Source: Geosiphon pyriformis uo1 (Eukaryota; Fungi; Glomeromycota). Taken from it: a stretch of DNA of 64,000 bases. The notes beneath the pieces were generated by a model that had not been told where the DNA came from, searched no databases, and saw only the letters and a program-made list of their open reading frames with translations. This document shows positions 1 to 64,000 of this stretch, in pieces. Position numbers and translations under genes: made by a program. The number at the start of each line of letters is the position of its first letter. The stretch's first letter is position 1. The stretch is taken from NCBI GenBank assembly GCA_016748015.1, contig JAAOMT010000129.1, positions 310,001 through 374,000 on the forward strand, in the 5' to 3' direction.

Positions 1-563
1 AAGACACTATACAAACAACACCATTTAAATTAGTATATAATAGAACAGCAATATTACCAGTTGAGATAAAAGTCAAAACATATCCAACAAAACCAATAAC
101 AGAAGAGAATTTCCAAAGAACATTGTTGAGAAGAACATATAACTTAATAGAAACACTAAAAAACACATGGCGAAAAGCAGTTGATAACATCCAAAAGTCA
201 CAAAAAAAACAAAAAGAAAGACACAATAACCAACTACCAGAGAAACCAGTTGAATTCAAGATTGGAAACAAAGTACTTCTACATCATACTAAAGTGAAAA
301 AACAATGGAGTGGAAAATTTGATCCCAAATGGGATAGACCATTTCACATAAAAGAAATTCTTAGAAATAGAGCTTATAAATTAAGGTTGAACAACAAAAT
401 CTTAACCAAAGCAGTACATAATAATCGACTGAAACAATATTACCATATAGTATTATTATCTACCAATAATATTTTACAATTAGAAGTACAGAGAATACTA
501 GTCAAACCAGATAAGATTCTACAAGATTTAGAACCAATTATAATCATTGAACCAAACACATAA
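1..563 (+). pseudogene. Integrase C-terminal region (GPY/F-SH3-like), partial
   Basis: ORF 123..563 and upstream TPFKLVY motif; matches the A1/A2 integrase ends. Confidence 0.85.
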
Positions 564-625
564 AATTAAACAACCAAAAAAGAGTATATAAAGACACAGT
601 ATACATGACAAAAGACAGTAGAAAG

Positions 626-1255
626 ATGGAGATTATTGACAGCATTTATTTACTAACACAACAACTTTTTTAACTGATCCAACAACAAGAGATGGAAATT
701 ACAATCAACCAACAAACTATCAGATACACAAACACCAAAAAAAGATCATGAGATAAAATATGGAGAAAAACAGAAAATACTGTAAACAAAATAATTACAA
801 AAGTGAAATTGGCAATAGAAACACAACCAAAAGTCACCCAATATCAAGAGTTGACTATAGAAACTTGGAATTGATGGATACAACAATTTTCAAGAAACTT
901 TTATTACTTTTATTTGGGACAACACTTAAACATTCAGGGCTTATATATGAATAAAACAAAATGATTATTTAACACAACAATACTGCAACAACTGGAACAA
1001 TTTGTGGGAAAAAACAATTTAACCACACAAGCAAGAATTATTTATTGGCTACATACTGGATTTCAAGATTGACCAGAAATCTTACTCAATCCAGAAATGA
1101 ACTCCATTACCATTAACCAAATAAAAAAAATAACCAATGCTCAATTTAAAAAATTACAGAACAAGATAACACAAGTAATTCTTGAAAAAAAAGTTCAAGA
1201 AATACTCAAAGATAGAGAATTAGAATTAAAAAATCTTGACAGAGCTCAATATTAA
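626..1255 (+). pseudogene. ORF3 of Gypsy A0, unknown protein (~210 aa), disrupted
   Basis: MEIIDSIYLLTQQL...LDRAQY*; homologous to ORF3 of A1, A2 and B. Confidence 0.75.
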
Positions 1256-1269
1256 AGAGAAGAGAATAA

Positions 1270-2076
1270 TGTTACTCATAGAATATAGGACGTATATTAG
1301 CATATAAATTGGCTAATCAGAAGTAGCTGTAGTAAATATGGAATTCTAGAATTCCTTTTAAAAGAATTGCAGAATTGCAGAATTCCAGAATTTCTCTCAA
1401 AGAAATTGCAAGATTCCAGAAATTCCAGGATTTCTGGTGTGAAGAATTAAGGAATTGAAGAATCTCATTATGTATATATATTGGTAGCATTAGAAAAAGA
1501 AAAGACAGACCTCTCAGTTTAAATTTGATCTAAGCAACCTTTCATATCACAAATATCAATAAATAATTATTTATTATTTTAATCCACTCTTCACTATCAA
1601 CATTTTATGTTGATAATAATTAATACTTAACTATATTAAAACAATAGCTCTTGATCATGGCTATTGATGGAATACTAACATTTATTACTTTGGCTTATTT
1701 TTTTATTTCTTTTATTTTTATTTTCTTTTGTTATTTTTTTTTGTTGTTTACTAATTGATTAAAGATTAAGTGCTGAATTATTAACATCAAGGATTGCCTG
1801 ATAAAAGACCTCTGCAAGTGGGTAGAGCATGTAAAAGAATTATGGATTACTTATCAGAAAAGTACTGGTCATTAAGCTGAAGAAAAAAATTGACTGAATT
1901 GCAATTCTGAGAAGCTATGGATAAACAACTATTGAATTTTTGTCTATTATACAAAGAACTCAACCAAAACCTTCAGATAACAATATCTTTAGATTACCAT
2001 CATCACAAATAGCTTCTGAGCACCAAGTTATGGGTTTTGTTATTTGATTTGAGATCTCAAATAATCACTTGTAACA
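1270..2076 (+). repeat. LTR (A-type R/U5; U3 with GAATT(C/G)CA repeats at 1340-1462)
   Basis: TG..CA termini with TGTTAC/GTAACA inverted ends, TATA-like tract ~1473, preceded by PPT. Confidence 0.88.
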
Positions 2077-4798
2077 CTAGTTTTATATTTGTTGACATTT
2101 TACAAGTTAGTGTTAATGAATGTAAAAAATTTTGGAATAGTAAAATAGACAGTAAAAAAGCAAGTATTAGTAAGATGTTTAATGTTAAGAACATGAAAAA
2201 CACAATTGCTGAAAAAACAAGTTATGTAAACTTTAACACTTCTAATACTAATAATTTGATAGATAATACAACTCCAAGAAAAATACAAACAAGAATGTAT
2301 GTTTTGGAACAGCCACTTAAAATACTGTTATTTAACAATTTAAGTAGTAATGAAACTGAATTAGTGCTTTTAGCACTGTTACCCAAGTAGAAAAACCAAT
2401 CCAAAGTTATGAAAAAAACATAACCAAAAATGTAAATACATAAAATAACACAGAATAACACAAAAGAACACAGAATAATGCATAATAACTCAGGATAACA
2501 TAATACAAAACTCAATAACATATTATAGCATAAAATAACTAGTTAAAATATAAGATAACTAAGAATAACATAGAAGAACAAAGTAATAACAAAAATAGTG
2601 AAGCAATAGCTAGCAAGAACGAAACAATTAAAAAACAATTCTGTAGAACAAAAAAATGTATAAAAACAAGTAGTTGTAGAAGTTAGAAAAGCATCTAAAC
2701 AAAAATCAATTTTCCTCTTTTTTATAATTATTATATCTTACAAAAATAAAGAACTTATTTAAAAACCACAAAATTTTCAATACATGGTCATTAATTATTT
2801 CATGTGTAAATCAAACTAATTTTTGTTTCATTTTTTTATTCCAAAACAGATGTTTTTAGCATAAACGCCTTAAACTCTTAATAATCTGGATCAATTACTC
2901 TTGATCATGACAATTGACAATACTAATTTATCTTTTTTTCTTTTTTTTTCTTTTATTCTTTCTTGTGGAGTAACAACATAAAAAAATCAACTGTCTAAAA
3001 ATAAACTTCATGATAGTTTGGTAAAAAAGGAAGGCTTTTCCTAAGTTTAAATATTAACATTATCTTGGTAGCTTACCAGAAGGGCAAAAAAACACCACCA
3101 GATCATAATGACTGTACTCATTAGCTTAGAGAAGATAGCTTATATTATATACAAAAAGTTGTAACACTATGAAACATATCTCTGTGTCTTATAACCAAAG
3201 AACTCCATGAATAAAATTCATAACAATCCAACAGACCTTCAGAGATTGATAATAATAACACAACAAACAAGCTTACCAAAAGAAAACCATCAAAAGCTCT
3301 CTAAAAACTTCAAAAGTTGAGCACCAAATGTTATTATCATATACTACCAAGTTAACCTATAACAGCATCTATGTTTGTTGGTTCCAAAAAATTGTTATTA
3401 ACTGAGTTATAAAGCAAAAATATCAAAAATTTTGGCCCAAATAAATTATTTACATTGGATATTGATCTATTAACTGTGCTTGACAAATTTTTTGGTAATA
3501 AATTAATAGCATTAAAAAAAAATTTTTATTGCATAGATGATTTTAAGAGAGTGTTTACTTTCTTAAAATTATTAAAGTTAATTAGGTTTTTTTTTACTTC
3601 AAAGTTAAGTTTACAAAAGACTAGGAAATTGGCTATTAATACAAAAATTTTGGTTAATATTAATGTTAGAAAACCAAACAGCCATTTGGATTGAAAAGTA
3701 ATTGTCAAAAAAATTTTAATAGATCTTCCCAAAACCATGGAATTAGTATTTTCCAAATTTGGTAAGATTGTTTTAATTAAGATGCAATTGATTGGTTTTT
3801 GGCAAAAAGTCTTAATGAAATTTGAGTTATTAAATGTTGCCAATTTGGTTGCTTTCAAATAATCAGTTTTCTTGGAAAAAAATTCTGTATATGTAATATT
3901 AGTAATTAATGACAAACAATTATAAATATCCAGAAATCTTTATTGGGCTTTGTTGTGTACTTTGCTAATTAGTACTATTGCTTATAACTTGTATAATTTG
4001 TTGGAATTATATAATAGAAAAATTTGTTTTATTGACTGTAATTCTAGTTTATATGTTTATAACAGATGTGCTTTGATTTGTTTTGCTGATAAAACATTCA
4101 AAATAGCTGTCATTGATTCTATTCCTGTTTTTAAAAATGTGAATTTATACTGAACTGGTCTCTCTTTAACCTATTGTGTTTAATGTAAACAATTTGGTTA
4201 TATTTCTAATATGTGTTTAATAGGTAAGAATTCTGGTTGTTGTAGTAAGTTTGTGATGACTTTTTAAAATTAAACTTACTTAGCCAACATATATAAAAAA
4301 AAGCAGTTACTAATTGCTTGTTCAGTTTCTTTTGGTGACAAAACTTGGGTCCAGATTGCTAGTAATTTTATCTTTTGTGTAGTGCCTTTAGTTCATTTTG
4401 GTGCTGGTTTGTCTTCAAGTGCAAAATCTTTTTTACTGGTTTTTTTGGATGTGAGTAATAGGTTTACTGTTTTTGAATGTAGTCTTGCCAACTTCATGGA
4501 GAAGGTAGATAAGCTAATTAAGAGATTAAAAGCACTTAAACCAACAGTTTCTTAGTCTAGTCCTGAATGTTAGCTATTGGTAATCTCTTTATTATAGAAT
4601 TAAAAAACAAATACAGTAATGAATGAGAGTTTGGGTGCTGTCACTAGTAATAAGACTGTAACAAGAATAGAGTTGTTAAAACTTTTAACTATCAAGGAAT
4701 TTGAAATTAAAATGAACAATTTGTTAAATATAGTAATAGATTTGTTGGCAAAGATAGATAATAAGAGCTTAATTTTAAATAATTTTTTCTAACAATAA
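2077..4798 (+). pseudogene. LINE ORF1 (RRM-like plus zinc knuckle), fragmented
   Basis: ORF pieces 2037..2390, 3455..3694 and 3950..4153 are collinear with the ORF1 relic of the minus-strand LINE at 58660-60523. Confidence 0.7.
2377..3364 (+). repeat. Solo LTR, family B type
   Basis: Starts TGTTACCCAAGTAGAAAAACC, ends TATAACA; 4-bp TSD GCAC/GCAT; similar to the reverse complement of 28585-29684. Confidence 0.88.
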
Positions 4799-7700
4799 CC
4801 AATTTAATCTGAAAAATTGCTACATGTAATATTAGAGATATGAACAATCTTGTAAAGCAAAAGAATATTATTTGTTGGCATAGAAATATAACAATTTAGT
4901 TACTATTGTTACTAAGACTAAACTAAAAAAAAAAGCTTGTTTATGGATTATGAACAAGTTTAATAGTGTTTGGGTTTTCACTTCTGGCTTGGAGTCTGGT
5001 TACTTGAGTTCTGGTGTTATAGTTATTATAAATATTAGTTTGGCAAAACATATATACAAGGTTTCAGAGATTGCTAATAAGCTTTTGAGGTTATACACTG
5101 ATACTACTTTGACAACACACTTATCTCAAGCTGAAAAGATTAATTCATTAATTGTTAAGACTGTAAATGAATTTTTATTCATGATTTTGAGTGGTGATTT
5201 TAATAAAAATGGTTTTTATAGATATACTAGTTTCAAAAAATGTTTTGATCTAAATTTAGTTAATTCTTTGGTGAAAAGTCCAGTTGTAAAACTCTCAATA
5301 TGGTTTAACTTTAAGAATGCTGAAAAAACAATTGATTTCATTTTTGTTTTCTCAAATTATGTTAACACAGTTGTGAATTGTAATGTTCTGGATATTAGAG
5401 AGCATTTTAACACTAATTATTGTGCTGTGTCTGTTTTTTTAAGATTGAATAGTTTGCTTAATGTACAGTTGAATTTTTTTCATAGACAAACAAATAAAAA
5501 CTGTTGGAGGTTTTATTTTAAGAGTGCCAATAATACTAAATAAAATGAATTTAAAAATACCATGTTGGCCAATATAGTTTTGTTTTCTAATAAGTTTGCT
5601 ATGTCTAAGAATTTTTTAGATTTAAATGCTATGTAAAATATTATTCATAAGATAGTAAGTCTATTAGCCAATAAGATGTTTAAGAAGAAATGATTCAAGA
5701 AGTTTAATGATGTTTTTACCAAAAAATCTTTTAAGTTTTATAAATTGGAGTTGTTAGTATCAAAAATTGCCAAATTTTTTTAGAATGAATTTAGTAATAG
5801 GCTTTTCTCCTTGATAAACCAATAGTCATTTTTAGATAATAACAGAACTTTGAAGATTCAAATTTTGTTAGATTTTAGTGCCAATTTTAATTATATAAGA
5901 TCTATTTTCTCTGTTATAAAAAAATTATATCATGTTTTCAAGCTTATTGATCTTTAAGGGCTGAAAAATTTTGTATTAGGTCTGTTATTAATAAACAGAT
6001 GGAAAACTTTGCTGCCAATAAAAATCATATAATCAGAAGTGTGTTGAAACATTCTTTCTAGAAAATTGTATTAGATTATTTGGTTGCTAATAGTAAATTG
6101 GTTTTGGATTCTGTTGAGATTAAGTTCAAGATTAATGCAATTATGGAGAGTTAGATAAGGAAGAGAATAATAATAAATAATGTTTTCAATCTGTGGTGTT
6201 ACCAATATTTGCAATTGGCTTATATCAATAATGCTGCTTTTTCTAATATTATGAATGTTATTAATTATGAAGATATAATGTGTATGATCAAAAATTTACT
6301 TGATAGAAAGGCTGCTGGTTTGTTTGATATTACAAATAAGCTTTGGAAACATTATAACAGTTTTATTTTTGTTATGCTTTTAGATTTTTTGAACTTTTGT
6401 TTGATATGTAAATCTGTTCTTTAATCTTGAAAAGAAGCTTGGATGTTAATGATTTTTAAATCTTACTAATAGGAGAATGTTTTAATTAATATTAGGTCTA
6501 TCACATTAATTGAGACTGCCCAAAAAAAAATTTTAAGTTATTTTTTGATAAAATTTCTTTGGTTTGCAGTAGATTTGATGTTCTTTATAATAATAACTTT
6601 TTGATATTAAAGAAGACTACTATCCAGTCTTCTATTTTTACAATTAGTTCTGTGGTTAAAGATGCTTTGGAGAAGAGTCGCAAACTTTGGCTGGTTTTAC
6701 AAGATATGTAAAAGATTTATAACTCTGTAAGTTAGCATTATTTAAAGAATAGTTTAGTTTAAATTAAGATATGTAAGAAATTTATCAGATTTTTTAGAAG
6801 TATTCACAATAACAGAGTTAATTGGATTATAACTGATTTTGGTTTGACTGATAAGTGCTGTGTACATGATGGTTTAGACTAAGACAAAGTTTTTTCTTCT
6901 TTGCTCTGAAGAATTTTTATGATTCTCTTCTTTGCTCTGAAGGATTTTTTATGATTCTTTTCTTTGTGAAGTCAAAAGACATAAATGCTTGTATAGTTAC
7001 TATATTAACATTAGATTTGTTGTCAAAACTGGCAGAGTAGAAAATCAAAGTGGGTTGTCTTTGTTTCTAACAGCTGGTGTTTTTGTTAATGATACAATTT
7101 AAATGAACAGTAATTAGACTGTTATTTAGTATATTTTGAATATTGCAAGTAAGTTTTTTAGTATTAATAATATTTTAATCAACAATGAAAAGACAATAGC
7201 TGTTTCTATTAACCAAAAAGTTAGAAATGTCTTGTTATTAATTAGTGGCTTGCTAATTTCTATTGTGCAAAATAAAGAGTCTTATAAATATCTTAAAATC
7301 TTTCTATTTTCTGATGGTTTATTCAGGCTTAGTTTAAAGAAAGCTTATTTGAATGTTAAGTTTTTTGCCAATATGGTCTTAAAAAAAGCCATTTTAAACA
7401 AACAGTTTCTTTATTTAATTTTGGCTGTGTTTCAATCTATTGTTGATTACAAGATTCAATTTTGTTTTGTTTCTAAAAATGTGTGCAACAAATGAAATAT
7501 GCTAATCAAAAAGAATTTAAAGATGAAAGCTGGCTTATTTAAAAATTTTCTCAATAAGGCTTTTTATCATTTATTATTATATGGTTTAAAATTTTTTGAG
7601 CAAGTATAAGTAAAGAGTAAATTGGCTTCTTTAGTGTGTTTTTCAAATGTTGGTTGAATTCTTAGTTGTTTGTTTGAACACAAATCTTTAGATTTGCAGA

Positions 7701-10466
7701 TTTTAAATTAGTCTTCTGTCCATTTTTTATAGTATTTTGTGAAATTGAGAGTCAATTTGGTTAATAATTTCTTAGCTAATATAATAAAAATTTTTTTGGA
7801 TTATGATATTTGTCTCATCAATTTTTTTCTTTCTGCATTTCATTTTTTTGATGGCATTCCTATGTTCTATATTTTGGGGGATTTGGTGTTTTATAATGTT
7901 TATTGCTTACTTAAGAGGTTTTGTATTGTCTTTGTTGAACAATTGTATGATAAAAAAGAGTTAGTTTTTAATTAGAAGTGTTTTTATTATTGGAAAAGAC
8001 TTGATCTCAGAGGTCTGTTTTCTGCTTGGTTTAAGTTGGTTTGTAATTACTTGATAAATCTTGCTCTATGTTCTGATACTTAATCTTCTATTGGCATCTC
8101 CCAACTTGTAAATGTTTTTAATACTGGTGAATTTTTTTTAGTTAAATGTTGTCTTTTTAGTGCTGGTTTGGATGTTATCAATATCTAAACAAATAGATCT
8201 TTGAAAAACTTGGACATCTATAAGATAAGGTGTAATGCAGCTATATTCTTGGCCAATTTAAATCTAAGTATTAGTGTTGAGATTGGTGGTTTGATATCTT
8301 CTACAATGGCAGAATTACAAGTGATTGCTTTGGTCTTAGAATGTGTTCTAGCTTTCAGTTATGTTAGAGTGTTTTTAGATAGTTAAACCACTTTGAATAC
8401 ATGTGTTTCAGAATTGGCTATGGTTTTATCTGATTTTTATAACTATTGTTGACTTAAAACCAAAGTATTATGAATTTTATTAGATATAAAAATCTCAATA
8501 TTTCTTGGATTAAAGTCAAAAACCATTCTGGTGTCTTGGATAATAAACATACTAATATGCTGGTTGACTTAACTTCATTTTCAAATTTGTCATTTCTTGT
8601 TCTTGTTAAGAAGAGATATATTAATACTAGTGGAGTAGTGATATCTGAAAATATTTGTTATTTTATTTGCAATATGTTTAAGGCTGTTTATCATGCTTAT
8701 TGAGAAGTTGAGTCTAATTCTAGTATTATTTGTGAAAACATAATTGGGGATGTGAATTGGATTTGAACTTTGTTAATTTGGCATTTAGACTTATATATAA
8801 TATTAGATTATATGAATAGAGCTACTGCTGGTTTATATTTTTATTTTATAAAGACTTTGCATTATTAATTGCCAGTTGCTGTTCAAAAATGCTTATTTAT
8901 TAAAAAGTATTTTAGTATATTGTGTCTGCACTATAAAGAGATTAAGCTTCCTGATTATTTTTTTATTTGTATTATAAACTCTAGTGCTTGCAAGAATCTA
9001 TTTAATTCATATTGTTATCTGAGTAGAAAAACAAATCCAAGTTATGAAAAAATATGATCAAAAACGTGATAACACAGAATAACACAAAAAAATACAAAAT
9101 AATGCATAATAATTCAGAATAACATAATACAAAACTCAATAATGTGTTATAACATAAAATAATTAATTAAAACATAAGATAATTAGTAATAACATAAAAA
9201 AATGAAGCAATAACAGAAATAGTGAAGCAATAGCTAGCAAGAATAAAACAATTAAAAAGCAATCTTGTAGAACGAAAAAATATATAAAAATGAGTAATTG
9301 TAAAAGTTAAAAAAACAGCCAGAAAAAAATTCCTAAAGAATTTAATAAAGTTTTATTAATTTAAAACAATCCTTTTTCTTCTCTATTTATTAACTCTCAC
9401 TTCACAAATAGTTACTATCAACTGAAATAAATTCATTAACAAAATATTGAATAAAACATACTTATTATCATTCAATTTATATTATTGTTGTTTGTTTAAA
9501 AATCTAATTACTTTTCCATTTATTAACACTTTATGTTGATAAAATCTAACACTTAATCACACTAAAACAATAGCTCTTAATTATGGCTATTAACAGAATA
9601 CTAATTTTTTTTTCATTTATTTTATTTATTTATTTATTTTATTTTATTTTATTTTATTTTATTTTCTTTTGTTTACTAATTGATTGAAATATTGAAACAT
9701 GTGAAGTTATTGACATCAAAGAGACTGGTAAAAAATCTGTAAAACAAGAATAGAACACTTATAAAATTAAAAATAGCTTACCAAAAAAATTACTGGCCAC
9801 TATGCTGAAAAAAAAATTTAATAGAATTGCAATTCTAAAAAGCTATAAATAAAACAATACTTGAATCTCTATCTATTATACAAAGAACTTAACTAAAATC
9901 TTTAGATCACAAAACCTTCAAAAATTACCAACACCATATCATTAAGCTATTGAGCACTAAGTTATGAGTTTGTTATTTGTATTAATACTCCAAATAATTA
10001 TCTGTAACAATGTATTGTCCAATAAAATTCTGTGTTAGATTTGAATTTGTTATTTTTATGTATTCTATAGTTACTCTCCTTGTGTGTATCTAACAATACT
10101 ATATATACTGCTTTGTATAAAGGCTTTGTGTTTAGAAAGTGGTACTTAAAAGCTGTCTCTATTTTTAGATATGCCAAAACTGCTGGTATAAAAATTGCCA
10201 AATTGGTGTGAGAATTAAAGATGGCTTATCAAATTGATGTATAAATAGTAAAAGTTAGGTATAGAGCATTTATAGAAAAAAAAAGTTTAATTGGTTGTAA
10301 TGGTTTTGTGCTTCCTAATATTCATGGTTCTTTGTCTTTATTCTTTGTTGGTATTGTTAGATTGCTTGGAATTGTTGATGCTTATGATGCTAATTTTGGT
10401 TTTTGTATATTCTGTAGTTTTTTTTCTGGTATTAATAGTACAATTTCTGTTATGATAAATTCATAG
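4795..10466 (+). pseudogene. LINE ORF2 (endonuclease-RT-RNase H-Cys domain), many stops
   Basis: ORF fragments 4950..5543 (APE), 6209..7495 (RT region), 8201..8703 (RNase H), 8869..9012 (Cys domain). Confidence 0.85.
9013..10009 (+). repeat. Solo LTR, mosaic: B-type U3 plus A-type R/U5
   Basis: TGTTATCTGAGTAGAAAAAC...TCTGTAACA; TSD ATAT/ATGT; first ~300 bp match the 2377 LTR, last ~500 bp match family A. Confidence 0.85.
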
Positions 10467-11515
10467 TATTGTTCTAATTAGCCCAAATAACTGGTTATAT
10501 GTGAAAAATACATGATTTGCATTTAGTTTAGATTACTTAATTTGATGTATTATATTAGGTAATGTTTGGGCTTTACTTGTAAAATATTAAAAAAAAATTT
10601 AATAAGTTAATTAATTAAAGATACATATAAAAGTTTTATTTTGTTTTTAAAATTAGCAAAAATTGGCTAAAAATTAATATATTAAGGCATTGTTACTTAA
10701 TAAAAATTAATAAAAATCAAAAATAATAATATTATAATATATTAATTAATTATTAAATAACAGTATAAATAGCATAAAGCAATAAATAAAATTAAAAAAC
10801 ATAATATATACATAATAGTATACAAAATATATATTGTTACAGATGATTATTTAGGGTCTTAAATCAAATAACAAATCTGTAACTTGGTGCTTGGTTGGTA
10901 TTCTGGGGTTGATATCTAAAGGTTTTGTTGTGGAGTTCTTTGTATAATAAACAGAGAGTTAATTGATAGTTTTATCTGTAGCTTCCTAAAACTGCAGTTT
11001 CATCAAATTTCTTTTTCAGTGTGATGGCCAGTAATCTTCCTAGTAAGCTATTCTCAAATCTATGAGTGTTCCACCCTTGTTTCACAGGTCTTTTACCAGT
11101 CATTATGACATCTGTATCTCAGTGCTTTTAATCCTCAATCGATTAGTATACAACAATAAAAAAATCAAAGAAAGACAAGAAAATAAAAGAAAAGAAAAAT
11201 AAAAAAAGAAGCCAAGGCAATGCACAAGTTAGTATTCTGTTAATAGCCGTAATCAAGAGCTATTGTTCCAGTGGGGTTAAGTATCAATTACTATCAACAT
11301 GAAGTATTGATAGTGAAGAGTGGATTGAGATAGTAAATAATTATTTATTGATATTTGTGATGTGAAAGGTTTCTAACTGATAGATTCTGCTCTTTCTACT
11401 TCTAATGCTACCACTATATATACATAATTGATGTTTTATGAGATTGCTCACATTTCCAAGCAATGTGCTATAATTTCTTGAGCAATGCTCACATTGCTGA
11501 GTAATGTGCTCTTAT

Positions 11516-12350
11516 TGTTACAAATGATTATTTGGGGTCTCAAGTCAAATAACAAATCTGTAACTTGGTGCTTAGTTGGTACTTGGGTGTTGATATCTGA
11601 AGATTTTGGTTGTGAAGTTCTTTGTATAATGGACAAAGATTTAATAGTTGTTTCAGTAGCCTCCCAGAATTGTAATTCCATCAAATTTTTTTCTCAGCGT
11701 AGTGGCCAATAATCCTTCTGATAAGCTATCTTCAAATCTATGAGTGTTTTACTCTTGTTTTACAGATTTTTTACCAGTCCCTATGATGTCTGTATCTTAG
11801 CACTTAATCCTTAATCAATTTAGTAAAACCAAAGAAATAACAAAAAGAAATAAAAGAAAATAAAAGAAAATAAAAGAAAATAAAGAAATAAACAAAAGCA
11901 ATTACAAGTTAGTATTCTGTTAATAGCCATGATCAAGAGCTATTGTTCTAGTGTAGTTAAGTATTAATTACTATTAACATAAAGTGTTGATAGTGGAGAG
12001 TGGATTTGGATGGTAAATAGTTATTTATTTGATATTTGTGAATAAAAAGTTGCTTAGATCAAATCTAAACTAAGAGGTCTGTTTTTTCTACTTCTAATGC
12101 TACTACTATATATACATAATTGATGTTCTATGAGATCATTCACATTTCTGAGTGATGTGCTATGATTTCTTGAGCAATGCTCATATTGCTGAGTGATGTG
12201 CTCTAATTTCTAATATCGCTCCACATTGCTGAGCAATGTGCTGTGTTTTCTGATATTGCTCCACATTGCTGAGCAATGTGCTTATGTGCTAAATACTATT
12301 CTCTCATTGGTCTGTTATTTTCTATATCTGTTTTCTTTTTATAAGTAACA
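11516..12350 (-). repeat. A1 3' LTR
   Basis: Direct repeat of 20751-21585; adjacent PPT (reverse complement of TTATCTCCTCCTTTTT). Confidence 0.95.
12142..12285. repeat. U3 tandem array, ~40-bp units with palindromic core CACATTGCTGAGCAATGTG
   Basis: Four units here; also at 11448-11510, 21375-21520 and 21590-21705. Confidence 0.85.
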
Positions 12351-12364
12351 TTATCTCCTCCTTT

Positions 12365-13000
12365 TTAATATTAAGCTCCGTCAAAATCTTTGTTTTGAAT
12401 TAATTCCAATACTTCTTTTTCAAGTATTGTTTGTTCGACTCTGTTTCTTATGTTTTCTACTTGTGTATTGTTTATTCTTCCCTATTAGTTAATGGTTATG
12501 GTTTCCATGTCAGAGTATAACAGTATTTTTGGATAGTTTCGAAATATGTTGTGTAGTTGGTACATTGTTTTAACATGTAGTGTTGAATTTGTTTTCTTTC
12601 TGATAAATTTTTTAATTTGTTGTATTATGTCTTGGTTGAATATTCTCTTGGATTTATCAGTATACAACTCTTGAATATTTAATTTTTGACCTAACTGATA
12701 GTAACAGTATGATATTGAAAGTTGTTTTGTCTATTGCTTCTAATTCTCTTTTGTAAGTTCTTCTGTTGGTGCCATAATAGGTATTTTCCCAAAAGTGTTC
12801 TTTACTTTTTCTATTATGTTATCTAACCAGTTTTTACTATTCTTTAGTAATTGCTGATATGAAGTGTTTTTTGTCTTTCTTTTGGTGTTTTGATAGCAAA
12901 TTGTTTGGTTGTTGATGACAATTTCCATGTCTAACTGTTGTTGACTTAATGCTTGGGACAGTTGTTGAGCTATAATGTGAATGTGATCTGGTATTTCCAT
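12365..13000 (-). pseudogene. ORF3 of A1 (212 codons, one frame, internal stops)
   Basis: MEIPDHIHIIAQQL...DFDGA(Q)Y*; ORF pieces 12740..13000 and 12485..12667 are in frame. Confidence 0.8.
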
Positions 13001-13055
13001 TTTTTTTGATTGCTTTTGTCACATGTACTGTGTCTTTATATCTTCTTTTGGTTGT

Positions 13056-14438
13056 TCAATTCGATGTGTTTGGTTCAATAACTATAATTGGTTCCAGATC
13101 TCATGGAATTTCATCTGGTTGAACTAGTATTTTTTGTATTCCTAGTTGTGGAATATTATTGGTGGATGATGATACTATCTGGTAATATGATTTCAGTCGA
13201 TCACCATGTGCTGTTTTGGCTAAAATTTTGTTGTCCCATCTTAATTTATAAGCTCCATTTTCAAGAATTTCTTCTATGTGAAATTGTCTGTCTCATTTGG
13301 GGTCAAATTTTCTATTCCATTGTTTTTCCACTTTGGTATGATGTAGAAGTACTTTGTTTCCAATTTTGAATTCAACTGGTTTCTCTGGTAGTTGGTTATT
13401 GTGTCTTTTTTTTTGTTTTTCTTGTGACTTTTGGATGTTATTAGCTGCTTTTCGCCATTTATTTTCTAATGTTTCCATTAAGTCATATGTTTTTCTTAGC
13501 AACATTTCCTGAAAATTATCTTTGGCTATTGGTTCTGTTGGGTAAGTGTTGATTTCTACCTCAATTGATAATGTTGCTGTTCTATCATATACTAATTCAA
13601 ATGGTGTTGTTTATGTAGTGTCTTGTTTTATTGTCCAATAAGTAAATAATATTGATGGTATGAACAAATCTTATTTATCTTGGTTTTCTTGACTGATTTT
13701 GGCGATTGCTTCACACAATGTTCTGTTAAATCTTTTAACTAGTTCATTGGTTTGTGGATAATATGGTAATGATAATAGTCTTTTGATTCCAAATCTCTGA
13801 CTTAATTCTGCTAATGTTTTGTTCACAAAGTGAGTTCCTTGATCTGATAATAGTTCTTTTGGATATCTGTGTTGACAGATCAAATCTTAATGAATGAATT
13901 TGGCAATGAATTCTGCATCTGCTCTTTGAATGACTTTTGCTTCTGGCCATTTAATGAGATAATTCATAACTACTGCAATATATCTGTTGTCTTTGCTGGT
14001 GATTGTTAATGGTTCGACTAAGTCAATTCCAATGCGATCAAATGGTTATCTCACTTTGATTGGTCTTAATGGTTCACTGGGTCTTGTTCCTCTTCTTCTC
14101 TGACAAGCATCACAATTTTGAACATATTGAATGATGTCTGAATACATTGATGACCAATAGTATCTTTTTCTGGTTTTTTCTATGATTGCTTCTTTATAAA
14201 AATGTTCTGCTGTTGAGTCTGAGTGCATGTTGAATAATATTGTCTCTTTCTCTGGTTCTGTAATTATTCTGATTGGTTGATCTGGATTTCTTTTGTTTTT
14301 CTGGTAAAGTATATTTTGATGATTGATAAAATATTTTGATTGTTGTTTAATGTTCCTTTGTTTTTTTTGAGATAATTTCTTCTTGAACAGTTGAATATTT
14401 ATATAATATTGTAGTTGTTGGTATTTTTGTATATTCAT
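13056..14438 (-). pseudogene. Integrase ORF of A1 (HHCC-DDE-GPY/F; no chromodomain seen)
   Basis: ATG 14438; HSDSTAEHF..RYYW..CDACQ; LLSDQGTHF; YPQTNELVKRFNRTL. Confidence 0.9.
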
Positions 14439-14468
14439 GTTTTGTTATATTTTTGGTTTGAAATGTTT

Positions 14469-17400
14469 TTAGATTTGTCTTATTTGTGATAATCTGTCAG
14501 CATTTCTATTGTCTTTTCCTTTTTTATAATGTACTGTATAATTAAATAGTAAAAGTTCTATTTTCTATCTGATATGGCAATTGTCTGCAAATTCTTGTTT
14601 TTGGATTGAAGTCAATCTTTTGTAATTAGTGTATACTTTAAACTTTTGGCTCAAGTATTTCTTCTATTTGATAACAGCCCAATAGATAGTTAAGTGTTCT
14701 AGTGCTGGAGTTCCATAGTTCTTTTCAGCTGGACTTAAGCTTCTACTGGCATAAGCTACTGGATGTTCTCTTCCATCTGGTTTTTTCTGTGATAGTACTG
14801 TCCCCAATGCTTGGCCAGATGCATTGGTAGTAATAATGAATAGTTTGTTGTAATCTGGATACATCAATACTAGAGCTTGAATAAGCTTTCTTCTTAAGAT
14901 ATCAAAAGCTTCTTGTTGAGTTTCTGTTCATTTGTACTTTACATTTTTTGTTTAAAGTTGGTATAGTGGCTGGGCTATTTTGGAAAAATCCTTAATGAAG
15001 TGGTGATAATATTCAGCAAATCCCAAGAATGCTCTTAATTCTGTGAGATTATTTGGTATTGGAAAGTTCTTGACAGTCTTAATCTTATCTGGATCTGTTT
15101 TTATTCCATTTTTGCTCACCACATATCCCAAAAACTTGAGTTTAGTTTTCTCAAAGAAACATTTGGTTGCATTTAATTTCAGTCCGGCTCTTCTTAATCT
15201 TTCAAACACTTGTTGAAGATAATGCAAATAATCATCAAATGTTTTTGAGAACACATTGATATTATCCAAGTATATGACTACTGACTTCCATAGTAGTCTA
15301 GTGTATACAATTTCCATTAGTCATTAAAATGTGGCTGGTGCATTCATTAATCCAAATAACATGACTTCAAATTCAAAATTTCCTTCTCTTGTGATAAATG
15401 CTGTTTTCTTTTTGTTGGCTGGATCCATGACTACTTGCCAGTAACCACTATCCAAATCCAGTGTTGAGAATCATTTATTTCCTTCAAAAACATCGAACAG
15501 CTCTTGAATTTTGGATATTGGTTAACTATTTCTTTTGGTTACTCTATTCAGTTTCCGGTAATCCACACAAAAGCAGATTTTCCCATTTTTCTTCCAAACT
15601 AGTACCACTGGTAATGACCATGGGCTCATTAATAGCTGAATTAGCCCATTATCAAGCATTTAGTTAATTTCTTAATGAATGATCTCATGGCTAGCTGGTG
15701 GTACTCTGTATGCTTTTTGTTTAATTGGCATTGTATCTCTAGTTTTGATCTGATGCTGAATGATGTTGGTTCTGCCAAATTTGTTTTCACTGGCAAAAAT
15801 ATCATTGAAGTTACTGAGTAATATCTTTAGTTGCATCTGTTAGAGTGGGTCTAGATTCCCCATGTTTATTTGTTTCAATTGTTCTGGTTGGAGCAGATAA
15901 CATTCGCTTCATTTATAGATGGTTTGTGATATAATGTTCACATATCCACAAAGCTGTGGAAAATCTGGAATATAGTTTGGTGGTTGGTCCTCAACTTCAG
16001 TGGTTAAATATCCAATGATGGTTCCTTTTGGTATTTCAATAACACATTCTGTTGTGTTGTAGATAAAAATTTTGATATTTTTGGGGCTATTGGCTAATAT
16101 GTAGAGATTGGTGAGTTCAATTTCTCTTGATTCATAAATGGTAGCTTCTGCTTCAAACAACTGAGCTTGATTCTTTACTTCTCTTTTTATAGTTAACATA
16201 TACTGGTTATATGATGGAATGAAAATTGTGTGACGGGTTGAGATAATTTCTCTTTTGTTAACAATTTTTTTCTCTGCCATATTAACTGGTATATCTATTC
16301 TACCTGTTGATCCGAATCCTTGTATCCCTTTAGCAGTAATCTCCAATTCTTCTTTGTTTCCCACTGACACTAGCTGAGCTACTTTTACCAGAGATAAGAA
16401 TATTGTTTGTGCTATCTTTTCATTTAGATCTATGATATATGTTTTTTCTGAATCATTTTGTAGCATAGCAATGATATTTTCTATGTATCTTGTGTCAATT
16501 ATTTCTCCTCTGATGTTGATTCCCTTTTTTGCTAAGCTACTCCTGAATGCTAATTGAACCATTGTTGTTGCTGGAATTTCCAGCACTATTTTCAAATTGA
16601 TGCAAGTACATAAGTGAGGTTCCAATTTGATGGAATTTTTTTCTGGATATCTCAAATCAAATTCTGCATCAATATCATGTGTGTGTTCAGACATAATACC
16701 TTCATTATTATCACTGAACCATTTCAGTTCTTGCTCCTTAGTAAGGTCAGGAAGGGTGATATATGTTTCGGAGTTTGAATCAGGGTTCAAATTATTGTTA
16801 TTTTTGTTGCTGTTTTGAGTGGAGCTAGAACCAGTGTTTTCATCATTATTGTTGTCAGAATTTGAATCGGGATTGAAAATTGATTCCAATTCTGATGCAC
16901 AGTTGCTCATTGGTTTGTCTTCTTCTGGGATTGTGTAGATCATGTATGGTGGTGGATTGTAAATAAAATCACACTCATTACAATACTTGAAGTCACATAG
17001 GATCAAACAGTGGTCACATAATCAGGTGTTTATTTCTTCCAAGCATTGTTCCTGTTCCTCTCTGATGGGTGCTAATTGTTGGTAATGTTCATGGAATTCT
17101 TTTGAATTGTCCTCAATGTTGCCAAAGATGTCAAAAGTTTGAACGTATTCAGGTTTAGGAAGCAATAGAGGATTGTTCTTGATTTTCAGTAGTTCATTGG
17201 TTGTTATGCCTTCTGCTTTTGCATATGCTATTCTCCAGAGTTCGTGTTCATCATGAGGATATTCTTTTAATCATCGCAATGCTTTTTTCCAGGCATTGTT
17301 GATTGGTGTGCCTTTGTGTACCCAGTCATTGATTAGGATTGTATATTGGCATATTTTATTGCATGTTCTTCTTTGTCCAGGAATGTTATTTCACATTCCT

Positions 17401-20400
17401 TTGTCTGGGAGAGTTTTTCCACAAGTTAAACATGGTGTATTATCTCATTTTTTCACTTATTTTGGCCTTCCAAAACGTTCAATGAGACATGTGTGGCAAT
17501 AAAACTTAGTTGCTGTCTGGTATTTTTCGTCATTACCACAGCATGCACCCATTGAAAACAATTTCTTGCCATAATTGGCACATATAAGCTTTGATTAACA
17601 ATAATTGGTTGTGATAGTGCATAAGTATATACATGGTAAATAGTGGTTGGTGTTGAAATTTCTTCGTTCTTTTTCCCTTTTCCTTTGTGGTTATTTTCTT
17701 CCTATTCCCAAGTTGTTGGTAGTTCATTTTGATTATTGTCAGTTCCCCAGGCTTGATTCAGATTCCAGATAAGTTCTTCTGTTTGTTTTTTTTCTCTTAT
17801 CATCTTAGGATAATATTGATGGTAATTTGTTGTGATTGTTTTTATTGGTCCAGAAAACTTAATAGGCTTCCCAAGTAGGTTTCTCCTTTTCTTCTTCCAA
17901 TTTAATAAGTAGAGCTGATAGCATGGTGATGGGTTTAAAATGACCACATGTGGCTGGTACACATGTGTGTCATCCATTCTGGCTAAGCTGGAGCTCTTGG
18001 GTGTTCCAGTCAAGTGTTGCATTGATTTTGGACAGCCAGTCATTACCTACCAGTGCTTGGTATTAAGTGGCTTCCATGACTAATACCTTAATTGGTACAG
18101 TGATGTCATTGATTTCTATAAGCAAGTTATCTATTTCACCAATTGGAGTCTTGGTGGCTCCATCAGCTGTAATTATTCTTGCACTGGCAGCTTAATTAAC
18201 TCGGTGACCTAATTGGTCTATAAGCTGTCTTGTGATGATGCTGCCAGTTGATCCACTATCTAGAATCAGTTTGATAGATTAACCATTAATTTTAGCATCT
18301 GTGTACATTGCCATAATAGGTTTTTCCTTGAGTGTGGCTCCACTAAACAAAGAGGTTTCTGTTAGTTCCTCGATTTCAAAAGGAAATATTGCTGCTAGAG
18401 ACTCGTCTTCTATAACAGTGGCTGGTGGAATATTGGTAAGTGGTTGCTTCTGGTTGGGTTCTCAGGTGTTGAGTGAAGCATCTTCTGAAGTAACCAAAAG
18501 GCTTAAATAGTTCTGAGAACTTGGGTTTTGAGTATACCCAGTTCCTAAACTCTGCTGTTGTAATCTTGACGGCTAGTTGGATGAACTAAAAATCAGTTAG
18601 TAAACAACCATTACCAATTTCCAGTTTTGGGTGACTCTTGATCTAGGGTTTTCTGATGTCATTTGAATGGGATTGGGTGATGATGTTTGAACTGCAGATG
18701 TCTGATAGATTATTTGTGGCTGTGGCTAATATATAGGTTGAGACTGCAGTTGATAAATGATGAGTGCTGTTGGCTGATAAATTGGCAGTTGATAAATTTG
18801 TAGTTGCATCATAAATATGTAATTTGGTTGATATATTGCTGAGGTTGATTGATAATTCAGAGCTGAAAACCTGTGATCAGGGTTTCAATATTGATTTTCC
18901 GATCATTGGTTTTCTATTTTTAACCAACAATCAATTCTCAAATGTCTTTGTTTACCACAGTAGTGGCAGATATGTGTCTTTTGCTGCCATGGCTAATTGA
19001 ATGATGATGAAAAACACGATTGATTTTGTGGGTGATTTGTGATTCCTAAATTATTGTGTCATTGGAATGGCTGATAAATTGCGCGATTATCAGCTAAGTA
19101 CTCTTCCAGCTTCTGATTAATGGAATCACTAAATTGTTTCAATTTGGAATCCAATTCAGATGATTTATTCATCACTAGATTTACAGCTTGGGCATGGTTG
19201 ACTTTGAGTTCAGCTGCTTCAAAATCTTTGGCATTGTTAACTGTAGCTTGAAGGTCTATTAAATGCATTGAGCATACATGTTGGAGGATGCTACTGCACA
19301 GGCCTCTAATAAATTGGTTTAGGATTTGTGGCACTGTAAAGTAATCAGTCTGAATTGCTTGAATTTGGCACAGATTCCTATGGAAGTGTCCTAGGTAAGT
19401 AGTAACTGCTTCATTTTCCCCTTGTTTGATAGTGGTGAAAGTGTTTACTAGCCGATTAATACTATTGTTGTTGCTGAAGTATTGTAGAAATGCAAGCTTG
19501 AATGTAACAAAATCTTGAGGTTTGTTAGCCAAGCTTTAATATCATGAATTGGCAGTATTTTAAAGAAAGTAAGAAATGGCCTGCATGGCTCTGGCATCAT
19601 TTCAGCCATTGACTGTGATGGCTTTCTCCACATCATTTAGCCACACTTGGGCATTATTTTCTTTGCCAGTGAATTTCTCAAGTTTTGCTATTAGAGCATA
19701 GGCCATTGGATTGACATTTGGTTGTTGTAGTTGTTGTTGTAGCTGTTGAAGCAGCTGCTGTGGTTGTTGAGGTGGTTGGAGTAGCTATTGTTGTTATTCA
19801 TCGATTGGTAGAGCTGGATTAATCCTGATTATTGGAGGTAAGTGTTGTTGATTATTGATGTCAGAGTTTTGATTATTCTGATTGTGCTGCATTTGGAAAT
19901 TTGGAGTTCCGATTTCTGGATTTTCCAAATTTGGATTTTGCTGAGTCTGAAAATTTGGGGTTTTAATGTTCAAGTTTTCTGGAATTGGGTTCTGGTAAGT
20001 AAATTCTTGATCTTTAGATTCTTCTTCCTCTTCTTCTTGTTTTTTCTCCAATTTCATTACTTCCCAGGGACTCGCAGTTCCGAAATCTGGTTGGAGTGAC
20101 AGAGATCAAAGTCCTGATGGCATTGGCAATTGGGACTTAAATCTTTCAAAATATGTGCCATATAGTCTTAGAAGATCTTTTTTCTTTTGTTTACTCTGAA
20201 ATGGGAATTGTCCAAAGATTAATGTAGATGCGCCTGTTGATGTGATGTTGATGGCGCTTCCAGGTGTATAGTGATATAATGGGTTTGTTGGTGATTTAAC
20301 TCTGGTTTTCTTTCAAGTGGGTGGTTGTATTTGTTTTGGTGTTACTGCTGGTGTTTGTAATTTTTCTTTGTCTTTATTGGCATAAGTAATTGGGTATCTT

Positions 20401-20690
20401 TGTTGTGTGTAATGTTTAATTTCTTTATTAATCTCAGTAATGATGAATGTAAAATTATAATTTGTTGGTAAGCTGGTGTTTTGGATTAATTTGTGGTAAA
20501 AAGTTTCTTTTGCTGATTCAGTATTTACTAATGTTTCTAACAAATAGACAATTTTTTCATTGACGTAGAAATTGAAGGCTGATTGTACTAATATCTGATT
20601 GTGGTTCAATCTCAAGTGTTGACAGTAGTGTTAAAATAAGAATTTTGTGAATTCTAAATGGTTTGCTCCTATACTTTCTAATTCTGTCAC
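14469..20690 (-). pseudogene. A1 polyprotein: N-terminal extension, Gag (capsid, CCHC), aspartic protease, Cys-rich domain, dUTPase, RT, RNase H; single frame
   Basis: CHYCGKQRHLRIDC knuckle ~18930-18968; LDSG 18252-18263; dUTPase motifs in 15909..17006; YLDN and LDLDSGYWQ (RT); TNASG..HPVAYAS (RH). The domain-bearing ORF pieces share one frame. Confidence 0.9.
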
Positions 20691-20730
20691 TGTTGATTTA
20701 TTTGTTGGTGTTGGTTCTCTGTAAGATTAT

Positions 20731-20748
20731 ACCTCACAAGGAGCACCA
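20731..20748 (-). promoter_or_regulatory. Primer binding site TGGTGCTCCTTGTGAGGT (elongator tRNA-Met-like)
   Basis: 18 nt starting TGG, 2 nt from the 5' LTR; complement resembles eukaryotic elongator tRNA-Met 3' ends. Confidence 0.75.
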
Positions 20749-20750
20749 AA

Positions 20751-21585
20751 TATTACAGATAATTATTTGGAATCTCAAGTCAAATAACAAATCCATAACT
20801 TGGTGCTTAGTTGGTACTTGGGTGTTGATATCTAAAGGTTTTGGTTGTGGAGTCTTTTGTATAATGGACAGAAATTTAATAATTGTTTTAGTAGCCTCCT
20901 GGAATTGCAATTCCGTCGAATTTTTTTCTCAGCATGGTGGTTGGTAATCTTCCTGATAAGCTATCCTTAAATTTATAAGTGTTCTACTCTTGTTTTACAG
21001 GTCTTTTACCAGTTCTTATGATGTCTGTATCTTAGCACTTAATCTTTAATCAATTTAGTAAAACCAAAGAAATAACAAAAAGAAATAAAAAAAAATAAAA
21101 AAAAATAAAAAAAAATAAAGAAATAAACAAAAGCAATTGCAAGTTAGTATCCCGTTAATAGCTGTGATCAAGAGCTATTGTTCCAGTATAGTTAAGTATT
21201 AATTATTATCAACATAAAGTGTTGATAGTGGAAAGTAGATTTGGATGGTAAATAGTTATTTATTTGATATTTGTGAATGGAAGGTTGCTTAGATCAAATC
21301 TAAACTAAGAGGTCTGTCTTTTTTACTTCTAATGCTACTATTATATATACATAATTGATGTTCTATGAGATTGCTCACATTTCTGAGTGATGTGCTATGA
21401 TTTCTTGAGCAATGCTCATATTGTTGAGTGATGTGCTCTAATTTCTAATATCACTCCACATTGCTGAGCAATGTGTCATGTTTTCTGATATTGCTCCACA
21501 TTGCTAAGCAATGTGTTTACATGCTAAATACTATTCTCTCATTGGTCTGCTATTTTCTATATCTGTTTTCTTTTTATGAGTAATA
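20751..21585 (-). repeat. A1 5' LTR
   Basis: Direct repeat of 11516-12350, abuts the PBS. Confidence 0.95.
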
Positions 21586-21787
21586 TTATTTTCTAACATC
21601 GCTTCACATTGCTGAACAATATGCTGTGTTTTCTGACATTGCTCCACATTGCTAAGCAATGTGCCATGATTTCTATCATTGTTCTACATTGCTGAGCAAT
21701 ATGTTCATGTGTTACATACTATTCTCCTATTAGTCTACTATTTTCTTATATCTGTTTTTTTCTATGAGTAACATTTTTTTCTTCTTT

Positions 21788-22420
21788 TTAATATTGAACT
21801 CCATCGAAATCTTTGTTTTGAATTAATTCTAATACTTTTTTTTCAAGTATTGTTTGTTCGACTCTGTTTCTTATGTTTTCTACTTGTGTATTATTCATTC
21901 TTCCTTATTGGTTGATGGTTATAGTTTCTATGTCAGAGTGTAACAGTACTTCTGGATAGTTCCGAAATATGTTGTATAATCAGTATATTGTTCTAACATA
22001 TAGTGTTGAATTTGTTTTCTTTCCGATAAATTCTTTAATTTGTTGTATTATGTTTTGGTTAAATATTTTCTTGGATTTGTTGATATACAATTCCTGAATG
22101 TTCAACTTTCGACCTAACTGGTAGTAGTAGTATAAAATTGGAAGTTGTTCTGTCTATTGCTTTTAATTCTCTTTTGTAAGTTTTTCTGTTGGTGCCATGA
22201 CAGATATTTTCCCAAAAGTGTTCTTCACTTTTTCTATTGAGTTATTTGTCCAGTTTTTGTTATTCTTTGGTAGTCACTGGTATAGTGTATTCTTTTTTCT
22301 TTGAGTGTTTTGATAGCAAATTATTTGGTTGTTAATAACAATTTCCATGTCTAACTGTTGTTTACTTAAGGCCTGGAACAATTGTTGAGCTATAGTGTGA
22401 ATATGATCTGGGATTTTCAT
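21788..22420 (-). pseudogene. ORF3 of A2
   Basis: MKIPDHIHTIAQQL...DFDGVQY*; collinear with A1 ORF3. Confidence 0.78.
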
Positions 22421-22476
22421 TTTTTCTTGGTTGCTTTTGTCGTGTGTATTGTGTCTTTATATACTCTTTTGGTTGT

Positions 22477-23857
22477 TCAATTTGACATGTTTGGTTCAAT
22501 AATTATGATTGGTTCCAGATCTCATGAAATCTCCTCTGGTTGAACTAGTATTCTTTGTACTCCTAGTTGTAGAATATTATTGGTAGATGATGATGCTATT
22601 TGGTGATATGGTTTCAGTCAATCACCATGTGCTGCTTTGGCTAAGATTTTGTTGTCTCATCTTAATTTATAAGCTCCATTTCCAAGAATTTCTTCTATGT
22701 GAAATGGTCTATTCTATTTGGTGTCAAATTTTCCACTCCATTGTTTTTTCACTTTAGTATGATGTAGAAGTACTTTGTCTCCAATCTTGAATTCAGCTGG
22801 TTTGTCTGGTAGTTGGTTATCGTGTCTCTTTTTTTGTTTCTCTTATGACTTTTGAATGTTATTAGTTACTTTTCGTCACTTGTTTTTTAGAGTTTCTATC
22901 AAGTCATATGTTCTTCTTAGCAACGTTTTCTGAAAATTGTCTTTAGTTATTGGTTCTGTTGGATAAGTGTTGACTTTTATTTTGACTGGTAATGTTGCTG
23001 TTTTACTGTATATTAATTCAAATGGTGTTGCTTGTGTAGTGTCTTGCTTCATTGTCCGATAAGCAAATAGTACTGATGGTATAAACAAATTCCATTCATC
23101 CTGGTTTTTTTAACTGATCTTGACAACTGCTTTACAGTGTTTTATTGAATCTTTTAACTAATCCATTGGTTTGTGGATGGTATGGTAATAACAATGGTCT
23201 TTTAACTCCAAATCTTTGACTTAATTCTGTCAGTGTTTCATTCACAAAGTGAGTTTCTTGATCTGATAGTAGTTCTTTTAGACATCTATGTTGACAGATC
23301 AAATCTTGATAAACAAATTTGGCAATGGATTCTGCATCTGCTCTTTGAATGGCTTTTGCTTCTGGCTATTTAGTGAGATAATTCATAGCTATTGCAATAT
23401 ATCTGTTGCCTCTGCTGGTGATTGTTAATGGTCTGACTAAGTCAATTCCAATGTGATCGAATAGTTGTCCCACTTTGATTGGTCTTAATGGTTTACTGGG
23501 TCTTGTTCCTCCTTTTCTCTGACAAGTATTACAATTTTGAACATATTAAATGATGTCTGGATACATTAATGACCAATAGTATCTTTTTCTGGTTCTTTCC
23601 ATGGTTGCTTTTTTATGAAAATGTCCTGCTCTTGGGTCTAAGTGCATGTTAAATAATATTGTTTCTTTCTCTGGTTCTGTAATTACTCTGATTGGTTGAT
23701 CTGAATTTTTTCTGTTTTTTTGGTAAATTATATTTTGATGATTGATAAAATATTTTGATTGTTGTTTTATGTTGTTTTGTTTTTTTTGAGATAATTTCTT
23801 CTTGAACGATTGGGTATTTATATAATGTTAAAGTTGTTGGTATTTTTGTGTATTTAT
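22477..23857 (-). pseudogene. Integrase ORF of A2 (start codon eroded to ATA)
   Basis: Collinear with A1 integrase; includes ORF piece 22876..23088. Confidence 0.85.
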
Positions 23858-23887
23858 GTTTTGTTATATTTTTGGGTTGAAATGTTT

Positions 23888-26800
23888 TTAGATTTGTCTC
23901 ATTTGCAACAATCCATTGGCATTTCCATTGTTTTTTTCTTTTTTATAATGTACTGTATAATTAAATGGTGAAAGTTCTATTTTTTATCTGGTATGGTGAT
24001 TGTCTGCAAATTCTTGTTTCTGAATTGAAGTCAATCCCTTGTGATCCATATATATTTCAAATTTTTGGCTCAAGTATTCTCTCCATTCCATGACTGCCCA
24101 ATAGATTGCTAAATGTTCCAGTACTGGTGTTTCATAGTTCTTTTTAGCTGAACTTAAGGTCTTTTCTGTGATAGTACTGCTTCCAATGCTTGATCTGATA
24201 CATCCATAGTAATAATGAATGGTTTGCTGTAGTCTGAATACATCAACACTGAAGCTTGAATAAGCTTTCTTCTCAATGTATCAAATGCTTTTTGTTGAGC
24301 TTCAGTCCATTCATACTTTACATTCTTGGTTTGTAGATAGTGAAGTGGCTGGGCTAGTTTAGAAAAGTCCTTAATGAAGTGGTGATAATAGCCTGTGAAT
24401 CCCAAAAATGCCCTTAGTTCTGGCAAGTTTGTTGATACTGAAAAGTTCTTTACTATTGCAATCTTATCTGGATCCGTTTTGATACCATTTTTGCTCACCA
24501 TATGTCCCAAAAACTTGAGCTCAGTTTTGCCAAAGGAGCATTTGTTGGCATTTAGTTTCAATCCTGCTCATCTGAGTCTTTCAAATACTTGTTAGAGATA
24601 ATGTAAATGGTCATCAAATGTCTTAAAAAATATATTTGTGTTGTTTAAGTATACGATTACTGATTTCCATAGTAGTCCAGTATAGACAATTTCTATGAAT
24701 TATTGGAATGTTGCTGGAGCATTTATCAAGCCAAATGGCATAACTTCAAATTCAAAATTTTCTTCTCTTGTCATGAATGCAGTCTTTTCTTTGTCAGCTG
24801 GATCCATGGCTATTTGCCAATAACCACTATCTAAATCTAGTGTTGAGAACCATTTATTTCTTCCAAAGGCATCGAATAGTTCTTGGATCTTTGGAGTTGG
24901 GTAGCTGTTTTCTTTGGTTATTTCATTCAATTTCTGGTAATCTACACAAAGCAAATTTTTCTATTCTTCTTTCAGACTAGTACCACTGATGATGACCATG
25001 GACTCATTGATGACTGAATTAGCCTATTGTCAAGCATCTAATTGATTTCTTAATGAATGATCTCATGGCTAGCTAGTGGTACTCTGTATGCTCTTTGCTT
25101 AATTGGCATTGCATCTCCAGTCTTGATCTAATGTTGGATGATGTTGGTGCAGCCAAATTCATTTTCACTTGCAAAGATGTTGTTGAAATTGCTAAGTAAC
25201 ATCTTTAGTTGCATTTGTTGAAGTGGGTCTAGATTTCTCATGTTAATCTGTTCCAATTGTTTTGGTTAGAGTAGATAACATTCACTTCATCCATATATAG
25301 TCTGTGATGTAATGTTCACATATCCGCAAAGTTATGGAAAATCTGAAATGTGGTTTGGTTGTTAATCCTCAACTTGAGTGGTTAAATATCCAATGATAAT
25401 TCCTTTTGGTATTTCAATGACCTTTCCAGTTGTATTATAGATGAGAATTTTAATGTTTTTGGGGCTTTTGGCTGATATGTAAAGATTAGTGAGTCCAATC
25501 TTTTCTAATTCACAAATGGTGGCTTCTGTTTTAAACAATTGAGCTTGATCCTTTACTTCTCTTTTTATGGCTAATATATACTGGTCATATGGTGAGATGG
25601 AGATTGATTGACAGGTTGAGATAATTTCTCTTTTGTCAATAACTTCTTCCTCTACTATATTAACTGGTACGTCTATTTTACCCATTGATTTGAATCTCTA
25701 TATCCCTTTAATAGTAATTCCTAATTCTTTTCTGTTTCCCACTGACACTAATTGAGCTATTTTCACCAGAGATAGAAATATTGTCTATGCTATTTTTTTG
25801 TTTGGATCTATAGTATATGCTTTTTTTGAATCATTTTGTAGCATAGCAATGATATTTTCCATGTATTCTGCATCAATTATTTCTCTTTTAATGTTTATCT
25901 CCTTTTTCACTAAACTATTCCTAGATGCTAGTTGTACCATTGTTGTTGCTAGAATTTCCAGTGCTATTTTCAGATCAATGCAAGTGCATAAATGTGGTTT
26001 CAATTTGATGGAATTTTTTCCTGGATATCTTAGATCAAACCCTGCATCAGTATTATGTGCATGTTCAGGCATGATACCTTCATTGTTGTCGCTAAACCAC
26101 TTCAGTTCCTGCTCCTTGATAAGGTCTGGAAGGGCGATATATTGTTCAGAGTTTGAATCTGAGTTAAAATTGTTGTTATTTTGAACAAAGCTAGAACTAT
26201 TATTTTCATCATTATCATTGTCAGAGTTTGAATTGGGATTGAAAATCGATTCCGATTCAGATGCACAGCTGCTCATTGGTTTGTTTTCTTCTGGAATCAT
26301 GTAGATTATGTGTGGTGGTAAATTGTAAATGAGATTACACTTATTACAATATTAAAAATCACATGGAATTAAGCAATATTGACATAATTGAGTGTTCAAC
26401 TGCTCTAAACACTGTTCTTGTTTTTTCCTAGTAGGTGCCAAATACTGGTAATGTTCATAAAATTCTTCTAGGTTGTTCTCAATATTGCCAAAGACATTGA
26501 AAGTTTGGACATATTTGGGTTTAGGAAGAGATAGAGGATTATTTTTAATCTTTAGTAGTTCACTGGTTGTCGCGCCTTCTGCTTTCGCATATGCCATTCT
26601 TCATAGTTTATCTTTGTTGTGGGGATATCTTTCCAATCATTGCAATGCTCATTTCCAGGCATCATTGATTGGTGTTTCTTTGCTTACCTAATTATTTATT
26701 AGTATGGTGTACTGGCATGTCTTGTCACACATTCCTCTACGCCCAGAAATGTCATTCCACATTTCTTTGTTAGGTAGGATAATTCCACATGCAAGACATG

Positions 26801-28584
26801 GTTGGTTATCTCACTTTCCTTGTCATTTCAGTCATCCAAAGTGCTCTATAATGCATGGGTGGCAGTAGAATCTTGTGGTCATGGAGTATTTCTCATCGTC
26901 ACCATAGCATGTGCCCATTGACAACAATTTCTTGCTGCAATTGATGCATTCCAATTTTGGTCGATGGTAATTGGATGATGGTGATGAAGTATAAGCATCT
27001 GAACTATAAGTGCTGTTGGTAAGAGTAGTTTCTTCTTTCCCTTTCTCTTATTAGTTTTTTCCCACTCCCAGTTGGCTGATTTGTCTTGGTCATTATCAGT
27101 TTTCCAGTTTTGGTCGGTATTTCAGGTAAGTTTTTTGTTTTCCTTCCCTTTTTCCTTGTCATCCCAAGAAAGTATCAGTGATAGCTCATTGTGGTCTTCA
27201 TCGGCCCAAGAGATTTGGTAGGCTTTCCAGATAGATTTTTCTTTTTCTTCCTCGAATTTGATAAGTAAAGCAGATGGCGTGGTGATGGGTTTGAAATGGC
27301 CACATGTGACTGGTACACATGTGTGTTGTCTATTCTGGCTAAGCTAAAGCTCTTGGGTGTTCCAGTCGAGTGTTGTATTGATTTTGAACAGCCAGTCATT
27401 ATCCACCAGTGCTTGGTATTGAATGGCTTCTATGATTAATACCTTGATTGGTACAGTGATGCCATTGATTTCTATGGACAAGTTATCTATTTCACCAATT
27501 GGAGTCTTGGTAGCTCCATCAGCTGTAATTATCTTTGCACTGGTAGCTTGATCAACTTGGTGACTTAATTGGTTCATGAGCTGTCTTGTGATGATGCTGT
27601 TAGCTGATCTATTATCTAGAATCAGTTTGATAGACTGACCATCAATTTTGGCATCTGTGTACATCACTGTAATAGGTTTTTCTTCAAGTGCAGCTCCACT
27701 GAACAAAAGAGTTTCTGTTGGTTCCTCGATTTTAAAGGGAAATATTGCTACTAGAGACTCATTTTCCATAACAGTGGCTGGCAGAATATTGGTAAGTGGT
27801 TGCTTCTAATTGGGTTTCCGAGTGTTGGGTGAGGCGTCTTCTGTGGTAACCAGAAGACTTAAATAGTTTTAAGAACTCAGGTTTTGAGTATACCCAGTTT
27901 CTGAACTCCACTGTTGGGATTTTGACAGCTGGTTGGATGAACTGGGGATCAGTTGGTGAACAACCATTGCCAATCTCCAGTTTTGGATGACTCTCAATCT
28001 AGGGTTTCCTGATGTCATTTGAGCTGGGTTTAATGATGGTGTTTGAACTGCGGGTGTCTGATAAATTATTTGTGGTTGTGGTGGTTGATATATTATCAGT
28101 GGCTGCAGTTAATAAACTGGAAATTGATATACGGATGGTTAATATATTGGCTGTTGCGTCATTGGCAAGTAAGTCAGTTGATATGGTGCTGGGTTGAATT
28201 GATAACTTGGAGTTGGGAACTGGCAATCAGGATTTTGATATTGATTTTCCAATCATTGATTATTATTATAAAATTGGCAGTTGGCTCTAATGTAGCCTTG
28301 TTTACCACAGTTATGGCAGACACACGTTTCTTATTGCCATGGCTGATTTGGAGATAATAATGGACATGACTAATTTTGGAAATGATTTATGTTTCCTGAA
28401 TTATTGTGTCATTGTAGTGGTTGATAAATTGTACAATTGTCAGCTAAGTATCTTTCCAATTTCTGATTAATTGAATTACTGAATTGTTTCAATTTGGAAT
28501 CCAATTCAGATGATTCATTCATTATTAGATTAATGGCTTGGGCATAATTTGTTTCAAGTTCTGCCAATTCAAAATCTCTGGTGT
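23888..28584 (-). pseudogene. A2 polyprotein remnant (gag C-terminus, PR, Cys domain, dUTPase, RT, RH)
   Basis: ORF pieces 27344..27769 (PR), 25785..26300 (DAGFDL, ASRNS), 24700..24954 and 24154..24561 (RT). Confidence 0.88.
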
Positions 28585-29684
28585 TGTTACAGGTAAACTT
28601 GGTGGATATGGGAAATGGTAATGTTTGGTGTTCTCAATTATTGATGAATGCGTCTTTCACGTAATTCTGTTGGCTTAGTCTTGATTATCAGTCTCTGAAG
28701 ATCTATTCCTGGATGTGAATTTTACCCATTGAGTTCTTTGGTTATAAGGCACAAAGTTTGTCTTTTGTCAATTGCAATGTTTTTCATAAATATGAGCTTT
28801 CTTTTCTGAGCTAATGAGCATAGTTGTTAGGGTCTGGTGTTGTCTTTTCACCCTTCTGGTAAGCTAACAAGATAATGTTAATATCCAAAATTTAGGAGGA
28901 GCTTCTCTCTTTTACCAGGCTATCATGAAGTCTATTCCCAGACAATCGATTTTACTATGTTGTCACTCCACAAAAAATTAAGACAGAAAAAAAAAGAAAA
29001 AAAAAAAGAAAAAAAAAGAAAAAAAAAAGAAAAAGGATAAATTAGTATTGTTAATTGCCATGATCAAGAGCAATTGGTCCAAATCATTAATAGGTTTGAG
29101 GCGGTTATGCTAAGAACATCTGTTCTAGAACGGAGGTACGAAACAAGGATTAATTCATGTAAATTTCATGAAGTTCGAGAACATGAATTCACGATTCTGA
29201 TTTCTTTTAATAATTGATTTATTTCAGGAGATGAACTAGGGAAGATAATAAAGGATGAAGGGATATGGATATTTTAATTTCTGGTCTAGAGGTTTGTATC
29301 TATTTTTTCTTCTCTGCCTTTTCTCACTTCTACAACTACTTGCTTTTATACATTCTTTTAGTTTTACAGAATTGCTTTCAATTGTCTCGCTATCGCTAGT
29401 TATTGCTTTGTTGTTTCTGTTTATTGCTTCATTTTTCTACGTTATCACTAATTATCCTATGTTATAACACGTTATTTGATATTATTACATGTTATTCTAT
29501 GTTATCCTGCGTTATAACACATTATCCTATGTTATTGCATGCTATTCTGTGTTATTCTGCATTATAACATGTTATCCAATGTTATAACGTGTTATCCAAC
29601 ATTATTGCGCATTATTCTGTGTTATGTCATGTTTTTGGTCACATTTCTTTATAACTTTGGATTGGTTTTTCTACTCGGGTAACA
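28585..29684 (-). repeat. B 3' LTR
   Basis: Direct repeat of 36027-37122. Confidence 0.95.
29441..29630. repeat. U3 array of ~19 phased 10-bp units RTTATNNNNN
   Basis: gttat/attat recurs every 10 nt; also at 36879-37068 and, on the other strand, 2430-2570 and 9065-9200. Confidence 0.9.
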
Positions 29685-29698
29685 TTATCCCTCTCTTT

Positions 29699-30433
29699 TT
29701 AAAATTGAGCTCCTGCGAAACTATATGTATCTGTTATCGTGGCTTTGTTCATGTAATGTTCGATTGTTGCCTTGAGTATTGCCTTTTGTTGGTCTTCAAA
29801 CTGTTGATTGGTTATTCATCCTATGCTGTTAACTATTATGGTTTTCATAGATCCGTTCAGTAGTACGTTTGGGCAATGTTGGAAGGCGGCATATAGTCGG
29901 TATACTGCTTTGTAATATAGGGTCAGGTTGTTTTTCCCTATGAATTTTTTTACTTGTTGTATTGCTTCTTTGTTGAACGTTTTCTGGCTAAGGTCTTTAT
30001 ATGGTGTTTTCAAGTCAAGCTGTTCTCCAATTTTGTAGAACCAATAAGCTGGAGGAAGTTTTTCTTTCCATTCCTGGGCGTTGTCAGGTGTCTACTCCCC
30101 TGTTTTGGGGAGTTCAGTCTCATGAGCTAAAGCTTGTTTTATTTCTTCGAGCTCGGAGACCAAGTATTTTCTTTTGTAACCTTTTTCTCATTCTTTGCCT
30201 CATTCTTTTTCACCCCCTGTCCGAAAGCAATTTTTCCTCCCACATTGTCTTTTGGGTGGTGGATAGGAGAAGGAACGTTTAGTTCTAATTGAACTCTCAT
30301 CCTCCCCTCTCCTGCTCTTATCTTTGTACTGTATCTCTTTTTTATCAATTGTTATTTTTATTTGAAATGTCGATTTTTGAATTGTTTCAAATAATTGTTT
30401 AGATAATTTTAAAATTTGATCTGAAAGGTTCAT
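29699..30433 (-). pseudogene. ORF3 of B (~245 codons, disrupted)
   Basis: MNLSDQILKLSKQL...YKDLSQKTFNKEAIQQVKKFIGK...FAGAQF*; protein-level similarity to A ORF3. Confidence 0.78.
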
Positions 30434-30513
30434 GTTGAAATTTCTATCATTTCTTGCTGCTTTTTGGATGCTATATATATTTGAATTCCCCAATTTAATT
30501 TGCTGCCCATTGT

Positions 30514-31881
30514 CTACGTTTCGATAACGATGATTGGTTTTAGATCTCATGGTATATCTTCTGGTCTGATTAATGAAATTTGTGTTCTTAGTTGAGGTAC
30601 TGATGACAATGATTCCTGTTTTACATGATAAATTTTTAACCAATTTCCATATGCTACTTTCTTTAAAATTCTGTCTTCCAATCGTAATTTGTAAGCTCCA
30701 TTTCCTAATGCTTCGTGTATGTGGAATGGACCATCCCACTTTGGGTCGAACTTTCCACTCTACTGTTTCTCAGCTTTTGTACGATGTAACAGTACTTGGT
30801 CTCCAATCTTGAATTCCATTGGTTGTTCTGGCAGGTGTTTATCATGTCTTTCTTTTTGTCATTCTTGAGCGTGACTAATATTGTTAGCTGCTGTTCTTCT
30901 ATTGTTTTCCAACATTTCCATTAGCTGGTACGTTTTTTGGTGTAAGGTAGCCTCAAAATTCTCTTCATTGATTGTTTCTGTTGGGTATGACGGTATCACT
31001 CATTCAATCGGTAACGTAGCTTTTCTTTCATAGACTAGTTCAAACGGTGTGAACTGAGTCATATTTTGTTTCAATGTTTGGTATGCAAAGAGTACAGAAG
31101 GTATGAATAAGTCCCATTCTTGTCTGTTTTCATGACTTATTTTTGCTAGTGCTTCACACAGTGTTCTATTAAACCGTTCTACCAGTCCATTCATTTGTAG
31201 GTGGTATGGTAACAATAAGAGTCTTTTTATTCCAAATGATTGGCTTAGTTCAGTCAGCGTATTATTAATAAAGTGTGTTCCCTGATCAGATAATAATTCT
31301 TTCGAACATTCATGTCGGCAAATTAGGTCTTGATGCACAAATTTGGTGACTGTTTTGGTGTCAGCCACTTGAATTGCTCTGGCTTCTGGCCATTTTGTAA
31401 GATAGTCTATGGCTACAGCGATATAGTGATTTCCTTGGGATGTAATTGAAAGAGGTCCAACCAAATCGATCCTAATTCTATTAAATGAATTTCCAACTGG
31501 AATGGGTTGAAGTGGTTCTGTTGATTTTGCTCCTCCTCTTCGCTGGCATATGTCACAATTGAGCACGTATTCAAAAATGTCTTTGTACATCATTGGTCAA
31601 TAGTATAAGTTTAGTGTTCTTTCAAGGGTAGCATCTTTGTTAAAGTGTCCTGCAGTCAGATCTGAGTGCATGCTATATAGTATAGTTTTTCTTTCACTGT
31701 CCGTAATTAGTTGTTGTGGGTTGGGGTGGTTTCAGTGTTCTCATCAATATAGTTGGTTGTCTTGAATAAAATAATTTCAGGCTTGTTTTTGTATGGTACT
31801 CTGTTTCTGTTGAGATAATATCTCCTTGAAACGTAGTGTCGATAAGTACTGATGTAGTCGTTGATAAGTGAGTGTGTCCAT
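30514..31881 (-). pseudogene. Integrase ORF of B (456 codons)
   Basis: ATG 31881 (MDTLTYQRL); HSDLTAGHF, CDICQ, DYLTKWPEA, SDQGTHF, NGLVERFN. Confidence 0.9.
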
Positions 31882-31891
31882 GGGTTTGGGA

Positions 31892-34800
31892 TTAGGTTTG
31901 TGGCATCTTTGACAAATTGTTGGCATTGGTGTTCTTGGATCCTTCTTTGTAATAAACTTTGAGTAGGAATTGTTGCAAATAAGTACTCCATCTTGCATAT
32001 TTTCCTTCTAGTTGTGGATTGTTGAGTAACCAAATAAGTCCTTTGTGGTTGGTATATAGGTCAAATGGTTGACTGAGGTAATGTTTTCAAGTCTGTATGG
32101 CCCAATAAATAGCAAGACATTCCAGATCTGTTGTGCTGTAATTCTTTTCTGCTGGGCTAGTGCTGCAACTAGTGTAGGCAACTGGGTGTTCTCTATTGTC
32201 CGGTCCTATCTGTGATAAGACTGCTTCTAGAGCATTTTTCGAGGCATCCGTAGTGACAATGAACCGTTTAGTGAAATCTGGATAAATCAGGATTGGGGAT
32301 GTGATCAATCACTGCTTGAGATAGTTGAATGCTTTCTGTTGATCTTTCTTCTACAAGTACGGTATGTATTTGGACAACAATTGATGGAGTAGTTTTGCGA
32401 TGTTCGAAAAACCTTTGACAAATCAATGATAATATCCTGCTAATCCTAGAAATCCTCGTAATTCTCTGAGGTTGATTGGGGCTGGAAAATTCTTGACTTT
32501 TTGTACTTTATCTAGATCGGGTTTAACTTCATCTTTGCCGATTACATGTCCTAGGAATTTTAACTCGGTTTTTCCAAAGAAGCATTTCTTGGGATTGAGT
32601 TTCAATCTGGCACTACGAAGGCATTCAAAGACTTGTTGCAAGTGGAGCAGATGGTCTTCGAATGTTTTGGAGAACACGTTTGTGTCATCTAGGTAGACTA
32701 CTACTGATTTCCAAAGGATTCTTTTGTATACTACATCCATCAGGTATTGAAACGTGGCAGAAGCATTACAAAGTCTAAAAGGCATTATGTTAAACTCGAA
32801 GTTTCCATCTCGAATGGTAAACACTGTTTTTCCTTTGTCTTTGGGGTCTATTTCAACTTGCCAGTAACCACTTGCTAAATCTAATGACGAGAACCATTTC
32901 TTTTTCCCTAGATTGTCCAGAATTTCCTGGATGAGGGGAGTGGGATAACTATCTCTTCGCATGACACTATTTAGTTTTCGATAATCTATGCAGAATTGCA
33001 CTTTTCCATTTTTCTTGGTAACCAAAACTACTGGCGAGAACCAAGGGCTTAACAATTCTTTGATTAGGCCATTATCAAGCATCTGTTGCACTTCTTGCTT
33101 AATTAGGTTATTGCCAGATAGAGGTACGCGGTAAGCTCATTGCTTAATTGGTTGAGCATCTCCTGTATCAATCTGATGCTTCATGATGTCGGTGCATCCG
33201 AACTCATTTTTACTGGCAAAGACATCGGCATACTGATTCAGAAGGACTTTGAGTTGCATTTGTTGTAGGGTACTTAAATTTCCTAAATTCAATTTATTGA
33301 TCTCTTCTGGTGTGAACAAGTAACTTTCTTTTGGCAAATTCCATACTTGTGAGATAATGTCACAGAATAAGAATAATTGTGCGAAATCTGGAATGGACTG
33401 GGGTTTTTCAGGATTCTGACTATCTGCAGATATGGAACCGACGAGGGTCCCTTCGGGGATTTTAATGACATCTTTTGTCGGGTTATGGATGAGAATTTTG
33501 AAGTGTTTATGGGCTTTGGCTGGTAGGTATAGATTAGCAACATCAGCTAGGGAACAGATTTCGGGACTGGCTTCAAATAATAGGGCTTGATCTTGGATCT
33601 TTCAATTCACCTTGAGGATGTATTGTCAGTATGGGGGAATGGAGATGACGGTGTCAGTATAGATAAATTCTACCTGGTCACTGTCTTCCTCTGTGAAATT
33701 AACTGGTACGTTTCCTCTTCCATTTGATCCAAACTCGTTGATTCCTTGGACAGTAAGGCCTAACTCTTCTCGGGTTGTTACCGGGGTTAATTGGAGTATT
33801 TTGACTAGGGGTAGAAAGATAGCTTGGGCAATCTTTTCTTGTGATTCTATTTTGTAGGGTCTGTTTGAATTGTTTTGTAGCATCACAATGATGTTTTTTG
33901 TGTAACCAGCATCAATGATTTCTCCTTTTATGTCGATTTTTTTCTTGGCTAGATTATATCGAGAGGCAACTTGTACTATTGTACTAATAGGAATTTCTAA
34001 CACTATCTTAAGATCTATTTTTACAAGGGAATGTAGGACTATAATGATGGGTAATTGTCCGAGATATCATAGGTTGAAACCAGCATCGGTGTCATACACT
34101 TTTTTGGGGCAGATTCCTTTCTCGTTGTCACTGTACCATTTTAGCTCTAGTTCTTTGGATAGATCAGAATACACAAGATACTGTTCTGTTTCGGTATCCT
34201 CAGTTGGATCTTGAAACGACATGTCCTCAGTAATCAATACCTTTTCTTTGGGTTCAGGTAGTTTGGTGATTGGAAACAGTATTCTTGGAGGCAGATTGAA
34301 CATGAGATCACATTTATCGCAGTACTGGAAGTAACAGGGGATCAAACAGTGATCGCATAGTTTGGTATTCAAATCGGCCAACCTTTGCTTCTGTTCCTCA
34401 CGAGTTGGGACCAATTCCTGATATTGGTTCTGAAATGCATCTGGGTCATCTGTGAAGAAATCATCTTTGGGGTAGTCAGGTCCAGTATATTCGGGCATCC
34501 AAGGGTTGTCCTTAATTTCTCGCATTTCTTTGGGTGTGGCGCCTTCGGCCTTGACGCTTGCCATTCTCCAGATTTCGTGGTCATTGTGTGGATAACCGTC
34601 TAGCCTGTTGAGTGCTTGTTTCCAAGTGTCCTTGATGAGGGTTTCCTTTTGTACCCAATTATTGATTAATATGGTGTATTAACAAGCCTCGTCACATGTT
34701 CCTCCTCTGCCAGGCACATCATTCCAGAGTCCTTTATCTGGCAGGATTTCGCCACATGCGAGGCACGGTGTGTGGTCCTACTTGTCTTGTCATTTTGGTC

Positions 34801-35964
34801 ATCCAAATCTTTTTAGTAAACAAGGCCTGCAATAGTATTTGGTGACGGTGGGCCATTTTTTGTTGTCCCTAATACATGCGTCCATAGTGGATAGTTTTTT
34901 TCCACAATTAACACATATTAGTCTTGGGGGTTGGTAAAATAAGTTTCTTTGGTCCGAGGTTACATATCTTAGTGATAACAATTGGGGTTCTTCTTTGGCT
35001 CTGCCTTTTCCTTTTTCTTCCCAGATTGGTGGTGGGAGTAATTCAGTTTGATAATCATCTGCCCATGAAACCTGATAGGTCTCAATGGTTGGTGGCATTG
35101 ATGTGTCTTCAAATTCAATAAGGGGTTCCTCGGTATATTGGTTTTTAAAGTGTCCGCACATAGCTGGAACTCGGACATGCTGTCCATTGAACATGAGTTG
35201 AAGTTCTTGGGTGTTTCAGTTGAGAGTAGCGTTGGCTTTTGACAACCAGTCATTTCTTATTAGAGCTTGATATTGAGTAGCTTCCATAACAAGTACTTTG
35301 GTAGGGATTTGGATTCCATTAATCTCGAAGGAGAAGTTGTCAATTTCTCCTATCGGGGTTTTTGTGTTCCCATCTGCTGTAATGATCTGGATGGTAGCAA
35401 CACGGTCTACTCGGCGACCTAGTTGGTCTATGAGCTGTGTTGATTCCAAGGGTGTGGATTTCCAGGAGTTCATGGTGTTTCCAACTGGGTTTCCAGGGGT
35501 GGGTTGAATATAATTCTACTTTGGAGTGTTTGATGATATGATGGAGTTGTTGGGAAGAGAACCCTTGGTTTCTTGTTAACCGTAAACTTGGCTTGGGCAG
35601 TTACGGGATTGTTGGATTTGTTTTCATATTCCTCAGAGTTGAATTCCACTGGTTGTTGTACTTGGGAGAATTGTTGTGCCATGTAATATTTAATGTCTGT
35701 ATTGATTATGCACAAAGTTTCAGCGATTGCTTGGGTAGTCATGGCTGTTGAGTACCCTAGTAAGCTTTGATGGATTTGTTCTCCAAGTCTTCCTGTATCA
35801 GTTGCGCGGCCTAACAAGCAGTCAATTTTTGCGTTGATATAGTTACAAAAATCACTTTCTGTGTAAGCGGTTCCTGCTGGTATTCCTAAGTCTTTTCAAA
35901 AGTATTGAAATAGTGCTTTTCTGTATGAGGAGTGGTCCTTTCCTATTGTTCCAATAGTCACCAC
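31892..35964 (-). pseudogene. B polyprotein: N-terminal extension, [deletion], PR C-half, Cys domain, dUTPase, RT, RH
   Basis: ORF pieces 35470..35817, 35216..35473, 34799..35194, 34067..34564, 33626..34003, 32423..33091 and 32087..32308. Confidence 0.9.
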
Positions 35965-36006
35965 TTTTATGTATTTTTGGGGGTGCTCTGTTTCTGTGGA
36001 TTTATA

Positions 36007-36024
36007 ACCTCACAGAGAGCACCA
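36007..36024 (-). promoter_or_regulatory. Primer binding site TGGTGCTCTCTGTGAGGT
   Basis: Same position as the A1 PBS, 16/18 identical. Confidence 0.8.
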
Positions 36025-36026
36025 AA

Positions 36027-37122
36027 TGTTACAGGTAAACTTGGTGGGTATGAGAAATGGTAACGTTTGGTGCTCTCAATTATTGATGAATACGTCTTCT
36101 ACGTAATTCTGTTGGCTTAGTCTTGATTATCAGTCTCTGAAGGTCTATTCCTGGATGTGAATTTTACCCATTGAGTTCTTTGGTTATAAGGCACAGAGTT
36201 TGTCTTTCGTCGATTGCAACGTTTTTCATAAATGTGAGCTTTCTTTTCCGAGCTAATGAGCACAGTCGTTAGGGTCTGGCATTGTCTTTTTGCCCTTCTG
36301 GTAAGCTAACAAGATAATGTTAATATCCAAAACTTAGGAGAAGCTTCCCTCTTTTACCAGGCTATCACGAAGTCTATTCTCAGACAGTTGATTTTACTAT
36401 GTTGCTGCTCCACAAAAAATTAAGACAGAAAAAGAAAAAAAAAGAAAAAGAAAAGAAAAGAAAAGAGAGAAAGAATAAATTAGTATCATCAATCACCATG
36501 ATCAAGAGCAATTGGTCCAAATTGTTAATAGGTTTGAGACAGTTATGCTAAGAACATCTGTTCTAGAATGGAGGTACAAGACAAGGGTTAATTCATGTAA
36601 ATTTCACAAAGTTTAAGAACATGAATTTGCGATTCTGATTTCTTTTAATAATTGATTTATTTCAGAAGATGAACTAGGGAAGATAATAAAGGATGAAGAG
36701 GTATGGATATTTTAATTTCTGGTTTAAAGGTTTGTATCTATTTTTTCTTCTCTGCCTTTTCTCACTTCTACAACTACTTGCTTTTATACATTCTTTTGGT
36801 TTTACAGAATTGCTTTCAATTGTCTCGCTATTGCTAGCTATTGCTTTGTTGTTTCTGTTTATTGCTTCGTTTTTCTATGTTATCACTAGTTATCCTATGT
36901 TATAACATATTATCTGACATTATTACATGTTATTCTGTGTTATCCTGCATTATAACATGTTATCCTACGTTATTGCATGCTATTCTGTGTTATCCTGCGT
37001 TATAACACATTATCCAATGTTATAACGCATTATCCAACATTATTGTGCGTTATTCTGTGTTATGTCACATTTTTGGTCATGTTTCTTCATAACTTTGGAT
37101 CAGTTTTTCTACTCGGATAATA
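36027..37122 (-). repeat. B 5' LTR
   Basis: Direct repeat of 28585-29684. Confidence 0.95.
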
Positions 37123-37575
37123 TTGGATATTCTAAAAGTAAAATATACAGATCTCATACACATCCTAGCTTTATTGCTGAATCAAATCAATTTCAAGTTC
37201 AGATAAGAAAGACACAGTTTGTAAATCCAAATGTCTCTAATCATGTTTTTTATGATATTGGCCATGAATAGATATTAAGCAAAGAAATGAAAAAATTCAG
37301 TGAAATTGCATAGATGAAAAGAATAGACTTTTTTAAAGCAAGGCGAATTAAGAAAACATTGTTAGATACTTAAAAACCAATTCCAGTAACAAGTGAAAAA
37401 GCAAATCATCAAAAAATGTAAATCTGTTAATAAAATTACAACTATTACCTATTATTAACTTTCTAATATTTCTTTTAAGTGATTATGTTTTTGAAGCTTA
37501 TCAAGTTAATTGTGTGACAGCCTAATAAATATTCTTTAAGAAATTAGAAATATATTGTATTGTGTACAGTTTTGT

Positions 37576-38275
37576 TTACTTTGGGTTGGGTATATTATCA
37601 TTTATAATTGGCATTTTTAAAACATGATATGTTGAGTCTAAGTCCGAATTTCCATTCTGTGTGATTATGTTTGGATTATGAAAAGCATTCAACACAGATT
37701 TATTTGTTCCAAAAAAGTTGATTTTTAATACATTTTTAAAATTATCAATCAAACTTTCACTCACTAATACTAAATATTGGTCAAATAATGAATATAATTG
37801 CTAGTATAGAGCTCTTTTTTAATTGCAGATGCCAAAGTTGGTGTGAAAATGTATTTATTGAGTATATATCAGAATTCTCATGCTCTGAGTTTTATTACTG
37901 GTCATATTTTTTTTCTAAGGAAAGATAAATTTAAACTTCATTCCCAGTTGATTTGCTTGAACAATGTCCTATTAACAAACTTGTTCCCGGAAAATCCCAT
38001 TAGACCATTATTCTTGCTTGTAGGTCTGTTAATTCCTTCTCCCAATATAGAAAAAAAGTAATCTTGTTAGCCAAAGTTTGATCCAGAGTAACTTCATCAA
38101 TACCTGCAGCAATAGTCTCTAAAGCACTACCAGTCTCTGAAGCATCACTAGTCTCTAAAGCACCAAGAGCAGCAGTATTGTACTATATGTCAACTATTAT
38201 TAAAACTCTCATAATACCTGCAAACAACAAGTCAGATATAAAAGTTCCGTTATTGTCTTCTAATGGCAGTGGCAG
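37576..38275 (-). pseudogene. Probable eroded host gene, HMG-box-like
   Basis: Frame reads RPTSKNNGLMGFS...NLSFLRKKI*PVIKLRA*EF*YIL; TGA stops fall where Trp/Arg would fit an HMG-box pattern; pyrimidine-rich acceptor-like site ~38276. Confidence 0.35.
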
Positions 38276-38469
38276 CTTATAAAGAAGAAAAGTAATTGAA
38301 TGTTATAATATTTCAGAAATTTTGTTTAGTGTTCTACAATTGTTTCCAGAAACTTCTCTAATTTTTTTTACTATTATAAAAAGAATAATTTCTATTAACA
38401 AATTAGGAAATCTCCCTGACTGTACATGTCTAATTAAATATGAGATAACATCTGATGTTTATATCTAAT

Positions 38470-38680
38470 ATTATATGATTATAGTGTGACTATAGAGAAT
38501 AGAAATTACTTATATTCTGCTATTATATTTGTGAGAATAGGGACTATAAGAAGATATATATAGTAAAAGTGATTATAAGGAGATAATATTATATATAAAT
38601 AGTTTTGGTTTTTAAAAAAATATGATTATAAGAAGATAATGACTATAACTAGAGGGACTATAGAGAGAGTTCACTATATA
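38470..38680. repeat. Dispersed short repeats GA(C/T)TATA(A)G(G/A)AGA, ~7 copies
   Basis: Visible recurring motif. Confidence 0.5.
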
Positions 38681-38699
38681 TTACAATTTTTTAAACTAA

Positions 38700-40560
38700 A
38701 TAATTTATTAAATAAGAGAAGAAAAAAATACCAAAACCAAAAAAAAGATTAATTTTACCAAAACTGAATTAATAAAACTTTTTAGTATTAATATATTTGC
38801 TTTTAAATTATTAATTCTGGCTGCAAAAATTTTTAAACTATTAACATCTAAAAATAAAAAATTATTTATATTAAGCCAAATTAAAAAAAATAATGTCAAT
38901 TTATCCAAAATTATGTTTAAATTTACTAAACCTAAAAAAAAATTAAGTACTTTAAAAACTAAAAAAAAGAACAGATTAATAAAGAATTTAATTTGCAAAA
39001 AATAATAAATACTTAATTGATTAAAAACTTTAAAAAACATTTTAATATATTTAAATAGATTTTTACAAAAAAAATAACAAACAAACAAAAAAGTTTAATT
39101 TTAATTAAAAATAGATTACTTAAAAAATTATAAACAACAGTAAAATAATAATTATTAATTTAAGTCTAAAATTTTTTGTTAAAAAAAGCTGATTAAACAA
39201 TTAAAGCTAATTTTTTAGCATATATACTTACAAATTTGTATTTATTAAAATCTAAAAAATGCTTTTTAAATTTAAATTTTAGAGTTAATGTTTTAAATTA
39301 ACTATATATTAAAAAGATATAATTAACTTTTCTACATAAAAAGTACAAAAAAAATTCTATTCAAGCTTAATTCAAACAAATATTTTTAAAAATTAAAGAT
39401 TTAGTCAATATTACTATTAAACTATTATTAAATTTAAAATAAACAACAGTATATTTAATACAAATATATTTAACAAAATTATAATTAATAAAATAAATCT
39501 TTTTACTAATTAAATTAATAAAATTTTATAAATTATAAACAGTTATTTTAATTAACAAAATATAAAATAAAGCTTTATTAATGTTTTTAATATTTCAAAA
39601 TAATTTGGTTATATTAGTTTTTACTATTTATATTGAATTTTTTTAATTAAAACAGACTACTTAAATACCAATTAATTAATTTGCTTAATATTATCAAATT
39701 TTATTAGAGTTTTCTGTTATAGTTTTATCAATTGTATTTTAATTAACTTAATATTACCAAAATTGATTAGTCAACATACATAGTTCAATAAATATTTTTA
39801 TAGGAATTTTTTTAAATTTATAATTTAATTTATATAATTATTTACTAGTATTTTAAGATTAATGTTTATTATAATATTACTTTTATTTATTAAAATTAAT
39901 GTTTCTATTATGGTTTTTTCAAACACAAAAATTGCAAAAATAATTCTATTAAATTTTGAAAAAATTGAAATTTTCTCAAAATTATTTACTCTTAAGAACA
40001 ATTTTTAGTTTTTTTTAAAAAATTTTTTTATTAATTATTAAAAGATTAATATTCAAAACAAATAATTTTTAAATTAAAACAGTAATTAAAATTTTAAGTA
40101 AAAAAAAAAGAAACAAAGAAGTCTTTAAATTATTATTATTAACAAAAAATTTTTTTAATAACAATTTTTGGTTTTTTAGAAATTATAAAAATAATAATAT
40201 TATTATTAATATTGTTATTATTACTAATTAAAAACTTGTTTCTTTAATTAAAAACTTTTTTTCTATATTTATACTATTTAATTTAGTTGTATTATTAACT
40301 TTAGAATTACTTAACTTGTTAATTATAGAGTTTTTTATTAAATAAAAGATTTAGTATTTCTTGTAAAATTTTTTAAAACACTTTTTTTGTGTTTTTTCTT
40401 AAATATTAAAGTTATGTTAATTTTGTTAAAAATTGATTTTTTTGTTATTTTTTTCATATTAAAACTGTTAACATAATTAACAGTTTTGTATTTAAACAAA
40501 AATAATTGTGAATTGTTTAACTAAATATTAAAATATAAAAAAAATATAAAAATTTCTTTT
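38700..40560 (-). pseudogene. Highly eroded LINE ORF1 relic
   Basis: Collinear similarity by eye with 58700-60500. Confidence 0.55.
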
Positions 40561-40808
40561 AAAATTGGTGTTTTTTAAAAAATTTGAAATGTATAAAAAA
40601 AAGTTTTAATTATAATTATATTATGTTTTAAAAAAAAAAAATTTATTTATTTAGAATACAAAAAACAAAATAAATTAATAATAAATTAAAACTATTATAT
40701 TAAAATTAAATTAAAAGTTTTTAAAAAAATGTAATTTATAAATATTTAATTTAAAAAATAAAAATAAATAATAATTAAAAAATTATAAAATAATAAATAT
40801 AAATTAGA

Positions 40809-43085
40809 AATGATTTTATTTTTAATATTTAATTAATTTATTTTAAAACACAATATTTTTTTATATATTTTTATTTATTTAAATAATATTAATAGTAAAA
40901 AACTGTCTTTAATAATTTTTAAAATATTTTTTTATTTTTGGCTAATAGTTTTTTTTAGTTAAAGTACTTTCTAAAAGACATATTTAAATTAGTTTTAATG
41001 TTTTTTTATTATTATAGTTTAACAAGTACAGCCTAATTACTACCTAGTATACAGAGTCAAAACTGTGGACTCCAGCTAGATATAATTCATGTGCTTACTA
41101 CATGTGACCCGTCATTCGGACTAATCAAAGCAATACTACACACTTATATAAACAGACATTATATTAAATGAACCTAAAAAAAACAAATAAGGCCTATGGA
41201 AACCAAAACTCACACCAAAAGAATCATTAATACCAATCAACTTAACTATGTTATCTGACAAACCTTGTTCTGAACCACAATGTACCAACAGCAACACCTT
41301 TAAGTCACCAATCAGATTGTTTCTCTCCATGTTGGCCCTAAACCTAGACTTAAACTCTTACAACTCAGAATGGTGACATGCATCCACTCTTCATACAAAG
41401 TCAACTAGAATTCAGACAGCCTCTTTGCAATCCACAAAAATCTGCACAGTTTCCTCAAACTATTCTGCCAGCACAAAGCCTTTACAAAGAAGAGCATCTT
41501 AATGTTGTTTTACTCTCTTTAAAAGTTTTAAAGTATTTAATAACAGACTAATTAATAAGTTAGTTTATCTTATTATTACTATTAACATTATCATTATCTC
41601 TTTACAAATAATTAAAAAGGCCAAAATTTCAAAAAACAGCAGCAATTATTTGTGTTTGCTATTGTTACACCAAATTTTTAAATAGTTTCAAATAAAGTCT
41701 TGGATAAAATTTTTTCAATAGCAATCAGTTTTTTTCTTAATATAAACTATAATAATAATAAAATATCTCCTAATATAAACCAAAATTAATTATTAGCTGT
41801 ATTATCAAATATGGTGTTTTTTGGCAGATTATTACTGATTCTAAAAACAAAGCAATTTATTAGGTTATTTAATCTTAAGGATTAAGCTAATCAAATAAAA
41901 ACTAAATTAATTTTTATTTTTTTTGTTTTTTAGTGTTGTTTTTAGTAGTATTTAAAAAACAATTACCAGTTGTTAAAAATTTTCTAAATAGATAATTTCT
42001 ATTCTGGTGTTTAATGCTATTTTTAAAATCAAGCTGATATTAATTAATTTTTTGTTTTATTTGCTGCCTAGTTTTATTGGATTCAAATTAGTTTTTAAAG
42101 ACAATATTAAGTTGTTTTGTGTGGTTTTTGTTTTTAAGACTTGTTTGATTACTGTTGTTGAAATTTTTATTAGTGGTTTTTTTTTTAATCATACTTAAGA
42201 ATGTTAAATTTTTTGTGATAACTTTTAATTCTCTTTTTTTTATTTTTGTTGCATTCTGTAATATTTTTTTAATATATTTTTAATAATATTAAAAATGTTC
42301 TTAATAGTTTTAGTGTTATTATTTTTGTTAAATTAAGACTTGCTGGTTTGTAACAATATATTATTATTAATTTCAAAAACTTTTTTTTTATTACTGCTGT
42401 TTTTAATAATTGATTTGTACTGGTAAAAAAAGACAGTATTCAAATTTTTTTTTTCTTAATTAAAAAAAATTATTACTCTAAGAGATTTTTTCAAGACCAA
42501 ATTAATCAATTTTTTTTGGTTGTATTGTTTTTAAAATTAGTAATATGATTTTTTAAGTTGGTAATATTTGTTTTATTTCTTGTTTTCTGAATTTTTATTA
42601 TTGTTAATGTTTTGTTATTGTTACTTTTAAGTTTTATAAGATGTTAAAGCTTGCTATAGTAAAAACTAGTATTTTATACAAATATTATATTTGGTATAAA
42701 ACTTTTGGGTGTTATTATTGTTATAAATATTAGAGTTTAAACTATTTGTCTGCTAAATATAAAGTATTTTTATCTTTTTTTTTAAGTTGTTTTTTAATTT
42801 TGTTGTTGGCTTTTGGTTTTTTATTTTATTTGTTGTTAATAGCAAATTTTATGCTATGACTTTATCTTTTTAATTCTTTTTTTTGCTGTTTTTTTGGCTT
42901 TTTTTGCTGTTAATTTTGTTGACAAATCTAGATTAAATTTTTTAAAAACTCAAATCTTGAGTTTAGCTGCTCTAGTAAAATTTTTTGTTGAACTTATTGA
43001 TTTTTTAATCACTTTAATTACCAGTTTTCTAAATAATAATACTGTTAAGTCTCTATAGTTAAAAAAAATTTGCTTTTTATAAAGT
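40809..43085 (+). pseudogene. Eroded ORF1-like (RRM plus CCHC) reading frame of a second type, interrupted by a LINE fragment
   Basis: Remnants VKLRLAGL, VLVKKDSIQI, eroded knuckle ~42710-42760; related copy at ~61640-63150. Confidence 0.55.
41003..41498 (-). mobile_element. 5'-truncated LINE (ORF2 C-terminus, 3' UTR, A-tail)
   Basis: ORF 41136..41330 matches the LINE ORF2 end; T-run at 41001-41007; TSD TTAATGTT at 40995-41002 and 41499-41506. Confidence 0.85.
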
Positions 43086-46000
43086 GTGGTGCTTCTATTA
43101 ATTGTAAATAAAAAGTTGTTAATTTTTCTAACTGGAGTTTTTTTTATATTATTGGCTATAATAATAACTGTTTAGATAAGTTTATTTATGTTTTGTTTAA
43201 GCTGTTGCATTAACTGGTAGGTAATAATGCTTTCAGCAGATCTATTGTTTAGGATTAACTAAATTAGTTTTTTTTTCATCTTGGTTTCTGTGTACATAGC
43301 TGTAATTGCTTTATGTTCTGTAATGACTACATTACTAAGTAAAAATGATAATTTGTTTGCTTTAAATTCAAATAGAAATATATTGAAAAAATTAACATTT
43401 TGAACAATTTTGGTTGATAAAATTGTATTACTAGAAAGATTTTGTTTTAAGGCTGTAACTTTATTTTCAGAAAATACAATTTATTAAAAATTCGATTCTT
43501 TTGATATTATAAGATAGCTGAGTTAGATATAGAAGTAATTGAATCTTTGCTGAACTAAGTTTTGAAAAACTAACTGGTTGTTGGAATTGAATTGGTTGTT
43601 GTTTATTGCAAATTAGTTTTAAAATGCAAATTGGTTGGGTTAAACTAATTTTTAAACAAATACTTGATATTATTGTGTAGATGGCAATTGATATTGTTGT
43701 TGCATTGGTTATAGAGCAGATTGATAATAATTGGTTTGATATTGGGATCTAAGTAAATAATACAATAGTAGTAAAGATTAATAATAAGATAGTTGTAATT
43801 GGGAATAATGTTGATTATTCCTGTTTTGCTGGTCTTTTTGTATTTTTTACAATCTTGTTTTCAGTATTCTGAAATTTTACAATAATAACAGTTTTAAAAT
43901 TGATTGTTAGATAATGATAAGAAAAAGTTATTCTGATTTTGTTGTTATAGTAATTGGTATTTTTGTTGTTACTGTTGTTATTGTTAATTTGTAAAATAGT
44001 TTTCTACTTTTTTGGTAAGTTGATTGATTTTTTTTTCAGCTGTTAAGCTGGTTTTTTCAATAATTAAATTTACAAATTTGGTGTAGTTAGCTTTTTTTAT
44101 AACTATTTTATAGTTTTTTATATATTAAATAACTATAGCTAAATCTGTTAAAACATGTAAGCAAACTTTCTTAATAAGTTTATTATTTAGTCTAGCAATA
44201 AATTGATTCAAAACTTGGACATTGAAATAATAGTTGTTGGTTTACCATTGTTAAATTCATTTAAGAAGTTTATTGAATTTTCCAAGATAGATTATGACAA
44301 ATTCAGATAGTTCTTGCTTAATGTTTTAGAATTAGTTTTGAAAAGTAATAAAAGTATTATTGTTTATGAATTGTTCTAGAAAAGCTTTTTTAAATGTTTG
44401 TCAGATTCCAAAAAGTTTATCTAAGTTCTCAAATTATTTATTTGCAGTTTTTTGAAAAAAATAAGGAATAATTTTGAGCATTCTTATAGTATTCTATTTG
44501 TTTATATCTTCTGCTTTCTGGATTTTGTCAAGCCATTCTTGTAAACTGGTGTTAATATTTTTTTTAGTAAATTTACTGATTTTTGTAATATAGACAGTTG
44601 TTATTTTTTTTGTATTTTTGTTTTTAGTGGTTTTTTTTTTTGTGAATTAGAAATGTTATTGTTGTTATCAGAATAATTGTTTTGGTTTTCTGCTAAGAAA
44701 TTGAGAAAGTTAGTATTAATAAAAATTTGTTTAGACTGTTGTATTAAACTTTTTGGTAATATAAAATTTTCTGGTTTTAAAAAACAGTTGAATAATGAAT
44801 TTGGTGTTTAAGCTTGAGCAAGAGAAGCTAAAAAAGATATAATTAAAAGTGGTAATTTTGAATTAGTTTTTTGTTCAGATGTTTGTAAGTGTTAAAAAGT
44901 TGTCTTTAGTGTATTAAATATTGTTTGAACTGGTTGGGTGTTTTTTTTGTTCTTTCTGTTTGTTTTAGATTTTAATTTGAATTCAAAAATAAATTGTAAA
45001 TTAACAAGATACATTTCTTTACAAAACTAGATAATATTGTAATCTAATTCTTTAAAATAAATAGCACAATTGTTAAAATTAATATTTTCTGTATCTCTAC
45101 TTGAGTAGTAAATAAGATTTTTAAGAAGGTTTTATTTGACTTCTATAATATTGTAGTTTCCAAAAAGATAATTGTTAATTCAGTTTTCAATATACTGAAA
45201 AAATGTTTCTTTAAAAGCTGTGATTCCATCTGAAATTTCAAATTATTGTTTGCAATAAATATAAATTAACTGATTGTACTCTAAAGTTGTTATGTTTGAT
45301 GCAGTTGCCATTTTAAAGAAGTTGTTATTGCTGTATTAATCTATAAAAGAGCATTAAATATTATTAGAGGTTTTTAAATCTCTTTTTTTGAATACTATTA
45401 ATGTCTGTTTACTGTAAATTTATGTTTTCTAAAAGTAGTTAAACCTCTAATAACTGAATTTATTTTTAAATTATCTTCTATAATTTAAACTATTGGGCTT
45501 ATAAGTGGAATAGCCAATTCTATGCCAGTTATTTTGTATAGTTATATTATAATAAATGTCAATTTTTTCTTAAAAATTGCTTATCTGGAAGCTTACTAAA
45601 ATGTAGTTATTTTGTAGTAAAAATCAACTTTTCTACAAGAATCTTATTTGTAAACTATCTTAATGATTATAATAAAAATAAAAAATAAAAAAATAAAAAA
45701 AATAGAATTTCATTAAGAAAATTATTTTCTATTTAGGTCTAAAGTTGCTAATATATTACTGAAATTGGTAGCTAGTTAATTTTAAAACATTAGTTGAATT
45801 TTGAAAATGTTAAGTATAATTATTTCAAGAATTGGTTTTCAAAATATATTTTTATTTTTGAATTGTGTTAATTAGAATAAATCTAAAGTAAAAAATTCTA
45901 AGAAAAGATATATTTTCTCAAAGAAAAAAGCTTTTCTTTTATACAATTTGTTATAGTACTAGTCTATAAACTTGAACTTTTCTTTTTGCTATAATTTAAA

Positions 46001-46195
46001 TAAACTAAAAATATATTTTAATAAGTTATAAGTTATTTTAATAAACTATTCATTATTTTGATGTATTATTCATTATTTTGACAAATTTTTTACAAATTTT
46101 GGTGAATTCTTGAATATTACATAGTTTGATGTATTGTGTAATTTGATCATTCTAGTTTTTATTGTACAAATCGAATTATTAATTAAATAGTAATA
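43085..46195 (-). mobile_element. Eroded Gypsy relic (family C): 5' LTR ~45359-46195, PBS remnant, gag, PR N-half
   Basis: Remnants ITAMYTETKM and NNIKKTPVRKINNF (PR), capsid-like region 44100-44600, ATG 45311, PBS-like AGAGCATTAAA ~45348-45358. Confidence 0.7.
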
Positions 46196-46329
46196 TTTGA
46201 TAATTTAATTAAATAATAAGTAATAATTAAAACAATATTAATATATACTAATTAATAAGAAATTATAAGAGTAATTTTATATTAATTAATGGCTAAAATT
46301 TTACTAATAACAATAATAAGATAATATTT

Positions 46330-47278
46330 GACAATGTTTACTACTTTGTAAAGAATATAAACAATACTATAAGACAATTTTAATAGAAAATTGGACCAGA
46401 TTTTAGTATTATTAATTCTTTTTATATTAATAACTTTAATTAAAAACACACAGTTTTAATTTGGTATTTTAATTTTTATATAATTGCTAAATACATAAAC
46501 AAGATTATTTTTAATTTATATATGTACTTGATAAAAACTTTACATAGAAGATTGCTAATAATAGTTAGAAAGCATTTGTACAATTATAGCTATTTAAATA
46601 TATTATGTATACATTGTAATGAAATAAAGTTTTTAGATCATAGTTTTACTTGCAGGTTGAATTTTTTTATTTGTCAAAATTTGTTAAATAAATACTACTT
46701 TCTATAAAAGCCTCTAATTAATGCAAATTTAAATATATCTGTAATTTTCTGGTTATTAATTAAGTATGCTTTAGATATTAACAAATACACAATTCTGTAC
46801 AAAAAATTTATTTTGGAAGATTAATAGTTGAAGATTAAAATCTGTTTTAAAAATATTAAGCTTGCTGTATTTAGTTTAATTAAGTTTGTTCAGAATTTAA
46901 TTATCAGTTATAGGAAGTAGATATAAATTTTTAATTCAAAACTTTGGGCTAATATAAAACATAAAGAGTTGTTATTTGATAATGGTTTTGTGTTTAATAT
47001 TGTTTGTAGTTTTTTTGTTAAAATATCAGATAATATTGCTTATTTGCTAAGAATTAAAAAAGATATTGTTGTTAGTTTTGGCTTAAAAGTTATTTATTTA
47101 TTTTTTATTAGTATAATTAAAAAAGTTTTAGTTAATATAATTATGTAGTATTGTCTTAATTGATTAAGTAACTGGTTACATATAATAAGCATATAAATTA
47201 TATTTAATTTAGAACTCTAGATAATTGTATTGTATTAAATAGTAATTGAATTTTACTTATAATTAAATAAAAAAAAAT
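46330..47278 (+). mobile_element. Eroded LINE 3' fragment with A-tail
   Basis: ORF 46522..46707 (YLIKTLHRRL..CIHC..DHSFTC); 3' UTR like 10467-10597. Confidence 0.8.
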
Positions 47279-47979
47279 TGATATAATAATAGCAAAAAAA
47301 AACAATTGTTATTTTTTGAAGTTTTTAGTTTTTTTGGTTATTTATAAAATAATAATAATAATAAAATTAAAAAACCAATTTTCTACTAATTTGATATTAA
47401 AATTTTATAAAAAATAGAATAATATTAGAACTAATTTTAATATGTTTTTTGAAAGAAATTTTAATTAAGAAAAAACTACTAATTAAAGAAAAAAATGTTT
47501 TAAAAAGTTATTAAAAACAGCTTTGTGCTATTAATATTTAAAGAAAACATTTTTAAAATGTTTTCTTTAATTGTTTTTATGACAAAAAAGTTTTTTTGTG
47601 TTAAAACTTTATTAATTATTATAAAAAAAGTAACATTTACAACTTTATTATTCTTTGTTTTAATTATAATTATAAAATAAAAAATAGAAAGATTATTTAT
47701 TTTTTTAGTATTTAATTTAAAAATAATTATAAATTAAAACTTTTACATAAAACTTAACTTTTTTAAATTAGTTGTAATTTTCTAAAATATGGTTTTTAAT
47801 ACAAATATTTTTTTTAAATACAAAGAAAAATAATGTTAACATATTTACATTTATATATACATTATAATAAATAATTTACAATAAAAATTTCTTGTAAAAA
47901 ATTTAGTTTTTACAAATTATAATTATAATTGCAATAATTTGAAAACAAAAATTGGTTATTTTTATAAAATATTATGAAA

Positions 47980-48070
47980 GGCTGGTTACGTGTAGAAAAG
48001 GCATGAGCCACGCTTATTTTAAAATCTTATACGATTGTATTGTAATAGGCTGCACTCGTAAAAAAAAAAA
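47980..48070 (+). mobile_element. ~90-bp LINE 3'-UTR-like fragment with poly(A)
   Basis: CTGGTTACGTGT...TAGGCTGCACTCGT(A)11 resembles the other LINE 3' ends. Confidence 0.5.
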
Positions 48071-49517
48071 TTATTAAAAATTTAATGCTTTTAGTAAACA
48101 TTTTCTGCAATATAAAAAAACCTTTAATAATATTGTGGTTATGAATTTTTAGAATTTTTTTTAATGTTTCAAATAAGCATTTTACATAATTTTTAAAAAA
48201 TCTAATAAAATAAAATATAACATTTACAAAAACTTGACTACTTTTTTATTAACACAAATTATATTTTTCCCTTCAGAGAACAACTGATCTCAGAAGAAGC
48301 AATAAAAGCGTGATGTTCAAAGAATCAACTTGGAGTATGATAACAGGCGAGAAGAATCACAAGACAATAATTTAGTGGCAAAAAACCTCAGTTGCAACAA
48401 TAGTTTCAAGAATCAAGACTCAAAGGGATTTGGAATTACTTGGGTGTTTCCCTGAAACTTCCGCTACCCCTGCCTATAAACTTGAAGTAAAATACATATT
48501 CCTCAGTTGATTACGGTGTGACTAAGTCAAAAGGGACTTTTCATTCACGCTCTCTCAAGAAAAGCACCCGACGCCTACTTCAGCTTCATGGGAAAATTTT
48601 CTATTGTCAAAGAAATGGTTATTCCTATCCATTTTTAAGAGTAATTTAAATCTCTGCTAGTTCGAATTAATCCTCAGCATGGGATTGATTGCTTGGTCAT
48701 ATAGAAACAATAATGCAGAAGTTGCATTTATAGCCCAAGATTAACATGCTTTGTTAGTTATATATTAGTTTGTTACCTATTGCCATTATATTCATTCAAC
48801 GACTAGGGAAAATCATCCACCTGACGAGATCATTCTTGATTTTCACTTTCGACGCTGGCCATCTTTTGATAAATATGGAAAATTTATTAAAATTACTTGG
48901 ATTTGAAGACAAACTTGAGCTTCAGGGTGTTTTATATCACCTTATAATTTGCTCTATTAGTTCAGTAGATCAAAGACATCTTAAAGAATTTAGGTATTTG
49001 GGTTAAGATAGCATTCTACATTTATCCTGGTTCAGTATGAAGATGGACTTATATCAAGAAAAAAGAAAAGCACAAGTACCTGATAATCTTCGTCAATAGA
49101 AATATTTGATAAAATTGGCAGTTAATTCACTTTTTGAATCTTTTTTCCTTGAATTTCTTGGTTATCATAATTTGATAATTGAGTTTAAAAAATGCCATTG
49201 TTATTTTTTTTGTATGATTCTCTATCATAAGTGTCGAAAGAAAAGGAAAAAGGATTTTGGAAAGAAGAAAAAAGAGAAAGGTTATGTAGACAGTAGAATA
49301 CACCCGCTAAGGCCATTACGGCCCATTTGCAGAAAATGTAACGAAGAATTATCGATTTTTACCAAATCGGAGATTTTAAAAAACTAAACATCCCCTCCCC
49401 CCCCCTCCACGCCCCATTAACTCTTCCGTTGCAATAATACAATTTTAGACTTCTAATACTACTAGTAAAACACAAAGTTTTGTTTGCTTCTCTATCAAGG
49501 AATATAAAAATAAAAAA

Positions 49518-52500
49518 TCAAGAATTCAGACTAGTGTTTGCGTCTGGTGGTCCATTAAGAACCTCATCCAAGCTTCGGTGGCGCTGCAGTTCTGACAATA
49601 CTGACTCATCTACAGGTATAATAGATTTCCGGCGGAATAAATTAACACCTTCAGGTCGCCCATCGAATGGTCGCTAAAAATTGAATTATCATGTTACAAG
49701 GGTTGAACACATATAGTCAAGGGAAAGAAATTTTTCAAGAAAAATTCCTCGACTACAAACCATCTCTCCATGTTGATCGTCTATATTATCTTCACCAACC
49801 CGCTCTGAATCAGAATCTTCTTCCCCACTTGATTGATTAGAAGGATATTCCTCGGGAGGATATGATTTAAAGTTACCAGCTAAAAATTACAAACCGTTCA
49901 AAAATCTAAAGCTTTAAAATGGCTGATTTTTATTCGATCAATTAACTCACCAGTAACCTCATCCCCCAAAGATATAACAGGAGCGCCGAGAGGATATTGT
50001 AATGGCCCTTCCGTATTATTAGTGGCCGTCTTTTCCAATCTGTGCCATGTTTCCTCACGCTCTTTCATTCTTTTCTTTTCCCTGTGAAATATAATATCTA
50101 TTGTTTCAATAAATGTCGTCTTTCTAAAAGTGAATCAATAAACTCAACCTTATTGAACTCACAATTGACGGTTTTGCTTATATTGCGTGGTGCATTCGTC
50201 AAAAAGTGCAGGATTGATATCCATGAATAATTTAAGTGCGCTATAGACCAGGCCATGAATAGTTCTGTGAGTGTAAAATCAAGAAGCGGATGAATAACAG
50301 TTAGTCTTAGGGTCGAAAGATACAGTTTATGAAAAATTAAACGCTATACCGATTCCAATGCGCTTTTGAATTGTGATAAAGTGATGGGAACATTACTGGT
50401 AAAATAGTGTTCACGTTATCCCCTATCAGATTAACAATATACTCATTGTTCCAATAATAAAGAGCTCTTTCAGCAACCTTTATAAAAAAGAAGTAAATTA
50501 AGCAGAGGATTCCATATAGCAAACCAGTCGTACTATACAACCAATTTTACCTGAAAATGAGGGCTGGATACACAACGAGCAATTTGTTGGAACAGAGGTA
50601 CTTGAATTTTGATAAATTCCTGTGGTTCAATAACATCTAGAATTTCTTCGATTTCATTCAAGAACATCACTTCCTTTGGACTATTTACTTTGGGCCAATA
50701 GCGAAGTAACCCACAAATAACCTTCGAAACAAATGATTAAAATTTTTCCTTTTTCCAAACAAAAATTATAAAGAGCAATTTCAGAGACAAGGCCTACTTC
50801 TTCTGTTAGTGATGGATCCTTTTCAAGAAATTGAACCACACAGTAGGCAAGTTGCGGATGATACAATGTTAGGGATTTGACTTTGTGCAGAGGTATCAAA
50901 ACTTTCATAAGGAATGTCTTGTGTTCGTCTTTCAGAGGTAATGCAAACCCGTTGATGATGCTGAATAAAAAATACACAGAATAAACAACCTTTACCAAAA
51001 ATTGAAACCCAAATACAAGTCAAAAATCGCAAATAAATGTGCATATATATTTGGAGAAGTTTATTACCTTCCAAGAATTTCCAGCAGTTCCGCAATACCA
51101 TTGTGTCTTTCAGTCTCATATATAAACTGGAAGAACACATTATTAATGGATTTTCGAATAAATGCGCGAAGATTCAAGAATTTCCCATAGATTCTATGTA
51201 GTGTAGTCTTTAAGAAGTCACGTTCTCTAGGATCTTCGCTGTCAAATAAGTCTAGTAACTGAAGGGAAGGAACACAATTAAGAATTAATCAATGGAATAA
51301 AGGAAAATTTCCTAGAAAATCAAATCAAAAACTCACTTGCAATATAAATTGTGAGTCTATATATTTCTTGGCAATGTTTGTATTAAAATCTGGGGATTCT
51401 ATAAATCTAAGAAAAAACTCGTATACAATTTGAAGATGTGGCCACGCAAGTTCCAGCACAGGTTCATCATCCTCGGGATCAAAAGCATCTCCGGTTGGGT
51501 TTACTTGTGGAGGTATAGTTCTAAAAAGATTGAGAGCAAACTAAAATATTCCCGAAAAGATTATGATACATGTCAAATCGACTTAAATCTAAAATAACTT
51601 GAAAAGACTATTTATACCTACCATCGACACTACTTCTGGATATATCGGCTCAGTGATGACACCACGGTTTGTCGTGATATATTCTAGAAGCTCTGTTAAT
51701 GTGGATCGCTTGATTTCTTTACCCTTGAGTTCAGCGCTCGCGTCATTAAAGTCAAAGATTACAGCACATTGGCCGAGCTTTCTCAAAAAAAGCTCTTGTC
51801 TCTTGTCAACTGAAACCTCTGTAAAATAATTAACCCAAAAAAATAAGAAAAGCAGATTAATTTAAATCAGAGAAAATCGGGAATATAAGATAGATGATAA
51901 CTAACCATTGAAATTTGGTAAATTTTCCAATTCCACTTTCTCGGTAACATGGAACCTTGAAGATCTCTGTCTCCGTGGTGCTTTACTAATAGGTATAACA
52001 TCTTTAGGAGTGTTTTTTAACCGGTTCAAGGGATCTCTTTTGGGTGGCTCATCTTTTGAGTGGGATTTGTGACTGCTAGCAGGTGAAAGCGGTCCAGAAT
52101 CAGGGCCAACATTTCCCGATCTCTTCGTTTTTACGCGAATATAAGCCAAACAACAGAACAAAAAAAGGTAAGAACAACTGAAACCCCAAAAGAAATTTAG
52201 GGAATTTAATGATATATTTAACAGTTTATAGGTAACCTGTTCTGCATTTACCACGATAATTGTGGGCGTTGAAGTTGAAGCTTGAGCTTCTTTGGTACTT
52301 GAGGAGGAGGAAGAAGAAGAGTTCTTCCCAGAAGATTTTGAGCCACTAGTTTTGCCATTACTATTGCTGCCACTATTATTACTATTGCTACTATTATTAT
52401 TATTATTGCTAGAGTTGGAGTTATTTGTACTATTACTGTCGCTCGTTTTCCTTAGCTAAAAGATGAAAGAATGTGGAATGTGTAGCAAGGCAAAAGTATA

Positions 52501-52569
52501 AGTGAGCCAAAAGAACCAAAAAATGAAGTTATTTGAACGACTTACTACTTTTTTTCTGATTGATTGCAT
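49518..52569 (-). CDS. RTS1: Protein phosphatase 2A regulatory subunit B' (B56; Rts1/Par1 orthologue), 13 exons: 52546-52569, 52237-52455, 51906-52122, 51622-51818, 51337-51540, 51068-51258, 50798-50960, 50551-50721, 50350-50477, 50163-50264, 49951-50081, 49761-49879, 49518-49673
   Basis: B56 motifs [70 protein letters not shown]-terminal RRKS; GT-AG introns in consistent phase; alternative in-frame ATG at 52578. Confidence 0.93.
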
Positions 52570-54239
52570 AGTGTGCATTGGAGTAGGAGGAGGGAGAAAA
52601 CTTTAGAAATTAGATTAAGTTATTGTAACAGTAGCCGCAAGAAAGAATTTTCAATGTATATGTATATACAGCCGGACAAAGTTCTACAGACTGCACGATA
52701 CGTAATTTCTTTGGGGGTGGGTTTGGTCACACGAAAGGTAGAAGATTCTCTTGACTAGAATTAGACTATCTATTATGAAGAAGTAGGAGTAACTTATACA
52801 ACTACAATCTGAGTACTTCTCACTCTGCATGCGTGGTTTCCCTTGCGTTGCTTCTAACAGCTAGTCATAGTTATTCTCGGATGCAAGATTTGAGTCAAGA
52901 TCAATCCTCAATATCTATTTCTGACGTGAGAAGCAATAATTTCAGTCACCGATATTTTCTCCGCACTTTTTACAAATATTAAATCAAAGATTAAAGGTAT
53001 GCACGATTTATGAATTCCAAATATAGAGGCAGCAATGCTAATGTGAAAAGAATGCGAGGATACAATTTATAATGATGATAAACTTAGACTCTCGTATTTC
53101 ATTTATTTGCAGCAAAAGAAACCATCAATACCTTATTTGTAACTAAAAAGCTGCATGTTATTTAATTATCGTTTTTTGCTCCTGGAAGACGCGAAATCTC
53201 AAATTTTCATTTATTTTCGTCAAATATGGCTCTATGCGTTTTGATTTTGGCATTTAATTAAAATTCCCGGTGAATATTACTTTAGTATTATTAAGATAAT
53301 AGATTTGACTCCTGGACAAAGTTAATTTTTGCTTGATAAATCTCAATTTCTTGCGAGTTATAGACATTAATTACTTCAAATTTTAAACTCAACGACATTT
53401 GGTAAAAAAAAGTTTCATTATCCTTTACATATTTATTTCCATGCAACACGAATAACGTATCACAATTTAATACTCAGCTGCAACCTCATGTTGTACACTA
53501 TCAACTTGTTTATTTGGTTAAAATTGGACAATGGCAATCTAGACTCATATTCGGAAAAGTCTTCGCCCGAAAATGCGGTAATATTTGCGGAAATTACATT
53601 GGTTGTTTCAAAAAAGTTTTGTTGCAAGAAATTCAAATGAGAATAAAAATATAATTTAGCTATGTAAAAGTCTATCTAAGCTGAGTTGTGTATATTAACT
53701 GTAAATAATATATTTAAATTTATTTTAAATAACAAACAAAAAAACCATTAATATTTCTTATAAAAACATTGTTAATATGATAAAGTAAGAATTTTATTAC
53801 AGAATTTTAACTAAGAACAAAATAAAACAGAATTAAAAATACATAAAAATAAATTGTTAATAAAAAAATAATTGTATATATAATTATTAATAAATTTTAA
53901 GATAATAAAAAAATAATATAAATAAGAAAATATAGTAAAAAAATAATTAATTAAACTATAATTAATAATATAAATTAAATAAAAAAGTAACAAAAACTTT
54001 GTACATAATTTTAAAATATGTAATTATATACTTTTTATATATAATTATCTATTTAAATTTAATTAAAACTATTTTAATTTACATTATTATAATTTGATTT
54101 TTTAATTTTTAGTTTTATTAATTATTTAATTATATATCTTATTTATATTTAAAACACTAATTAAAACATAAAATTATAAAAATTTTGTTATTTTTGTTAA
54201 TAGAACAATAAATTTATTATGAAGCAAAAAATTATGTTT

Positions 54240-57200
54240 TTTATAATATATTCTTAGTTTTATATCTGATAACTATATGACAGATCTATAATTTTTGATA
54301 AAACTCTAAATTAAATTAATAACTAATATGTTACTATTAGATTCAATACTTAACAAATACATTATTTTAACCATTTATCTCTCCAATATAGAGCTTTTAG
54401 CCTGTAGTATATATAAGCAACCAGAAGATTTAGTCTTGTACAGAGATTAAATTACCTTACAATTAGCAACACAAGTATTTAACAAATCAATTTACATTTG
54501 AATAGTGTTTGAGATCAGATTTTTTTAGCACAATCATCATAAATATATAAAAATATGTAATTAAAGTTTTTAATCAGCTTACACTAAATGCATAATATGC
54601 TAAAATAATTTGAGTTATATGGTTTTTTTTCTTGGCTACAAGCAGACAATAATACAAGATCTTTATAAAGTAGAATCAAAGTGTTATAGAAGTAAAATTA
54701 ATAAAACCAAATTTAACATAATTATTAGAATATTACACATCAAAAGTTCTATATATATTGAAAAATTGTACACTATTGTATCTACAGCACTATTAACACA
54801 TTTGAATTTCCAGTTAACAAAACTAATAGTTTCAAATAAATGCCTAATAAAATAACAAACATTTTCAGAAACAGATTTTTTTTCAATAACAAAAAAATAG
54901 TATAATACTTAAGCAGACACTATAAAACCAAATGTAATAGCAGTATTAGCAAAAAAATCTGCATATTTATTACCAATAATTCCAAAATAACTCTTAATTT
55001 TATTTTAACTAACTAACAAATTTTTTGACACAATAGCTTAATAAATATGTTTTTTTTCAATTTAGTATTTATCATAAAAATTGGGACTAATGTATTTCTT
55101 ATTTAAAACACAAACATCTAACAATACTTGATTATCTATAAACAATACAACTAAATTAGACATAAAAACACATTTCAGTACAAATACAATAGTCTGTAGT
55201 TCCACCAGAATTAAAGAAAACAAGCCATATTTTTATATTTATGTTAATATCTAAAAAATATATAGCTGTATCATCATAAATACTTATAAAACCCAGATTC
55301 TTAACTTAACCATCTATATAAACAACTATTTCATCTGCTTTATTTCTTAATAAATATTCTTTAACAAAATTAAAGTTACATAAATAGCCAACAGATACAG
55401 AATAAAAAGTCAAATTACCATAGCCAATCAGACTATCTTTTTTAATAAATATAATAAACAAACTAAATCAACTAGGAACAAGACTCTTAAGATTAAGTTT
55501 TTTTATCTGTAAAATATGTTTTATATAAAACATATATCATAAAAGTCCAGAAGTTAGTTAGTAAAAGCAATACTAAATCTTTTTAATAATTTTACTATAC
55601 TTATGTAACAATTTAGACCCAGAACATCAACAACAGCAATATTATTACCAGTCCAAAATACATTTAAAAGATTATTTTTTAAAAACAAGTTACATGATAT
55701 TAGAGTACTAATTATACCTATCAAAAAACAGTTTATTAGACTAATCAACAATATAACTGAAAAACTAAGAGAATAATAGGACATTCAAATAACAATCTGT
55801 AAATTTATAGCTCTTTGTTTGAATAATTTGTCAAGAATTTTCTTTGAATTAACAAAAGTAACCAAATTAGCCAGCAGATTTTCAGCCTGTATCTGCCCAA
55901 ATAACTTAAAACTATACAATTTAAGATAGAAAATAGCTTTATTGGAAAAGTTTTTGGATAAATTGGCTTTAAGTTTCAACTTCTTTTTTAGCATTCTGTT
56001 CTACTTTTTATACACATTTATTGATATATAACTAAATTGTAATTTGTAATTAATAATGAGATGAAAAACTGCAGATACCAGATATAAAAATTACTTATTC
56101 AAAACAGTTTTTCTTTAAAAAAACTATCTATAGACAAAAAAATGCCCAAGTATTTATAAAATTTACACTTTCTTGTTATTAAAATATTTAATTTACTTAT
56201 TAATAAGCAAAAAGCTTTCATTTTTTGATTGATAGATATGACAACTGTTTTCTCTGTATTGATTAAAATATTATAATTTAGAAAAATTCACTAACAATAT
56301 TCAAGATATGTTGAATAATAAATATGACATTTTTAATTCAGATTGTATTGTTTATAAAGGCTTTTGCTATTAAAAAAAATGTCTTGTTATCTCTAAGATT
56401 TTGCTTGCCAGTCTTCATAATAAACCTTAAATTCAATTTATAGCCAAACAAACTATTATGTCTCTTAATCTTACAAAGCAAAAGATTATAAAAAATTATC
56501 TATAGCAATAGCAAAAAGACCTCCTTTTAATCCAAACTATTATGTACAATATACTTATTTATAAGCTTAAAATTCATCATTACTTAATTAATTTTATTAT
56601 TGTAAATACTTCCAAAAAACTTAATAAAATAAAAACACATCTTAATTTTAGTTAGATTGTTTTGTAAATAGTATTATCTAATAGAATTGTATGTTTTACA
56701 CATGTTTTAAAAGACTAGTCATAGATTTTTGTTTTTTTTAAATGCTTTCTTAATTACATAATCAATGGCAAAAATTGGAAACTAAGTGGATATTTTCTTT
56801 AAAACTAAAAAATTATTATTATACAAGATATTATATTTACTACAGACCAAGAAAATTTTATTTAAAAAAATTTTAGATAAGATCTTATGAGCTGTTTCAA
56901 TTAAGATTATTGGTTTAGTATTGGTAAAAGTTTTTTTTCAATCATATAATTTTGGTATCATAAAAATCCAAGTCTCTTTTTACTATATAAAAACTATATT
57001 TAATACCAAATACATATTAAAAATATCTAACAAATTCTCCAAAATTTGTTTATTACTATGTTTTCAGAATTTATTAAGAATATCAAAAAAATTAGCAGCT
57101 TTTCTATTAAGTAGATTTTTAATCATCTGCAAAAATTCATCAAACTTAAAATCATATATAATTTTTGAAAATGCATTATTATCAATATAGTCTAAAAAAA

Positions 57201-60200
57201 CATATTAATTAAATTATTAATCAGACCAAATACTGGGTATTACATGTTTTCTCATCCATTTTTTCATGATTGTATTGACTGTAAACTTGATCTTACAAGA
57301 CTTTAAAACCAAATTGTTATTTATTATCAGATAATTAAATATTACTTTCTGAAATAGTTATTTTAAAATACTTTTAATTATCTGTTTTTTATTAAAACAA
57401 AATTTTTTATACACTTTTTTATTGTCTTTCTAATGAAATTATTTTTGACAACTTTAGATTCATAATAATTGGATTTGTAATATTTTTTTTAATTTCTAAC
57501 AGATAACACAGAATTTTTTAGAACTTTTTATTACTATTAATCATAATGTTTAACTTAAAAACTTTTTTTTTATTAATAGCAATCCAAGTATTAATAAAAC
57601 AATCAGTTTTTAAACTTTAATTCAAGTTCAAAATTTTCACAATTTTGGTCACCAATAGCTTTAGCTTAAAAAACTTAGACAATTACTTGTTCTTTAAACA
57701 CTTAAAATTACTGAACCAAAATCTAGAAAATACTTTATTAGCAAAACTTATTACTATTTCTTTCAAAATTTTCTATATTGTATCCAAATTACTGCAATCT
57801 TTTATATCATTAAACCCAGCTGCTTTGCTTAAAAACTTATTTAGAAAACATTTTTTGAATTATAACTACTTAATAATCTTAGTATTCTTAATTTTAAACT
57901 TTTATTTATTTCTATTAGCCTATTTACAATTACTATTAAAATAAGTGTTCAAAAGACCATTCAAATCAACTATAACTAAAACAGTCTTGTGGTTAGTATT
58001 AAAAAAATCAGCAATAGTGTCAACTTATAACTAGTGACTACAAATGCCAGATTTTAATTCACAAAAATAAAATCTATAACTTTTTTACTGTTCTTAAAAT
58101 TGCTTTAAATAAAATTTTGGCTAACAAATACTTACCAAATAAGTTGACTAAACCCAAATTCAGACAAAACTTGAAACTTGTATTCCTCTTTAAATTATTT
58201 TCATTGAAATCTCCACCCAACATTACAAAAGTGCTAGAGTTAATTTCCTTAGTAATAAAAGAGTTAATTTCAAATACTTGGCCAAATCTTGTTTTTATAG
58301 AAGCACCAGTATATAAATCTATAATTATAACTAAGATCTTGTTTTTAAAAAGGAGTCTTACCAAAATAACATAACCAAGAACTTTTTCTATCTTAAAGAC
58401 ATACTGAGTTAGAGAATTGTTTATAATAATAGCCATTTCAATATTAAGAAAACTCTTATCTAAACCAGATGTGAAAATTTGCACTTTATTAAACTTATTT
58501 ATAATCTATAGTTTAACACTAAATTTTAACTTTGTTTTTATAATAATAGAAATTATATTATCCAAATTTATATGCCAATAAACAATGTTTTTTTGTTTTG
58601 CAAGAACATTAATACTCTGAACATTACATGTAGCAAATTTTTATATTAAATCAGTTATTAAAATAATAAAAACATTAGAAAATCTAAGCCAGAACACAAC
58701 TAATTTAATCTTGTCAAAACTAAATTAATTAAATTTTTAAGAACTACTATTTTGTTTTCAAGCTACTCATTTTGGTGATTAAAATTTTTGATTTACTTAA
58801 ATCCAAATCTGAAATCTTATTATTTATAATTGAAAAAAAAACAGGCAATAAAAGTAGATTATCTAAAACCATATTCAAATCTGAATTTGAATTCAATAAT
58901 ACAAACACCATAGGAAAAGAAAATTAAAAAACAAATACCAAAAGTACCAGATTCACAGTGTTTAATCTATACACAATATCTAATATTTGATTAACCAAAA
59001 GCTTTAATAAGTATTCCAAAAAACCCAAGCAAGCATTAATGAATAAGTTATCTTAAACAACTAACAAATTTTTTTTAACACATAATATACAAAAAAAAAG
59101 AATTTAAAACCAGAATCAGAGTAAGCATTATCAGAAAAAACAGCAAACAAAACCATCTGAGCCTAAAATTTGCCACCAAAGATGGCAGAATAAGAAATAA
59201 AAACACTTTTTTTAGCATATTGATCAGCAAAAAGTGATTTTTTTTCAAAGTAATTTTTTTATAATTTTTTTTAGAAAACAAGAATAAAGTATTAGATATA
59301 TTACATTTCAGAGCAGAGTATTTAAAAAGTCCATATTTTTCATATTAAACCAAATTTATTTTAGTCTAAAAAAATCTTATACTACCAAAAATTGGTTTTG
59401 TACAAAAAACAAATTCAAGTTTTTTTCCTAATTCAAAACCAACTATAATACAGTGAACTTTATTTCCAGTTTTGAATAATTAATTTATAATGCAAGTTTT
59501 TTTACCAGCCTTCTTTAATAGAATACTAAAATTATAAACAGTTGTTTCTATGAGTAAAGTAAACAGAAGCACTTTAAACCAATCTCTGAATATTTAAACA
59601 TCTCAATCTTTCATGGTTTTTGCTATATGTACTAAATTTTTTTGATTAAGAATAATCACTTTGTTGCCAATTAATTTGCTTAAACTAATTTGGTAAACTC
59701 TATTACAGCCTTTTGCCATAGCCCAATTAGTTGTAAATAGATTAACACAATTTGGCCAAATACAAAAACTGCAACAATCATTTTTTTTTGATATGTTTAT
59801 AAAAATTTTTTTATTATTATAGTCTAATTTGATCTGATTTTTTGTCTTTTAAGATCACTGTTTACTTTGATTTCTTTCTCTTTGATCAATAATATGGTCT
59901 TATTTATATTTTTTTTTAATATAAATATTGATCTAATAATCTTTTTAAATTTTGAAAAAGTAGTAATTCTGCCAAAACTATTGATTGTTAAAAAAAGTTT
60001 TTTAATTATCTAAGTTTTTGCTATTGCTAACTTTTTTTAAATTGTTAAAAAATTAATATCTAAAACAAAAAATTTTCTAACAGCTATTTCCATTTAAGTT
60101 TTCACAATTTTAAAATTTATTCACTTTTTTTTCAAAGAGATATTAAGAGAAAAAGAGAAAAATTTTTTATTTTTATCTATTTCATAATTAAGTGTACCAA

Positions 60201-60650
60201 TAGGGAAACCATAATCTAAACTAGTATTAAATCTCTTAGCTTTAAGAATTATTACAGTTGAGCCAAGAAGAAAACCACTATTAATACCTATTAAAATATT
60301 ACTAATTTTATTATTGTTTAATTTACTATTTATATCTGAATATATACTATTACTAAAATCAAATTTAATTAAGAAAATTTTTTTTTATTATCAGAATGCT
60401 TGATATTATTTACAGATATTCTTTTTTTTTAAGAGAAAATACCATTAATAGAATCATAAAAAACTTTTTTAAGTGCTTTTTTTTAGACATATTATTACTT
60501 AAAACAACTTTCAAGTTTACCATAAAAAAATTATTAACTTGAAAAATATTAAGAGTGATAATATTAAAAAAATTAAAGACAAAAATTTCTTTTTTAAAAA
60601 ATTATTCTTTAAGGAATTTCGGATATAAAAGAAAAAAAAGTTTTTATATA
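54240..60650 (-). mobile_element. Near full-length degenerate LINE (ORF1 ~58660-60523; ORF2 ~54300-58660)
   Basis: ORF 58074..58484 (APE, GGDFNE), ATCNVQ at ~58620, RT and RNase H remnants collinear with 4795-9000; 3' end uncertain. Confidence 0.82.
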
Positions 60651-61639
60651 TTTAATTTTAACTAAATGTTTTTTGTATTTTTTTAATATATTTTTGCTTT
60701 TTTTTATAAATATTATATTATAATATTCTAAAAATATTAATACATATTATATTAATTTTTGAATTTATAATTTAAATATAAAATATTAATTAATATTATA
60801 GCTTATAAAACATATTATATTTTAATAATTTTAATATACTATTGTTTTTAAAATCTGTAATAAAATTTTAACAAATCGAATTATTTTAATTAACAAAAGT
60901 TAAACAATTAAGTAATTTGGTTAATATTTTTATTAAAACTTAGTAATTTATAAATTTTAACATAATTTTTAAGAAAATTTTTATAATTATAACAATAATT
61001 ATATTAATAATTATTTTGGTTTTTTATTATAATATTTACTTAATATTACTATAAATATATTTATATTATTTATTCTTAAGTAAATTTTAATATTTTTAAA
61101 ATAAATATAATTAATTTTTAATATATTAAGATAAGTTTTTAACAAAAAAATAGATTGTAATTTTAATAATAAAATATTTTTTTATTATTTATTGTTTTTA
61201 AAAAACTTATATAATTTAACAAATTTTCTTGAAAGCTTTTTTAAATAATTATAATTATAATTATAATTTAATTTTAAAAAATATATTATTTTTTAAATTT
61301 AATAAAATTATTGTATTTATTGTTTTTTATATAAATAATTTTATATATTAATTTTATGTTTTACTAATATATTTATTTTATTGAATGCATAATACTTTTA
61401 AAAAATAAAGAAAAAAATTAATAATTATTACAATATAATTTAGATTAACATAATTTTTATTTTTATATTTTTATATTAAATTTTTATTTTTTATTTTATT
61501 TTATACATATATATATATATTTGTTTTATTTTTATAAAACTTGTAAACTTAAATTTAAGTTATAATTTATATATTATTAATTAAAAAAAAATCTTATAAC
61601 TAAATTTTAAAGTAAAAACAATAAGTATAAAAAAAATAT

Positions 61640-63150
61640 AACTAATAATTTTAATAAAAAGTGATAATTTACTGTATTAAATATCAAATTTTTTTGGTTT
61701 TTAATAATAATACTATTTAAAAAGCTTTTTAACTAAAAATAATTTATTAAAATATTTTTTTTAAGTAATAAAAAAACAAATTAGTTTTAAATTACAAAAA
61801 AATATTTTTTTGTTTTTAATTAAAAGTTTTTTTTAAAACAATCTATTAAAAATAATTTTAATATTAATACTATTATTGTTAAAAATTTAAAAATTTTAAT
61901 TTTATAAACTAATAACCAAGTATTATTTTTTTATTTTTATTATTAATATTATTTATTAATAAAAAAATCAAAACAATCAAAAAACAATACTTTTTTTTAA
62001 AAATACCAAAAAAAGTAAGTTTTTTAATATTTTTATTGGTTTTATATTATTAATATCAATTATAATATTTAATTTTATTTTGATTATAAATTATTATTTT
62101 TTGTTTTAAATAATAATAAAAATAATAATAATAATAATATATAGTTAAATTTAATTTAAATTATATTAAATTTTTGAATAAGTAATCATAATATTATTGT
62201 AAATATTAAATTAAGTTTGTGTTTCAGTTTTTATTAGTTATAAAAAAATATATATTAAGCTTTTTTTTAATATTTTTTTAATAATATTAAAAATGTTTTT
62301 GGTATTTAAATAAAATTTGCTAATTTGTAATAATAAGTTGTTATTTATTTTAAAGTTTTTAAAAATGTTTTTGCTTGTTGGTTAATTTTGATAAAAATAA
62401 TATTAAATTTTTTTTAATATTTAAAAAAAAATTATTTTATATTATAATATATTTAAAACCAAGTTAATTAATTTTTTTTTGACTGTATTGTTTTTAAAAT
62501 TAGTAATTTGGTTTTTTAAAATAATAACTATACTTGTTTTATTTTTTTGGTTTTTTAATTACTAATAAAAATTTATTATTATTATTTTTAAATATAAAAA
62601 TATTTTTAATATTATTATTTTTAAAATTAGTATTTTACAAAAAATTTTTAAGTATTAGTATTATTATAAATATTAAAGTTTAAATTATATGGTTTTTAAT
62701 TATAAAACTGTTTTTTTGATTTGTTAAAACTTTTTTTAAGTTTTTTATTATATTTAAAATTTTTATAAATTAATTTATTATTTTAATATATTATATTAAG
62801 ATTATTGTTTTTTATGTTAAATATTTTTAATTTTTTCAATATTATTATTAATAAAACATATAAATTTAAGTTAAAAATACTAAAAATTAAGTTGTAAATT
62901 CTATTTAATTTGGTAAAATTTATGATTAAAAAAATTGGATTTTTGATAAACTTAATTATTTTTTTTAGCTATTAAAATAAATTTTGCTATAATATTAAGA
63001 CATTTTTTATTTTATTAAAAATTCAGATTTAACATATTTTTAAAATAATAATTGATTTGTTTAAAAGTTTTAATTAGTTTAAAATCAAATAAAAAACTTA
63101 TTTTATAAATTTTTATAATTTTGAAAATTAGGTTTAATTATTATTATTTA
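61640..63150 (+). pseudogene. Extremely eroded ORF1-like relic related to 40809-43085
   Basis: e.g. ACTGTATTGTTTTTAAAATTAGTAAT (62482) vs TTGTATTGTTTTTAAAATTAGTAAT (42519). Confidence 0.5.
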
Positions 63151-63909
63151 TAATAAATTGTATTAAATATAAATTACAACAAAAAAAACAATGTTTTTAA
63201 AAAAATATGTAAATATGTGCATAATAAACAGATATTTGTAAATTATTTTGGTAAGATTTAAAATATTAAATGTTTTTAATTTAAAATATTTATTTATTAA
63301 TTTAAGTTTAAATAACTATTTATATACATAATTTATGTTTATAGTTATTTTATATAACTAATATAGTCGATAGAAAGATCATACTTTGTAAAAGCATAAA
63401 AAAAATAAAAATATATATTGTAAAAAATTATTGTAAATGCAAAAATAATAGAAAATAATTAAAAAGTTTTTTAAAAATTGCAAATTATTTAATTTATTAG
63501 AAATATATTTGTTTAATAATATGGTTTCTAAAATATAAATTATAATTCATTTAATATTTAATTATTATATAACTTTAATTTTAATTACAATTAAATTTAA
63601 TTAGTACAATAATAATTTTTAAAAAATTTTTTTTTTCAATTTTTATTAAGATTTTATTACAATAATTTTTTTAGTTTTGTAAAAATTTTTAATATTTATA
63701 AATGATTAAATAATAATTAAATAATAATTAAATAATAAAAAAGTTATTAATATATAAAAATTATAAATTAAATCATAATTAATTTTTATACTTAATTTAC
63801 AATTTTGAATTAAATTAATGGAAAGTGTCATTGGTTTTAAAAAAAATTTTATTATAACAAAATATTACAAATTTTGGGAAATAAAAATGAAACTATTTTT
63901 TCATTATAT

Positions 63910-63969
63910 AAATAATAATAATAATAATAATGATAAAAATAATAACAATAACAATAACAACAATAATAA
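63910..63969. repeat. (AAT/AAC)n microsatellite
   Basis: Directly visible. Confidence 0.8.
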
Positions 63970-64000
63970 GTCGGTTGTAAATTACCTTTTTTACAATTTT

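Follow-up and report, generated by a model that had tools for sequence, protein, structure and literature searches.

The window, that is, the whole stretch of 64,000 nucleotides of Geosiphon pyriformis DNA analysed here, is AT-rich and eukaryotic and is packed with nested retroelements, among them four Ty3/Gypsy elements (E1, E2, E3, and E4). LTRs, PBS, PPT, gag, and the order RT-RNase H-integrase place these elements in Ty3/Gypsy, with a dUTPase upstream of RT, and the Pfam-type domains detected in them were gag, dUTPase, RT, RNase H, and integrase; a protease was not located in the Ty3/Gypsy elements of the window. Element E2 (11516..21585, minus strand) is full-length and is flanked by a 4-bp target duplication (ATAA). 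Its features, all on the minus strand, comprise the 5' LTR (20751..21585), the PBS (TGGTGC..., 20732-20748), gag (19062-19535), dUTPase (16302-16676), RT (15003-15713), RNase H (14481-14912), the integrase core (13560-14147), the pol stop (13056-13058), and the 3' LTR (11516..12350), in which the U3 enhancer occupies about 12120-12350 and the LTR TATA lies at about 12114; the two LTRs are 91% identical and contain the same 19-bp palindromes. The insertion site of E2, with its 4-bp duplication, is the 3' LTR of E3, a 5'-truncated element, and the first part of this LTR (21590..21773, minus strand) holds a U3 with three A-type palindromes, the remainder being found at 10835-11511. Element E4, of family B (28585..37122, minus strand), is full-length with LTRs at 28585-29684 and 36027-37122. 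The 3' end alone of E1 is present, on the plus strand, and its 3' LTR (1270..2076) joins a C-type U3 to an A-like TATA/R/U5 part. A solo LTR at 9013..10009 (plus strand) combines a B-type U3 with an A-type downstream half, and 2377-3253 (plus strand) is likewise a solo or truncated LTR with a B-type U3.

The dUTPase lies upstream of RT in each of the three elements in which this part survives (16302-16676, 25680-26054, and 33719-34093, minus strand) and may counter uracil in cDNA. The PBS at 20732-20748 and the one just inside 36027, both on the minus strand, read TGGTGCTC..GTGAGG, which we take to resemble the 3' end of tRNA-Ile(UAU). Elsewhere in the window, a degenerate gag fragment (43987-44397, minus strand) is 35% identical to the gag of E2, with no pol or ORF3 found nearby, and related degenerate repeats at about 4800-8500 and 56000-58700, in opposite orientation and 64-72% identical, are possibly LINE remnants, a guess based on motifs. 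An exon of a PP2A B56 regulatory subunit (about 50681-51019, minus strand; Pfam B56, E 4e-25) marks a host gene in very AT-rich DNA.

Comparison of the LTR pairs revealed 73 transitions and 0 transversions for E2 (11516-12350 versus 20751-21585) and 93 transitions and 0 transversions for E4 (28585-29684 versus 36027-37122), so that transitions account for 166/166 differences. All C contexts are affected, CpG most strongly, with 19 of 24 CpG sites changed in E2 and 51 of 82 in E4. This decay is an unusually pure C-to-T process, by methylation decay or a RIP-like mechanism; the part of the literature drawn on here reports RIP signatures as not found in Gigaspora and Mucoromycotina. Dating of the elements by their LTRs was rejected because every difference within an LTR pair is a transition.

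ORF3 is a coding gene under purifying selection

An additional gene called ORF3 lies between pol and the 3' LTR. Copy 2 (family A, element E2) occupies 12365..13000 on the minus strand, with 211 codons, 5 internal stops, and no frameshift. Copy 1 (family C, element E1) is found at 626..1255 on the plus strand (209 codons, 5 stops), adjoining an A-like integrase, and copy 3 (family A, element E3; 21788..22420, 210 codons, 5 stops) and copy 4 (family B, element E4; 29699..30433, 244 codons, 4 stops) are on the minus strand. Coordinates, strands, and the position between pol and LTR had been given in the earlier note for all four copies and proved correct. All of them run in the sense direction of pol, from an ATG to a point some 15 nt short of the LTR's TGTTAC. 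That every element copy retaining the region carries ORF3 is borne out by a six-frame HMM search, in which exactly four loci in the window scored an iE of 1e-72 or better (next best 0.2), and by the correspondence of these loci to 4/4 integrase C-termini of the window. The N- and C-terminal protein patterns described earlier are visible in the alignment, and copies 2 and 4 match each other in BLASTP with an E of 2e-25.

Two other points of the earlier description had to be revised. Where two ORF3 families had been recognized, three are present, A (copies 2 and 3), B (copy 4), and C (copy 1), since copy 1 is just 42-44% identical to copies 2 and 3. The four stretches had also been presented as open frames and none of them is open, the internal stops numbering 5, 5, 5, and 4. 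The other five frames contain 9-18 stops as against the 4-5 in the ORF3 frame, and frameshifts are absent. In alignments, intact relatives have W, Q, or R at the sites of 19/19 stops, which fits C-to-T decay. Copy 2 shares 79% identity over 211 aa with the gene model P0005.

Codon-model analysis (GY+F3X4, free kappa) gave ORF3 an omega of 0.16, with an lnL of -2441.5 versus -2495.8 at omega=1, an improvement of 54 units, and the integrase C-terminus had the same omega; a grid confirmed both optima, and the codon alignments were protein-guided, which may lower omega for distant pairs. The value is far from 1, the figure that the earlier note had named as speaking against a selected protein. For copies 2 and 3, the synonymous fraction was 0.48 as against 0.37 under a spectrum-matched null that preserves the strong transition bias, and 7 of 2000 shuffles reached it. 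Plain NG86 ratios (0.23-0.41) were replaced by this shuffle test and the codon model because transition bias and shifted-frame shadows made them untrustworthy. The best 19-residue Kyte-Doolittle mean was 0.27-1.29 in 7/7 representatives, so that, as judged by this hydropathy scan, a signal peptide or transmembrane segment is absent. The proposal of a selected accessory protein unlike env is upheld by the omega, by the rejection of neutrality for copies 2 and 3, and by the absence of a hydrophobic segment. These results show that ORF3 is a coding gene under purifying selection.

Range of the family and features of its members

More than 100 G. pyriformis gene models encode ORF3, in five families. 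In a homolog search with 131 matches among 2228 candidates, the 120 matches listed comprised 119 G. pyriformis gene models and one protein that is the window's own. One gene model matches copy 4 plus its flank in near-identical pieces, and the gene models P0005, P0010, and P0011 match the window's ORF3 families from end to end at the protein level. The C type is common, P0011 being the closest for 54 of 125 proteins. A HMMER search against 1.84 billion representatives yielded 118 matches, which add families D and E and the distant proteins P0165 and P0178; 20 of the 90 new ids were looked up, and 18 were from Geosiphon and 2 were metagenome clusters. A tree separates the ORF3 groups, its long branches being unsure, and 23 of the 218 proteins collected, some of family D, are gene models fused to an integrase tail. 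A third homolog search, within one length class, returned 12 proteins, all already found, no relative from another named fungus appeared in these searches, and among viral contigs there was neither a match to the PPT motif nor a relative of P0165. The top 'Mucoromycota' cluster in the ESM Atlas may be the ORF3 family's own.

A metagenome contig, L001, represents an independent Ty3/Gypsy element with pol (one stop), spacer, open ORF3, and LTR. Its pol is 54-57% identical to the RT and integrase of the window, and its ORF3 of 230 aa (L001:2456-3145) contains 0 in-frame stops versus 13-27 in the other frames and runs from 3114 onward through the PPT into the LTR. In 4/4 window copies and in L001, the interval from pol to the 3' LTR holds a frame that is conserved and under selection, and the position of ORF3 between pol and PPT is fixed in independent elements. 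The CpG depletion of L001 (0.2) resembles that of E2. The pol of L001 is nearly intact, and its U3 carries T-rich TTCTTAAT-like repeats, noted by eye.

At the end of ORF3 in E2, a conserved DNA motif, GGAGCTCAAT (decayed here), and the PPT occupy 12351..12379 on the minus strand and overlap the coding region. The terminal F(D/A)GAQ(Y/F)* had been regarded as part of the protein pattern, probably wrongly; it is not a protein motif of the whole family, since L001 keeps the DNA GGAGCTCAAT-PPT-TGTTAC and reads it in another frame as ELNLEEKIML, with the frame running into the LTR. Among the 218 proteins collected, 58 have GAQY-type ends and 15 have ELSLEEE-type readings, the latter type being that of family D and P0165. 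Because other families read GAQY in another frame, it is likely a DNA motif, and what is conserved at the end of ORF3 is likely DNA or RNA beside the PPT rather than a peptide.

Upstream of ORF3, the 55-nt spacer that follows pol in E2 contains a TATA-like box with one mismatch (13034..13042, minus strand), a candidate internal promoter. Exact TATAWAWR boxes are found in the other copies at 585 (plus), 22463 (minus), and 30479 (minus), so that 3/4 copies have one, at -41, -43, and -46 before ORF3. On the sense strand of the 6.3-kb interior of E4, the sole TATAWAWR is the one before ORF3, and the sole TATAWAWR of L001 lies at -126 from its ORF3. No copy of the A-type palindrome was found near the internal TATA. 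The frame offset between pol and ORF3 varies among copies, which leaves read-through of the pol stop and a constant frameshift out of pol without support, and a fungal branch-site consensus is absent within 120 nt upstream of ORF3 in the four window copies. An internal promoter would be the simplest explanation of the TATA-like box before ORF3.

The ORF3 protein was modelled from 49 sequences as mainly helical, with a pLDDT of 76 and a pTM of 0.67; a first model from 8 sequences (pLDDT 47) was discarded. Residues 1-40 form a helix and a beta-hairpin in the model, 42-55 a flexible linker, and about 58-205 a helical core. Pfam gave no match at the curated cut-off for the 4 window copies or the 49 members, PHROGs gave nothing below an E of 0.001, and Foldseek with the whole-chain pLDDT-76 model gave 0 matches at E<=0.001 in PDB and BFVD. 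No significant DNA-binding fold was detected in a VIA fold search of 48,161 chains (best Z 3.8), a result that does not imply fold novelty. The novelty of ORF3 stands, since no Pfam, PDB, or viral-fold match was obtained. Weak fold leads were a MinE domain for residues 1-46 (Z 3.8, 45 aligned, rmsd 3.1; best Z 3.0 in a second look) and a SopB-DNA complex for the core (Z 2.8, 86 aligned, rmsd 4.9). The MinE domain has a dimer role. A weak profile match to DUF1016_N (PF17761, the N-terminal domain of YhcG) extended over 102 columns with a probability of 23% and a score of 29.7 versus 21.7 for the best of 30 controls, figures obtained with a profile of family D and metagenome sequences for a lead picked post hoc from a Pfam E of 0.037; with an alignment of all families the probability was 3%, and against YhcG alone 0.1%. 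ORF3 and DUF1016_N share a colinear YxxIG...G...RxY..F...GKL in the profile alignment, but the matches to this domain and to a ParB/SopB-type DNA-binding domain are far below library-wide significance and are leads only. A match of the 8-sequence profile to HIV gp120 (E 0.0018) vanished with 49 sequences and was therefore rejected as compositional. Neighbours in ESM Atlas feature space, found with two different members, were a closterovirus coat-protein cluster (0.93) and the RegA translation repressor (0.90-0.91), with recognition scores of 2027 and 2186, below the reliability line, and a low number of shared features (156); a closterovirus or flexuous virus coat protein is absent among the Pfam and fold-search matches listed.

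A motif of the form [RHK]x2-5PY, defined as a PY-type nuclear-import motif in the cited part of PMC2408616, occurs in the linker of 6/7 family representatives (chance 1-5% each), with the reservation that it was noticed first and counted afterwards and that the ORF3 families are mutually related. In family A it falls in the linker region of pLDDT<50; it was found in 0/49 family C models and 0/4 window copies. Among the representatives, the five from Geosiphon have a pI of 8.4-9.7, and the two from metagenomes are acidic overall (pI 5.4 and 5.9).

ORF3 and the neighbouring U3 arrays

Each ORF3 family adjoins its own U3 repeat array, a pairing that rests on four element types. The A-type U3 contains 19-bp palindromes with a period of about 40 bp (12141, 12182, 12222, and 12262 in the 3' LTR of E2, minus strand), and 12/12 matches in the window fall in A-type U3s (chance mean 0.01). 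In the B-type U3, 12-bp ATAACRYGTTAT palindromes form a 10/20-bp periodic array, with 12/12 matches in B-type U3s (chance 1.4). The C-type U3 is characterized by 8-bp GAATT(C/G)CA repeats at 1340-1435 (plus strand), with 5/5 in the U3 of E1 (chance 0.6). These E1 repeats contain TTCnnGAA units, and the array presumably resembles heat-shock elements.

When E1 was compared with E2 and E3, transversions per site amounted to 0.019-0.025 in the integrase, 0.04-0.05 in the spacer, 0.20 in ORF3, 0.29 in the upstream U3, and 0.03-0.04 after the LTR TATA, whereas E2 and E3 differ from each other by 0.01-0.07 throughout. The integrase tail, spacer, and post-TATA LTR of E1 are about as near to E2 and E3 as these are to each other. 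Between E1 and E2/E3 the integrase tails are 75-78% identical versus 42-44% for the ORF3s, whose synonymous sites are saturated. The confinement of the divergence to ORF3 and the upstream U3 indicates that ORF3, PPT, and U3 enhancer were exchanged as one block, bounded close to the beginning of ORF3 on one side and close to the LTR TATA on the other. ORF3 copy 1 on its A-like integrase is, by these profiles, a recombinant cassette, and the solo LTR at 9013 is a second U3 mosaic, its U3 being of the B type and its second half of the A type. As judged from such comparisons, ORF3 is inherited and exchanged together with its U3 array, and this exchange of ORF3 and U3 enhancer as a single cassette appears to be new. 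One template switch and normal strand transfer would move the two neighbours together without any protein-DNA pairing; as this suffices, the linkage of ORF3 and U3 does not imply such a pairing.

Candidate functions and comparison with known systems

Our favoured reading, held tentatively and a little short of an even chance, is that ORF3 acts in the nucleus on its own LTR, which it would recognize by sequence and either activate or free from silencing, in a way comparable to Tas or VANC. On this reading, the dUTPase-bearing Ty3/Gypsy lineage has a soluble accessory protein whose gene is probably transcribed from its own TATA box just past the pol stop, and which would enter the nucleus through the PY-type signal in the flexible linker. 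Of the two predicted parts of the protein, the N-terminal helix and beta-hairpin module may oligomerise and the basic helical core may bind DNA, as the weak matches suggest. The protein would bind the family-specific U3 repeat array of its own element and would then either activate the LTR or lift silencing by host methylation. The C-to-T decay of the LTR pairs speaks for pressure from the host. TEs of Rhizophagus are CpG-methylated and produce small RNAs, according to the cited part of 10.1101/2021.03.30.436303. Among the roles put forward in the earlier note, that of transactivator or anti-silencer gains circumstantial support; tandem U3 arrays are common and may have host factors as binders. 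The integrase chaperone, another of those roles, is disfavoured because ORF3 was swapped between lineages with near-identical integrases. A more specific claim, that a retrotransposon-encoded activator or anti-silencer without a solved fold relative and its U3 array form a swappable 'key and lock' by which sister families escape silencing independently in a heavily C-to-T-mutated genome, we consider possible and, on balance, doubtful.

A different role, unlikely and still worth serious weight, is that of an RNA-binding factor that exports or protects genomic RNA, like CERV or Rev, or suppresses small-RNA silencing, the link to U3 being merely physical. The basic, soluble nature of ORF3 and its PY-type motif would suit such a factor, as would the closterovirus coat-protein and RegA neighbours in the Atlas, though both Atlas scores fall below the reliability line and few features are shared; CERV of Cer1 offers a precedent (PMC10309623, in the part cited), and small RNAs are produced from Gypsy elements in Rhizophagus (10.1101/2021.03.30.436303, likewise). 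However, a swapped cassette keeps most of its RNA from the other parent, a poor fit to recognition of a specific RNA element outside ORF3 and U3. We regard it as improbable that ORF3 works in the nucleus as an adaptor which, in the manner of Bet or Vif and without sequence specificity, disables a defence protein of the host (a methyltransferase, a chromatin silencer, or a deaminase), and that its fast divergence comes from an arms race. The heavy C-to-T mutation of the elements, the faster divergence of ORF3 than integrase (30% versus 66% identity for copies 2 and 4), the free exchange between pol lineages, which fits a host-facing role, and the precedent of foamy-virus Bet (PMC3185757, as far as cited) all speak for it, but it leaves unexplained why family-specific U3 arrays change with ORF3, and the low omega, a gene-wide figure, gives no sign of net positive selection.

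Very little probability is given to a partner of integrase or Gag, either a chaperone or a targeting factor replacing a chromodomain. ORF3 directly follows pol, and no chromodomain is evident in the pol tail, which stops after a GPY/F-like stretch (by eye; SH3_Tf2-1 annotation), but similar integrase tails carry strongly divergent ORF3s with saturated synonymous sites, and ORF3 occupies a frame separate from pol and has a TATA-like box of its own. Less probable again is a role in spread from one nucleus or hypha to another, as an env-like protein or a movement protein, suggested by the env position of ORF3 and by the gp120 match of the first profile; the hydrophobic segment is absent, the model is mainly helical, and the match was lost with the larger profile. 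That ORF3 is a gene-like non-coding 3' region, as the stops breaking all four window copies might suggest, has practically no probability and is refuted by the omega, the shuffle test on copies 2 and 3, and the open frame of L001, to which are added full-length gene models in several families and the pLDDT-76 model derived from the alignment. The preferred reading remains an activator or anti-silencer of the element's own LTR, which would work like Tas or VANC while belonging to neither family.

LTR elements with additional ORFs at the 3' end have been described before, but to our knowledge almost none of these ORFs has a function assigned. ORF3 is a real, undescribed accessory protein family within this known class; a description of it was not found in a literature search by title and start of abstract, which did not extend to the Geosiphon genome paper or to the supplementary files and TE library belonging to PMC11952901. 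In plants and fungi, the cited part of PMC7264820 lists env-like sense ORFs (Athila, Bagy2) and antisense ORFs (Grande, RIRE2, Retand, and Boty of Botrytis), which like ORF3 are conserved between pol and 3' LTR, that of Grande being nuclear with its own promoter. In contrast to these, ORF3 is in sense orientation yet lacks a membrane segment and showed no similarity in the searches run, and the Boty ORF is antisense. Bdelloid rotifers have dUTPase-bearing LTR elements with modular, exchangeable non-env ORF3s (PMC5408684, in the part cited), but these encode enzymes (GDSL esterase, DEDDy exonuclease) or env-like proteins, whereas the Geosiphon ORF3 has no match to a catalytic family. The C. elegans LTR retrotransposon Cer1 likewise encodes a novel accessory protein, CERV, which is nuclear (PMC10309623, same portion), as is predicted for ORF3, but CERV is made from a spliced mRNA and acts in RNA export, whereas the window copies of ORF3 lack a branch-site consensus.

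The favoured reading takes its layout from Tas and its evolutionary pattern from VANC. In the cited part of PMC3185757, foamy-virus Tas (Bel1) comes from an accessory frame located past the enzymes and ahead of the 3' LTR, with an internal promoter and targets in U3, both of which we infer for ORF3, and a second accessory frame enters the 3' LTR, as does ORF3 in family D and L001. Foamy virus is, however, an animal retrovirus with env, no link of ORF3 to Tas in sequence or fold emerged from the library searches, and the internal TATA of ORF3 has no U3-type site nearby. VANC of the Arabidopsis VANDAL elements is likewise an accessory protein encoded by TEs, and it outpaces the core enzyme in divergence; tandem repeats specific to each family accompany it, the protein and its tandem targets diverging together, and the host is one that methylates its TEs (PMC5735166, as far as cited). 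VANDAL is a DNA transposon, though, VANC has DUF1985/DUF287 domains, for which Pfam gave no match in the 4 window copies or in the 25/34 families listed for the 49 members, and the binding and demethylation shown for VANC are proposed for ORF3. With LTR sequences at 41.2% of the G. pyriformis genome (PMC11952901, part cited), an encoded family-specific anti-silencing switch, if real, would help to explain LTR expansion. For annotation, more than 100 'hypothetical' Geosiphon genes become copies or fragments of the ORF3 retrotransposon gene, and full-length natural ORF3s from several families are now at hand together with candidate target repeats. If the more specific 'key and lock' claim is true, ORF3 would be to retroelements what VANC is to its DNA transposons, and would match Tas outside the retroviruses.
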